Shown here piece by piece: positions 1 to 29,051 of a DNA stretch of 29,051 nt. How positions within the stretch are numbered: the first letter of the stretch is position 1; each line of letters opens with the position of its first letter. This stretch comes from a virus. Taxonomy: Duplodnaviria > Heunggongvirae > Uroviricota > Caudoviricetes. The stretch lies in IMG/VR virus record IMGVR_UViG_2778261705_000026. One strand, 5' to 3'. The notes beneath the pieces are model-generated. The model did no database searches. It saw only the letters and a list, made by a program, of their open reading frames with translations, and was not told where the DNA came from. The translations under genes and the position numbers were made by a program.

Positions 1-219
1 TTACATCCACATAATTTGCTGCCCTGACGGCAACGGGTGCGGCCTTACGGCGTGGACTTCTCCCGGCTTCACGATGTATCGCTGTACCGACTCATAAGTG
101 ATGAACGTGGCGCTGCAATTCACGTTCTGACACTGGTGATAACGCTCTTTTGTCGTGTCAGTGATATAGCGGCTTGTACGCGCATGTGCGGCATGCTGGC
201 ATAAAGGACAATGAAACAT
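1..219 (-). CDS. ogr: Ogr late-gene transcriptional activator (zinc-finger, 72 aa)
   Basis: Translation MFHCPLCQHAAHARTSRYITDTTKERYHQCQNVNCSATF... has the C-x2-C...C-x4-C arrangement of P2 Ogr; ATG at 217-219 (minus); the ORF-track start at 282 is a TTG extension. Confidence 0.9.
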   Translation of the reverse strand: MFHCPLCQHAAHARTSRYITDTTKERYHQCQNVNCSATFITYESVQRYIVKPGEVHAVRPHPLPSGQQIMWM

Positions 220-300
220 CGCGAGCACCTCTTCCGGTTTTGTTGATGTTGCCATTTTAGTTAATTTATCCTTACAAAACAAACAGATAAATAAAACACA

Positions 301-1464
301 TCACTCATCATCTTCGGTTTCGTACTCCACATCAGAAAGCCTTACCTCAAGCTCTAAGGACGTCGTGAAGCCGCTATTATTCAGAAAATGTGTCACCTTA
401 GTGATTGTCCAGTCCTGCTCGTCTATGACGCGCTTAAAGCCTGACACTCTGACCGGCGTTTCCGTGTAAATATCAGCCCGACCAGTGGCAAGGCTGATGG
501 AGAACTCCGCAACGCCCCGTTGCAGTTTGTCCCACTTCGCCTGAGCGGCGCGCATGGCCTGCGCTTTCGTGGCATATACCGTGGTCAGGGCAAAAACGTT
601 GTCAGCCTCACCGGCCATGTATTCACCTTCGCGCGCTTCCGGTACTTTTGGCGCTTTCTTCTGCCTGACCGGTTTCGCTTTCGGGTGCTCCAGTGCGCGC
701 AGGTGTTTCTCTTTCTTTTTGCGTTTCAGTTTTACCTTCTGCTTTTGTGGCTTCGGGTCTTTGGTGTGTAACCACTTTGCCGTTACGCCGGTGTAGGCTC
801 CACGGTCAGCAATCGCAAAATGATGACGGTCGCCGTCGCTGCGGGTGATGGTGACCTGCGCGATTTTTTTACCACTTGCCGTCACCCCCTGCCCCGCTTT
901 GAGAAACAACAGTTTTCCCATTTTTACCGACACCTCACCGCCGTTGCGTTCAGCAAGGCGGGTCAGGAATTTCGCATCAGACTCCTGCGACTGGTCGATG
1001 TGCGGAATTTTAATTCCGGCCAGTGACGGCGCGACACTGGCTTCCAGCTTGTTACGGGAGGCTATCGCCTCAACAATCGCACCGAGCGTGGTGTCATGCC
1101 AGGAGCCTTCCCGGCGGGAATTGAGCGTCCCGCGAAAATCTGCACTCCGGGCGCGGATGGTGACCACATCCGGTGCGCCCCGGTGTTCAACCTCATCAAC
1201 GGTAAATTTCCCTTTGCATACCAGGGCAAAACCTTTCCAGCCGATATACACCGTCAGGACAGCGCCACGAACCGGCAGCCCGACCTGCCCGTCGGCATCG
1301 TTCAGTTCAATATCAAGCTGGTCAGCCTCAAAGCCCCGGTTATCCGTCAGGGTCATACTCATCAGACGGTCGCTGATATTGCCGGTAATATCCCTGCTGT
1401 CGAGCATCAGCATGTAATCCGGCGTCAGCGTACTGCCTGCATCAAATGTCAGCGCATCCAGCAT
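301..1464 (-). CDS. D: Tail protein D (late control gene D homologue), 387 aa
   Basis: Length and position after U match P2 gpD; ATG at 1462-1464 overlaps the U stop (TAATG). Confidence 0.88.
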   Translation of the reverse strand: MLDALTFDAGSTLTPDYMLMLDSRDITGNISDRLMSMTLTDNRGFEADQLDIELNDADGQVGLPVRGAVLTVYIGWKGFALVCKGKFTVDEVEHRGAPDVVTIRARSADFRGTLNSRREGSWHDTTLGAIVEAIASRNKLEASVAPSLAGIKIPHIDQSQESDAKFLTRLAERNGGEVSVKMGKLLFLKAGQGVTASGKKIAQVTITRSDGDRHHFAIADRGAYTGVTAKWLHTKDPKPQKQKVKLKRKKKEKHLRALEHPKAKPVRQKKAPKVPEAREGEYMAGEADNVFALTTVYATKAQAMRAAQAKWDKLQRGVAEFSISLATGRADIYTETPVRVSGFKRVIDEQDWTITKVTHFLNNSGFTTSLELEVRLSDVEYETEDDE

Positions 1465-1943
1465 TATCCCACCCCCGTCATACCCGTGAATCTGGTCGCC
1501 ATACTGCCAGCCTTACCGATGAGCGATTCCGCCTGTTTACCGATATCGCCATAAAGCGCGGCCAGTGATTCATCAACGCGGGTGAGCGACAGCGTAAAAT
1601 CAATTTTCCGGGGTGTGCCGTCTGCAAAGAAAATACTCCCTGTTTCACTCACCCTGCTGATGACATACATGCCGTAAATCATGCCGGTACCATCCAGCAA
1701 CGGCCACGCCCGGCCTTCCTCTGCCATCAGTCTGAGCGTGGTCATCGTCAGCTTGCCGCCGGTCAGTTCGGGATAAAGCACACCGGCAAGCGTCATGTTT
1801 TCCTCACCAACGCCGAGAAACTGAAAGGCATCCCGTTTACCGATACGGGAATTTGACGGCCAGCGATAATCTGATTCACGCTGCATGGTCTGGTGTGGCA
1901 GCGTCTGGCGCATAAAAACAAACATACCTAACGCGAGCATCAT
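1464..1943 (-). CDS. U: Tail protein U, 159 aa
   Basis: Position between T and D and size match P2 gpU; ATG start. Confidence 0.85.
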   Translation of the reverse strand: MMLALGMFVFMRQTLPHQTMQRESDYRWPSNSRIGKRDAFQFLGVGEENMTLAGVLYPELTGGKLTMTTLRLMAEEGRAWPLLDGTGMIYGMYVISRVSETGSIFFADGTPRKIDFTLSLTRVDESLAALYGDIGKQAESLIGKAGSMATRFTGMTGVG

Positions 1944-1957
1944 TTTTCGTCACCTCC

Positions 1958-4405
1958 TTAACCGTCATGCATCATGCTGGCACGGGCGCGCGCACGTTTA
2001 TCCCGCTCGTATTTTTCGAGCGCATCCTGTAACTGGCGGTCAAGCTGTGTCCCCGGCGCAGTACCACCCGTCAGGCTGATGTGATATTCGTTTTTACTCT
2101 GGTCCACATAAGAGCGGCCAGCCGGTGCCGTGACCGGCTGATAAGCCTGATAGCCTGCATAAGAGCTGGTCGCCGGAATATAACCACCGGTGCCATACGT
2201 GGCGGCATGAGTTCTGGCGGCGGTCTGGTCAAGTGTGTCTGACTCTTTGTTGATAACACCGAGTTTTTCCAGTACCCAGTCAATACCACTGCGCAGTTTG
2301 TTGAACGCATTAAGCGGCAGCATCAACGCGTCAGCCAGTGCCTGCCCGAACATGACGCCCGTGTCACGGCAACGGTTCAGGGTGTCCTGGGTGGCTTTGA
2401 CCGGGGCAATCAGGTTTTTAAACCACTGCCACGCGGCCTGTAACTTTTCGCCCAGCCAGTCAAACACCGGCTTCAGTGGCGTGAACAGTTCCCCCACCGG
2501 CGCAAATGCCGCTTTCAGCCCTTCCATCACACCGCCAAAGAATGCGCTGACAGGCTCCCAGTATTTACGGATAAGCAACGCTCCGGCGACAATTGCGGCC
2601 ACCACGGCCACAACCGGCCAGCTAATCGCCCCGATGGCCGTCATAACAGCACTGCCAACCGTCGTGAAGATTGCCCCCATCGCCCCTGCTGCAGCAATGA
2701 TGGCATTGATGCCGGTGATAACCGGCCAGGCTACAAGACCAATGGCACCGATGATGCCAATAAGCGCCAGCGCGCCACCGACAATGAGGCCGATGGTTGA
2801 CGCCAGTGATTTGTTTTTCTGGATCCAGCCGTCGAGTTTTAACACATACTTTGTGGCCGTCTGCGTGAGATTACGCAGTGCGCCTTCCTGCTGGTCAAAC
2901 AGGTCTGTCCCCACCGCCTCATAAGCGGACTGAAACTCCTTAAAGTCACCGCCGAGGTTATCCTGCATGATTTTAACCAGCTCTTCCGTTTTACCGTCCG
3001 AGGCTTTCAGCGTGGCAGTCAGCTTATCCAGTTTTCCGCTTGCTGCCGCTGCCAGTAAAACGTTCGCTGATTTCAGGGCTTCCTCACCAAAAATGGTTTT
3101 AAGGTATTCCCCCTTCTGAGACGTTCCCAGCTTGTGTTTATCAAAGCTGGCCTGAATCTCTTTCAGAATGGTGAACAACGGACGCATATTTCCCTTTTTG
3201 TCCGAGGTTTTAACGCCAAGCTCTTTGAGTGCATCCCATGCTTTTCCAGTCGGTGCCTGTAATCGGGTGACAACGGCACTGCTACCCGTCCCCGCCATTG
3301 ACCCCCTGATGTTATTGTCATGCAGCACACCTGTCATGGCCGCTGCCTGCTCAAGACTTACACCTGCCGTCCTCGCAACCGGACCGAGGTAAGTCAGTGC
3401 ATCACTGAGTCCCTGAAAATCAGCCGCCGACTTATTCATCGTTGCCGACAACACGTCGCCCACATGGCTGACATCATCATTTGACAGTTGAAAGGATGCC
3501 TTAGTCCCCAGCAACAGTTGAGCGTTTTCTTCCATCGACCGCTGATTCGCCAGTGCCATATTCAGCGTGACCGGCGTTGCCGCCTGAATAGCCGCAGCAT
3601 CCCCACCGGCTTTCGCAATGATAATCTGTGCACCGGCTGCATCATCCGCCGAGGCGGCGGTATTGTCACCGAGCTGGCGCGCCTGCTTGCGGAGTGCGGT
3701 CATTTCGGCGGAGTCTTTTGCCACACCGAGCACAGCCTGCAATTCTGAGTTTTTCTGCGCAAACTCATAACCGGGCATCAGCAGCTTAACTCCGGCCATC
3801 GTTCCCGCCGCCGCAATCCCCACACCGGCAGCGCCTACTGAGGCCATATTTCCGGCCAGTTCCTTTCCTGCCTGATAACGCTGTTTGACTGCGTTAAGTT
3901 TTGCCTGTTGTGCACTGACACGCGCCAGCGCGTCACGCTGACGGTTAAGCTGGGCGGTGGTTTCACTGATACGGTTTTTCAGCCCTCGTTCATCATGCGC
4001 CAGATTACGGGTATTAATACCCGCCTGACTCAATTCCTGACGCTGGCGCTGTACCGACAATCTCAGGCTGTTATATTTCGCCTGTAACTCAGACGCATTT
4101 TTACGCGCGGCTTCCATTGCCTTTGCCTGTGCATTTGTCGGTCGTTCAGTATTTTTAAACTGGACAGCCAGAGCTGCGGCTTCCTGTCTGGCTTTTTTCA
4201 GTTCCTGACCAGTCACGGCGAGCTGTGCACTGGTCTTGCGAAATCCCTCAATACGGGATGCCTGACCGTTCAGCTCGCGCAGTGATTTTTGTGTGTCCCG
4301 GATATCCCCCGACAGCGACTTGCTCGCTGTACGGATGGATTTAAACGGGCGGGATGCCTGGTCAACAGCCCTGAGCAATACCTGTAATTTTACATTGTTA
4401 CTCAT
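1958..4405 (-). CDS. T: Tail tape measure protein T, 815 aa
   Basis: Long helical, Ala/Gln-rich N-terminal half, Gly/Ala-rich hydrophobic central segment, position after E/E'; typical tape measure. Confidence 0.9.
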   Translation of the reverse strand: MSNNVKLQVLLRAVDQASRPFKSIRTASKSLSGDIRDTQKSLRELNGQASRIEGFRKTSAQLAVTGQELKKARQEAAALAVQFKNTERPTNAQAKAMEAARKNASELQAKYNSLRLSVQRQRQELSQAGINTRNLAHDERGLKNRISETTAQLNRQRDALARVSAQQAKLNAVKQRYQAGKELAGNMASVGAAGVGIAAAGTMAGVKLLMPGYEFAQKNSELQAVLGVAKDSAEMTALRKQARQLGDNTAASADDAAGAQIIIAKAGGDAAAIQAATPVTLNMALANQRSMEENAQLLLGTKASFQLSNDDVSHVGDVLSATMNKSAADFQGLSDALTYLGPVARTAGVSLEQAAAMTGVLHDNNIRGSMAGTGSSAVVTRLQAPTGKAWDALKELGVKTSDKKGNMRPLFTILKEIQASFDKHKLGTSQKGEYLKTIFGEEALKSANVLLAAAASGKLDKLTATLKASDGKTEELVKIMQDNLGGDFKEFQSAYEAVGTDLFDQQEGALRNLTQTATKYVLKLDGWIQKNKSLASTIGLIVGGALALIGIIGAIGLVAWPVITGINAIIAAAGAMGAIFTTVGSAVMTAIGAISWPVVAVVAAIVAGALLIRKYWEPVSAFFGGVMEGLKAAFAPVGELFTPLKPVFDWLGEKLQAAWQWFKNLIAPVKATQDTLNRCRDTGVMFGQALADALMLPLNAFNKLRSGIDWVLEKLGVINKESDTLDQTAARTHAATYGTGGYIPATSSYAGYQAYQPVTAPAGRSYVDQSKNEYHISLTGGTAPGTQLDRQLQDALEKYERDKRARARASMMHDG

Positions 4406-4825
4406 TCGTGTTTCCGCTTCGCCGGAGCGCCTTTTCGCGCCATGTGATGAGTTCGGTCAGGCTCATGGGATACAGTTCTGATGGCGGCCAGTGAAATATC
4501 ACTGCCACATCCGCCATCAGGTCATCGACCGAGAGATTTTTCGGAAACGTCACTGCACCGAGTTCGGCGACAAAAAACCGACCACCTTACCGGCCAGCGC
4601 CACAAGGTCAGGCAGCTCCAGCGCGGCGACCTCCTGCTCAGTCAGCATCGGTGCCGTCATGCGCGGCAGCACTTTAATCAGTGCATCGACTTCGGAGTTT
4701 GCGACCGCAGCCAGACTGACACCGCGCAGCGTCCCGGCATTGGGTTTCATCAGCGTGACCTGTTCGATAACCTGCTCACCACGCTTGACCGGATTGTCCA
4801 GGGTAATCACATTTTCTTTGTTCAT
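4398..4825 (-). CDS. E+E': Tail assembly chaperone E+E' (programmed -1 frameshift fusion, about 143 aa)
   Basis: Manual translation: -1 slip at T_TTT_TTG (minus-strand reading of 4571-4577) opens a 57-codon frame (VAELGAVTFPKNLSVDDLMADVAVIFHWPPSELYPMSLTELITWREKALRRSGNTNE) ending at TAA 4398-4400, overlapping the T start at 4405. Confidence 0.8.
4550..4825 (-). CDS. E: Tail assembly chaperone E, 91 aa (zero-frame product)
   Basis: MNKENVITLDNPVKRGEQVIEQVTLMKPNAG... has the size and position of P2 gpE; ends ...GFLSPNSVQ with the slippery heptamer in the GFL codons. Confidence 0.88.
   Translation of the reverse strand: MNKENVITLDNPVKRGEQVIEQVTLMKPNAGTLRGVSLAAVANSEVDALIKVLPRMTAPMLTEQEVAALELPDLVALAGKVVGFLSPNSVQ
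4571..4577 (-). other. Slippery heptanucleotide T TTT TTG for the E/E' -1 ribosomal frameshift
   Basis: Plus-strand caaaaaa at 4571-4577 is TTTTTTG on the coding strand, in frame as ggT TTT TTG. Confidence 0.8.
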
Positions 4826-4853
4826 GGTTTTCTCACTTCTGAATCGGGGTTAA

Positions 4854-4874
4854 CCGGTCAGCCTGGCTGACCGG
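4854..4874 (-). promoter_or_regulatory. Perfect 10-bp inverted repeat (CCGGTCAGCC t GGCTGACCGG) between FII and E; candidate partial terminator or mRNA stability hairpin
   Basis: Seen directly in the FII stop to E start gap; no downstream U-tract on the minus strand, so not a canonical intrinsic terminator. Confidence 0.4.
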
Positions 4875-4881
4875 ATGAAAA

Positions 4882-5400
4882 TCACAGGCCGATATTGCGG
4901 CGGTGTTGCTCCAGCCGGTCGACGCCGTTCACCTTCTCAATCATGTTGATGGTGTCAATTTCGACCAGCTCCTTACCGTCCATCGTCAGCCGGAAATAGG
5001 TGCAGACCACGGAGATTTTCGACTCGGTGTCTTCTCCCTGTTTACCCTCGCCGGTGTCGATTTCTTTCTGACGTCCACGCATGACCACTTCGACGGCCAC
5101 CGTTTCGCCGGTATCGTCGCGCTGGTAAGAGCCTGCAAAACGAATCGGCACGGCATCCACACCGGTTGCGGCGTAAAGCTCCCAGATAACCGAATCAGGG
5201 AATCCACCGAGCGACCACTCCATTGACAGCGCATCATCATCAAGGCCGAGGTCTACCGGTGCGCTGCCGTTCATCCCCGCACCGCGATAGTTTTCGAGCT
5301 TACGGGTCAGTTTTGGCAGCGTGACGGACTTTGCAACGCCCTGATAGCTGTAGCCGTTCAGAAAGACGTTCATTAACTTGAGTTTGCGCGGCATTGCCAT
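4882..5400 (-). CDS. FII: Tail tube protein FII, 172 aa
   Basis: Size and position after the sheath gene match P2 gpFII; ATG start. Confidence 0.9.
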   Translation of the reverse strand: MAMPRKLKLMNVFLNGYSYQGVAKSVTLPKLTRKLENYRGAGMNGSAPVDLGLDDDALSMEWSLGGFPDSVIWELYAATGVDAVPIRFAGSYQRDDTGETVAVEVVMRGRQKEIDTGEGKQGEDTESKISVVCTYFRLTMDGKELVEIDTINMIEKVNGVDRLEQHRRNIGL

Positions 5401-5412
5401 CGGTCAGGCTCC

Positions 5413-6603
5413 TTAATTGCTGTTAACCGAGGTGACCAGATTTGCCAGGTATTTATCGGTAATACGCTGGCGCAGGGTCAGGTTTTCAAGAGGAGGCACC
5501 GGGGTATAGTCGTAGTCGATATACAGTTTTCCGGCCTTAAGGGTTTCCGCATCGTTGGATTCTTCGCTGAACCAGCAGGTCGCATCCACGATATAGCCGT
5601 TTGTTTTCAGCTCACGGAATTTGGCATTGATGCCGTCAACGATGTCGCGAATCAGCGTTGCGGTGATGGGCTTGTCCACCGCCCACATGTGCGCCTCAGC
5701 CATCGTGTCGGCCAGCACCTGCGCGGTGCGGGTGTAGTTTTCAAAGAGGAACAGCGGGTCATCAGAGCAGGTACGGTTACCCCAGAAGCGGAAACCGTCA
5801 CGGCGAATCAGCGTTGTGACGCCTGACTCGTTAAGCAGGTCAGCATCAGTGCCGGACTCCTGCAAATCCCAGAATACAGATGCGCTGATGCCGGTAACAC
5901 CGTTCACCCCGACATTGGACAGCGTTTTATGCCAGCCCTGCTCCTGGTCGATTTTAGCGCGCAGACCCAGCGCACGGGCAGTGGCATACGCGGTGGCGGT
6001 GGTACTGGTGACCGTATCCCATGCGAGGAAATCCGGCCAGATGACCATCAGCTCACGCTGGCTGAAATTCTGGCGGTAGGCTTTCACCTCGGAAATGGTC
6101 TTACAGCCCCATGCGCTGATATACCCGAAAGCGCGCAACTTCTGACAGACTGATGCCAGTGCAACAGCCACCTCTTTGGTATCCAGCCCCGGCACACCGA
6201 GAATACGCGGTTTAACACCGGTTACCGACTCCGCCGCCAGCAGGGCTTTCAGTCCGGTGTACTGGCCGTTTTCGTCGGTGGTGCCGATGATATTGGAAAC
6301 GGTCTGCGCGAGTTTCGTTTCCTCGTCGTCGCCGGTGCCGTCTTCCACACGCACGACAACGGTGACCGGTTTTGACTGGTCGGCGATGGCCTGCAACGCT
6401 GCCGCCAGCGTGCCTTTTTTACCGGCCTTTGCAATTGCGCTCTGCACATTGGTAATCAGCACCGGTTTATTGAGGGGGAAGATTTCCGCATCCGCATCGC
6501 TGGCCGTGCAGACCATGCCGACAATGGCAGTGGATACGGTGGAAATGACGCGGGTGCCGTCGTTAATCTCCAGCACCTGCACGCCGTGATGATAGTCACT
6601 CAT
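5413..6603 (-). CDS. FI: Contractile tail sheath protein FI, 396 aa
   Basis: Size and position match P2 gpFI; GGAG ribosome-binding site about 9 nt upstream of ATG 6601-6603. Confidence 0.92.
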   Translation of the reverse strand: MSDYHHGVQVLEINDGTRVISTVSTAIVGMVCTASDADAEIFPLNKPVLITNVQSAIAKAGKKGTLAAALQAIADQSKPVTVVVRVEDGTGDDEETKLAQTVSNIIGTTDENGQYTGLKALLAAESVTGVKPRILGVPGLDTKEVAVALASVCQKLRAFGYISAWGCKTISEVKAYRQNFSQRELMVIWPDFLAWDTVTSTTATAYATARALGLRAKIDQEQGWHKTLSNVGVNGVTGISASVFWDLQESGTDADLLNESGVTTLIRRDGFRFWGNRTCSDDPLFLFENYTRTAQVLADTMAEAHMWAVDKPITATLIRDIVDGINAKFRELKTNGYIVDATCWFSEESNDAETLKAGKLYIDYDYTPVPPLENLTLRQRITDKYLANLVTSVNSN

Positions 6604-6662
6604 CCGTTTAACTCCGTGGTTAATGGGTGAGTGGTATTTTCAGTTGTGCCGGAGATGTCAGG
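6604..6662 (-). promoter_or_regulatory. Expected position of the Ogr-dependent late promoter for FI-FII (PF)
   Basis: Inferred from P2 gene organisation only; no specific promoter element identified with confidence. Confidence 0.3.
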
Positions 6663-7256
6663 CTATTTGTCCCGGTTGGCTAAGGGATGACACAATTTAT
6701 TCTTTGTCACTGATGAGGGGAATTTTTTATAGAGCGTGGACAGGCCAATATCAAAAATCAGCGCCACACGTTGACGAGATTCCCCCGCAGCCAGCAACCG
6801 TCCGACCTGCTCCCACTCACTCGCGGTGAGTTTCGGACGTCTGCCACCAATACGACCTTTGGCTCTGGCCGCTTCCAGTCCGGCGCGTGTCCGCTCGACA
6901 ATGAGTTCTCGCTCCATTTCAGCCAGGGCACCCATCACATGAAAGAAAAAACGTCCCATCGGCGTGCTGGTATCAATAGCATCCGTCAGACTGCGAAAAT
7001 TAACGCCGCGTTCGCGCAGTTCCTCAACCAGAATGACCAGATGCCGCATACTACGCCCCAGCCTGTCCAGCTTCCAGACTACCAGAGTGTCACCTGCTGA
7101 TAATGTTCTGAGCAGTTTTTTCAGTCCCGGTCTGTCGGACTTCGTGCCGCTGATTTTATCCTCAAAAATCCGCTCGCATCCTGCGCACTCCAGCGCGTTA
7201 CGCTGCAATTCCGTGTTCTGGTCATTTGTTGACACGCGTACATAGCCAATAAGCAT
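6663..7256 (-). CDS. Serine recombinase / DNA invertase of the Gin/Hin/Cin/Pin family (about 197 aa)
   Basis: MLIGYVRVSTNDQNTELQRNALECAGCERIFEDKISG...GRFFFHVMGALAEMERELIVERT...ALIFDIGLSTLYKK is near-collinear with Mu Gin as I recall it (catalytic Ser in YVRVST, C-terminal HTH); an upstream in-frame ATG at 7262 would add two residues. Confidence 0.9.
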   Translation of the reverse strand: MLIGYVRVSTNDQNTELQRNALECAGCERIFEDKISGTKSDRPGLKKLLRTLSAGDTLVVWKLDRLGRSMRHLVILVEELRERGVNFRSLTDAIDTSTPMGRFFFHVMGALAEMERELIVERTRAGLEAARAKGRIGGRRPKLTASEWEQVGRLLAAGESRQRVALIFDIGLSTLYKKFPSSVTKNKLCHPLANRDK

Positions 7257-7311
7257 GAGCATCCCCCTGAATAAAAACCGGAGATGATGCCAGTTGCCCG
7301 TTATCTCTGCA

Positions 7312-7337
7312 TTTTCATAAACGTTGGTTTGGGAGAA
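7312..7337. repeat. Inversion crossover site, left (gix/hix-like 26 bp): TTTTCATAAACG TT GGTTTGGGAGAA
   Basis: Core TT plus inner half-site GGTTTGGGAGAA are exactly inverted at 9158-9171; inner half resembles the hix GGTTTTTGATAA half-site; lies about 55 bp upstream of the invertase start. Confidence 0.75.
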
Positions 7338-7697
7338 GCGGCAAAACGGGATGTGGGGACAGGAGAAAATCAGATACCGGACATGGCCTCTTTTGCCAGT
7401 GGTGATGGATGGATGAAATTACCCAACGGGAAAATCCTGCAATATGGTCGTGGTGCGGTTACGCCGACATTATCGACGCAAACAATGAGAATTACATTCA
7501 GCATCCCTTTTCCTAAAAAAGTGGACTGCGCCATGCTTACCCATTCTGGTGATGGTGGTGCGCCTTTAGGCGCTGGACGGGGATTCGTGATGACTGCAGA
7601 AGGTACAACACTAACCGGTTTTAATTCCGCTTACAGAACTGCATCAACCAGCGACACGGTATCGATGAATTACAGTTGGTGGGCTGTTGGTGAGTAA
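7326..7697 (+). CDS. Alternative tail-fibre C-terminal variable domain Hv' (promoterless and silent in this orientation)
   Basis: Plus-strand frame GLGEAAKRDVGTGENQIPDMASFASGDGWMKLPNGK... begins exactly at the crossover site with the same GGT TTG GGA GAA codons that continue the H constant part; the ORF-track N-terminus 7284-7325 lies outside the segment behind an in-frame TAA at 7272. Confidence 0.7.
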   Translation, partial: GLGEAAKRDVGTGENQIPDMASFASGDGWMKLPNGKILQYGRGAVTPTLSTQTMRITFSIPFPKKVDCAMLTHSGDGGAPLGAGRGFVMTAEGTTLTGFNSAYRTASTSDTVSMNYSWWAVGE

Positions 7698-7717
7698 TTT
7701 TATTCAGGGTGATTTAT

Positions 7718-8161
7718 ATGAACGAATATGTTTATAGCGCAAGGCATAATGCTTTTTTCCCTGTGGATATGATTGATAAATATAAATCAGAGGGATGGAA
7801 TTTATCAGACGCTAAGGAAGTAAATCAAAATATTATCAGTGAGTTTATGGCTGAACCGCCACAAGGAAAAATCCGTATTGCCGGAGATGATGGGCTGCCT
7901 GCGTGGGCAGATATTCCTCCACCCACGCATGAAGAGCTTATTGAAATTACTGAATCAGAAAGACAGCTACTAATTAACCAGGCCAACGAATACATGAACA
8001 GTAAGCAATGGCCCGGTAAAGCCGCTATTGGTCGTCTGAAAGGTGAGGAACTGGCGCAATATAATTTGTGGCTGGATTATCTGGACGCACTGGAGCTGGT
8101 TGATACCTCCAGTGCGCCAGATATTGAATGGCCTACGCCTCCGGCAGTTCAGGCCAGATGA
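7718..8161 (+). CDS. Alternative tail fibre assembly protein G' (silent in this orientation)
   Basis: C-terminus ...LWLDYLDALELVDTSSAPDIEWPTPP parallels the active G C-terminus ...AVLDYIDAVTATDTSTAPDVIWPELPEA; ATG at 7718 with AGGGTGA upstream; the track start at 7709 is GTG. Confidence 0.7.
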   Translation: MNEYVYSARHNAFFPVDMIDKYKSEGWNLSDAKEVNQNIISEFMAEPPQGKIRIAGDDGLPAWADIPPPTHEELIEITESERQLLINQANEYMNSKQWPGKAAIGRLKGEELAQYNLWLDYLDALELVDTSSAPDIEWPTPPAVQAR

Positions 8162-8735
8162 CATCCGGCGCTGTGCTGGTATCCGTTGCCGTCACCGCGT
8201 CAATGTAATCCAGCACAGCGTTTAGTCGGGTGGTTTCTGTCTGCGTCAGCTTCCTCCCGGCCCGCAATTTCAGTTGAATCAGACTAATGGAAGCCATTGC
8301 TGCATCAATCAGCGACTGGCGCTGTGCTTCTGCTGCATCTACTGCGGCGCTATGCTGTGCCTCGGTATCCGTCACCCATTTCTCACCATCCCATTTATCA
8401 TATGGCGTTAATGGGGCGATAGTGGTTGTATTTTCAGGGTAATCACCCGGAGCTGTGATTTCTTTTGATTCCCCTGTTTCGGTGCTAAAAACGATTTCAC
8501 CGCGATGGTCTGGCATATATTCCCATGATTTTAAATCTGCTGAACGGCAGATTGCATAACCAGCCTTATGTGTGCCAGGGGCATCTAAACAGGAACATGC
8601 CGGAATGCCGACACCAACGGCAAGATATTCATTTGAAGTGGAAATATATTCCCGTGTTTCACCATCATAGTTATAAACGGTAACATCCCCTGCCTTTGTT
8701 GCAATGAGCTCACTATTTAATATTGCTTTATGCAT
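8133..8735 (-). CDS. G: Tail fibre assembly protein G (currently expressed orientation), 200 aa
   Basis: Conserved tfa C-terminal motif; ATG overlaps the H stop (ATGA); directly after H. Confidence 0.85.
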   Translation of the reverse strand: MHKAILNSELIATKAGDVTVYNYDGETREYISTSNEYLAVGVGIPACSCLDAPGTHKAGYAICRSADLKSWEYMPDHRGEIVFSTETGESKEITAPGDYPENTTTIAPLTPYDKWDGEKWVTDTEAQHSAAVDAAEAQRQSLIDAAMASISLIQLKLRAGRKLTQTETTRLNAVLDYIDAVTATDTSTAPDVIWPELPEA

Positions 8736-9997
8736 CAGGCTGCCCTCACGATATAGTTAAATGCGACGTTGCGCGGCCGGGTTTCAGAACCACCAACCGA
8801 TACCGTAGAAATTGAATTTGCTGTAATAAGATTCCCGGAAGCATCAGCCGTAACTACGAACTGACCTCCCGTTGGATCAAAACCTGTTAGCGCATAGTAC
8901 TTGTCAAACCAGTGCCCATGAGAAGCAAATAAATGGTCTTGAGATGTCAACAAACCACGAGAGGAATCCACCCCGCGCCCATCATCCCATCCACGAATAA
9001 ATTCACCGCGTAAATCAGGCAATTTATTTGTCGGGTAAGCCTTTGCCAGTTCCGGGTATTCTTCAGCAGAAAAAGCCGCACCATTGCATTTCAGCCAGCC
9101 TGTTGGCGGAGTGGCTGAAGGCCACGGAACAGGCACCCCAACAGGTAATGCTGAGCCTTCTCCCAAACCAAGGTATGCGAGAAGACCGGCAACATCCTTT
9201 CCACTCAAATGAGTCAGCGTCTCATCCAGTGGCTGCTTACCTGACAGCGCATTGTTAATGGTGGTACTGAATTTCGGGTCATTGTTAATGGCTGCGGCAA
9301 TTTCTTTCAGTGTGTCCAGCGTGGCTGGCGCACCGTTAATCAGAGCGGTAATAGCGGCCTGAACAAACGCAGTGGTCGCAATCCGCGTGGTGTTATTTCC
9401 TGTGGCAGGCGTCGGCGCTTTTGGTTCTCCGGTAAATGTCGGATTATGTTTCTGCGCATACTGGGTATGAGGATCCTGTGCGGCAATGTGGTTTCTCATC
9501 TGGTCATCCACATACAGCTTTAATTCCAGGACTTCATCATCCACGTATTTACGGGTCGCCAGTACCACCGACGGGTCGATTTTCAGCGTGATGGCTTCGG
9601 TATTCGTGACAACCAGAATCATGCGGATAGTCTGGGTACGACCGCTGCCTTCCTGCAACTGCGGTTTGTACGTTTCCGGGCAGTTCGCCACCGCAATGAG
9701 TACGCCTTCATCATCATAAAGCCCAATCTCACGGATCCAGAATCCACCCTCGTTCTCAGGGATGATTTGCTCCGCAATAATCTGGCTCTGATTGTTCGGG
9801 TCAACACTCAGAAGATTCAGCGGCGCGATGCGTTTCTGGTTAATCAGTTTTGTCTGTGCCGGGTCTGGTGTCGGCAAGACACCATTCGCATCACCAACGG
9901 CCATTTGCGTCAGATTCAGCTTACTGCCGAGCATCGTCGCGTTAGCCAGCCGTGCTGCGCCCTGATTAGTCAGAATGGCGTAGTATTTCACTGTCAT
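8735..9997 (-). CDS. H: Tail fibre protein H (constant N-terminal part about 9170-9997 fused to variable part Hv 8738-9169), 420 aa
   Basis: N-terminus MTVKYYAILTNQGAARLANA... resembles P2/Mu-type tail-fibre N-termini; the C-terminal domain lies inside the invertible segment. Confidence 0.88.
   Translation of the reverse strand: MTVKYYAILTNQGAARLANATMLGSKLNLTQMAVGDANGVLPTPDPAQTKLINQKRIAPLNLLSVDPNNQSQIIAEQIIPENEGGFWIREIGLYDDEGVLIAVANCPETYKPQLQEGSGRTQTIRMILVVTNTEAITLKIDPSVVLATRKYVDDEVLELKLYVDDQMRNHIAAQDPHTQYAQKHNPTFTGEPKAPTPATGNNTTRIATTAFVQAAITALINGAPATLDTLKEIAAAINNDPKFSTTINNALSGKQPLDETLTHLSGKDVAGLLAYLGLGEGSALPVGVPVPWPSATPPTGWLKCNGAAFSAEEYPELAKAYPTNKLPDLRGEFIRGWDDGRGVDSSRGLLTSQDHLFASHGHWFDKYYALTGFDPTGGQFVVTADASGNLITANSISTVSVGGSETRPRNVAFNYIVRAA
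9158..9183. repeat. Inversion crossover site, right (inside H): TTCTCCCAAACC AA GGTATGCGAGAA
   Basis: Imperfect 12-2-12 palindrome; very close to hixL (TTCTTGAAAACC AA GGTTTTTGATAA) as I recall it; inner half and core are the exact inverse of 7324-7337. Confidence 0.75.
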
Positions 9998-10605
9998 GCG
10001 TTTACTCTCAGGTTATCAATTAAATGAATGGCCGAGGCCGGGAAATAATCCCCTCCGACAATAATGGCCTCCGGGGTGTAGGGATAAACCGTCAGGGCGT
10101 CACCGTGATAGCATCCTGCACCGGCAAAAATGTTGCCGGTTGTACTTAAACTGATAGCCAGTCCCGTCAGATGGCGGCTTGCAGGTTTTGCATCAGCAAC
10201 GAGGCGCTCCAGCTCCTGATACATTTCCTCGGTAATACCCTGCTCAAGCACGCCAACAACGATGCGGAACGTCCCCGGCTCCTCATTGAGTTGCCACCAC
10301 TCCCTCACCTCAATCAGATAGCCGAGCGGCTCCACCACACGACGGATTGCGCCTATAGTGCCCTTATGGCAGTGAATGAAATACGCATCGCGGATAACAG
10401 CGCGTTTTGTCGCTTCCGGCCACTTATCATCCCAGCGGTCAACCGAAAATGACCACGCCAGCCACGGCAGCAGATTTGCCGGACAGGTGTCCGGGTTCCA
10501 CAGCTCACGAATACTGACCGGCGTTTTTTCAATTTCTGCACAGGCTTTTGCGGCGGCGACTTCAAGCGGTGATGAGCCAGTCGGCAGCAGTCGCGAATCA
10601 CTCAT
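9994..10605 (-). CDS. I: Baseplate assembly protein I, 203 aa
   Basis: Position between J and H; ATG start overlaps the J 3' end. Confidence 0.82.
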   Translation of the reverse strand: MSDSRLLPTGSSPLEVAAAKACAEIEKTPVSIRELWNPDTCPANLLPWLAWSFSVDRWDDKWPEATKRAVIRDAYFIHCHKGTIGAIRRVVEPLGYLIEVREWWQLNEEPGTFRIVVGVLEQGITEEMYQELERLVADAKPASRHLTGLAISLSTTGNIFAGAGCYHGDALTVYPYTPEAIIVGGDYFPASAIHLIDNLRVNA

Positions 10606-11506
10606 CCGAGCCTCCGGTCACGACGCTGTATTCGGTACAGAAAGACGCCTGCGTACTGTTGAGCACGATGTCGGCCAGCGGTGCAGCCAGTTCGACACGC
10701 TGCACGCCTTCCACATGCAAAGCGGCATAAATGGCAGACAGACGGATGTCGCGCCCCAGCCGGTGCTGTGCCGTGATGTACGCTTCCAGTTTTTTCACGG
10801 CAGCAGCGCGGATGGGTTCGCTTTCGGGACCTGGGTAAAGGTAAAGCGTGGCGTTTATCTGATATTCGACAATGGCGGCAGACTGCACGGTCACGCGGTC
10901 GGCCACCGGCCTGACGTCCTCGCCATTAAGGGCGTTACGCACCACGGCCAGCAGGTCTTCGGATGCGACGCCGTTATTTTCACGTGACAGCACGGAGATA
11001 GTGACGCAGGCCGGAGACGGACTGGTGACAGAGATATCCGCGACACGCCCGTCAGCACTGCGACCATGATACTGATAGGCTCCCACCGACCCGGCGACGC
11101 TTAAGCCCTCAAACGCCTGCTGAATACGCAGACGATAATCGGTGTCAGACTCCATCACTGCCGGTGTCGGCGGGATGGTCGAATCATCTGCCGGGGTGAT
11201 AATCAGGCGCGTGGTGTTGTAATTGGCACCAATCACATCAAGGTCATTACCGGCTGCACAGGCCAGCATCACCGCCCGTGCGGCCTCATTCACACGCTGA
11301 CGCCAGATAAGCTCACGATAAGCATTTTCCTCCAGCAGTTTGACGAGAGGCTCGGATTCCAGCGTCAGGGTACGGGCGACCGCCTCCTGCTGGTCTTCCG
11401 GGTAAAGGGAAATCAGTGTCGCCTTGCGTTCGGCGAGAATGGTTTCAAAGTCCAGCTCCTCGACCACATCCGGTGCGGGTAGCTGGTTCAGGTCGATAAT
11501 CGGCAT
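10598..11506 (-). CDS. J: Baseplate assembly protein J (baseplate wedge), 302 aa
   Basis: Size and position match P2 gpJ. Confidence 0.88.
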   Translation of the reverse strand: MPIIDLNQLPAPDVVEELDFETILAERKATLISLYPEDQQEAVARTLTLESEPLVKLLEENAYRELIWRQRVNEAARAVMLACAAGNDLDVIGANYNTTRLIITPADDSTIPPTPAVMESDTDYRLRIQQAFEGLSVAGSVGAYQYHGRSADGRVADISVTSPSPACVTISVLSRENNGVASEDLLAVVRNALNGEDVRPVADRVTVQSAAIVEYQINATLYLYPGPESEPIRAAAVKKLEAYITAQHRLGRDIRLSAIYAALHVEGVQRVELAAPLADIVLNSTQASFCTEYSVVTGGSDE

Positions 11507-11510
11507 GATT

Positions 11511-11858
11511 TCAACTCACAGGGATGGTTAACGAAAGTGGCTGGCCGGTGTCGTTGTGCTGGCCGGTTAACGTGACCGTCATTCGCCCGTCAAAACTGCG
11601 CTCAGTGGTGACGGATGACAGGGTGACGCGGGGTTCCCATTTCAGCACTGCCATGTAACAGGCGACCTTAATCTGCAACTCAAGCGCCGGAGTCTGCGGC
11701 TGGTCAATCATTGACGCCAGCAACGAGCCGTAATCACGACGCATCACCCGTGAGCCGACCGGTGTGCGCAGGATATCGCCGATACTCTGGCTGATATGCT
11801 CAAGGTCAGTGACCGTCAGGCCATCACTGCGATTCATTCCGAGATAACGCGCTGTCAT
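11511..11858 (-). CDS. W: Baseplate protein W (T4 gp25-like), 115 aa
   Basis: Size and position match P2 gpW. Confidence 0.88.
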   Translation of the reverse strand: MTARYLGMNRSDGLTVTDLEHISQSIGDILRTPVGSRVMRRDYGSLLASMIDQPQTPALELQIKVACYMAVLKWEPRVTLSSVTTERSFDGRMTVTLTGQHNDTGQPLSLTIPVS

Positions 11859-12490
11859 AAAGGACTCCCGGTTGTGCCGCCGCTGTCGCCGGGGTGTTTG
11901 TGGGTATGCAGTACCTTACCGTTTGATGAGAGTTCACCGCCGGTGTGTTCAATGTTGCCGCGCATCGTCCCGCCCTTCTGCACTTCCAGCGTGCCGGTAG
12001 TCAGTTTGTTAGTGCAGACCACTTCCGGTGTGTCCAGGGTGACACGGGTTGACGCTTTCACCGTGACCACCGGTACCGTGGCAGTAACAGAATCAGAAGC
12101 CGTCACGCTGGCCGTTTTAATTCCGCTTACCGTGAGTGCACTGGTTTCGGGTTCATACTCAATCACCGCCCCGTCAGGGAAACGGATATGCAGGGCATCC
12201 GCCGACGCAGACGGCGCGCGGTTATCGCCGGAATAAATCCCCGGCAGAACGAACGCCGTGTCGAGTTCACCGCCCACGGCCAGAATCAGCACCTGTTCCC
12301 CCACGGAAGGCGCCCACCATGTGCGCGAACGTCCGGCGCGATGGGTCAGCCACTGAAGCCAGTCGGTGCACATGCCGCCGGTCTGCACACGGCAGCGACC
12401 GGCGTTAAGGTCGGTTTCGACGACAAGGCCGGTGCGAATCATGTTGCGCAGTGCGCGCGCGAGTTCCTGAATATTTGCGAGAGTGTTCAT
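11855..12490 (-). CDS. V: Baseplate hub / spike protein V, 211 aa
   Basis: Size and position match P2 gpV; Gly/Thr-rich repetitive C-terminal region. Confidence 0.88.
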   Translation of the reverse strand: MNTLANIQELARALRNMIRTGLVVETDLNAGRCRVQTGGMCTDWLQWLTHRAGRSRTWWAPSVGEQVLILAVGGELDTAFVLPGIYSGDNRAPSASADALHIRFPDGAVIEYEPETSALTVSGIKTASVTASDSVTATVPVVTVKASTRVTLDTPEVVCTNKLTTGTLEVQKGGTMRGNIEHTGGELSSNGKVLHTHKHPGDSGGTTGSPL

Positions 12491-12556
12491 AACGGGAAGG
12501 ATGCCGCCGGGTCATACCGGCGGCAATGTGACGATGAGGTGTCGGGAATGGCACAA
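12491..12556 (-). promoter_or_regulatory. Expected late promoter region PV; contains 8-bp inverted repeat GCCGCCGG gtcata CCGGCGGC (12503-12524)
   Basis: Position inferred from P2 organisation; the inverted repeat is seen directly; TGTCGGG/TGTGCC elements noted but spacing does not match the TGT-N12-ACA rule as I recall it. Confidence 0.35.
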
Positions 12557-13009
12557 CTAACGTTCAAGGTGAGCCAGAATAATCTCTTCAATCATCTGCA
12601 CATCCTCACCGGTAAAGCCGAGCAGAGGACGCGCCGGATAATCAATTTTCTTACCGTCTTTCCGGGTTTCTTCCGACAGACCAAACTGATGCACACTGGC
12701 GATTTTCGGTGACTTCCCGCCGTAAAATTCCATTGCTGCCTGTTCCGGGCTGGCGCGGATATGCAAAAAACGACTGGTGATAAGTTTCGCAAACATTTTT
12801 CGCTTAACGCGACCGGTCTTTTTTCTGGCGCTCTGCTGCTGGCGTGGCGCGTAGGGTGTGCCGTCCGGTGCTTTCTGTGCCATCACCCGACGCTGCTGAC
12901 TCTGCCGCAGACGTTTCGCCAGTTCGGCACTCAGTCGCCGACGCCCTGACGGTGACAGCGACTCAATAAGTCCGGTCAGCCGGTCTTCAAAACGCTTAAA
13001 CTCATTCAT
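12557..13009 (-). CDS. S: Tail completion protein S, 150 aa
   Basis: Size and position match P2 gpS. Confidence 0.85.
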   Translation of the reverse strand: MNEFKRFEDRLTGLIESLSPSGRRRLSAELAKRLRQSQQRRVMAQKAPDGTPYAPRQQQSARKKTGRVKRKMFAKLITSRFLHIRASPEQAAMEFYGGKSPKIASVHQFGLSEETRKDGKKIDYPARPLLGFTGEDVQMIEEIILAHLER

Positions 13010-13469
13010 CCCACTTGCTCACCAGTTCGCCATTGATATACAGCTCCATCGGGCGGGTAACCGGCTCCGGCAGCGGAGGTTCCGGGATATTCTTCACATG
13101 CAGCGCGCCGTCCACCTCACTGACCAGCGTGCGCTCGGTCAGCATCAGGCTGATGCTGATATCAAAGCTGCTGTCATTGTTGATGTCTGCATAAAACGTG
13201 AAGCCCTTTTTCTGGCCTGCGTCGGTAGTCATGATGTCGGGCTGATTTTCCCGCAGCCACGCCAGCACCGGCACGATGAGCAGGTCAAAATCACCGGTAA
13301 AGTCGGTCACAATCACATTGAGCGTGTAACGCTTTTCGAATGACAACGACGTCGCCAGCGTGGAGGCAATACTCCCGTTATCCACGAATATCCGCAGCAT
13401 ATCGGGGTTAGTTTTCAGCACCGTGACGGCATCAGTCAGCGCCCTGCGCAGGCTGTCGGGTTTGAGCAT
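13002..13469 (-). CDS. R: Tail completion protein R, 155 aa
   Basis: Size and position match P2 gpR. Confidence 0.85.
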   Translation of the reverse strand: MLKPDSLRRALTDAVTVLKTNPDMLRIFVDNGSIASTLATSLSFEKRYTLNVIVTDFTGDFDLLIVPVLAWLRENQPDIMTTDAGQKKGFTFYADINNDSSFDISISLMLTERTLVSEVDGALHVKNIPEPPLPEPVTRPMELYINGELVSKWDE

Positions 13470-13722
13470 CGTTTTCGTCCTGACAGTGTTTAATCATTTT
13501 TACCTGGCTGGCACAGCGCGCCAGCGCGTTCTCAAGCTGCCGGATATCGGCACTTAAATCACCGTTCGTCTCCGGGTCGCTGCCCGGCATCGGGCAAAGA
13601 CTCACTTTCGGGCAGGCGTTGTGGACAATCACTGGCATCGGTGCAGGCGGGGCGCTGGTGCAACCGGCGCACAGTATCAGGCAGGTCAGCGCCGTACCAG
13701 CGGCGAAAATCTTCGTTTTCAT
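13432..13722 (-). CDS. lysC: LysC, outer-membrane lipoprotein o-spanin (Rz1-like), 96 aa
   Basis: MKTKIFAAGTALTCLILCAGC has a signal peptide and lipobox (LCAGC); Pro-rich mature part; starts inside lysB in another frame and runs past its stop into R. Confidence 0.8.
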   Translation of the reverse strand: MKTKIFAAGTALTCLILCAGCTSAPPAPMPVIVHNACPKVSLCPMPGSDPETNGDLSADIRQLENALARCASQVKMIKHCQDENDAQTRQPAQGAD

Positions 13723-14002
13723 TAAGTAACCTCGTGATGGTTTTCTCGCGCTGTGCTTCACGCTTCGCGGCGTTCTCCAGTTCCTGACGCAGTGCCACCT
13801 GCGCCAGCTCGTTTTTGTCTGCCCTGGTGAGGGCAACATGAAGCTGATTTTTCAGCATAGTGATGGTCGTCTGCTGTTCACTGGCGACGTTGTTCACCCT
13901 GTCCAGCGAGGCGCGCAGGCTGGCGTTTTCATGCTTCACCAGAAACAGACCGGCCACCGCCAGTGATAACAACACAACCAGCACAATCATCAGTTTTGAC
14001 AT
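13559..14002 (-). CDS. lysB: LysB, inner-membrane i-spanin (Rz-like), 147 aa
   Basis: N-terminal transmembrane helix MSKLMIVLVVLLSLAVAGLFLV followed by a charged helical periplasmic domain; position after lysA. Confidence 0.85.
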   Translation of the reverse strand: MSKLMIVLVVLLSLAVAGLFLVKHENASLRASLDRVNNVASEQQTTITMLKNQLHVALTRADKNELAQVALRQELENAAKREAQREKTITRLLNENEDFRRWYGADLPDTVRRLHQRPACTDASDCPQRLPESESLPDAGQRPGDER

Positions 14003-14415
14003 GGTTCCCGCCCCTCAAAACGCTGACGGCAGGCCGTACGTATCAGCCGGAAGAACAGCGACGCCACGAGATAAATCAGCGCGGTAAAAATCCACCCGGC
14101 AGCGACCAGCGAGATAAACGTCGCCACCATCACCACCAGACCCACAGCCCGTCGGCACCACGTTACCGGCTGCAAAAACAGCGACGTGACAATCTTCACG
14201 GCCAGCGATTCCGGCGGCAGCTCCCGCCCGTAGCGTTCCAGCACATACTCAGTGGCATACACGCCGACACCACCGGCAACCACACAGATAACCGTCGCCA
14301 GAATCGCCCAGGTGGCGACAAAACTGACGGCCACGCTCTGCGGGTAAATCAGGGACAGTGCCAGCATCAGCGCCAGCGACACGTTCAGCATCAGTGAAAG
14401 GGATAATTTCTTCAT
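13990..14415 (-). CDS. lysA: LysA, membrane lysis-timing protein (antiholin-like), 141 aa
   Basis: Multiple hydrophobic helices; position between K and lysB as in P2. Confidence 0.8.
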   Translation of the reverse strand: MKKLSLSLMLNVSLALMLALSLIYPQSVAVSFVATWAILATVICVVAGGVGVYATEYVLERYGRELPPESLAVKIVTSLFLQPVTWCRRAVGLVVMVATFISLVAAGWIFTALIYLVASLFFRLIRTACRQRFEGREPCQN

Positions 14416-14429
14416 GGTGTTTACTCCGT

Positions 14430-14927
14430 TTAAGCCGGTACGCCGCCAGCGGTACGCCAGACGGTGACCAGTTTTTCCAGTGAATGCTCACGCTGACCGT
14501 AACCGGCACCCGGCAGGGACGCCCAGATATTGCGACAGCGTGAAATGGCGCGCTCAATGCGTCCCGCCCGGATGTCATCCAGCGCACCGCGTTCGCGGAT
14601 CAACTGAATGGCGAGTCTGTCCTGTGACAACGGACTGAAATCCGGCAGGGCAAGCTGTTTGCGGTAGTGCGGCCAGAACAGGTAAAGCTGCTGATAGCGA
14701 CCGGAGGCCGTGGATTTTTCACCGCGACGGTTAAACACCTTCGCCGGTCGGCCATGCGCGAACGGGTGGTCACTGTAGTCGGTGAAAATTTCCGGCTTCC
14801 CGTCCAGTCCGGTGACTATCACGTCATAGCCCCGGTTTTTCGTCAGCGGATGATTCGCCGTCCCTTCGGACACGGCCAGCATGTCGAGAAAGGCAGCGAT
14901 ATTCTGATGCGTGTTAATTACCGACAT
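14430..14927 (-). CDS. K: Endolysin K (lysozyme-like), 165 aa
   Basis: Size and position between holin Y and lysA match P2 gpK. Confidence 0.9.
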   Translation of the reverse strand: MSVINTHQNIAAFLDMLAVSEGTANHPLTKNRGYDVIVTGLDGKPEIFTDYSDHPFAHGRPAKVFNRRGEKSTASGRYQQLYLFWPHYRKQLALPDFSPLSQDRLAIQLIRERGALDDIRAGRIERAISRCRNIWASLPGAGYGQREHSLEKLVTVWRTAGGVPA

Positions 14928-15208
14928 TACGGTTTCCCCCTGCCCTTAAAGCGGCGCTGAATGGCAATCTCAATCACCTGATAACCGGCGATACCCAGCA
15001 TGGAGCCGATGCCGCACACCGCAGGCAGTGACAGGTCAGGAAACTGCACCAGAACAACACCGGCAACCATCGAGACAAAACCACCGAGCAACATGCGCCC
15101 GATAAACAGACGCGGGGTGATGGGTTCACCACCGGCAAGCACCTTGCCGACAACAATCAGCACCCCAATCATGAAAAGCGACAGGACGCTTTTTTCTTCT
15201 GCTGTCAT
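14927..15208 (-). CDS. Y: Holin Y, 93 aa
   Basis: Small protein with hydrophobic helices and a charged C-terminus (RRFKGRGKP), directly upstream of the endolysin. Confidence 0.88.
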   Translation of the reverse strand: MTAEEKSVLSLFMIGVLIVVGKVLAGGEPITPRLFIGRMLLGGFVSMVAGVVLVQFPDLSLPAVCGIGSMLGIAGYQVIEIAIQRRFKGRGKP

Positions 15209-15211
15209 GCG

Positions 15212-15415
15212 TTACTCCCACAGATTGACAGTTTCAGCCACGGGCGCGGTCTGAACGTCGGGCAGTTCGACGGCGGTGCCGTGTGGCAGCACCGCGCCCA
15301 GTTCAGCCAGTCCCGGATTTGCGGCGAGCACGGTCTCAACCACGCCCTCAGTGCGCCCGTAATACCGGACACAAATGGCGTCGAGCGTGTCGCCCTGTAG
15401 CGCAAAGGTCTTCAT
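15212..15415 (-). CDS. X: Tail protein X (LysM-like), 67 aa
   Basis: MKTFALQGDTLDAICVRYYGRTEGVVETVLAANPGL... has a LysM-like fold signature; ATG overlaps the L stop; the track start at 15484 is an upstream extension. Confidence 0.85.
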   Translation of the reverse strand: MKTFALQGDTLDAICVRYYGRTEGVVETVLAANPGLAELGAVLPHGTAVELPDVQTAPVAETVNLWE

Positions 15416-15924
15416 CAGATTTGACTCACGATGCAGCGCGGCTTGTCCTGGATACGCGCCACCGCCCAGCGCATATCCCGCCACAGCTCATCAATGGTGC
15501 TGTCAATGCTGTCGGCCTTCTTGTCGCCTTTCGCACTGGCATCCACGCCGCGGTAACGCTCATAAAGCGACGCGGTCGCCATCGCACACACGGCGCGCTC
15601 GTAGTAAAAAACTTTGATGCTTTCACCGTCGATGTCGTCCGCCGGAACGTCCGCCAGACGCGTAAAACCGGCGGCAATTTTCTGTTCGCGGTACTCGTAC
15701 AGCTCCGCATTCGTCTCCGCCATGCCTGACTTGATGGCCTCACGCAGACGGGCGGGGGCGACGGTCTGCTCAAGGCGCATACGTTCCCGGACGCGCTTCG
15801 GGTCGATATCGGGAAAAAAGAACGTGTTTTTAATCACCGGCTCGTCGCCTGCCGGTTGCGGGATGACCACCGTACCCTCACCGGACACGGGAGCCTCCTT
15901 TCGCGGAATAATCAGCGTCATCAT
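15415..15924 (-). CDS. L: Head completion / stabilisation protein L, 169 aa
   Basis: Begins MMTLIIPRKEAPVSGEG...; size matches P2 gpL; position after M. Confidence 0.85.
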   Translation of the reverse strand: MMTLIIPRKEAPVSGEGTVVIPQPAGDEPVIKNTFFFPDIDPKRVRERMRLEQTVAPARLREAIKSGMAETNAELYEYREQKIAAGFTRLADVPADDIDGESIKVFYYERAVCAMATASLYERYRGVDASAKGDKKADSIDSTIDELWRDMRWAVARIQDKPRCIVSQI

Positions 15925-16022
15925 GACTACCTCTGAAAAGTCGGGCGGTGGACGCCGGTACAGCGTCAGGTGATTCACCCTCACTGACCGGCGTGCCGCC
16001 CTGGCGCGGGGCGCATTCGTTG

Positions 16023-16766
16023 TTAACTGGCTTTCTTTTTCGGGCGTCCACGTTTTGCCGGTGTCACGCTCCGGGTCTTACGCGGGGCGCGGGTGGCCGC
16101 TTTTGGCTGCGGCTCCGGCTTCGGTTTCAGCTCCCGCTCCAGTCGTTCAATCTCTTTTTTGACGCCTGCCTGACAGTCGAGCTGTGTCGCACGTTGCAGG
16201 TGAGCCAGCGCACCGGCGGCATCACCACCGTCACGCAGAAACAGACCGGTGATTTTGTGCAGCTTTGCGCGCACTTCATCAGGCATGTCTGCCGTGGCGG
16301 TCAGTTCAAGGGTTTCCGTCAGCAGGCGGGTATCCACAGATTCACCGGCAGCGTGGGCGCGCATGGCCGCGAGCGCGACCTCCTCGGTGAACATGTACGG
16401 CGGGGTGCGGCGGTGTTTACCCGGCATGGTCAGACCGTACTTCAGGGCATAACGGGCAATCTCCAGCGCACCGGCAATATCTCCGGTATCCAGACGCCAC
16501 AGCATGACCGTCATCAGAATGTCATCCTGTGCGCCTTTGCCCTGCTCCAGCACGCCGTTCACCCACGGCAACCAGAACGGCAGCAGTTCGCGTTTTTTCG
16601 CGGCCTTCAGCTCTTTTGAATAAATCGCTTTCAGTGTGCGCTGGTCTGCGGCGAGCTTAACCAGCATCTGCTCATAGACAGTTGCATGTCGCAGCGGGGC
16701 GGCTTCCCGCTGCGCGGTCATCGCTGCCGAGACCCGCATCATGTGGCGCTGTGCGGGACTCGTCAT
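16023..16766 (-). CDS. M: Terminase endonuclease (small) subunit M, 247 aa
   Basis: Size and position match P2 gpM; basic C-terminal tail (KRGRPKKKAS). Confidence 0.88.
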   Translation of the reverse strand: MTSPAQRHMMRVSAAMTAQREAAPLRHATVYEQMLVKLAADQRTLKAIYSKELKAAKKRELLPFWLPWVNGVLEQGKGAQDDILMTVMLWRLDTGDIAGALEIARYALKYGLTMPGKHRRTPPYMFTEEVALAAMRAHAAGESVDTRLLTETLELTATADMPDEVRAKLHKITGLFLRDGGDAAGALAHLQRATQLDCQAGVKKEIERLERELKPKPEPQPKAATRAPRKTRSVTPAKRGRPKKKAS

Positions 16767-16769
16767 CGG

Positions 16770-17843
16770 TTACGCTCCCGGCTCTGCGGTCGCCTTAGCC
16801 GGTGTGGAGAAATCACCGACCTTAATTTTTTCCACCAGACAACCGGCGGCGTAGTCTTCCACCACGTAATCAATGTTCATTGACTCGTAGTTCTCCACGC
16901 GGTCAAGTTTCGGGTTTTCCTCAATCACGCGGCGATGACTGTCATCCATGTAGTAGATGGACAGGTTTTCCAGCTTTGTGATGAGCATCGCATCCGCCGG
17001 GAAGTACGGGACGCGTACCGCCGGCAGGTTACCGATGCGTTTCTGGCTGATGATGACGTCAGCGGCCAGCATTTCGCTGTTGTCCTGCTCCTTGTTAACG
17101 ATGGGGAAATACTTGTCCGCCAGTAGCTGACGCCCCACAATCACCACAAGGTCAGGGTCTTCCTGATACCACGGTTCAATCAGGTTGTTGGTCGCATCCA
17201 TCACCAGTGCATCGAGGCTGGCATAATCACCGCCCTTACCCACGCGGATAACCTCAGAGGTGGTGTGCCCTTCCTCGTCAGTGACCTTGCTCATCACGCG
17301 CGCCGGGGCTTCATTGCGGTATTTCTGCAGCCAGCCGACCGCCACATCCTGCAGCATCGGATTACTGCTGCGGTCAGAGGTTTCGGCACGCCTCACGCCG
17401 TTAAAACCGGCCATGATTAAATCAAGGGACTGGCGTTTGATAATGGCGTTACGGATACGGAGCTGGAAATCCTGATAACGCGCCCACAGGTCAAGCGTTT
17501 TGTAGCGGATATAAAAATCGAAGTTAATCTGGTCGCATTCGTACTTGTTTGACGCCAGCTTCGAGAAGTCCTTCGGCTGACGCTCGGTGCCACCGGCGGT
17601 GTCGCTGGTGCTGGCGATGGAGCCGGTGACACCAATACCAATTTTTTCCCCTTTCATTTCGCTGACCGGCACAATGTTGATGCGGGTCAGAAAATCAGAG
17701 GACTCCTGCATGGTGTTCATCAGGGTCTGGGTGACCGACGGTTCAACGGTGAATTTTTTCGACACATCACCGGCGTCGATGCCGTTCAGTTCGGCAACAC
17801 GGGACAGATAGGCATTAAATTTAAAGCGGGTTTCCTGGCGCAT
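16770..17843 (-). CDS. N: Major capsid protein N, 357 aa
   Basis: Size and position match P2 gpN. Confidence 0.92.
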   Translation of the reverse strand: MRQETRFKFNAYLSRVAELNGIDAGDVSKKFTVEPSVTQTLMNTMQESSDFLTRINIVPVSEMKGEKIGIGVTGSIASTSDTAGGTERQPKDFSKLASNKYECDQINFDFYIRYKTLDLWARYQDFQLRIRNAIIKRQSLDLIMAGFNGVRRAETSDRSSNPMLQDVAVGWLQKYRNEAPARVMSKVTDEEGHTTSEVIRVGKGGDYASLDALVMDATNNLIEPWYQEDPDLVVIVGRQLLADKYFPIVNKEQDNSEMLAADVIISQKRIGNLPAVRVPYFPADAMLITKLENLSIYYMDDSHRRVIEENPKLDRVENYESMNIDYVVEDYAAGCLVEKIKVGDFSTPAKATAEPGA

Positions 17844-17901
17844 AGTTTTTCCTGAAATTAAGGGTTAATCGTGAAGGTTTTCCCGGACTGACTGACGCCG
17901 G

Positions 17902-18756
17902 TCAGCAGTTCGTCATCAGGGCGTCACCGCCACCGCCGGTGGCCTTGCTGCGGCGCTGCTGGGTCAGACTTTCGGTGTGGTCGAGACTGTTTTTCAGGCG
18001 GGTGAATGCCTGGCTGGTTTCATCCGCCCTGTCAGCTACATCCTGCTTAAGTGCGGAAAAGGCGGTTTCCATCTCTGCGAGGCGCTGCTCAGTGGCGCTC
18101 AGTTTTTCCTGCACATGTTCAGCAACAGCGGTCACCGCTTCATGCACGTCATTCAGACGGGCGTCATCGCTGGCCTGTTTGCGGCCAAAAATGGATTTCA
18201 CCTTTTCGGTCAGGGCGGTGAACACGGTTTCAGGCAGGTCTTCAAATTCCAGCTCAACAGGCGTTGCCACTGAAATCAGGTTTTCAGGGCTTAATTTGAA
18301 GCGGTTCAGGGGGTTGTGTTTTGCCGTGCGGCAGAATTCCAGGTATTCCGTGCCGAGGCTTGCCGGGTCATCGGTGACGGCCAGACCCACCAGATAACAT
18401 TTGCCGGTATTGGCAAAGTTCGGCTGAATTTCCATTGAGGTATAGACCTTCTGCGCGGCCTTGTTCATCGCGATAAGGTCATCGGTCGGGGTGATTTTCG
18501 CAAACAGCGCCCATTTGCCTTTCAGCGCCGAATCATCGTCAATCTTTTCGGCCTTCAGTTCGGCCACATCGCCATAACGCTTAAAAATACCGTCAGGCAG
18601 GATGCCGCGCAGATGTTCCAGGTTAATGCGGCAACCATAGACTCGCGGGTCAAAGGTTTCGGCCATTTCCTGAATATCCTGCGCACTGATGACACGCCCG
18701 TCACAGGTGTCACCCTCAACGCCGATACGAAAGAATTTTGAGACTTTTTTTGCCAT
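17902..18756 (-). CDS. O: Capsid scaffolding protein O, 284 aa
   Basis: Begins MAKKVSKFFRIGVEGDTCDGR...; size matches P2 gpO; ATG at 18754-18756; the track start at 18822 is an upstream extension. Confidence 0.9.
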   Translation of the reverse strand: MAKKVSKFFRIGVEGDTCDGRVISAQDIQEMAETFDPRVYGCRINLEHLRGILPDGIFKRYGDVAELKAEKIDDDSALKGKWALFAKITPTDDLIAMNKAAQKVYTSMEIQPNFANTGKCYLVGLAVTDDPASLGTEYLEFCRTAKHNPLNRFKLSPENLISVATPVELEFEDLPETVFTALTEKVKSIFGRKQASDDARLNDVHEAVTAVAEHVQEKLSATEQRLAEMETAFSALKQDVADRADETSQAFTRLKNSLDHTESLTQQRRSKATGGGGDALMTNC

Positions 18757-18929
18757 TGTCAGGAGTCCTGAATAGTGATTAGAGGAGTCACATGTCGGCA
18801 TCAGTTTCCCGACGATGCGCATCCTCCGCCATCAGTCCCGGATGGCTTATCACTGACACAACAGCACCTTAGCGAATCGCGGGGCGCGACTCAGTAGCCT
18901 TGCCGTGTATTCATCACGGCGAGGTATTC
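18757..18929. promoter_or_regulatory. Divergent late promoter region PO / PP
   Basis: Intergenic region between the divergently oriented O and P starts; imperfect dyad TGTCGG...CCGACg at 18793-18813 noted. Confidence 0.4.
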
Positions 18930-20702
18930 ATGACCATCACCACAGACACCACTCTTTTACACGACCCGCGTCGTCAGGCGGCGCTGCTGTACTGGCAGGG
19001 GTTTTCCGTGCCGCAGATTGCCGCCATGTTGCAGATGAAACGCCCGACGGTGCAGAGCTGGAAACAGCGCGACGGCTGGGACAGCGTTGCCCCCATCAGC
19101 CGTGTCGAAATGAGTCTGGAAGCGCGGCTGACCCAGCTCATCATCAAACCGCAGAAAACCGGCGGTGACTTCAAGGAAATTGACCTGCTCGGACGCCAGA
19201 TTGAACGACTGGCACGGGTCAACCGTTACAGTCAGACCGGCAACGAGGCAGACCTTAATCCGAACGTCGCTAACCGCAACAAAGGCGGGCGTCGCAAACC
19301 GAAAAAGAATTTTTTCAGTGACGAGGCCATCGAAAAGCTGGAGCAGATTTTCTTTGAGCAGTCTTTCGAATATCAGTTGCACTGGTATCGCGCCGGGCTT
19401 GAGCACCGCATCCGCGATATCCTGAAATCCCGCCAGATTGGCGCGACGTTTTATTTTTCCCGCGAGGCGCTGCTGCGCGCCCTGAAAACAGGTCATAACC
19501 AGATTTTTCTGTCGGCCAGTAAAACGCAGGCGTATGTGTTCCGTGAATACATCATCGCCTTTGCCCGGCTGGTTGACGTTGACCTGACCGGTGACCCGAT
19601 TGTCCTGGGCAATAACGGCGCAAAACTGATTTTTCTCGGCACCAACTCCAACACCGCGCAGAGCCATAACGGCGACCTGTACGTCGATGAGATTTTCTGG
19701 ATCCCGAATTTTCAGGTACTGCGTAAGGTGGCATCAGGTATGGCCTCACAGAGTCACCTGCGCTCGACCTATTTCTCCACCCCGTCCACGCTGGCGCACG
19801 ACGCCTACCCGTTCTGGTCAGGTGAACTGTTCAACCGGGGACGCGCCAGCGCCGCCGAACGCGTGGAAATCGACGTCAGTCATAACGCCCTTGCCGGTGG
19901 GCTTCTCTGTGCGGACGGCCAGTGGCGGCAGATTGTCACCATTGAGGACGCCCTGAAAGGCGGCTGCACACTGTTCGACATTGAGCAGCTCAAACGCGAA
20001 AACAGCGCCGACGATTTTAAAAACCTGTTCATGTGTGAATTTGTTGACGACAAGGCGTCGGTATTCCCGTTCGAGGAGCTGCAACGCTGCATGGTCGACA
20101 CGCTGGAAGAATGGGAAGACTATGCGCCGTTTGCCGCCAATCCGTTCGGCTCCCGCCCGGTATGGATTGGTTACGACCCGTCACACCGTGGCGACAGCGC
20201 CGGATGCGTGGTGCTGGCACCGCCGGTGGTGGCCGGTGGCAAATTCAGAATACTTGAGCGTCACCAGTGGAAAGGCATGGACTTTGCCACCCAGGCTGAA
20301 TCCATCCGCAAACTCACTGAAAAATACAACGTCGAATACATCGGTATTGATGCCACCGGCCTCGGTGTCGGCGTGTTCCAGCTCGTGCGCTCGTTCTATC
20401 CCGCCGCGCGTGATATCCGCTACACGCCGGAAATGAAAACCGCAATGGTGCTCAAGGCAAAAGACGTCATCCGCCGTGGCTGTCTGGAATATGACGTCAG
20501 CGCCACCGACATCACCAGCTCGTTTATGGCTATCCGCAAGACCATGACCAGCAGCGGACGCAGCGCCACCTATGAGGCCAGCCGCAGCGAGGAAGCCAGC
20601 CACGCCGACCTCGCCTGGGCGACCATGCACGCCCTGTTAAATGAGCCACTCACCGCCGGTATCAGCACCCCGCTGACATCCACCATTCTGGAGTTTTACT
20701 GA
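18930..20702 (+). CDS. P: Terminase ATPase (large) subunit P, 590 aa
   Basis: Begins MTITTDTTLLHDPRRQAALLYWQGFSVPQIAAMLQ...; GAGG ribosome-binding site at 18921-18924; the track start at 18900 is TTG. Confidence 0.92.
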   Translation: MTITTDTTLLHDPRRQAALLYWQGFSVPQIAAMLQMKRPTVQSWKQRDGWDSVAPISRVEMSLEARLTQLIIKPQKTGGDFKEIDLLGRQIERLARVNRYSQTGNEADLNPNVANRNKGGRRKPKKNFFSDEAIEKLEQIFFEQSFEYQLHWYRAGLEHRIRDILKSRQIGATFYFSREALLRALKTGHNQIFLSASKTQAYVFREYIIAFARLVDVDLTGDPIVLGNNGAKLIFLGTNSNTAQSHNGDLYVDEIFWIPNFQVLRKVASGMASQSHLRSTYFSTPSTLAHDAYPFWSGELFNRGRASAAERVEIDVSHNALAGGLLCADGQWRQIVTIEDALKGGCTLFDIEQLKRENSADDFKNLFMCEFVDDKASVFPFEELQRCMVDTLEEWEDYAPFAANPFGSRPVWIGYDPSHRGDSAGCVVLAPPVVAGGKFRILERHQWKGMDFATQAESIRKLTEKYNVEYIGIDATGLGVGVFQLVRSFYPAARDIRYTPEMKTAMVLKAKDVIRRGCLEYDVSATDITSSFMAIRKTMTSSGRSATYEASRSEEASHADLAWATMHALLNEPLTAGISTPLTSTILEFY

Positions 20703-21736
20703 TGAGCAAGAAAAAAGGGAAAACACCGCAACCTGCGGCAAAAAAAATGACCGCCAGCGCCCCGAAAATGGAGGCATTCACCTTTGGTGAGCCAGTGCCG
20801 GTACTCGACCGCCGTGACATTCTGGATTACGTCGAGTGCATCAGTAACGGCAGATGGTATGAGCCACCGGTCAGCTTTACCGGTCTGGCAAAAAGCCTGC
20901 GTGCTGCCGTGCATCACAGCTCGCCGATTTACGTCAAACGTAATATTCTGGCCTCGACATTTATCCCGCATCCGTGGCTTTCCCAGCAGGATTTCAGCCG
21001 CTTTGTGCTGGATTTTCTGGTGTTCGGTAATGCATTTCTGGAAAAGCGTTACAGCACCACCGGTAAGGTCATCAGACTGGAAACCTCACCGGCAAAATAT
21101 ACCCGCCGTGGCGTGGAGGAGGATGTTTACTGGTGGGTGCCGTCCTTCAACGAGCCGACAGCCTTCGCGCCCGGTTCCGTGTTTCACCTGCTGGAGCCGG
21201 ATATTAATCAGGAGCTGTACGGCCTGCCGGAATATCTCAGCGCCCTTAACTCTGCCTGGCTGAATGAGTCGGCCACGCTGTTCCGCCGCAAGTATTACGA
21301 AAACGGCGCACATGCCGGATACATCATGTACGTCACTGATGCCGTGCAGGATCGCAACGATATCGAAATGCTCCGCGAAAACATGGTGAAGTCGAAAGGC
21401 CGCAACAACTTTAAAAATCTGTTTCTCTATGCCCCGCAAGGGAAAGCCGACGGCATTAAAATTATCCCGCTCAGTGAAGTGGCAACGAAGGACGATTTTT
21501 TTAATATCAAAAAAGCCAGCGCCGCAGACCTGCTGGACGCGCACCGCATCCCTTTTCAGTTGATGGGCGGCAAGCCGGAGAACGTCGGGTCGCTGGGTGA
21601 TATTGAGAAAGTGGCAAAGGTCTTTGTCCGCAATGAGCTTATCCCGTTACAGGACAGGATCCGCGAGATAAACGGCTGGCTCGGTCAGGAGGTCATCCGC
21701 TTTAAAAACTACTCACTGGACACCGACAACGGCTGA
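20702..21736 (+). CDS. Q: Portal (capsid) protein Q, 344 aa
   Basis: Size and position match P2 gpQ; ATG overlaps the P stop (TGATG). Confidence 0.92.
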   Translation: MSKKKGKTPQPAAKKMTASAPKMEAFTFGEPVPVLDRRDILDYVECISNGRWYEPPVSFTGLAKSLRAAVHHSSPIYVKRNILASTFIPHPWLSQQDFSRFVLDFLVFGNAFLEKRYSTTGKVIRLETSPAKYTRRGVEEDVYWWVPSFNEPTAFAPGSVFHLLEPDINQELYGLPEYLSALNSAWLNESATLFRRKYYENGAHAGYIMYVTDAVQDRNDIEMLRENMVKSKGRNNFKNLFLYAPQGKADGIKIIPLSEVATKDDFFNIKKASAADLLDAHRIPFQLMGGKPENVGSLGDIEKVAKVFVRNELIPLQDRIREINGWLGQEVIRFKNYSLDTDNG

Positions 21737-21741
21737 ACATC

Positions 21742-21763
21742 GCCGCCTGCGGGCGGCTTTTTT
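21742..21763 (+). terminator. Rho-independent terminator after Q (GCCGCC tgcg GGCGGC followed by TTTTTT)
   Basis: Perfect 6-bp GC stem, 4-nt loop and 6-T run, 6 nt after the Q stop codon. Confidence 0.8.
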
Positions 21764-21905
21764 ACACCCCGTCATCACGCCCTCACACGCTCACCACCGC
21801 ACAAAACACCCCGCAGACACACCAACGCCCCGGCGCACAATCCAAACGCCGTCACGACGCGCTGAGACGCTGAAAAAATAAAATCAGCACCACCGCCAGC
21901 GCGCA

Positions 21906-21924
21906 GTGCTTTCCCCGCCTCGCC
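21906..21924. other. cos: cos site (19-nt cohesive-end sequence; window shows GTGCTTTCCCCGCCTCGCC)
   Basis: Reverse complement equals GGCGAGGCGGGGAAAGCAC, which I recall as the P2 cohesive end; adjacent to Q as in P2. Confidence 0.6.
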
Positions 21925-22052
21925 CGCCCGCTTTATGGGTCGATTTTAATGCAAGTGCACGAACACACCGGAGGCGCACCAGTACTGGCGGTGGTCACGT
22001 AGGTCCACCCCTTAAAAGCCATGCAGAATAATGCAACTATTGCGGGCGTCGG

Positions 22053-22472
22053 CTAATCATCTTCTAAAGGTGGAATTTTGATGCCACTAATTAGCAGGAC
22101 TTTCCGGTATGCCTCAAAAATAATGTTGTGTGTTTTTTTTAAATCATCGAGCATTTTTTGTCGTCCTGTTGGGGTATTTCTGGCGAAATTATGAGCGCGA
22201 AAAAAATCATGTGCCAAGTAGTTTCGAGCTGATAGAGCCAGTTCTACATGTTGTAGAGTTTCATCATCTGCCACCCCTTTTTGACGCAATAAATTGCTTA
22301 GACTACCTAATGTTAACTTATCAAATTTTAAGAATTTTTCTTTTAATGTTGGAATGTCTTCACCTTGCTTCATTTCATGTTCGATAAGGACATTAATCAG
22401 TTCAGCTTCCAACAAGTGTGCAGCTTCTGAGGTGTAACCGAACTTCCAAAAGACTTCATCAAGTGTTGCCAT
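22053..22472 (-). CDS. Hypothetical cargo protein, 139 aa, all-helical, with Rx4HxF motif (candidate HEPN/HepT-like RNase)
   Basis: Visibly AT-rich compared with flanking phage genes; motif ...LALSARNYLAHDFFRAH...; ATG at 22470-22472 (the track start at 22481 is GTG); ends just before the cos flank. Confidence 0.6.
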   Translation of the reverse strand: MATLDEVFWKFGYTSEAAHLLEAELINVLIEHEMKQGEDIPTLKEKFLKFDKLTLGSLSNLLRQKGVADDETLQHVELALSARNYLAHDFFRAHNFARNTPTGRQKMLDDLKKTHNIIFEAYRKVLLISGIKIPPLEDD

Positions 22473-22609
22473 ATGTTCCACTCAAGATAAATGCAGGTTA
22501 TGAAAAAGAAGAATGATGATGGAAATTCCAGATGAAGTCTAACGCCTCGCTCCGCTCGTTGTTCAACCCCGCCAGCCCTGAAAACAAGTTTCACGACTGG
22601 CGGGGTTCT

Positions 22610-22816
22610 CTATCGTCTGCGTGGTGGTGGCGCAACTCTGGACTGACCGATATAGTTAAACCGCCCGTAATTATCCCGGACTATTTCAGCACACCCGACC
22701 AGCTCATCAGGTGTCAGATTTTCGTTGACCATAATCTGCTGTAGACGGTGAACAATGGCCATCAGCTTGATATTTTTAGTTTTATGGTGCGGTATCTCGC
22801 CTGGTATTCTGTGCAT
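22610..22816 (-). CDS. Possible small ORF (68 aa) translationally coupled to the upstream ASCH-like gene
   Basis: ATG 22814-22816 overlaps the upstream TAA (TAATG); followed 3 nt downstream by an 11-bp GC-rich hairpin; no recognisable domain; a plus-strand ORF 22532-22744 overlaps in antisense. Confidence 0.3.
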   Translation of the reverse strand: MHRIPGEIPHHKTKNIKLMAIVHRLQQIMVNENLTPDELVGCAEIVRDNYGRFNYIGQSRVAPPPRRR

Positions 22817-23271
22817 TATCCAAGCCACCCATGTTGCTTTGCACGCTCCACCTGTTCATCTGAATAGTTCCATGCTCCATCCGTGGCAACCATTGCCCCG
22901 CCTGACATCCCCGTATCTGGTTCATACATAACAGCAAGGCCGAGCTGATGCATAATTTCATGATTAATTCTGAATACCAGACCACGTTCACTAAGTTCTT
23001 TCCAGTTCACAATCTTATATGCGCCCGTATTAAGCAGCTCAATACTTAGCAAGACATAATCTTCCAGCCAGTCTGACAGGTCAGTAACATCTGTTATCCG
23101 GGCTTCAACCTTTCGCCCCGTAAACACACCCTGCACCCATTCATGCAAAATCAACGTGTCCCCGCGCTCATAATTACGGTCATTTTTCCTAAACTCTGCG
23201 CGTTTCTTTCCTTCCAGCACAAGGTCGAAATATTTTGCGTGCAGCTTTACCTCGTGAATTTTTGCCATCAT
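22816..23271 (-). CDS. ASCH/DUF3850-like protein with C-terminal HEIMH (HExxH) motif, about 151 aa
   Basis: N-terminus MAKIHEVKLHAKYFDLVLEGKKRAEFRKNDRNYERGDTLILHEW matches the DUF3850/ASCH pattern as I recall it; C-terminal RINHEIMHQLG; ATG overlaps the A stop (ATGA). Confidence 0.6.
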   Translation of the reverse strand: MMAKIHEVKLHAKYFDLVLEGKKRAEFRKNDRNYERGDTLILHEWVQGVFTGRKVEARITDVTDLSDWLEDYVLLSIELLNTGAYKIVNWKELSERGLVFRINHEIMHQLGLAVMYEPDTGMSGGAMVATDGAWNYSDEQVERAKQHGWLG

Positions 23272-25553
23272 GTCCACTCCATTACTGTTGAGAATCCCGG
23301 CCACTCATCAGTGACCGGATACGTGAATTTTTTCCCGTCATAATTTACAGTCGCGCCACGCGCCAGCGCCTCAATCTCCCATCGCTGAGGCCTGATACCG
23401 TTCTGAGCAAGGTCAACGCGGATACGGGTAATTTGCATTCGTTCCGACCGGGTCATTCTGGCCGATGGCGCTATTTCATGCGGTTTTAACGGGCCTCCGG
23501 CTCTTTGCTGACGGTTTGGTGTTCTCAGTCCGTGTTTTAATGCGCCCCTGAGCGCCCTCAAGACCTCCGGCTCATTCCATTCGATAACACCGTCATCAAC
23601 CAGATTAAGCACTGCTGCGGCGTGCTCAGAAGGTGTGGGAGCCGGTAACGAAGTATCACTACCGGTGAGCTTTCCACAGTTATTGACAGGACTCCGAGGC
23701 GCGGCGATGCCGCTTTTTAAAGTCAAAGGCTCCACGACCGGAACTTTCGGCACAATGCGCCAGTCCGTCGTTCTGGTGATATGAATATGACGCGCGCCGA
23801 GATGCGGCGCGTAAATGCCGACCACTCTCTCGACTTCTTCCTCGTACTCGTTAACTTCATCCGACGGGCTACGGGCGACTCTGACAGTCTGGCAATCGCG
23901 CGGAACATTTGCCCCACCCTGCGCACTGATATACAACGCAAAATCGCCACTGTCTGCGGCAGCGCGTGCAGCCTCGACGCGTTCGTCAAACTCATCAGCA
24001 ATGCTGACGCCGCGAGGCAATTTGCGTAGTTCACGGTAAGCCCCCATTGTCGGCAGACCAACCGTTTTAAATTGCGGGATGCGCCACGTTGACGCCCATG
24101 CAGTAACAGCCGCGGCAGTATCTTTCAGAGGTCTGCCGGTATCGTTATCGAGCTGACCATCCAGTGCATAGCCGTCGATGTTTTTTGAGATGTATTTCGC
24201 GATATACCCCGCAGCACCGCCCCGATTAAGGTGTTTTGCCTGAAAACGGTTTCGCGCGGCTCCTCTTTCGTCGCCATCCTCTTTGAGCGCATAGCGACGC
24301 ATGATTTCGATAATCTGGTTACGCTGGCGTGGATTACAAAAAAGCATCATATGCCAGTGCGGCGTTCCGTCGTGGTGTGGCTCGACGACTCGCAAACCGT
24401 AGACCTGTAAATCATTATCCTTGAATGCCGTGCGCATCAGGCTCCAGATACGGCAGAGATAACGCTGCGCATCCTTTGGATTAAATGCCTCATCATTCCA
24501 GCCGTGATTAAGCTGGACGGTTTTACTTTCGCCTTTTCCGACCTGACGTGTCGGGTGATACTTTGACGGCGCGGTCAGCGTGATAAACATCCCCACATCA
24601 CCCTCTGCGGCGGCGTAACGCTCAATACCGGCAATGGTGTTCATCAGCTCCATCCGGCGAATTTCAGGATTAGAAATACTGCCCATCACCTTACTGATAA
24701 GGTCGATGCGCTCGCCGGTTTCCCTGTTTTCAAGGTCACACGATTTAAGAAATTCCAGATTTGCCTGGCGGCGCGCACGCACATCACGAATGGCGTGTTT
24801 ACTGGCATAAGGAGAACGGTCTTTATTGACCTCCCCGACAGCTATCAGTAACGCTTCATGCCAGCGCATACGCTGGCCTTTAAGCTGATGAGTCCACCAC
24901 TCATCGTTAAACAGACGGGCAATGGCAGAATATGCCTGCCTCGTGGTCATCTGTCCTTTACGGTATTTTTTCCAGTAAAGCGGGGAAATATTGAAAGCAC
25001 GTGCAGCGCCAGCAACATGACCATACAGATGCGCCTGCGCCTCATCCGTAAACAGCGATTCTTTTTCGCCATGCGCATCCACCCAAGCATCGCAGAGTTC
25101 CTCATACATCATGAAAAGCTGCGATGAGATACGGGCGGCAAACTTTTTCAGATCCTTGTCATTCATCCCCGGCAGACGCGCATAGTGGTCACGCTCAGCC
25201 AGAAACAGCATCGACGCTTCGGTGTTCATTTCATGGCGCTGATTCACACGCTCAATGCGCGGCCATAAACGACGCTGAAAAGTGGATGTGAGGAAATAAA
25301 ACCCGTGCACCGGGCTTTTATTGCGCCGGATGTAGTCATAGCGTGAAGTAAACAGCGAGCGCAAAAAGTAAGGCAGGCGGTTAATCGTGGATAAAACACC
25401 TTGCACCTGACGCATCTCGTCACGTGTAAGGGGTCTTTCGCGCCCGACAGCCTCGCGTGGCGCGTTCCATGCATAAGCACCGGCAAACGTCTTACCGGTG
25501 CCTGCGGAAAATGCTGACGGAGGGACAAAACGCCCGGAGGCTTTAACGGCCAT
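23268..25553 (-). CDS. A: Replication initiation endonuclease A (rolling-circle initiator), 761 aa
   Basis: Begins MAVKASGRFVPPSAFSAGTGKTFAGAYAWNAPREAVGRERPLTRDEMRQVQ as P2 gpA; ATG 25551-25553; the track start at 25595 is an upstream extension. Confidence 0.92.
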   Translation of the reverse strand: MAVKASGRFVPPSAFSAGTGKTFAGAYAWNAPREAVGRERPLTRDEMRQVQGVLSTINRLPYFLRSLFTSRYDYIRRNKSPVHGFYFLTSTFQRRLWPRIERVNQRHEMNTEASMLFLAERDHYARLPGMNDKDLKKFAARISSQLFMMYEELCDAWVDAHGEKESLFTDEAQAHLYGHVAGAARAFNISPLYWKKYRKGQMTTRQAYSAIARLFNDEWWTHQLKGQRMRWHEALLIAVGEVNKDRSPYASKHAIRDVRARRQANLEFLKSCDLENRETGERIDLISKVMGSISNPEIRRMELMNTIAGIERYAAAEGDVGMFITLTAPSKYHPTRQVGKGESKTVQLNHGWNDEAFNPKDAQRYLCRIWSLMRTAFKDNDLQVYGLRVVEPHHDGTPHWHMMLFCNPRQRNQIIEIMRRYALKEDGDERGAARNRFQAKHLNRGGAAGYIAKYISKNIDGYALDGQLDNDTGRPLKDTAAAVTAWASTWRIPQFKTVGLPTMGAYRELRKLPRGVSIADEFDERVEAARAAADSGDFALYISAQGGANVPRDCQTVRVARSPSDEVNEYEEEVERVVGIYAPHLGARHIHITRTTDWRIVPKVPVVEPLTLKSGIAAPRSPVNNCGKLTGSDTSLPAPTPSEHAAAVLNLVDDGVIEWNEPEVLRALRGALKHGLRTPNRQQRAGGPLKPHEIAPSARMTRSERMQITRIRVDLAQNGIRPQRWEIEALARGATVNYDGKKFTYPVTDEWPGFSTVMEWT

Positions 25554-25818
25554 ATGAGCCAAAAGCCTCTGAACAACGCTTGCTGAGTTGCTCAACCTGC
25601 GCGTTTAAATCAGCAAAAGACTTTGCGCTTCCGGTCAGAATATCGTGATGCATCAGGCCGGAAACGAGCTGGCTTAATTTCGGATAATAACCAACCACCG
25701 CCAGCCATTCCTGACCGGCGTTTTTACCGCTTTCCGCTCTCTTTTTCTCGTGGAGAATAAACTGAAAGCTGTCACTGGTAACGACATAACGTTCGCCAAT
25801 TTCAATACGAATACTCAT
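25543..25818 (-). CDS. Small early-operon protein (P2 orf83 position), 91 aa
   Basis: ATG start; position immediately upstream of A in the early operon. Confidence 0.65.
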   Translation of the reverse strand: MSIRIEIGERYVVTSDSFQFILHEKKRAESGKNAGQEWLAVVGYYPKLSQLVSGLMHHDILTGSAKSFADLNAQVEQLSKRCSEAFGSYGR

Positions 25819-26039
25819 GCCGTTCTCCGGTAATGTTTGTTTTTTGCTTCAAAGACTGACTGGCAGGAAACACAACGCGTGGCTGACGGGTAAGCCGCAC
25901 GACGGGCTGCAGGTATTGGCGCGTCACACTCTTCGCAAACCAGCGCAGAAGCACCGCAATGTTTTACCCTTGCCGCGTTAATCTGGCGCTCCAGTAATTC
26001 AGCCTGTTGTTCCTGAATAAAATCTACGTTGTCCGGCAT
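25815..26039 (-). CDS. TraR/DksA-type C4 zinc-finger protein, 74 aa (P2 orf82 position)
   Basis: C-x2-C ... C-x2-C (CEECDAPIPAARRAAYPSATRCVSC) as in TraR-family phage proteins. Confidence 0.7.
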   Translation of the reverse strand: MPDNVDFIQEQQAELLERQINAARVKHCGASALVCEECDAPIPAARRAAYPSATRCVSCQSVFEAKNKHYRRTA

Positions 26040-26041
26040 TA

Positions 26042-26341
26042 TCAGCTCCTTTTATCGTTAAGTTGCCTGGATACATCAGCGCAATAACTGGCAAGTTCTG
26101 TCGTTAATTTTGTCAGTTCATCCACTGAGGAAATTTGCTTGTGGAATACAGCGCGTTTAACAAGTAAATTGACCACATCAGACAGGAGGTTTAATTCATT
26201 CTGATAAATCGCGATAACAGATTCAGTTATGTCGCGTTTTTCTTTATCAAAGCAAAGTTGAATAAGAGACAAATCGCCATTTTTCATAACGGCGATTTTT
26301 AAGGCGTTATTCAGTAATACAACTGAATGAGAACAGGACAT
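26042..26341 (-). CDS. Small early-operon protein (P2 orf81 position), 99 aa
   Basis: ATG 26339-26341 overlaps the upstream stop (ATGA); the track start at 26344 is TTG. Confidence 0.6.
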   Translation of the reverse strand: MSCSHSVVLLNNALKIAVMKNGDLSLIQLCFDKEKRDITESVIAIYQNELNLLSDVVNLLVKRAVFHKQISSVDELTKLTTELASYCADVSRQLNDKRS

Positions 26342-26565
26342 CAAAGCACCTCCCCGCGAGACAATCCGATATTGTGAAATTTTTCCGACTCCTGACTGAG
26401 CAGCTCGACTATCTCCACGCGGGATAACTCCGCCTTTGTGATATGGCGAATCATGGCGTCAAGATGAGAAGAAAAGCGTGTCGCTGCGTCGGCCTGTGCT
26501 TCGGCTCTGGCCTGTTGCAGCAGTAATGCGTATTTACCGCACTTGTTTTCAGAAACTGTATGCAT
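26341..26565 (-). CDS. Small early-operon protein (P2 orf80 position), 74 aa
   Basis: ATG start; conserved position after B. Confidence 0.6.
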
Positions 26566-26628
26566 GACTTTCTCCAGGCAAAAAGAAGCCCCGCACGATT
26601 AAGTGCGTTAAAAACTCTGGTTAATTAT

Positions 26629-27129
26629 TTAATGCAGATATTGCTCTGGTTTTACCGACGTCAGAATTGTCGGTGCATACTCAAACAGGCTGAATAATTC
26701 ACGTAATGCACGGAATAAAGCATCACGCCAGTAACATGATTCTTCATTAATTCGCCAGTATGGCTGGTTGAATTCTTTTTCAGTCAATCCGGCATGCATA
26801 AATAAAGTACGACGCTGACTGACTGTTAAAAAACTAATATATGCATACTCACTTGCGCCAACCTGACGGCGTTTTGAGAATGCCCCACGCAATTCATCAA
26901 TTGCACAAACCAGCCGTTCACGTTCGACGTCGTTCATTTCTTCAAAACGCATCGTTGCGTGACGCTGTTTTAACTGCGCATGGAAGCAAACCGTTAGCCG
27001 TTCGCGTTCCATCATCTGATTATAATAATCACATGTATCCTGCCAGCGAGGGACGGCAAGATGCTTGCCAATTATCCGGCGCATAGCTGCTGGCTGTTTT
27101 TCAACGAGATTGAGCGTCATCACTGTCAT
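26629..27129 (-). CDS. B: Replication protein B (helicase-loader-like), 166 aa
   Basis: Size and position match P2 gpB. Confidence 0.85.
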   Translation of the reverse strand: MTVMTLNLVEKQPAAMRRIIGKHLAVPRWQDTCDYYNQMMERERLTVCFHAQLKQRHATMRFEEMNDVERERLVCAIDELRGAFSKRRQVGASEYAYISFLTVSQRRTLFMHAGLTEKEFNQPYWRINEESCYWRDALFRALRELFSLFEYAPTILTSVKPEQYLH

Positions 27130-27323
27130 TTCCAGACCCTCCGGCTTTTCAGAAAGGTCAGAGCCTTTTTTAACGGACTCTGTTTTTTGGTGCGGATAAT
27201 GATTCCCTTGCGTCCCTTCCCGTGGGTGATGGTGAAGTCAATCGCCCTGGGGCTTTCGTTACGCAATAACTGAGCAATACAACGCGGCTCATTCATAATC
27301 ACAACCCCATCCACAAAAGCCAT
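27126..27323 (-). CDS. Small early protein (P2 orf78 position), 65 aa
   Basis: ATG start; between cox and B. Confidence 0.55.
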   Translation of the reverse strand: MAFVDGVVIMNEPRCIAQLLRNESPRAIDFTITHGKGRKGIIIRTKKQSPLKKALTFLKSRRVWK

Positions 27324-27586
27324 GCATCACGCTGTTCAACCGGTCGGTTATAAAACGCCTCACGTACAGCGCGATTAAACTCAGGAATGAAAACCCATTT
27401 TTCACCGGCACGAGCCTTCGGTTTGCAAGGATCACGCAATTCAATAATTGGTAATTTATTTGCCTTCACCATTTCACTGACAGCTGTCTTTGGCTTCCCT
27501 AATAAATCAGCAAATTTATCCACATGAACCGCATCAAGCGGATACTGAATCACATAATTTTCAGCGTCCATATATGGTACCCTCAT
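27299..27586 (-). CDS. cox: Cox (excisionase / early-operon regulator), 90-95 aa
   Basis: ...GKPKTAVSEMVKANKLPIIELRDPCKPKARAGEKWVFIPEFNRAVREAFYNRPVEQRDAWLLWMGL resembles P2 Cox; first gene of the operon divergent from C; an alternative ATG at 27571 would give 90 aa. Confidence 0.82.
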   Translation of the reverse strand: MRVPYMDAENYVIQYPLDAVHVDKFADLLGKPKTAVSEMVKANKLPIIELRDPCKPKARAGEKWVFIPEFNRAVREAFYNRPVEQRDAWLLWMGL

Positions 27587-27648
27587 AGGATCCAGCCCTT
27601 TCTAAACCACTCAAAACCGTTTAGACGCTGGTTTATTCTCAAATCAAT

Positions 27649-27697
27649 GGAACCTATATAGGTTCCAGTTTTGAGGGAATTTAGTCCCTATATAGGC
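27649..27697. promoter_or_regulatory. Immunity switch operators: two CCTATATAGG palindromes (27653-27662, 27688-27697), the first within a perfect 18-bp palindrome GGAACCTATATAGGTTCC
   Basis: Seen directly in the 121-bp cox-C divergent intergenic region; 35-bp centre-to-centre spacing; AT-rich region where the divergent promoters (Pe/Pc in P2) are expected. Confidence 0.6.
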
Positions 27698-27707
27698 ACC
27701 ATGTCAA

Positions 27708-28001
27708 ATGAAATTAAGCGAAAAGATTAAGGCCTTGCGTGAGGCTGAAGGGCTAAGCCAATCAAAATTCTGTGAAATCATAGAGTTACCGCTAAGCACA
27801 CTTAAAAAATATGAAGGAGGAAACTTTGAACCCGGTGGCACAGCTTTGCTAAAAATCACTATGCATCCCACATTCCAAAAATATGCTCTATGGCTTATGA
27901 CAGATAAAACCGCGCCGGACGCAGGACAAATCGCACCGGCTCTCGCGCACATTGGGCCAGAGTCAACAGAGTCCAACCACTCCGCGAAAAGGATTGGCTA
28001 A
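27708..28001 (+). CDS. C: Immunity repressor C, 97 aa
   Basis: ...LWLMTDKTAPDAGQIAPALAHIGPE... parallels P2 C (...LWFMTNQIAPESGQIAPALAHFG...) as I recall it; N-terminal HTH; divergent from cox. Confidence 0.85.
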   Translation: MKLSEKIKALREAEGLSQSKFCEIIELPLSTLKKYEGGNFEPGGTALLKITMHPTFQKYALWLMTDKTAPDAGQIAPALAHIGPESTESNHSAKRIG

Positions 28002-28070
28002 CTCTATATAAAGATTACATTTTCACCATTTGCTACCAAGATGGTGAATACAGCGCCGGAGGGCTTTCTT

Positions 28071-29051
28071 ATGGCAATTAAGAAGCTCGATGATGGTCGC
28101 TATGAAGTGGACATTAGACCTCGCGGTCGCGACGGAAAACGCATCCGCAGGAAATTCGAAAGAAAAGCTGAAGCACTAGCATTTGAGCGATACACAATCG
28201 CCAATGCCAGTCAGAAAGAATGGGGAGGCCAGCGAGCAGACCGCCGGACTTTGAGTGAGTTGCTGGACATCTGGTGGAAATATCACGGGCAAAACCACGA
28301 GCATGGAACAAAAGAGTTTAATCATCTACTCAAAACCATCAGCGGCATAGGTGATATACCAGTGAGCAGGATGAGCAAAAGGGCTTTGATGGATTATCGT
28401 TCCATGCGACTACGTGATGGTATCAGTGCCGCAACGATAAACCGTGACATGTACCGATTATCCGGCATGTTCACAAAATTAATTCAATTGGATGAATTTT
28501 CCGGGCAACACCCAATTCACGGACTGCCGCCACTGGCGGAGGCCAACCCTGAAATGACGTTCCTGGAAAAAGCAGAAATCGAAAAACTGTTAAATGTTTT
28601 GGCTGGTGATGACTTACTTGTCGCGCTTTTATGTCTGAGCACTGGAGGAAGATGGACGGAAGTTGCCACGCTAAAACCAGCACAGATTACAAATTGCAGG
28701 GTTACCTTCCTGAAAACCAAAAACGGTAAAAAGCGAACCGTGCCGATTTCTGAGGAACTGGAGAAAAAAGTTAAAGAGGAGGCCAGCGCCAAATTATTCA
28801 AAGTTGATTATGAGAAATTTTGCGGGATTTTACGCAGAGTGAAACCTGATATACCACCCAATCAGGCAACCCACATCCTGCGGCATACATTCGCAAGCCA
28901 TTTCATGATGAATGGGGGCAATATAATCGCACTGCAACAGATTCTGGGACATGCGAGCATTCAGCAGACGATGGCCTATGCGCACCTTGCGCCTGACTAT
29001 CTGCAAAATGCCGTCGCTCTGAATCCACTAAAAGGCGGAGTGACGTTATAA
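28071..29051 (+). CDS. int: Tyrosine integrase, 326 aa (336 aa if started at ATG 28041)
   Basis: MAIKKLDDGRYEVDIRP... N-terminus as in P2 Int; C-terminal HxxR...Y catalytic region (ILRHTFASHF...MAYAHL); GGAGGG ribosome-binding site 8 nt upstream of ATG 28071; stop at the window end. Confidence 0.9.
   Translation: MAIKKLDDGRYEVDIRPRGRDGKRIRRKFERKAEALAFERYTIANASQKEWGGQRADRRTLSELLDIWWKYHGQNHEHGTKEFNHLLKTISGIGDIPVSRMSKRALMDYRSMRLRDGISAATINRDMYRLSGMFTKLIQLDEFSGQHPIHGLPPLAEANPEMTFLEKAEIEKLLNVLAGDDLLVALLCLSTGGRWTEVATLKPAQITNCRVTFLKTKNGKKRTVPISEELEKKVKEEASAKLFKVDYEKFCGILRRVKPDIPPNQATHILRHTFASHFMMNGGNIIALQQILGHASIQQTMAYAHLAPDYLQNAVALNPLKGGVTL

Follow-up and report, generated by a model that had tools for sequence, protein, structure and literature searches.

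The window, by which we mean the whole 29,051-nucleotide stretch of DNA that was analysed, carries a tail module in the order of phage P2, with D-U-T-E-FII-FI on one side and H-I-J-W-V on the other of a cassette that separates gene H from the sheath gene FI. The module encodes P2-type proteins, in which Pfam identified sheath, Tail_P2_I and tail-collar fibre N-terminal domains. The window is 93-95% identical in DNA to Peduovirus records and its ORF sizes agree with those of an annotated relative; by size, it holds the full P2 late gene set. DNA invertases with inverted neighbour genes are reported to be common in the Z/fun hotspot of P2 (bioRxiv 10.1101/2024.10.15.618418). Within the present cassette, two sets of tip and chaperone genes converge, Hv with G on the minus strand and Hv' with G' on the plus strand, and an invertase gene lies next to them (Table 1).

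Table 1. Coordinates of the tail-fibre genes, crossover sites and recombination functions in the window
Feature	Position	Strand	Description
DNA invertase gene	6663-7256	minus	197 aa; serine recombinase of the Pin/Gin/Hin family; outside the invertible segment
Candidate recombinational enhancer	7149-7235		putative Fis sites within the invertase gene's 5' end; proposed from homology only
Invertase-proximal (left) crossover site	7312-7337		core TT at 7324-7325; from repeat search and site alignment
Invertible segment	7324-9171		1,848 bp, core to core inclusive
Hv', silent alternative H C-terminus	7326-7697	plus	123 aa; gp53-like tip
G', second tail-fibre assembly protein	7718-8161	plus	147 aa; facing away from the late operon; Pfam Caudo_TAP, 2.3e-31
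G, tail-fibre assembly protein	8133-8735	minus	200 aa; currently 3' of H; Pfam Caudo_TAP, 4.4e-33
H, current form	8735-9997	minus	420 aa; right crossover site inside
Hv, tip now in use	8735-9169	minus	144 aa; C-terminal receptor-binding part of H, with collar domain
H-internal (right) crossover site	9158-9183		plus-strand core AA at 9170-9171, in the H Leu276 codon CTT
H constant N-terminal part	9170-9997	minus	residues 1-276; Pfam Phage_tail_fib N-terminal domain, 2.4e-62

Two inverted crossover sites bound the segment

A repeat search across positions 6500-10500 returned, as the longest inverted repeat, two arms of 27 nt (7312-7338 and 9157-9183) that are 81% complementary. It thereby recovered the pair of inverted 26-bp sites that a first, sequence-only reading of this DNA had proposed, with the right-hand one inside gene H, as the ends of a segment of about 1.84 kb beside a Gin/Hin-family invertase. 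Both sites can be written as two 12-bp half-sites around a 2-bp core, the left site reading TTTTCATAAACG TT GGTTTGGGAGAA and the right, reverse-complemented, TTCTCGCATACC TT GGTTTGGGAGAA. The two agree at 21 of 26 positions; both cores read TT once the sites are put in the same sense, and the inner half-site GGTTTGGGAGAA is identical, so that an exact stretch of 15 bp, TTGGTTTGGGAGAAG, is common to both. Symmetry between half-sites is 8/12 in the left site and 10/12 in the right. When either site was compared with hixL, 19-20 of the 26 positions matched. No other invertase-type 26-bp site occurs in the 29-kb window, where a search for further crossover sites, as a sign of a shufflon (compare the second EPEC locus below), found none.

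One constant fibre part and two tips with no detectable homology

The tip now joined to the constant part of H, Hv, contains the Pfam Collar domain (PF07484, 9.5e-16), matches the tip structure of T4 gp37 (2XGF, 4.9e-16) and is 57.6% identical to StfE of the Escherichia coli prophage e14. The silent Hv' has no start codon of its own within the segment and contains the Pfam Gp53-like_C domain (PF21882, 1.6e-13). Inversion of the segment in silico joined Hv' in frame to H residues 1-276 and gave an intact H of 399 aa, and this same ORF is found intact in E. coli strain 64. The fusion had been foreseen in the sequence-only reading, at ...AYL/GLGE, with an Hv' of 124 residues; its length is 123. 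Residues 1-280 are identical in the 420-aa and 399-aa products.

Hv and Hv' had also been described as diverged paralogues, a relationship that finds no support at the sequence level. BLASTP between the two is insignificant (E = 1.2), a permissive Pfam scan produced no cross-hits between PF07484 and PF21882 even at E = 10, and a search of PDB sequences matched the two tips to different solved structures. The GLGE common to both arises from the crossover site itself, since the inner half-site GGTTTGGGAGAA encodes these four residues. Separately, we observed that the RefSeq annotation of the flipped state wrongly divides H into a 'pseudogene' and a separate gp53-like gene.

Each tip is accompanied by its own chaperone gene, and the domain assignment of G' bears out the earlier prediction of a second assembly protein. 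The 3' end of G overlaps G' by 29 bp on opposite strands. G is 94.5% identical to TfaE of e14, and G' is 53.6% identical to TfaP of e14 and 98.6% identical to the O157:H7 copy; likeness between G and G' is confined to their C-terminal 72 aligned residues, of which 36% are identical.

The invertase is intact and its gene contains a candidate enhancer region

The invertase gene begins 56 bp past the left site, its likely start being the Met that aligns with Met1 of Gin, two codons inside an ORF of 199 aa. The product contains the Pfam Resolvase (PF00239, 8e-53) and HTH_7 (PF02796, 5.5e-13) domains, matches the Gin structures 3UJ3 and 4M6F with E about 1e-93 over 182 residues, and is 84.8% identical to PinE, 77% to Mu Gin and 98.5% to the O157:H7 copy. 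Marks that distinguish invertases from resolvases are a basic helix B (Hin residues 47, 48 and 51) and Gln151/Arg154/Leu155 (PMC3798978). The window's protein has K46/K47/R50 and Q150/R153/L154, at the same positions as Gin and PinE, as well as the active-site serine, Ser9 (Gin Ser9, Hin Ser10). The offset of one residue between Hin and the window's protein comes from an alignment with 1HCR, whose chain begins at Hin residue 139. The invertase is full length and intact, with all catalytic and Fis-contact residues kept.

Three 15-mers of the form G-N13-C, at 7221-7235, 7172-7186 and 7149-7163 (positions 22-36, 71-85 and 94-108 of the gene), have counterparts in the same register in gin of Mu and pinE of e14, and over its first 150 nt the gene shares 72% identity with gin and 87% with pinE. 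This homology suggests that the 5' end of the invertase gene may hold a recombinational enhancer with Fis sites. The first two 15-mers are spaced by 49 bp, close to the 48 bp of Hin. The centre of the first lies about 96 bp from the crossover core; in the Hin system the enhancer is about 100 bp from the nearer site (PMC3798978).

A sigma-70-like promoter for the invertase was sought at 7256-7340 and not found, in a scan whose number of hits equalled the shuffle expectation and which is uninformative. A terminator-like hairpin (7295-7276) separates the invertase start from the left site, and Rfam gave no hits anywhere in the window.

Both orientations occur in close relatives

In E. coli strain 64, positions 7321-9174 of the window align in inverted orientation between collinear flanks, with the breakpoints within the two sites. 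The O157:H7 strains TW14359 and EC4115 likewise differ by inversion of the segment; their flanks are 100% identical and both 26-bp sites are as in the window. Among 5,426 complete E. coli genomes, the cassette in P2 context was found in the window's orientation in 105 and in the other in 86, as counted with 3.35-kb queries spanning the full region and with P2 context required on both sides. Queries of 500 bp covering the junctions only gave 284 vs 862 genomes; since the 'inverted' query also hits the pinE-stfE junction of e14, these counts were discarded for measuring orientation. A single assembly, TUM11352, holds both orientations. The two orientations that the sequence-only reading had predicted exist in close relatives with the same sites. 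Switching is also documented in cultures: both orientations of a P2-like cassette of EPEC E2348/69 (NC_011601, 2977580-2979467) coexist in single-colony cultures (Goldberg et al. 2014, PMC4272514), and the P segment of e14 flips within cultures (PMC12529663). By extension from its relatives, the closest of which are 95-99% identical and have identical sites, the window's own element would be expected to switch as well.

In other species, draft contigs were seen to stop at the crossover site. Crossover sites of this kind can break assemblies or produce false replicons.

The inverted repeat could in principle be a product of chance, or the inversions in relatives a product of general (RecA) recombination rather than of the invertase. 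Exact inverted repeats of at least 15 nt arose in 13 of 200 rough shuffles of about 4 kb, palindromes counted too, and the exact 15-bp inverted repeat is by itself not very rare. The weight therefore falls on the identity of the site with that of e14 and on natural inversions that break exactly at the sites. The left site is identical at 26 of 26 positions to the pinE-proximal site of e14, and also to the O157:H7 and strain 64 sites; the right site was found identical in O157:H7, strain 64, strain 65COLEC and two phage records. Both fit the hix/gix layout, and the 26-bp consensus, allowing up to three mismatches, was matched in 0 of 100 shuffles. Inversion breakpoints in independent genomes are precise to the 15-bp repeat, and the in-frame fusion is preserved in strain 64. 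Efficient RecA recombination needs more than fifteen base pairs. We regard the probability that chance or RecA accounts for the observations as negligible.

It is also conceivable that the invertible architecture has been kept while flipping has ceased in the present host, with the invertase unexpressed or the prophage defective and the orientation fixed. The result of the promoter search and the hairpin upstream of the invertase would fit such a frozen state, as would the related EPEC cassette, which is 93% in one orientation (PMC4272514). We nevertheless judge it highly improbable: no catalytic or Fis-contact residue is missing from the full-length invertase, both sites match those of O157:H7 prophages seen in both orientations, and the ORF sizes give a full P2 late gene set. 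Moreover, other Pin-family invertases of the host can act in trans, as PinQ does on e14 (PMC12529663).

A leader ORF crosses the left site

An ORF of 137 aa (7284-7697) begins at an ATG at position 7284, outside the segment, and continues in frame through the left site to enter the silent cassette. Such an ORF raises the question of whether the switch, besides or instead of altering virions, serves the lysogen, with free tip protein masking a surface receptor and blocking other phages. An in-frame leader is present in the window, in e14, in an EPEC locus (L006), in a Shigella locus (L012) and in Mu; RefSeq annotates leader-type ORFs as CDS, and the counterpart in e14, StfE2, is reported to block T2 adsorption (PMC12529663). 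Across 25 invertase loci, however, an in-frame ATG before any stop was found in 10, as against 7 and 4 in two control frames. The leader ORF is not enriched over the control frames, and the StfE2-like reading therefore stays speculative. In addition, close relatives such as L015 and L021 meet a stop three codons before the site, conservation of the leader peptide is poor, and a promoter-like site facing the leader was not found. We consider a role in the lysogen highly improbable, and give the same low standing to the proposal that the invertase-facing tip is made there with its chaperone, as a protein of 137 aa or, after inversion, of about 158 aa. If true, the switch would toggle a host defence in addition to the virion tip.

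Proposed switch

This analysis observed the two sites, an invertase that is intact, fusions that stay in frame and, among close relatives, both orientations of the segment. On this basis, the tail-fibre module of this P2-like (Peduovirus) prophage very probably contains a Pin/Gin-type site-specific inversion switch. The invertase would bind the two 26-bp sites, cut at the central TT/AA dinucleotide and rotate the 1.85-kb segment, and would probably need host Fis bound to an enhancer within the gene that encodes it, at the 5' end. By analogy with P2, the late operon would run V-W-J-I-H-G from a late promoter and enter the segment from the H side, so that orientation would set which products are made. 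In the window's orientation, these would be H residues 1-276 joined to Hv, a 420-aa fibre with a collar-type tip, and chaperone G; in the other, H residues 1-276 joined to Hv', a 399-aa fibre with a gp53-like tip, and chaperone G'. Because orientation would set the tip, a lysogenic culture would be predicted to release two kinds of virion with different receptor-binding tips. Host range depends on orientation in Mu and P1, and this precedent, together with the unrelated tips, suggests that the two orientations may differ in host range here also.

As a phage DNA switch, the system is ordinary and of a type already described. Pin/Gin-type inversion of tail-fibre segments was already known in the 1980s, and experiments have demonstrated it in e14 and in cassettes of P2-like prophages, so that the present case carries little weight as a discovery. 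Across the roughly 190 complete E. coli genomes that carry this cassette type, both orientations are represented, and in prophage typing the two orientations are best counted as one element. If the tips were assigned to receptors, they could provide interchangeable modules for retargeting P2-type particles.

Comparison with known systems

The sequence-only reading had called the cassette Mu-G-like. This description holds for the mechanism, but the nearest system is the Pin/P segment of e14, the cryptic prophage of K-12 (pinE, stfP-tfaP / tfaE-stfE), as judged by the proximal site, the invertase and the likeness of G to TfaE given above. The 15-bp TTGGTTTGGGAGAAG is common to e14 and the window, Hv shares 93% DNA identity with e14 over the 5' part of its coding sequence, and the two chaperone genes of e14 have a 29-bp 3' overlap, as in the window (PMC12529663). 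The segment of e14 is of similar length, 1,797 bp as against 1,848 bp in the window. The prophages themselves differ, e14 being a defective lambdoid remnant in which the constant tail-fibre part is StfP and not P2 H, whereas the window's cassette lies within an apparently complete P2-like late operon. The C-terminus of StfP has no significant likeness to Hv' (the best BLASTP match covers 14 residues, with E = 0.022).

The EPEC cassette whose two orientations coexist in cultures has the same gene order as the window (tip, chaperone, chaperone, gp53-like tip, invertase, sheath, tube). Its G is 92% and its invertase 79.7% identical to those of the window, and there is one mismatch among the 26 positions of its proximal site. 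Likeness of the tips is only moderate, at 56% for Hv and 48% over 79 aligned residues for Hv', and the EPEC cassette, unlike that of the window, lies in a truncated prophage remnant without the constant part of H. A second P2-like locus in EPEC has three repeats and four states (PMC4272514), in contrast to the two sites of the window.

The Mu G/Gin and P1 C/Cin systems follow the same logic, with a constant tail-fibre N-terminus, two C-termini each with a chaperone, and 26-bp sites. As in the window, the invertase gene lies just outside the segment, and the enhancer is at the 5' end of that gene, where the window has its candidate. The G segment of Mu is about 3 kb, compared with 1,848 bp here, and the gix sites of Mu, TTCCTGTAAACC GA GGTTTTGGATAA, have a GA core unlike that of the window. 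Between the DNA of Mu and that of the window, likeness was detected in the invertase gene alone, and the phage that carries the system is Mu-like rather than P2-like.

Salmonella LT2 has a second invertase, Fin of the P2-like prophage Fels-2. The Hin/H segment of Salmonella resembles the window's system in its invertase subfamily, in the layout of its 26-bp sites and in the conserved Fis/enhancer contact residues, but it flips a promoter that switches flagellin genes rather than tail-fibre C-termini (PMC3798978).

Genomic setting of the cassette

The cassette lies between G and FI, at the position known in P2-like phages as the Z/fun hotspot, where a DNA invertase and inverted neighbour genes are frequent (bioRxiv 10.1101/2024.10.15.618418). 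Compared with an annotated relative, the remaining ORFs of the window follow the pattern expected when a P2-like late region is complete, and the window is 93-95% identical to Peduovirus records. G+C content is 0.44-0.49 in the segment and 0.55-0.61 in the flanking structural genes, consistent with an acquired module. The P2 old/tin hotspot, here the stretch 21737-23304 separating portal gene Q from replication gene A, also contains cargo of low G+C (0.39 at 22200-22599), with a 142-aa ORF at 22056-22481 (-) that has no family match and a 162-aa DUF3850/ASCH + DUF7415 protein at 22819-23304 (-). No Rfam family was found in the whole window.

Genes of the invertible cassette and its immediate neighbours
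Feature	Coordinates	Strand	Assignment
Tail sheath FI	5413-6603	-	Sheath domains (Pfam)
Invertase	6663-7256	-	Resolvase + HTH_7 (Pfam)
Hv' (123-codon reading frame)	7326-7697	+	Gp53-like_C (Pfam)
G' (147 aa)	7718-8161	+	Caudo_TAP (Pfam)
G (200 aa)	8133-8735	-	Caudo_TAP (Pfam)
H (420 aa)	8735-9997	-	P2-type tail-collar fibre N-terminus; Collar domain at residues 287-334 (Pfam)
P2 gene I	9994-10605	-	Tail_P2_I (Pfam)

Crossover sites and invertase

The longest inverted repeat returned by a repeat finder in 6500-10500 has arms at 7312-7338 and 9157-9183 (27 nt, 81% complementary, spacing 1,818 nt). Set out as Hin/Gin-type sites (12-2-12), the invertase-proximal (left) site at 7312-7337 reads TTTTCATAAACG TT GGTTTGGGAGAA, and the right site at 9158-9183, inside tail-fibre gene H, reads in reverse complement TTCTCGCATACC TT GGTTTGGGAGAA. 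The two match at 21 of 26 positions, with core and inner half-site identical, as expected from the sequence-only reading, which had placed inverted 26-bp sites at both ends of the segment. An exact 15-bp inverted repeat arose by chance in 4 kb in 13 of 200 rough shuffles and is thus not very improbable alone; the 26-bp site consensus had no match in 100 shuffles, and the left site is identical at all 26 positions to the pinE-proximal site of the invertible P segment of e14, a cryptic prophage of E. coli K-12. No additional crossover site was found across the 29-kb window, so the arrangement is a two-state switch; a shufflon is ruled out by the absence of a third site.

The adjacent gene had been assigned to the Gin/Hin family, and this assignment was confirmed. 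Its product aligned with Mu Gin (PDB 3UJ3, 4M6F) over 182 residues (E about 1e-93); its identity is 77% with Gin, 84.8% with e14 PinE and 98.5% with the copies of E. coli O157:H7 and E. coli strain 64. It retains the catalytic Ser9, together with the basic helix B and the Gln/Arg/Leu of DNA-binding-domain helix 1 that are specific to Fis/enhancer-dependent invertases (McLean et al., PMC3798978). Over its first 150 nt the gene shares 72% identity with gin and 87% with pinE, and three G-N13-C 15-mers are in register across the three genes. The first lies ~96 bp from the crossover core, the corresponding distance in the Hin system being roughly 100 bp (PMC3798978). We infer that the 5' part of the gene contains a putative recombinational enhancer with candidate Fis sites. 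A terminator-like hairpin with a T run behind it (7276-7295, -) separates the left site from the start codon of the invertase and could protect this gene from read-through transcription arriving from the late operon and the segment; terminator-like matches in the region are only about twice the shuffle mean. By precedent of the invertase family, cleavage at the 2-bp core would be followed by subunit rotation, inversion would depend on Fis and supercoiling, and the P2 late promoter upstream of V would be the sole source of cassette transcripts.

Products of the two orientations

When 7324-9171 was inverted in silico, H read via the right site into the silent C-terminus Hv', yielding an intact 399-aa protein that has residues 1-280 in common with the present H, with the exchange point inside the Leu276 codon. 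The late-operon direction then carries Hv' followed by the assembly chaperone gene G', in place of the present Hv and G. The in-frame fusion proposed earlier was recovered, also as an intact ORF in strain 64; Hv' was counted at 123 residues rather than 124.

Hv and Hv' had been taken for diverged paralogues, a suggestion that did not survive. BLASTP found no relationship between them (E = 1.2), and each belongs to a different Pfam family, with no cross-hits even at E = 10. The matches of Hv are to the collar regions of T4 gp37 and gp12; the sole match of Hv', a weak one, is to a short-tail-fibre tip. The inner half-site itself encodes the GLGE common to both, so every cassette on these sites must start with it, and the GW-K-NG resemblance is too small to weigh as evidence of paralogy. 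G and G' are related only over their C-terminal 72 aligned residues (36% identity). By analogy with Mu and P1, and with the tips unrelated, receptor and host range would be expected to differ between orientations.

The Hv tip is itself mosaic: both its ends align to the otherwise 93-98% identical relatives L001, L002, L004 and e14, whereas its middle (8789-8965) does not, and full-length matches were restricted to strain 06-3462 (98.9%) and strain 64. The 3' ends of G and G' overlap on opposite strands at 8133-8161, as do those of tfaP and tfaE in e14. Inverted repeats lie nearby at 8071-8088/8197-8214, spanning codons of the C-terminal motif LDY(L/I)DA common to both chaperones, and at 8169-8191/8198-8220.

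An ATG at 7284, outside the segment, opens a 14-codon leader (7284-7325) that extends in frame through the left site and on into the silent tip, to 7697. An in-frame leader is also present in e14, the EPEC (L006) and Shigella (L012) loci and Mu, and StfE2, the e14 equivalent of the leader-tip product, is reported to block T2 adsorption (Kirigo et al., PMC12529663). Among 25 loci the leader showed no conservation: an ATG in frame preceded any stop in 10, against 7 and 4 for control frames, and close relatives have a stop just upstream of the site. A StfE2-like product from leader and silent tip is conceivable but improbable.

Both orientations occur in relatives

Close relatives carry both orientations, with breakpoints precisely at the sites. 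The same prophage region in strain 64 follows the window collinearly as far as 7338 and again from 9157, with 7321-9174 inverted. In the O157:H7 strains TW14359 and EC4115 the cassette sits at one common chromosomal place, with both 26-bp sites the same as the window's; the two strains agree completely in the flanks (100% identity over 3.7 and 3.8 kb) but have the intervening 1.9 kb in opposite orientations. Using 3.35-kb queries that had to span from the invertase to the constant part of H, we found the window's orientation in 105 complete E. coli genomes and the other orientation in 86. RefSeq/PGAP annotates the flipped state as two separate features, an H 'incomplete, missing C-terminus' and a 'gp53-like domain-containing protein' (L003 5724-6923; L010 5206-6405), although the 399-aa ORF is intact in L003 (strain 64); the split is a systematic artefact of the inverted orientation.

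The E. coli TUM11352 assembly holds one orientation in the chromosome and the other in an 88-kb 'plasmid' (pMTY11352_3, NZ_CP134387.1, deposited as circular; cassette at 18001-21414). The latter contains chromosomal genes (cmk, ycaL, aroA, ycaO, focA, pflB), several of them frameshifted, and a P2-like prophage, and probably arose as a spurious alternative contig when a culture of mixed orientations was assembled. Among species-representative draft genomes, contigs ended within a few bases of the invertase-proximal site (L013, L015, L016, L019, L028) or within about 125 nt of it (L018, L023, L025, L030); contigs stopped at or just inside this site in Yokenella, Citrobacter, Kluyvera, Dryocola, Photorhabdus and Pantoea. 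Such ends are typical of assemblers where two paths leave a repeat, and mark the sequenced cultures as heterogeneous in orientation. In the EPEC P2-like cassette (NC_011601 2977580-2979467), both orientations coexist in single-colony cultures by paired-end sequencing, and in the e14 P segment coexistence was confirmed also by PCR (Goldberg et al., PMC4272514). Inversion of the P segment has been measured by qPCR, and can be driven in trans by a second, distant Pin protein (Kirigo et al., PMC12529663).

Comparison with known systems

The window holds two sites of the family layout, an intact invertase with the family signatures and in-frame products both ways. The original observation was accurate and the mechanism is well supported; invertible tail-fibre systems of this kind are already known and common. 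The description 'Mu-G-like' suits the logic of the switch, but the nearest system is the e14 Pin/P segment, with an identical proximal site, an 85% identical invertase, a TfaE 94.5% identical to G, a similar segment length and two chaperone genes that likewise overlap by 29 bp. In the EPEC locus, gene order is as in the window, G is 92% and the invertase 80% identical, and one position of the proximal site differs.

What the first reader, a model, noticed from the sequence alone, without database searches (positions are those of the whole stretch)
22053..22472. AT-rich solitary 139-aa ORF with an Rx4HxF motif: candidate HEPN/HepT-like RNase toxin without an adjacent MNT partner
The translation contains SARNYLAHDFF, which fits the R-x4-H-x-(Y/F) signature of HEPN/HepT-type RNases, in a helical protein of typical HEPN size. 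The gene is much more AT-rich than the surrounding phage genes, suggesting recent acquisition. It has its own upstream AT-rich region and points toward cos. HepT toxins normally sit beside an MntA nucleotidyltransferase antitoxin, but no ORF with a GS...D-x-D motif is present nearby, so any toxicity would need a different control.
Basis: partly seen in the sequence, partly recalled or inferred. Interest (0 to 1): 0.8.

Follow-up and report, generated by a model that had tools for sequence, protein, structure and literature searches.

The report
Solo HEPN-like gene in P2 hotspot
A small, AT-rich gene beside the packaging site of a P2-like E. coli prophage belongs to a widespread, unnamed protein family with a conserved ribonuclease-type (HEPN-like) motif and no partner gene. 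It is most likely a one-gene anti-phage module, though this has not been tested.

Summary
A 139-aa ORF (22053-22472, minus strand; GC 37% against 53% for the window) carries SARNYLAHDFF and ends 128 nt before the P2 cos site.

The window is a P2-like prophage of E. coli 06-3462. The ORF is the only content of a 568-bp cargo module (21971-22538) in the known gpA-portal (tin/old) defence hotspot. No Pfam, NCBIfam or PADLOC model matches it.

An exhaustive profile search finds 678 cluster representatives across many phyla. R-N-x3-H-x-[FYW] is present in 254 of 264 retrieved proteins. Sub-threshold matches fall on seven different HEPN-clan families. The AF2 model (pLDDT 93) is an all-helical bundle with the motif at the end of the penultimate helix, as in HEPN, but the fold search is not diagnostic.

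It is not a HepT/DUF86 member. It gets no PF01934 hit, it has Phe where HepT is AMPylated, and no MNT or other conserved neighbour appears in 80 loci.

The enterobacterial relatives examined all sit in the same hotspot. They are alone or next to unrelated cargo (HNH_2, DUF2971, GmrSD).

The best reading is a stand-alone HEPN-like RNase acting as prophage defence, analogous to HepS. Activity and defence are untested. It is a new member of a known kind, of moderate interest.

The parts
22053..22472 (-). 139-aa ORF (WP_000212183.1), a stand-alone HEPN-like protein. The AF2 model has five helices: 4-35, 40-51, 55-64, 70-93 and 101-128.
   Evidence: family membership
22203..22226 (-). Codons for R83-N84-Y-L-A-H88-D-F90, the family's RNx3Hx[FYW] signature and putative RNase active-site motif.
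   Evidence: One search gives the position. Searches give conservation: 254 of 264 proteins carry the motif, and N follows R in about 250 of 268 motif matches under a slightly wider pattern.
21971..22538 (.). Cargo module. This DNA is absent from Yersinia phage vB_YpM_50, whose backbone is 95-96% identical on both sides. It contains only this ORF and short flanks.
22473..22538 (-). Cargo-specific AT-rich 5' leader. Reading by eye gives a possible weak promoter (TTTCCA-17-CATAAC) and a GAGTGG ribosome-binding site. The consensus scanner did not call a promoter here.
   Evidence: the promoter and ribosome-binding site are inference only
21906..21924 (-). P2-type cos cohesive-end 19-mer (GGCGAGGCGGGGAAAGCAC), 128 nt downstream of the stop codon.
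   Evidence: the PSP3 linear record ends immediately before it. The P2 cos sequence itself is from established knowledge.
22232..22232 (-). Approximate recombination breakpoint inside the gene, near nt 240 and just 5' of the RNYLAH codons. Compared with the HNH-linked allele, identity is 52-70% upstream of this point. Downstream it is 88-98% to the end of the gene, and the 3' flank toward cos is also near-identical in the printed sequences.
22566..22610 (.). Backbone hairpin (AACCCCGCCAG...CTGGCGGGGTT) just after the 68-aa ORF, upstream of the cargo. It may insulate the gene from upstream transcription.
   Evidence: One search gives only a sub-threshold RybB-terminator-like match.
22610..22816 (-). 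68-aa backbone ORF (WP_000554767; its region aligns with the PSP3 gp37 region). It is not a dedicated partner. Its region is present in vB_YpM_50 without the 139-aa gene and absent from loci that have that gene.
20702..21736 (+). Portal protein gene (gpQ), one border of the hotspot.
23268..25553 (-). Replication endonuclease gene (gpA), the other border of the hotspot. A DUF3850/ASCH orf91-like gene lies at 22816-23268.

Best explanation
The ORF is an autonomous accessory ('moron') gene in the cos-proximal gpA-gpQ defence hotspot of a P2-like prophage. It encodes a small all-helical protein of a widespread, so far unmodelled branch of the HEPN superfamily.

Proposed mechanism (inferred):
- The lysogen makes the protein from the gene's own AT-rich leader.
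- The protein self-associates, bringing two RNx3H motifs together, but rests in an inactive state. This would explain why no antitoxin is needed.
- A component of a superinfecting phage switches it on.
- It then cleaves RNA (tRNA or mRNA) without metal ions, aborting the infection.

This is the logic shown experimentally for the unrelated solo HEPN protein HepS of Gifsy-1.

Shown here: the genomic position, the cargo status, the absence of any conserved partner, the family-wide conservation of the motif, and the helical fold with the motif at the HEPN position.

Inferred only: HEPN homology (from sub-threshold profile hits plus motif and topology), oligomerisation, RNase activity, resting inactivity, the phage trigger and the defence role.
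For: Position and cargo status:
- The window is 100% identical to the P2-like prophage of E. coli 06-3462.
- The gene lies between gpA and the portal gene, 128 nt from cos.
- This is the hotspot that carries tin/old and many validated defence systems (PMC9122126; PMC9519451). Table S5 of PMC9122126 lists this very locus.
- The gene is a 568-bp insertion relative to a phage with a 95-96% identical backbone.
- It is AT-rich, as are the five enterobacterial homologues measured.

Autonomy:
- The 139-aa (138-aa in Lelliottia) homologue is the sole cargo in Lelliottia prophages.
- Elsewhere it sits beside unrelated cargo: HNH_2, DUF2971 plus two hypotheticals, GmrSD_N, and Tum/DinI in PSP3.
- In 80 loci from many phyla no neighbour family recurs in more than 3 loci. 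Further contexts are equally heterogeneous.

HEPN-like character:
- There are 678 representatives at E<=1e-3.
- R83, N84, L86, H88 and F90 are at least 90% conserved in 91 sequences at 19-87% identity to the query.
- RNx3Hx[FYW] is present in 254 of 264 proteins.
- The polar residue after R and the motif at the end of the penultimate helix match the published HEPN definition.
- Sub-threshold Pfam hits hit DUF4145 (5 members), HepT-like (4), RiboL-PSP (3), Apea (3), Cthe2314 (2), MAE_28990 (2) and LA2681 (2).
- PADLOC gives weak hits to Cas13-ApeA, Cas13a, Cas13b and PD-T4-2_B, alongside equally weak hits to LmuA, LmuB, Cas1b, NsnA and PDC-M49B.
- A family consensus matches DUF4145 across the RNRLAH stretch at E=0.0068.

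Self-association:
- One natural protein is a tandem duplication of the domain with two RNxLAH motifs (P0091).
- Two loci have overlapping two-paralogue operons (L032, L052).

Precedent:
- HepS is a prophage-encoded solo HEPN with no partner. It is non-toxic at rest, is triggered by a phage tail-tip protein, and cleaves tRNA anticodon loops (PMC13043305).
Against: - No curated model recognises the protein. Every HEPN profile hit is below threshold.
- The best HepT hit in the family belongs to a separate fused domain.
- Foldseek finds nothing significant in PDB or BFVD.
- Profile searches of PDB sequences return no HEPN entry.
- The conserved acidic residue (E22) lies in helix 1, not in the Ex3[KR] context of helix 2 described for many HEPN families.
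- Some relatives are fused to a WapI-type immunity domain, which could point to an immunity or binding role instead.
- No expression, toxicity, RNase or phage-protection data exist. The 'HNH_2 + hypothetical' arrangement does not appear in the table of tested systems, and this locus's protein accession does not appear there either.
- No promoter was called by the consensus scan.
Confidence: 0.5

Rival explanations
1. The protein is not an enzyme. It would be a helical binding protein, such as an immunity, anti-defence or regulatory factor, that neutralises a nuclease or toxin of the host, a competitor phage or co-resident cargo. The conserved R/N/H would then form a binding surface.
For: - Several relatives carry an N-terminal WapI-like immunity domain (PF24716).
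- One relative is fused to a degenerate HepT-like domain, which could be read as a regulator-effector fusion.
- In E. coli the gene often sits next to nucleases: HNH_2 and GmrSD_N.
Against: - A nearly invariant R-N-x3-H-x-aromatic motif over hundreds of very divergent, mostly stand-alone proteins is typical of an active site, not of a partner-specific interface.
- There is no conserved neighbour to be immune against.
- The gene is the sole hotspot cargo in Lelliottia and effectively here.
- The weak profile hits are concentrated on HEPN nuclease families.
Confidence: 0.2
2. It is the toxin of a toxin-antitoxin pair whose antitoxin was missed. The antitoxin could be a very small ORF, an antisense or leader RNA in the AT-rich flanks, or a chromosomal factor.
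For: - HEPN RNases are commonly TA toxins (PMC3710099).
- The 66-bp AT-rich leader and 82-bp trailer are cargo-specific.
- Small ORFs overlap the gene on the opposite strand.
Against: - No Rfam match reaches threshold.
- The 68-aa upstream ORF is backbone and occurs independently of the gene.
- No small ORF recurs next to family members in 80 loci. ORFs under 50 aa and RNAs were not assessed.
- HepS shows that a solo HEPN can be harmless without an inhibitor.
Confidence: 0.1
3. It is an accessory subunit of the neighbouring hotspot nucleases (the HNH_2 443-aa protein, GmrSD or the DUF2971 set). In this prophage it would be an orphan left after the partner was lost by recombination.
For: - Twelve complete E. 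coli genomes carry the 75%-identical allele; in the two examined it lies 91 bp downstream of an HNH_2 protein on the same strand.
- The gene here is a mosaic whose 3' half and cos flank are 88-98% identical to that HNH-linked allele.
Against: - The partners differ completely between contexts: HNH_2, DUF2971, GmrSD or none.
- The reading frame is intact and conserved here and where it is the sole cargo.
- Distant relatives have no conserved neighbour.
Confidence: 0.12
4. It is a phage life-cycle gene connected with cos or packaging, not a conflict gene.
For: In most contexts it is the last gene before cos.
Against: - It is absent from most P2-like phages with near-identical backbones. Of 76 phage records that match the flanks, only PSP3 (present as two records) encodes a homologue.
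- Only 31 of 5426 complete E. coli genomes carry a homologue.
- In Kosakonia a GmrSD gene separates it from the portal gene.
- Most relatives are in non-phage chromosomal contexts.
Confidence: 0.03

Closest known systems
HepS (STM14_3211), the solo HEPN abortive-infection protein of Salmonella prophage Gifsy-1 (PMC13043305)
   Same: - Small, prophage-encoded, stand-alone protein in an accessory-gene slot.
- RN-x3-H motif (HepS R100-N101...H105; here R83-N84...H88).
- No co-occurring partner or inhibitor in gene-neighbourhood analysis (for HepS; here).
   Different: - The host phage differs (lambdoid siphovirus against P2-like myovirus), as does the locus.
- The HepS tetramer, its tail-tip trigger and its anticodon-nuclease activity are experimentally shown. 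Nothing is shown for this protein.
HepT/MntA (DUF86, PF01934) type VII toxin-antitoxin systems
   Different: - No PF01934 match.
- The residue at the position of the AMPylated Tyr is an invariant Phe among close homologues.
- There is no MntA gene here or in related loci.
- The family's best HepT hit is a distinct fused domain.
DUF4145 (PF13643) and other defence-linked HEPN families: RiboL-PSP/PD-T4-2_B, ApeA, MAE_28990, LA2681
   Same: These are the models that family members and the family consensus match most often. The DUF4145 alignment covers the RNxLAH helix. All are conflict-associated HEPN families (PMC3710099).
   Different: All matches are below the curated cut-offs (best in-domain E about 0.003-0.007). 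Those families are usually fused to, or in operons with, restriction-modification components, ATPases or other partners. This family is mostly a bare single domain.
P2 tin/old and other cargo of the gpA-gpQ hotspot (PMC9122126, PMC9519451)
   Same: Same insertion slot next to cos, the same pattern of replacement between otherwise near-identical phages, and AT-rich cargo.
   Different: The proteins are unrelated. Old is an ATPase-TOPRIM nuclease and Tin an ssDNA-binding-protein poison. This is one of the smallest cargoes in the slot, and no test of it was found.
Tha, the tail-activated HEPN defence of Staphylococcus aureus prophages (PMC11087260)
   Same: Prophage-encoded HEPN-domain defence activated by a structural protein of the incoming phage, according to the paper's abstract.
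   Different: Only the abstract was consulted. No sequence or structure comparison was made. The host is Gram-positive.

Membership tests
HEPN superfamily (Anantharaman et al. 2013, PMC3710099) | Conserved Rx4-6H motif, usually with a polar N/D/H right after the Arg | tested here: met
   R83-N84-Y-L-A-H88. R, N and H are at least 90% conserved in 91 divergent homologues. The motif is present in 254 of 264 proteins, and N follows R in about 250 of 268 motif matches under a slightly wider pattern. The definition was read.
HEPN superfamily (Anantharaman et al. 2013, PMC3710099) | Motif located at the end of core helix 3, before the loop to helix 4 | tested here: met
   In the AF2 model (pLDDT 93), residues 83-88 lie in the last third of helix 70-93. 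A loop at 94-100 and the last helix at 101-128 follow.
HEPN superfamily (Anantharaman et al. 2013, PMC3710099) | Four-helix up-down bundle with a variable insert between helices 2 and 3, recognisable by structure comparison | tested here: inconclusive
   [not shown]
HEPN superfamily (Anantharaman et al. 2013, PMC3710099) | Statistically significant profile match to an established HEPN family | tested here: inconclusive
   The query itself gets no hit. Seven HEPN-clan Pfam families recur among sub-threshold hits of family members. The consensus matches DUF4145 at E=0.0068 over the motif. None reaches a gathering score within this domain.
HEPN superfamily (Anantharaman et al. 2013, PMC3710099) | Second conserved acidic residue (often Ex3[KR], in helix 2) near the active site | tested here: inconclusive
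   An invariant E22, together with Q19, exists but lies in helix 1 and has no K/R at position +4. Its 3D proximity to R83/H88 could not be measured.
HEPN superfamily (Anantharaman et al. 2013, PMC3710099) | Dimerisation that juxtaposes two Rx4-6H motifs, and metal-independent RNase activity | not testable with these tools
   Only indirect evidence exists: a natural tandem-domain protein (P0091) and two-paralogue operons.
HepT/MntA type VII TA (DUF86, PF01934) | Match to PF01934/DUF86 | tested here: not met
   There is no PF01934 hit for the query at E<=10. The 25-bit hit in P0056 covers residues 169-263, outside this domain, which occupies residues 1-148.
HepT/MntA type VII TA (DUF86, PF01934) | Adjacent MntA nucleotidyltransferase antitoxin | tested here: not met
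   None is present in the window. No recurrent neighbour appears in 80 loci or in the other contexts examined.
HepT/MntA type VII TA (DUF86, PF01934) | Tyr of RX4HXY as the site of AMPylation | tested here: not met
   Position 90 is Phe. It is invariant among the close homologues and at least 90% conserved in the family. That this Tyr is the AMPylation site is from established knowledge.
HepS-type solo HEPN defence (PMC13043305) | Stand-alone HEPN gene on a prophage with no co-occurring partner | tested here: met
   the HepS criteria were read
HepS-type solo HEPN defence (PMC13043305) | Sequence or structure homology to HepS | tested here: inconclusive
   [not shown]
HepS-type solo HEPN defence (PMC13043305) | Inactive resting oligomer, phage-protein trigger, tRNA cleavage, abortive infection | not testable with these tools
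   Requires experiments.
Cargo of the P2 gpA-gpQ (tin/old) defence hotspot (PMC9122126) | Lies between gpA and gpQ next to cos, and is replaced by other genes in otherwise near-identical phages | tested here: met
   This exact locus is listed in Table S5 of the paper.
Cargo of the P2 gpA-gpQ (tin/old) defence hotspot (PMC9122126) | Confers resistance to phages | not testable with these tools
   The searched protein accessions and the 'HNH' label occur only in the locus catalogues and the Figure-7 list, not in the table of evaluated systems. They were also not found in the DefensePredictor supplements, some of which were truncated when stored.

The most novel reading that the evidence does not exclude
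This is the founding, phage-borne example of an undescribed and very widespread family of minimal (about 140-170 aa) solo HEPN-type RNases. Sensing and killing would both be built into a single domain. Specificity could be re-assorted by recombination inside the gene, at a breakpoint just upstream of the catalytic helix, swapping the N-terminal 'sensor' half while keeping the catalytic half and the cos flank. This would be a second, independent solution to the HepS problem of defending the lysogen without an antitoxin and without harming the prophage itself.
Probability: 0.2. Interest if true: 0.7.

Novelty: new member of a known kind. Interest (0 to 1): 0.45.

Why it matters
Solo HEPN proteins have only recently been shown to be complete immune systems that both sense and kill (HepS, 2026). 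If this gene works the same way, three things follow.

- It adds a sequence-unrelated family of about 678 cluster representatives, spread over many phyla. Pfam, NCBIfam and PADLOC do not recognise it, so it counts as 'unknown' in defence censuses, including those of the P2 hotspot. There, 19% of P2 elements have no identifiable defence gene (PMC13586616).
- At 139 aa it would be one of the smallest self-contained defence modules, and easy to dissect.
- The natural alleles with swapped N-terminal halves offer a ready-made experiment on how such proteins recognise their trigger.

If it has no RNase or defence activity, it is simply one more uncharacterised prophage moron.

Tried and rejected
- Direct family assignment failed. 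Pfam, NCBIfam and PADLOC gave nothing for the query. PHROGs gave only phrog_12893, of unknown function.
- Profile searches of PDB sequences with A2 and A3 found no HEPN entry.
- I first read the family's HepT-like Pfam hits as in-domain homology. I rejected that for the best hit after finding that it lies in a separate C-terminal domain of P0056. The other three HepT-like hits were not localised.
- I tried to obtain real HepT sequences from PDB with that C-terminal domain, for a profile-profile comparison. Only an irrelevant hit came back.
- I tried to obtain the HepS sequence from the Gifsy-1 record of LT2. No ORF there has R100/H105, so no direct comparison was possible.
- I searched for a conserved partner gene. 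A5 worked and showed no recurrent neighbour.
- I considered the 68-aa upstream ORF as an antitoxin. I rejected it because its region is in the phage backbone of vB_YpM_50, which lacks the gene, and is absent from several loci that have the gene.
- I considered HNH_2 as an obligate partner. I rejected it because the contexts differ and the gene occurs as sole cargo.
- Rfam scans for a regulatory or antitoxin RNA found nothing.
- Literature and supplement searches for the protein accessions found only the catalogue entries in Rousset et al..
- The idea that the N-terminal half is generally hypervariable is only weakly supported. Mean pairwise identity is 0.72 against 0.79, and the lowest segment (36-69) is at 0.65.
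Full report
**1. The observation.**

The ORF exists as described. On the minus strand the ATG is at 22472 and the stop codon at 22053-22055, giving 139 aa. A GTG nine bases upstream is the only alternative start. RefSeq annotates the 139-aa form as hypothetical protein WP_000212183.1.

SARNYLAHDFF occupies residues 81-91. The R83-F90 codons are at 22203-22226.

The gene has 37.1% GC (GC3 30%) in a window of 53.5%. Its 400-bp bin is the lowest in the composition profile.

The P2 cohesive-end 19-mer GGCGAGGCGGGGAAAGCAC lies on the same strand at 21906-21924, 128 nt beyond the stop. The linear record of phage PSP3, which has a homologue in the same place, ends exactly there.

No nucleotidyltransferase-like ORF is nearby.

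On its own the motif is not remarkable. Rx4Hx[FY] occurs seven times in the six-frame translation of the window, although the RN version occurs only here.

**2. Where it is.**

The window is 100% identical to a P2-like prophage of E. coli 06-3462. The local gene order is:

- terminase
- portal gene (gpQ, 20702-21736, plus strand)
- cos
- the 139-aa gene (minus strand)
- a 68-aa ORF
- a DUF3850/ASCH orf91-like gene
- the replication endonuclease gpA

This gpA-gpQ interval next to cos is the tin/old locus of P2. It is a documented hotspot of anti-phage systems (PMC9122126; PMC9519451; PMC13586616).

Table S5 of PMC9122126 lists this very locus (NZ_CP034794: 'DUF3850/ASCH + hypothetical + hypothetical') among its catalogue of arrangements. 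None of the searched protein accessions occurs in the table of evaluated systems.

Yersinia phage vB_YpM_50 has a backbone 95-96% identical on both sides but lacks window 21971-22538. It carries a different hypothetical gene there. Phage L-413C carries yet another gene in its hotspot.

So the ORF, with a 66-bp AT-rich leader and an 82-bp trailer, is a 568-bp single-gene cargo module. The 68-aa ORF upstream belongs to the backbone. Its region is present in vB_YpM_50, which lacks the gene, and absent from several loci that have the gene.

**3. Relatives and their contexts.**

Close relatives (67-87% identity) are rare and confined to Enterobacteriaceae. The word-indexed search of 5.8 billion proteins found 13 clusters. 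PSP3 gp38 is the only phage-database hit. Homologues occur in 31 of 5426 complete E. coli genomes.

All the close relatives whose context I examined sit in the same hotspot of P2- or 186-like prophages, but in different company:

- Alone in Lelliottia: gpA, then the gene, then portal.
- Effectively alone in this window.
- Downstream of a 443-aa HNH_2 protein, as seen in the two examined of 12 E. coli genomes carrying that allele.
- Next to a DUF2971 gene and two hypotheticals, as seen in the two examined of 18 genomes carrying that allele.
- Between DinI and a GmrSD_N protein in Kosakonia.
- After tumAB and gp37 in PSP3.

The five enterobacterial homologues measured are AT-rich.

The gene here is a mosaic. 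Against the HNH-linked allele, nucleotide identity is 52-70% over nt 1-240. It is 88-98% from nt 241 to the end of the gene, and the 3' flank toward cos is also near-identical in the printed sequences. The breakpoint therefore lies just 5' of the RNYLAH codons.

An exhaustive profile search shows that the family is in fact large. It found 678 representatives at E<=1e-3 and 98 at E<=1e-10. A scan of one genome per species returned 80 loci from many lineages:

- Acidobacteriota
- Alpha-, Beta-, Gamma- and Deltaproteobacteria
- Planctomycetes
- Verrucomicrobia
- Spirochaetia
- Cloacimonadota
- Omnitrophota
- Thermotogota
- Flavobacteriales

I called ORFs in those loci and clustered the three neighbours on each side. 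No neighbour family recurs in more than three loci. Annotated contexts of further members are equally heterogeneous, with transposases, RadC, a small HNH and metabolic genes. The family is therefore normally a stand-alone gene.

Exceptions and fusions are informative:

- One protein is a tandem duplication of the domain with two RNxLAH motifs (P0091).
- Two loci have two different paralogues in overlapping operons (L032, L052).
- Three loci carry frameshifted copies.
- Fusion partners are a WapI-like immunity domain at the N-terminus (five retrieved proteins of 318-320 aa; Pfam-confirmed in four).
- A further partner is an unknown C-terminal domain of about 120 aa.
- One protein carries a long C-terminal extension of about 400 aa.
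- One protein carries a degenerate HepT-like domain at its C-terminus.

**4. What the protein looks like.**

In 91 sequences at 19-87% identity to the query, G12 and E22 are invariant. Twelve other positions are at least 90% conserved: Q19, T54, G56, A79, R83, N84, L86, H88, F90, G103, M107 and L111. R-x4-H-x-[FYW] is present in 254 of 264 retrieved proteins. In a slightly wider version of the motif, the residue after the Arg is Asn in about 250 of 268 matches.

The AF2 model is confident (pLDDT 93, pTM 0.84) and all-helical. Its helices are at 4-35, 40-51, 55-64, 70-93 and 101-128. The motif lies in the last third of the penultimate helix, just before the loop to the last helix.

The published definition of HEPN has these elements (PMC3710099):

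- a four-helix up-down bundle
- a poorly conserved insert between helices 2 and 3
- a polar N/D/H after the Arg
- often a second acidic residue

The motif, its polar neighbour and its position fit. The least conserved segment (residues 36-69) matches the position of the variable insert. The conserved acidic residue (E22) is in helix 1 rather than helix 2, so that point is open.

**5. How strong is the HEPN link?**

No curated model recognises the query. PDB sequence profiles find nothing.

The best sequence evidence is collective. I scanned the 91 members individually at a permissive threshold. The sub-threshold Pfam hits include DUF4145 (5 members), HepT-like (4), RiboL-PSP (3), Apea (3), Cthe2314 (2), MAE_28990 (2) and LA2681 (2). 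That is seven HEPN-clan families among the eleven most often hit, out of 24,736 models.

PADLOC's weak hits include Cas13-ApeA, Cas13a, Cas13b and PD-T4-2_B, alongside equally weak hits to LmuA, LmuB, Cas1b, NsnA and PDC-M49B. PD-T4-2_B is itself a RiboL-PSP-HEPN protein. A family consensus matches DUF4145 at E=0.0068 across the RNRLAH stretch. DUF4145 and DUF86 are HEPN families.

One correction is needed. The strongest HepT hit (25 bits) lies in residues 169-263 of P0056, outside this domain, so it is a fusion partner and not evidence of homology.

I rate HEPN-superfamily membership as likely, about two in three, but not demonstrated.

**6. Not HepT.**

Three defining features of the HepT/MntA type VII TA family were tested and not met:

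- There is no PF01934 match.
- There is no adjacent MntA here or anywhere in the family.
- The residue at the AMPylated-Tyr position is Phe, invariant among the close homologues and at least 90% conserved in the family.

The broader 'HEPN-like RNase without an MNT partner' stands as the leading hypothesis.

**7. Most likely mechanism.**

The closest functional precedent is HepS of the Gifsy-1 prophage. HepS is a single HEPN protein with R100-N101...H105 and no partner gene. It is constitutively made and non-toxic because its tetramer buries the catalytic residues. A tail-tip protein of infecting siphoviruses opens the tetramer, which then acts as an anticodon nuclease causing abortive infection (PMC13043305).

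For the present gene, several facts fit the same logic:

- It sits in a defence-hotspot slot.
- It is autonomous and is sole cargo in some prophages.
- No antitoxin is evident.
- Tandem-domain and two-paralogue variants suggest self-association.

Every functional step is inference: expression, oligomerisation, latency, trigger, RNA cleavage and protection.

The rivals are:

- a non-catalytic binding or immunity protein, suggested by the WapI fusions
- a TA toxin with a missed small antitoxin or antitoxin RNA (Rfam negative)
- an orphaned accessory subunit of neighbouring nucleases, contradicted by the variety of neighbours
- a packaging-related phage gene, contradicted by its rarity among P2-like phages

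**8. Novelty and verdict.**

Solo HEPN defence proteins on prophages are a known kind (HepS, Tha, ApeA). The P2 hotspot is well known, and this locus is already catalogued as 'hypothetical'.

Three things are new:

- the recognition that this gene belongs to a large, unmodelled family with a strictly conserved RNx3Hx[FYW] signature and HEPN-like topology
- the finding that the family is essentially always stand-alone
- the finding that the P2 allele is a mosaic, with the breakpoint in front of the catalytic helix

I found no paper or supplement that mentions these proteins beyond the catalogue.

I classify it as a new member of a known kind and give it moderate interest (0.45).

Noticed in passing
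window 6663-8735: A serine invertase gene (Resolvase + HTH_7; 6663-7262, minus strand) sits next to a tail-fibre C-terminal fragment (Gp53-like_C; 7284-7697, plus strand). Two tail-fibre assembly genes lie in opposite orientations (7709-8161 plus; 8133-8735 minus). This looks like an invertible host-range switch of the Mu G / P1 C segment type in this P2-like prophage. The region is also locally AT-rich (7601-8000, GC 0.405).
   Followed up: partly
L003 4615-5946 (E. coli K_EC180) and L004 (UPEC85): A 443-aa protein whose only recognisable domain is a C-terminal HNH_2. It lies directly upstream of the 139-aa homologue in the P2 hotspot in both loci examined, out of 12 complete E. coli genomes carrying that allele. 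Rousset et al. list the arrangement as 'HNH_2 + hypothetical', and the label is absent from their table of tested systems.
   Followed up: partly
window 22053-22472 compared with L003 4104-4523: The gene is an intragenic mosaic. Nucleotide identity to the HNH-linked allele jumps from 52-70% (nt 1-240) to 88-98% (nt 241-420), and the cos flank beyond is also near-identical. The hotspot appears to recombine inside this gene.
   Followed up: yes
L032 4842-6331 and L052 4534-5465: Two different subfamilies of the domain are encoded by adjacent genes that overlap by 4 nt. One is the 'KFGEVAEAAQLLE...LPTxHLPI' type and the other the 'VYAHFGLA...RNWLAH' type. They may form heteromeric pairs. L044, L069 and L079 carry frameshifted copies.
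   Followed up: partly
P0260, P0264 and L032 5456-6331: Some family members carry a conserved C-terminal extension of about 120 aa with no Pfam match (motif ...NPRP...W.[FY]...). Five other retrieved proteins of 318-320 aa carry an N-terminal extension, identified as a WapI-like immunity domain (PF24716) in four of them.
   Followed up: no
L086 5822-8321 (E. coli SaT040 and 17 other genomes): Another recurrent hotspot arrangement: a 380-aa hypothetical, a 158-aa hypothetical and a DUF2971 protein upstream of the 139-aa homologue. Whether it has been tested was not checked.
   Followed up: no
window 22566-22610: An 11-bp perfect inverted repeat (AACCCCGCCAG...CTGGCGGGGTT) lies right after the 68-aa backbone ORF, at the edge of the cargo. 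It has no T-run on either strand and gives only a sub-threshold match to the RybB terminator.
   Followed up: partly

Follow-up and report, generated by a model that had tools for sequence, protein, structure and literature searches.

The DNA analysed here, a stretch of 29,051 nucleotides hereafter called the window, is a P2-like prophage. It carries on its plus strand the genes for the terminase (18900-20702) and the portal protein (20702-21736), and on its minus strand the replication gene A (23268-25595) together with a gene (22816-23304) that the first-pass annotation of the window had labelled an ASCH gene and that belongs to the P2 orf91 family (DUF3850/ASCH plus DUF7415; Pfam PF12961, PF24187 and PF04266). 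The annotation of L001, W-phi and P2 places the orf91-family gene in the early operon downstream of gene A, as part of the backbone. The gene A-cos region of P2-like phages is among the best-studied reservoirs of anti-phage defence systems, and the P2 "TO region", or cos-proximal hotspot, is reportedly treated in the papers by Nilsson (2004) and Odegrip (2006). This region extends from gene A to the portal gene and is occupied by tin and old in P2 and by many defence systems in its relatives (Rousset 2022). The right limit of the hotspot in the window is the 19-nt cohesive end of cos, GGCGAGGCGGGGAAAGCAC (21906-21924, minus strand), and the border of homology on the cos side is ragged, falling between 21959 and 22001. 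The sole cargo gene of the hotspot in this prophage encodes a 142-aa PSP3 gp38-like protein (22053-22481, minus strand; phrog_12893, E-value = 1.2e-82); it shows about 70% nucleotide homology to PSP3, and searches of PADLOC, NCBIfam and Pfam returned no match for it.

The cargo gene and the orf91-family gene are separated by an interval of 334 bp that is 100% identical to E. coli 06-3462. First described as a spacer in the cargo island, this interval turned out to consist of three parts: a gene for a 68-aa protein (22610-22816), a 69-nt non-coding junction element that we refer to as element E (22539-22607, minus strand), and a cargo-specific leader of 57 nt between E and the 142-aa gene (22482-22538, minus strand). 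The first two parts (22539-22816) are conserved backbone common to P2-, W-phi-, PSP3- and 186-type phages. In BLAST searches, conservation of positions 22539-22815, but not of 22482-22538, extended to 564 of 5,426 E. coli genomes and, among phages, to P2-like, W-phi, PSP3/SEN1, Yersinia, Klebsiella and Erwinia ones. The leader is conserved only within the PSP3-gp38-type cargo class, and a promoter scan detected no consensus promoter in it. The 68-aa protein was used to retrieve 80 viral contigs; homology to the window ends at 22539 in nearly all of them, and the alignment breaks immediately behind ...GGCGTTAG (minus strand). The border between backbone and cargo thus lies within the interval, at 22538|22539.

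A real small gene and an antisense reading frame

Two small ORFs had been reported on opposite strands of the interval, with the proviso that at most one of them was likely to be real. Both are present in the sequence, and the one that stands is the minus-strand ORF (22610-22816; ATG at 22816-22814, TAG at 22612-22610), whose start codon, as had been noticed, overlaps the TAA of the upstream orf91-family gene in a TAATG. This ORF is a real, conserved gene: it corresponds to PGAP protein WP_000554767.1, its product matches residues 1-68 of the 69-position profile phrog_11386 (E-value = 8.9e-41), and an intact reading frame, ranging in length from 67 to 78 aa through in-frame variation, is kept by most of 89 homologues. 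Variable sites are distributed 19/14/46 over the three codon positions and the median pairwise dN/dS is 0.085. The protein combines an invariant core, KLMAIVHRLQQIMVNENLTPxELVGCAEIVRDN, with a conserved C-terminus, PPPRR(R/P); it had no match in Pfam, NCBIfam, PADLOC or PDB, and a single-sequence AF2 model returned a low-confidence two-helix hairpin (pLDDT 60).

The plus-strand ORF of 70 aa (22532-22744) starts at an ATG that falls within the cargo leader and thus outside the conserved zone. Across 82 homologous contexts the corresponding frame is open for anything from 3 to about 99 codons, has frequent in-frame stops, often just upstream of the conserved zone, and has no conserved start; in most homologues it is broken. 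The ORF does match phrog_33524, but this match merely records that others have annotated it, and the antisense ORF is an artefact.

Structure and conservation of element E

On the minus strand, E reads AACCCCGCCAGTCGTGAAACTTGTTTTCAGGGCTGGCGGGGTT-GAACAACGAGC-GGA-GCGAGGCGTTAG, and its consensus in the alignment is AACGCCGCCAGTGCTGAAACTTGTTTTCAGTGCTGGCGGGGTT-GAACAACGAGC-NNN-GCGAGGCGTTAG. It is composed of a hairpin, HP1 (22565-22607, minus strand), and a 26-nt tail (22539-22564, minus strand). The arms of HP1 (22607-22589 and 22583-22565) are 19 nt long and 89% complementary, enclose a 5-nt loop (22588-22584), and form a continuous helix with one conserved G.G mismatch and no bulged bases. The first-pass annotation had described at this place a stem of 11 bp formed by AACCCCGCCAG (22565-22575) and CTGGCGGGGTT (22597-22607) around a loop of 21 nt, situated 3 nt beyond the stop codon of the 68-aa ORF. 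The two 11-nt arms are perfectly complementary as described; most of the supposed loop pairs as well, which gives the longer arms and the shorter loop, and the hairpin does lie next to the stop codon, at a distance of 2 nt and not 3. Taken by itself, the 11-bp stem is weak evidence since such stems are not rare by chance (perfect 11-bp stems with loops of at most 30 nt are expected 0.22 times per shuffled window and were observed twice), and the significance of the hairpin derives from its conservation, covariation and folding energy. The tail contains a GAACAAC, a Shine-Dalgarno-like GAGG (22548-22545) and a terminal TTAG, all three near-invariant, and is interrupted by a hypervariable triplet at 22553-22551. 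Two further helices are possible, a small one within the tail, for which there are two registers, and a closing one, AACGCC/GGCGTT; 90-93% of cells can pair in them, but covariation was looked for in both and none was seen.

The 69 nt of E fold at -35.5 kcal/mol (z = -4.7 on the minus strand). Comparison of 56 distinct sequences supported the hairpin, as had been proposed for a covariation check across homologues: 91.2% of cells pair in HP1 and 9 of its 19 pairs show double changes, values that were reached by none of 500 shuffles and that lie far above those of slid controls. The fold is specific to one strand. G.U pairs occupy about 113 cells of HP1 on the minus-strand fold versus about 6 in the plus-strand fold; for RNA, the z-scores of folding amount to -4.7, -4.2 and -4.4 in sense and -3.2, -0.6 and -1.05 in antisense orientation, and folding with DNA parameters gives the same preference, less sharply. 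A covariance model scores the copy of E in the window at 95.1 bits on the minus strand versus 29.6 bits on the plus strand, and ranges overall from 46 to 95 bits in sense and from 15 to 33 bits in antisense. Divergence within E levels off at about 0.15-0.17 where adjacent four-fold sites reach 0.54, corresponding to an approximately three-fold slower rate. E is thus under purifying selection and HP1 is a selected, strand-specific structure; the hairpin first noticed is the core of a conserved, strand-specific non-coding element that lies at the border of a defence hotspot, behind a real small gene.

In most members of the family the apical sequence CTGAAA-N5-TTTCAG is highly conserved, and so is the loop motif C-N-N-G-Y. 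Conservation of the apical inverted repeat is what might be expected of a double-stranded DNA operator bound by a dimeric phage or host regulator. Against this reading, the stem is kept through G.U wobbles that are A.C mismatches on the other strand, which is a single-strand property, and a diverged copy found in several 186-like phages (AACCGTGCTGGCGCAAAAACTAGCTTTTTGCGTCGGCGGGGTT...) swaps the apical sequence yet keeps the 19-bp stem paired. Inspection also revealed no match to a LexA box, an IHF site or the P2 late-promoter dyad, nor any outward promoter (sigma-70, -32, -E or -54) or lambda boxB/nut site, and we regard an operator as extremely unlikely. A tRNA or retron-like reading was weighed by context only and set aside, there being no reverse transcriptase here.

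Distribution of element E and exchange of hotspot cargo

In the genomes and viral contigs scanned, E was confined to Enterobacterales and, there, to phages of the P2/186 type. When one genome per species was searched for the exact pattern, 13 true copies came up, all of them in Enterobacterales and all in a P2/186-type prophage context, and matches on plasmids proved to be P2 prophages within IncC plasmids. The number of places per E. coli genome (median 1, maximum 2, always in a P2-type prophage context) led us to reject dispersed repeats of the REP/BIME or ERIC kind. A search of P4 satellites found no E, though the cos-proximal hairpin is shared by P4; this palindrome was considered as a relic of E and rejected since P4 has it as part of cos. 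The small gene and E are both missing from canonical P2, whose tin/old insert abuts a shortened orf91, from which it follows that E is dispensable for growth. In some otherwise intact loci E is partly deleted or truncated. We note that E is unannotated in the records of 186, in P2-like and in PGAP records, and that the first-pass annotation had overlooked the conserved 26-nt tail, the repetition of E and its place as the border of the hotspot.

After a second scan of viral contigs the set comprised 221 loci with E, representing 158 non-identical contexts that fall into about 25 upstream classes and about 49 unrelated downstream classes. The genes preceding E include the small ORF, orf97 of phage 186, orf97-like genes and the gene for the DinI-like TumB, and their stop codons lie 1-16 nt before E. 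One copy of E is present in 165 of 199 contigs and two direct copies in the remaining 34, never more. The commonest two-copy layout is E followed by a unit made of a 115-nt leader and the small ORF, and then the second E, with a spacing of 405 nt; in another, E is followed by an orf97-like gene, a second E and a second gene. On its cargo side the element ends abruptly: among 31 representatives of downstream classes (first set), mean identity is 1.00 at the terminal TAG and 0.32, 0.29 and 0.30 at positions +1 to +3. E is thus the left border of the cos-proximal hotspot, exact to the nucleotide, with cargo beginning right after ...GTTAG. Leftover bases after TTAG were sought, and a CAT present in 5 of the 49 classes was not significant after correction for multiple testing.

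The strand preference of the fold and the position of E, about 1 kb downstream of ori and with its foldable strand being the one that carries the ori nick, could suggest a replication signal on the displaced strand, such as a hairpin at which, while P2 replicates by rolling circle, lagging-strand synthesis would be initiated on the single strand or a primosome loaded for it. Known single-strand initiation elements have a similar hairpin-plus-tail layout. Canonical P2, however, replicates normally without E, the deleted and truncated copies occur in loci that are otherwise intact, and such a signal would leave both the duplication of E around cassettes and its tie to cargo borders unexplained. 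We hold this possibility to be very unlikely.

Exchange of cargo was followed through mismatch rates within E in pairs of loci sharing one flank, relative to an unlinked baseline of pairs in which both flanks differ. Where the 90 nt upstream of E are the same (at most 6% divergent) and the cargo unrelated (231 pairs, 58 class pairs), mismatch rates fall to 0.27-0.38 of baseline in HP1 and stand at 0.77-1.26 of baseline in the tail, the tail being more divergent than HP1 in 45 of the 58 class pairs. Where the cargo is the same and the upstream region unrelated (18 pairs, 6 classes), the corresponding values are 0.52-0.61 for HP1 and 0.14 for positions 51-57. Explicit mosaics were also found, in which one tail-plus-cargo unit follows orf97, TumB, the small ORF or other genes, with differences that are confined to HP1 and are often compensatory. 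HP1 is therefore mostly inherited together with the gene before it, and the tail together with the cargo behind it. With the pairs not being phylogenetically independent and the same-cargo set amounting to 6 classes, these data strongly suggest that exchange junctions lie within E. That the historical junctions fall around the invariant GGGGTTGAACAAC, and not at the 3' edge, points to E as an exchange linker, as does the fact that it is the sole sequence common to unrelated upstream genes and unrelated cargo.

Two surveys of the hotspot, one of them covering thousands of P2/P4 hotspots, state that the mechanism of cargo exchange is unknown; neither uses the words hairpin, stem-loop or terminator or mentions a boundary element, and the expression "conserved sequence" occurs once, in Rousset 2022, where it designates the P4 cos-proximal region (Rousset 2022; NAR 2026 gkag898). 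We compared E with the linkers of phage modules and with integron attC sites. Linkers between modules are familiar from the modular theory of Susskind and Botstein, and boundary sequences have been reported in lambdoid phages. Like these, E is short, conserved and placed between non-homologous modules, with a given downstream module recurring behind different upstream ones and crossovers falling inside it; it differs from them in being structured, strand-specific, covarying and under purifying selection, in occupying one locus of one phage family, and in its nucleotide-exact borders.

With attC sites E has in common an imperfect inverted repeat, able to form a hairpin and closely set between the ORFs of cassettes, and a fold specific to one strand, and this raises the possibility that E is a dedicated recombination site acting as folded single-stranded DNA, as do integron attC and the attP hairpin of CTX phage. 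A recombinase or nuclease of phage or host would then cut or exchange at a fixed point, and the hotspot would amount to a small cassette system. The R' consensus of attC, GTTRRRY, is matched by the GTTGAAC that follows HP1, which is nearly invariant and within which the linkage switch falls. E lies close behind gene stop codons, as attC does; its borders are nucleotide-exact on both sides in many unrelated contexts; and single-gene units, namely the small-ORF unit and orf97-like genes, are bracketed by E in direct repeat. Members of one cargo family have leaders joined to E at varying distances, so that the E side of the junction is precise and the cargo side imprecise. The annotated ori nick lies on the foldable strand (the gene-A sense strand), and in the rolling-circle mechanism the nicked strand is displaced as single-stranded DNA. 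The title of the 2004 paper by Nilsson et al. points to site-specific recombination, and that both hotspot surveys leave the exchange mechanism without explanation would also agree with a dedicated site. On the other side, no integron-type integrase and no attI were found among the annotated neighbours of E, which are P2 backbone genes only; there are at most two copies of E per phage, and the last cargo is not closed by a terminal E. At the 5' end only AAC is conserved, the four preceding bases varying, which is no clear counterpart of the RYYYAAC partner; extrahelical bases are missing, and E is far more uniform in sequence than attC sites are. Homologous recombination over the roughly 20 identical core bases would, moreover, give the same linkage pattern.

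Resemblances to sites at which P2 DNA is known to be cut were examined as well. The P2 ori nick site, cleaved by gpA, shares with E the 7-mer CGCCTCG on the opposite strand, the cos end shares the 8-mer GCGAGGCG, and a likeness to Chi was seen (GCTGGCGG versus GCTGGTGG); likenesses of this kind, 7-8-mers in the case of the nick site and cos, are judged to reflect chance in GC-rich sequence or to be by-products of the stem, and none of the three would place a cut at the observed border of E. On balance we consider a dedicated recombination site unlikely. In its most specific form, a minimal integron-like cassette system in which an enzyme would cut or exchange the displaced, folded strand at GTTGAAC or after TTAG, it appears quite unlikely; if true, such a system would account for a border fixed to the nucleotide as well as for how quickly defence genes are replaced at the hotspot. 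We note, as a point against the explanation favoured below, that the exact 3' border of E over about 49 cargo classes is sharper than selection combined with homologous exchange predicts for first acquisitions.

Proposed transcription of element E and expression of the cargo

In phage 186, E occupies positions 4845-4913 of L086, between the stop codon of orf97 and the annotated terminator of p95, t95b (4937-4964), a canonical hairpin with a T-run located 23 nt downstream of E. This position upstream of t95b implies that E is not the terminator of phage 186 and that it is read through there. In most cargo classes the first gene is co-directional with E and starts 13-250 nt after it. In four classes long ORFs start at +2 to +4 and could thus be expressed solely on a transcript that crosses E; the GAGG of the tail stands 7-9 nt before their ATG, and the sequence indicates that these cargo ORFs borrow it as a ribosome-binding site. 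In a cargo family of 85-87 aa, what links the gene to E is in some cases a 16-nt leader of its own with a Shine-Dalgarno sequence and in others just 3 nt. A published transcriptome of a P2-type prophage was sought in the literature and none was found; transcription of E and its read-through are accordingly deduced from the GenBank annotation of 186 and from gene geometry.

The hairpin had at the outset been said not to be a canonical intrinsic terminator for want of a U-tract, and this assessment was borne out: a GC-rich 19-bp stem is present, both strands lack a U-tract (what comes after the stem is GAACAACG on the minus and CTCTATCG on the plus strand), and a terminator scan makes no call. 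E might still be a non-canonical stop or attenuator, factor-dependent or partial and possibly bidirectional in P2-type phages, that insulates the early or SOS operon from the cargo and blocks transcription of convergent cargo. Its position directly behind stop codons fits such a role, as do the few cargo genes that are convergent and end 1-2 nt from E and the P2-type stem, which is nearly perfect on both strands. While Rfam 15 gave no match at the gathering threshold over the whole window, the best sub-threshold match was to the terminator part of RybB, on the plus strand (18.6 bits versus a threshold of 40; E-value = 0.89), a weak resemblance. Relatives also carry canonical terminators at positions equivalent to that of E, namely t95a after tum in 186 and a terminator after an orf97-like gene in L010; these are compatible with attenuation and, being ordinary terminators, argue for a role of E at 3' ends or between cistrons. 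Set against attenuation are the absence of a U-tract from the homologues as well as the window, the annotated terminator of 186 just downstream of E, the cargo ORFs that start 2-38 nt after E and need read-through, and the antisense fold of 186-type elements, which is no better than random. We judge an attenuator to be improbable.

A role at the level of RNA, which was among the possibilities raised in the first-pass annotation, most simply accounts for a structure that folds well in the sense orientation alone. Such asymmetry between the strands falls short of proof, since G.T wobbles are also tolerated in single-stranded DNA. Participation in a small RNA, another early suggestion, is not favoured by the data: neither a conserved promoter nor a terminator flanks E, making a stand-alone small RNA unlikely. 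Hairpins without a U-tract located between cistrons or at the 3' ends of mRNAs include the REP-type stabilisers, the RNase III sites of T7 and sib of lambda. E resembles them in its GC-rich stem of about 19 bp placed after a stop codon in a polycistronic unit, its presumed read-through, its conserved mismatches and its sense-strand fold, and differs in its additional conserved tail and loop motif and, from REP, in not being dispersed. The geometry of HP1 would likewise suit an RNase III-type hairpin in its 19 bp, conserved mismatch and intercistronic position. A plain stabiliser hairpin fails to explain why the tail and the C-N-N-G-Y loop motif are conserved in sequence; these two features, together with the conserved G.G and U.G positions, suggest that some factor probably recognises E.

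In the explanation that we favour, E would be transcribed as part of a sense mRNA, that of the early operon in P2-type and of the SOS operon in 186-type phages, and would be read through without termination. HP1 (about -30 kcal/mol), placed 1-16 nt past the upstream stop codon, would stabilise the 3' end of the upstream cistron or provide for its processing, and would insulate that cistron, and the single-stranded tail with its GAGG would provide a 5' leader for whichever cargo comes next. At the DNA level, E appears to have served as the linker in which cargo modules were exchanged, the crossovers mapping to the stretch that separates HP1 from the tail's variable triplet. We give this explanation as a whole, that of a read-through RNA module and exchange linker following the last gene before the hotspot, an even chance of being correct, and consider the stabilising or processing role proposed at the RNA level to be about equally likely to hold or to fail. 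Either way, E offers a concrete and mutable target for asking how the cargo of the hotspot is exchanged and expressed, the routes of expression that could be probed through it being read-through, processing and the borrowed ribosome-binding site. The annotation of these loci gains as well: the 68-aa gene can be recorded as real, the antisense ORF filed under phrog_33524 set apart as an artefact, and the start of the cargo placed exactly after ...GTTAG.

The small gene ahead of the junction element

The 68-aa minus-strand gene (22610-22816) that directly precedes the conserved 69-nt non-coding junction element (E; 22539-22607, minus strand) ends in a conserved PPPRR(R/P)-stop (22610-22630), ahead of which lie 15-25 residues showing large variation in length and sequence. 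The polyproline stretch of the protein ends 2 nt ahead of HP1, the strong hairpin of E (22565-22607, minus strand), an arrangement through which the end of translation and the folding of the stem could be coupled.

Altered forms of the small gene are found in several relatives. In one Trabulsiella prophage (L090), mutation of its stop codon (TAG to CAG) lets the reading frame run through E, giving a 118-aa product; a second (L098) retains the stop and encodes 78 aa. In both, the position aligned with the start codon holds no ATG. The gene is frameshifted in W-phi (L003 3662-3856; MHRIPGEIPAPIKLKISS-stop), whose deposited 'gp92' spans just part of the region. Both the small gene and E are absent from canonical P2, where the upstream backbone gene orf91 is shortened (109 aa versus 150-162 aa).

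Short matches and variation within E

An 8-mer, GCGAGGCG, occurs both in the tail of E (22543-22550) and in the 19-nt cohesive end of cos (21914-21922), and at the P2 origin its complement, CGCCTCG, directly borders the site nicked by gpA on the 5' side (L004 3886-3893). This sharing is probably due to chance in GC-rich DNA. We note that the cohesive end, the P2 origin and, as a candidate, the E tail are all places where phage enzymes cut DNA.

Chi is GCTGGTGG; a Chi-like octamer, GCTGGCGG, is present in the 3' arm of HP1 (22567-22574, minus strand), with a second copy adjoining cos (21892-21899). In its orientation, the HP1 copy would be met by RecBCD coming in from the right cos end. The octamer in HP1 is likely to be incidental, since the positions of the stem covary.

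Positions 51-53 of E carry a three-base polymorphism, GAG versus TCG (L023, L082-L085, L068 2808-2876 and L005 1014-1082), which in scattered lineages generates a perfect mini-hairpin, CTCGC-NNN-GCGAG, in the E tail. In form, the change resembles a templated (quasi-palindrome) conversion and not a set of point mutations.

Cargo gene and other inverted repeats

The sole cargo gene of the hotspot, the swappable cos-proximal region, encodes a PSP3 gp38-like protein of 142 aa (22053-22481; phrog_12893) that matched none of the defence, Pfam or NCBIfam models; no consensus promoter was found between this gene and E. Besides the hairpin in E, the only perfect 11-bp inverted repeat in the window is CGCTGTGCTGG (8169-8179/8210-8220), with a 30-nt spacer. 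A short palindrome, CCGCCAGTACTGGTG (21975-21992), lies just within the cos-proximal conserved region and has counterparts in phages 186 (L086 5055-5075) and P4 (L101 11560-11580); on the cargo side, homology breaks off within it or beside it in several cases.
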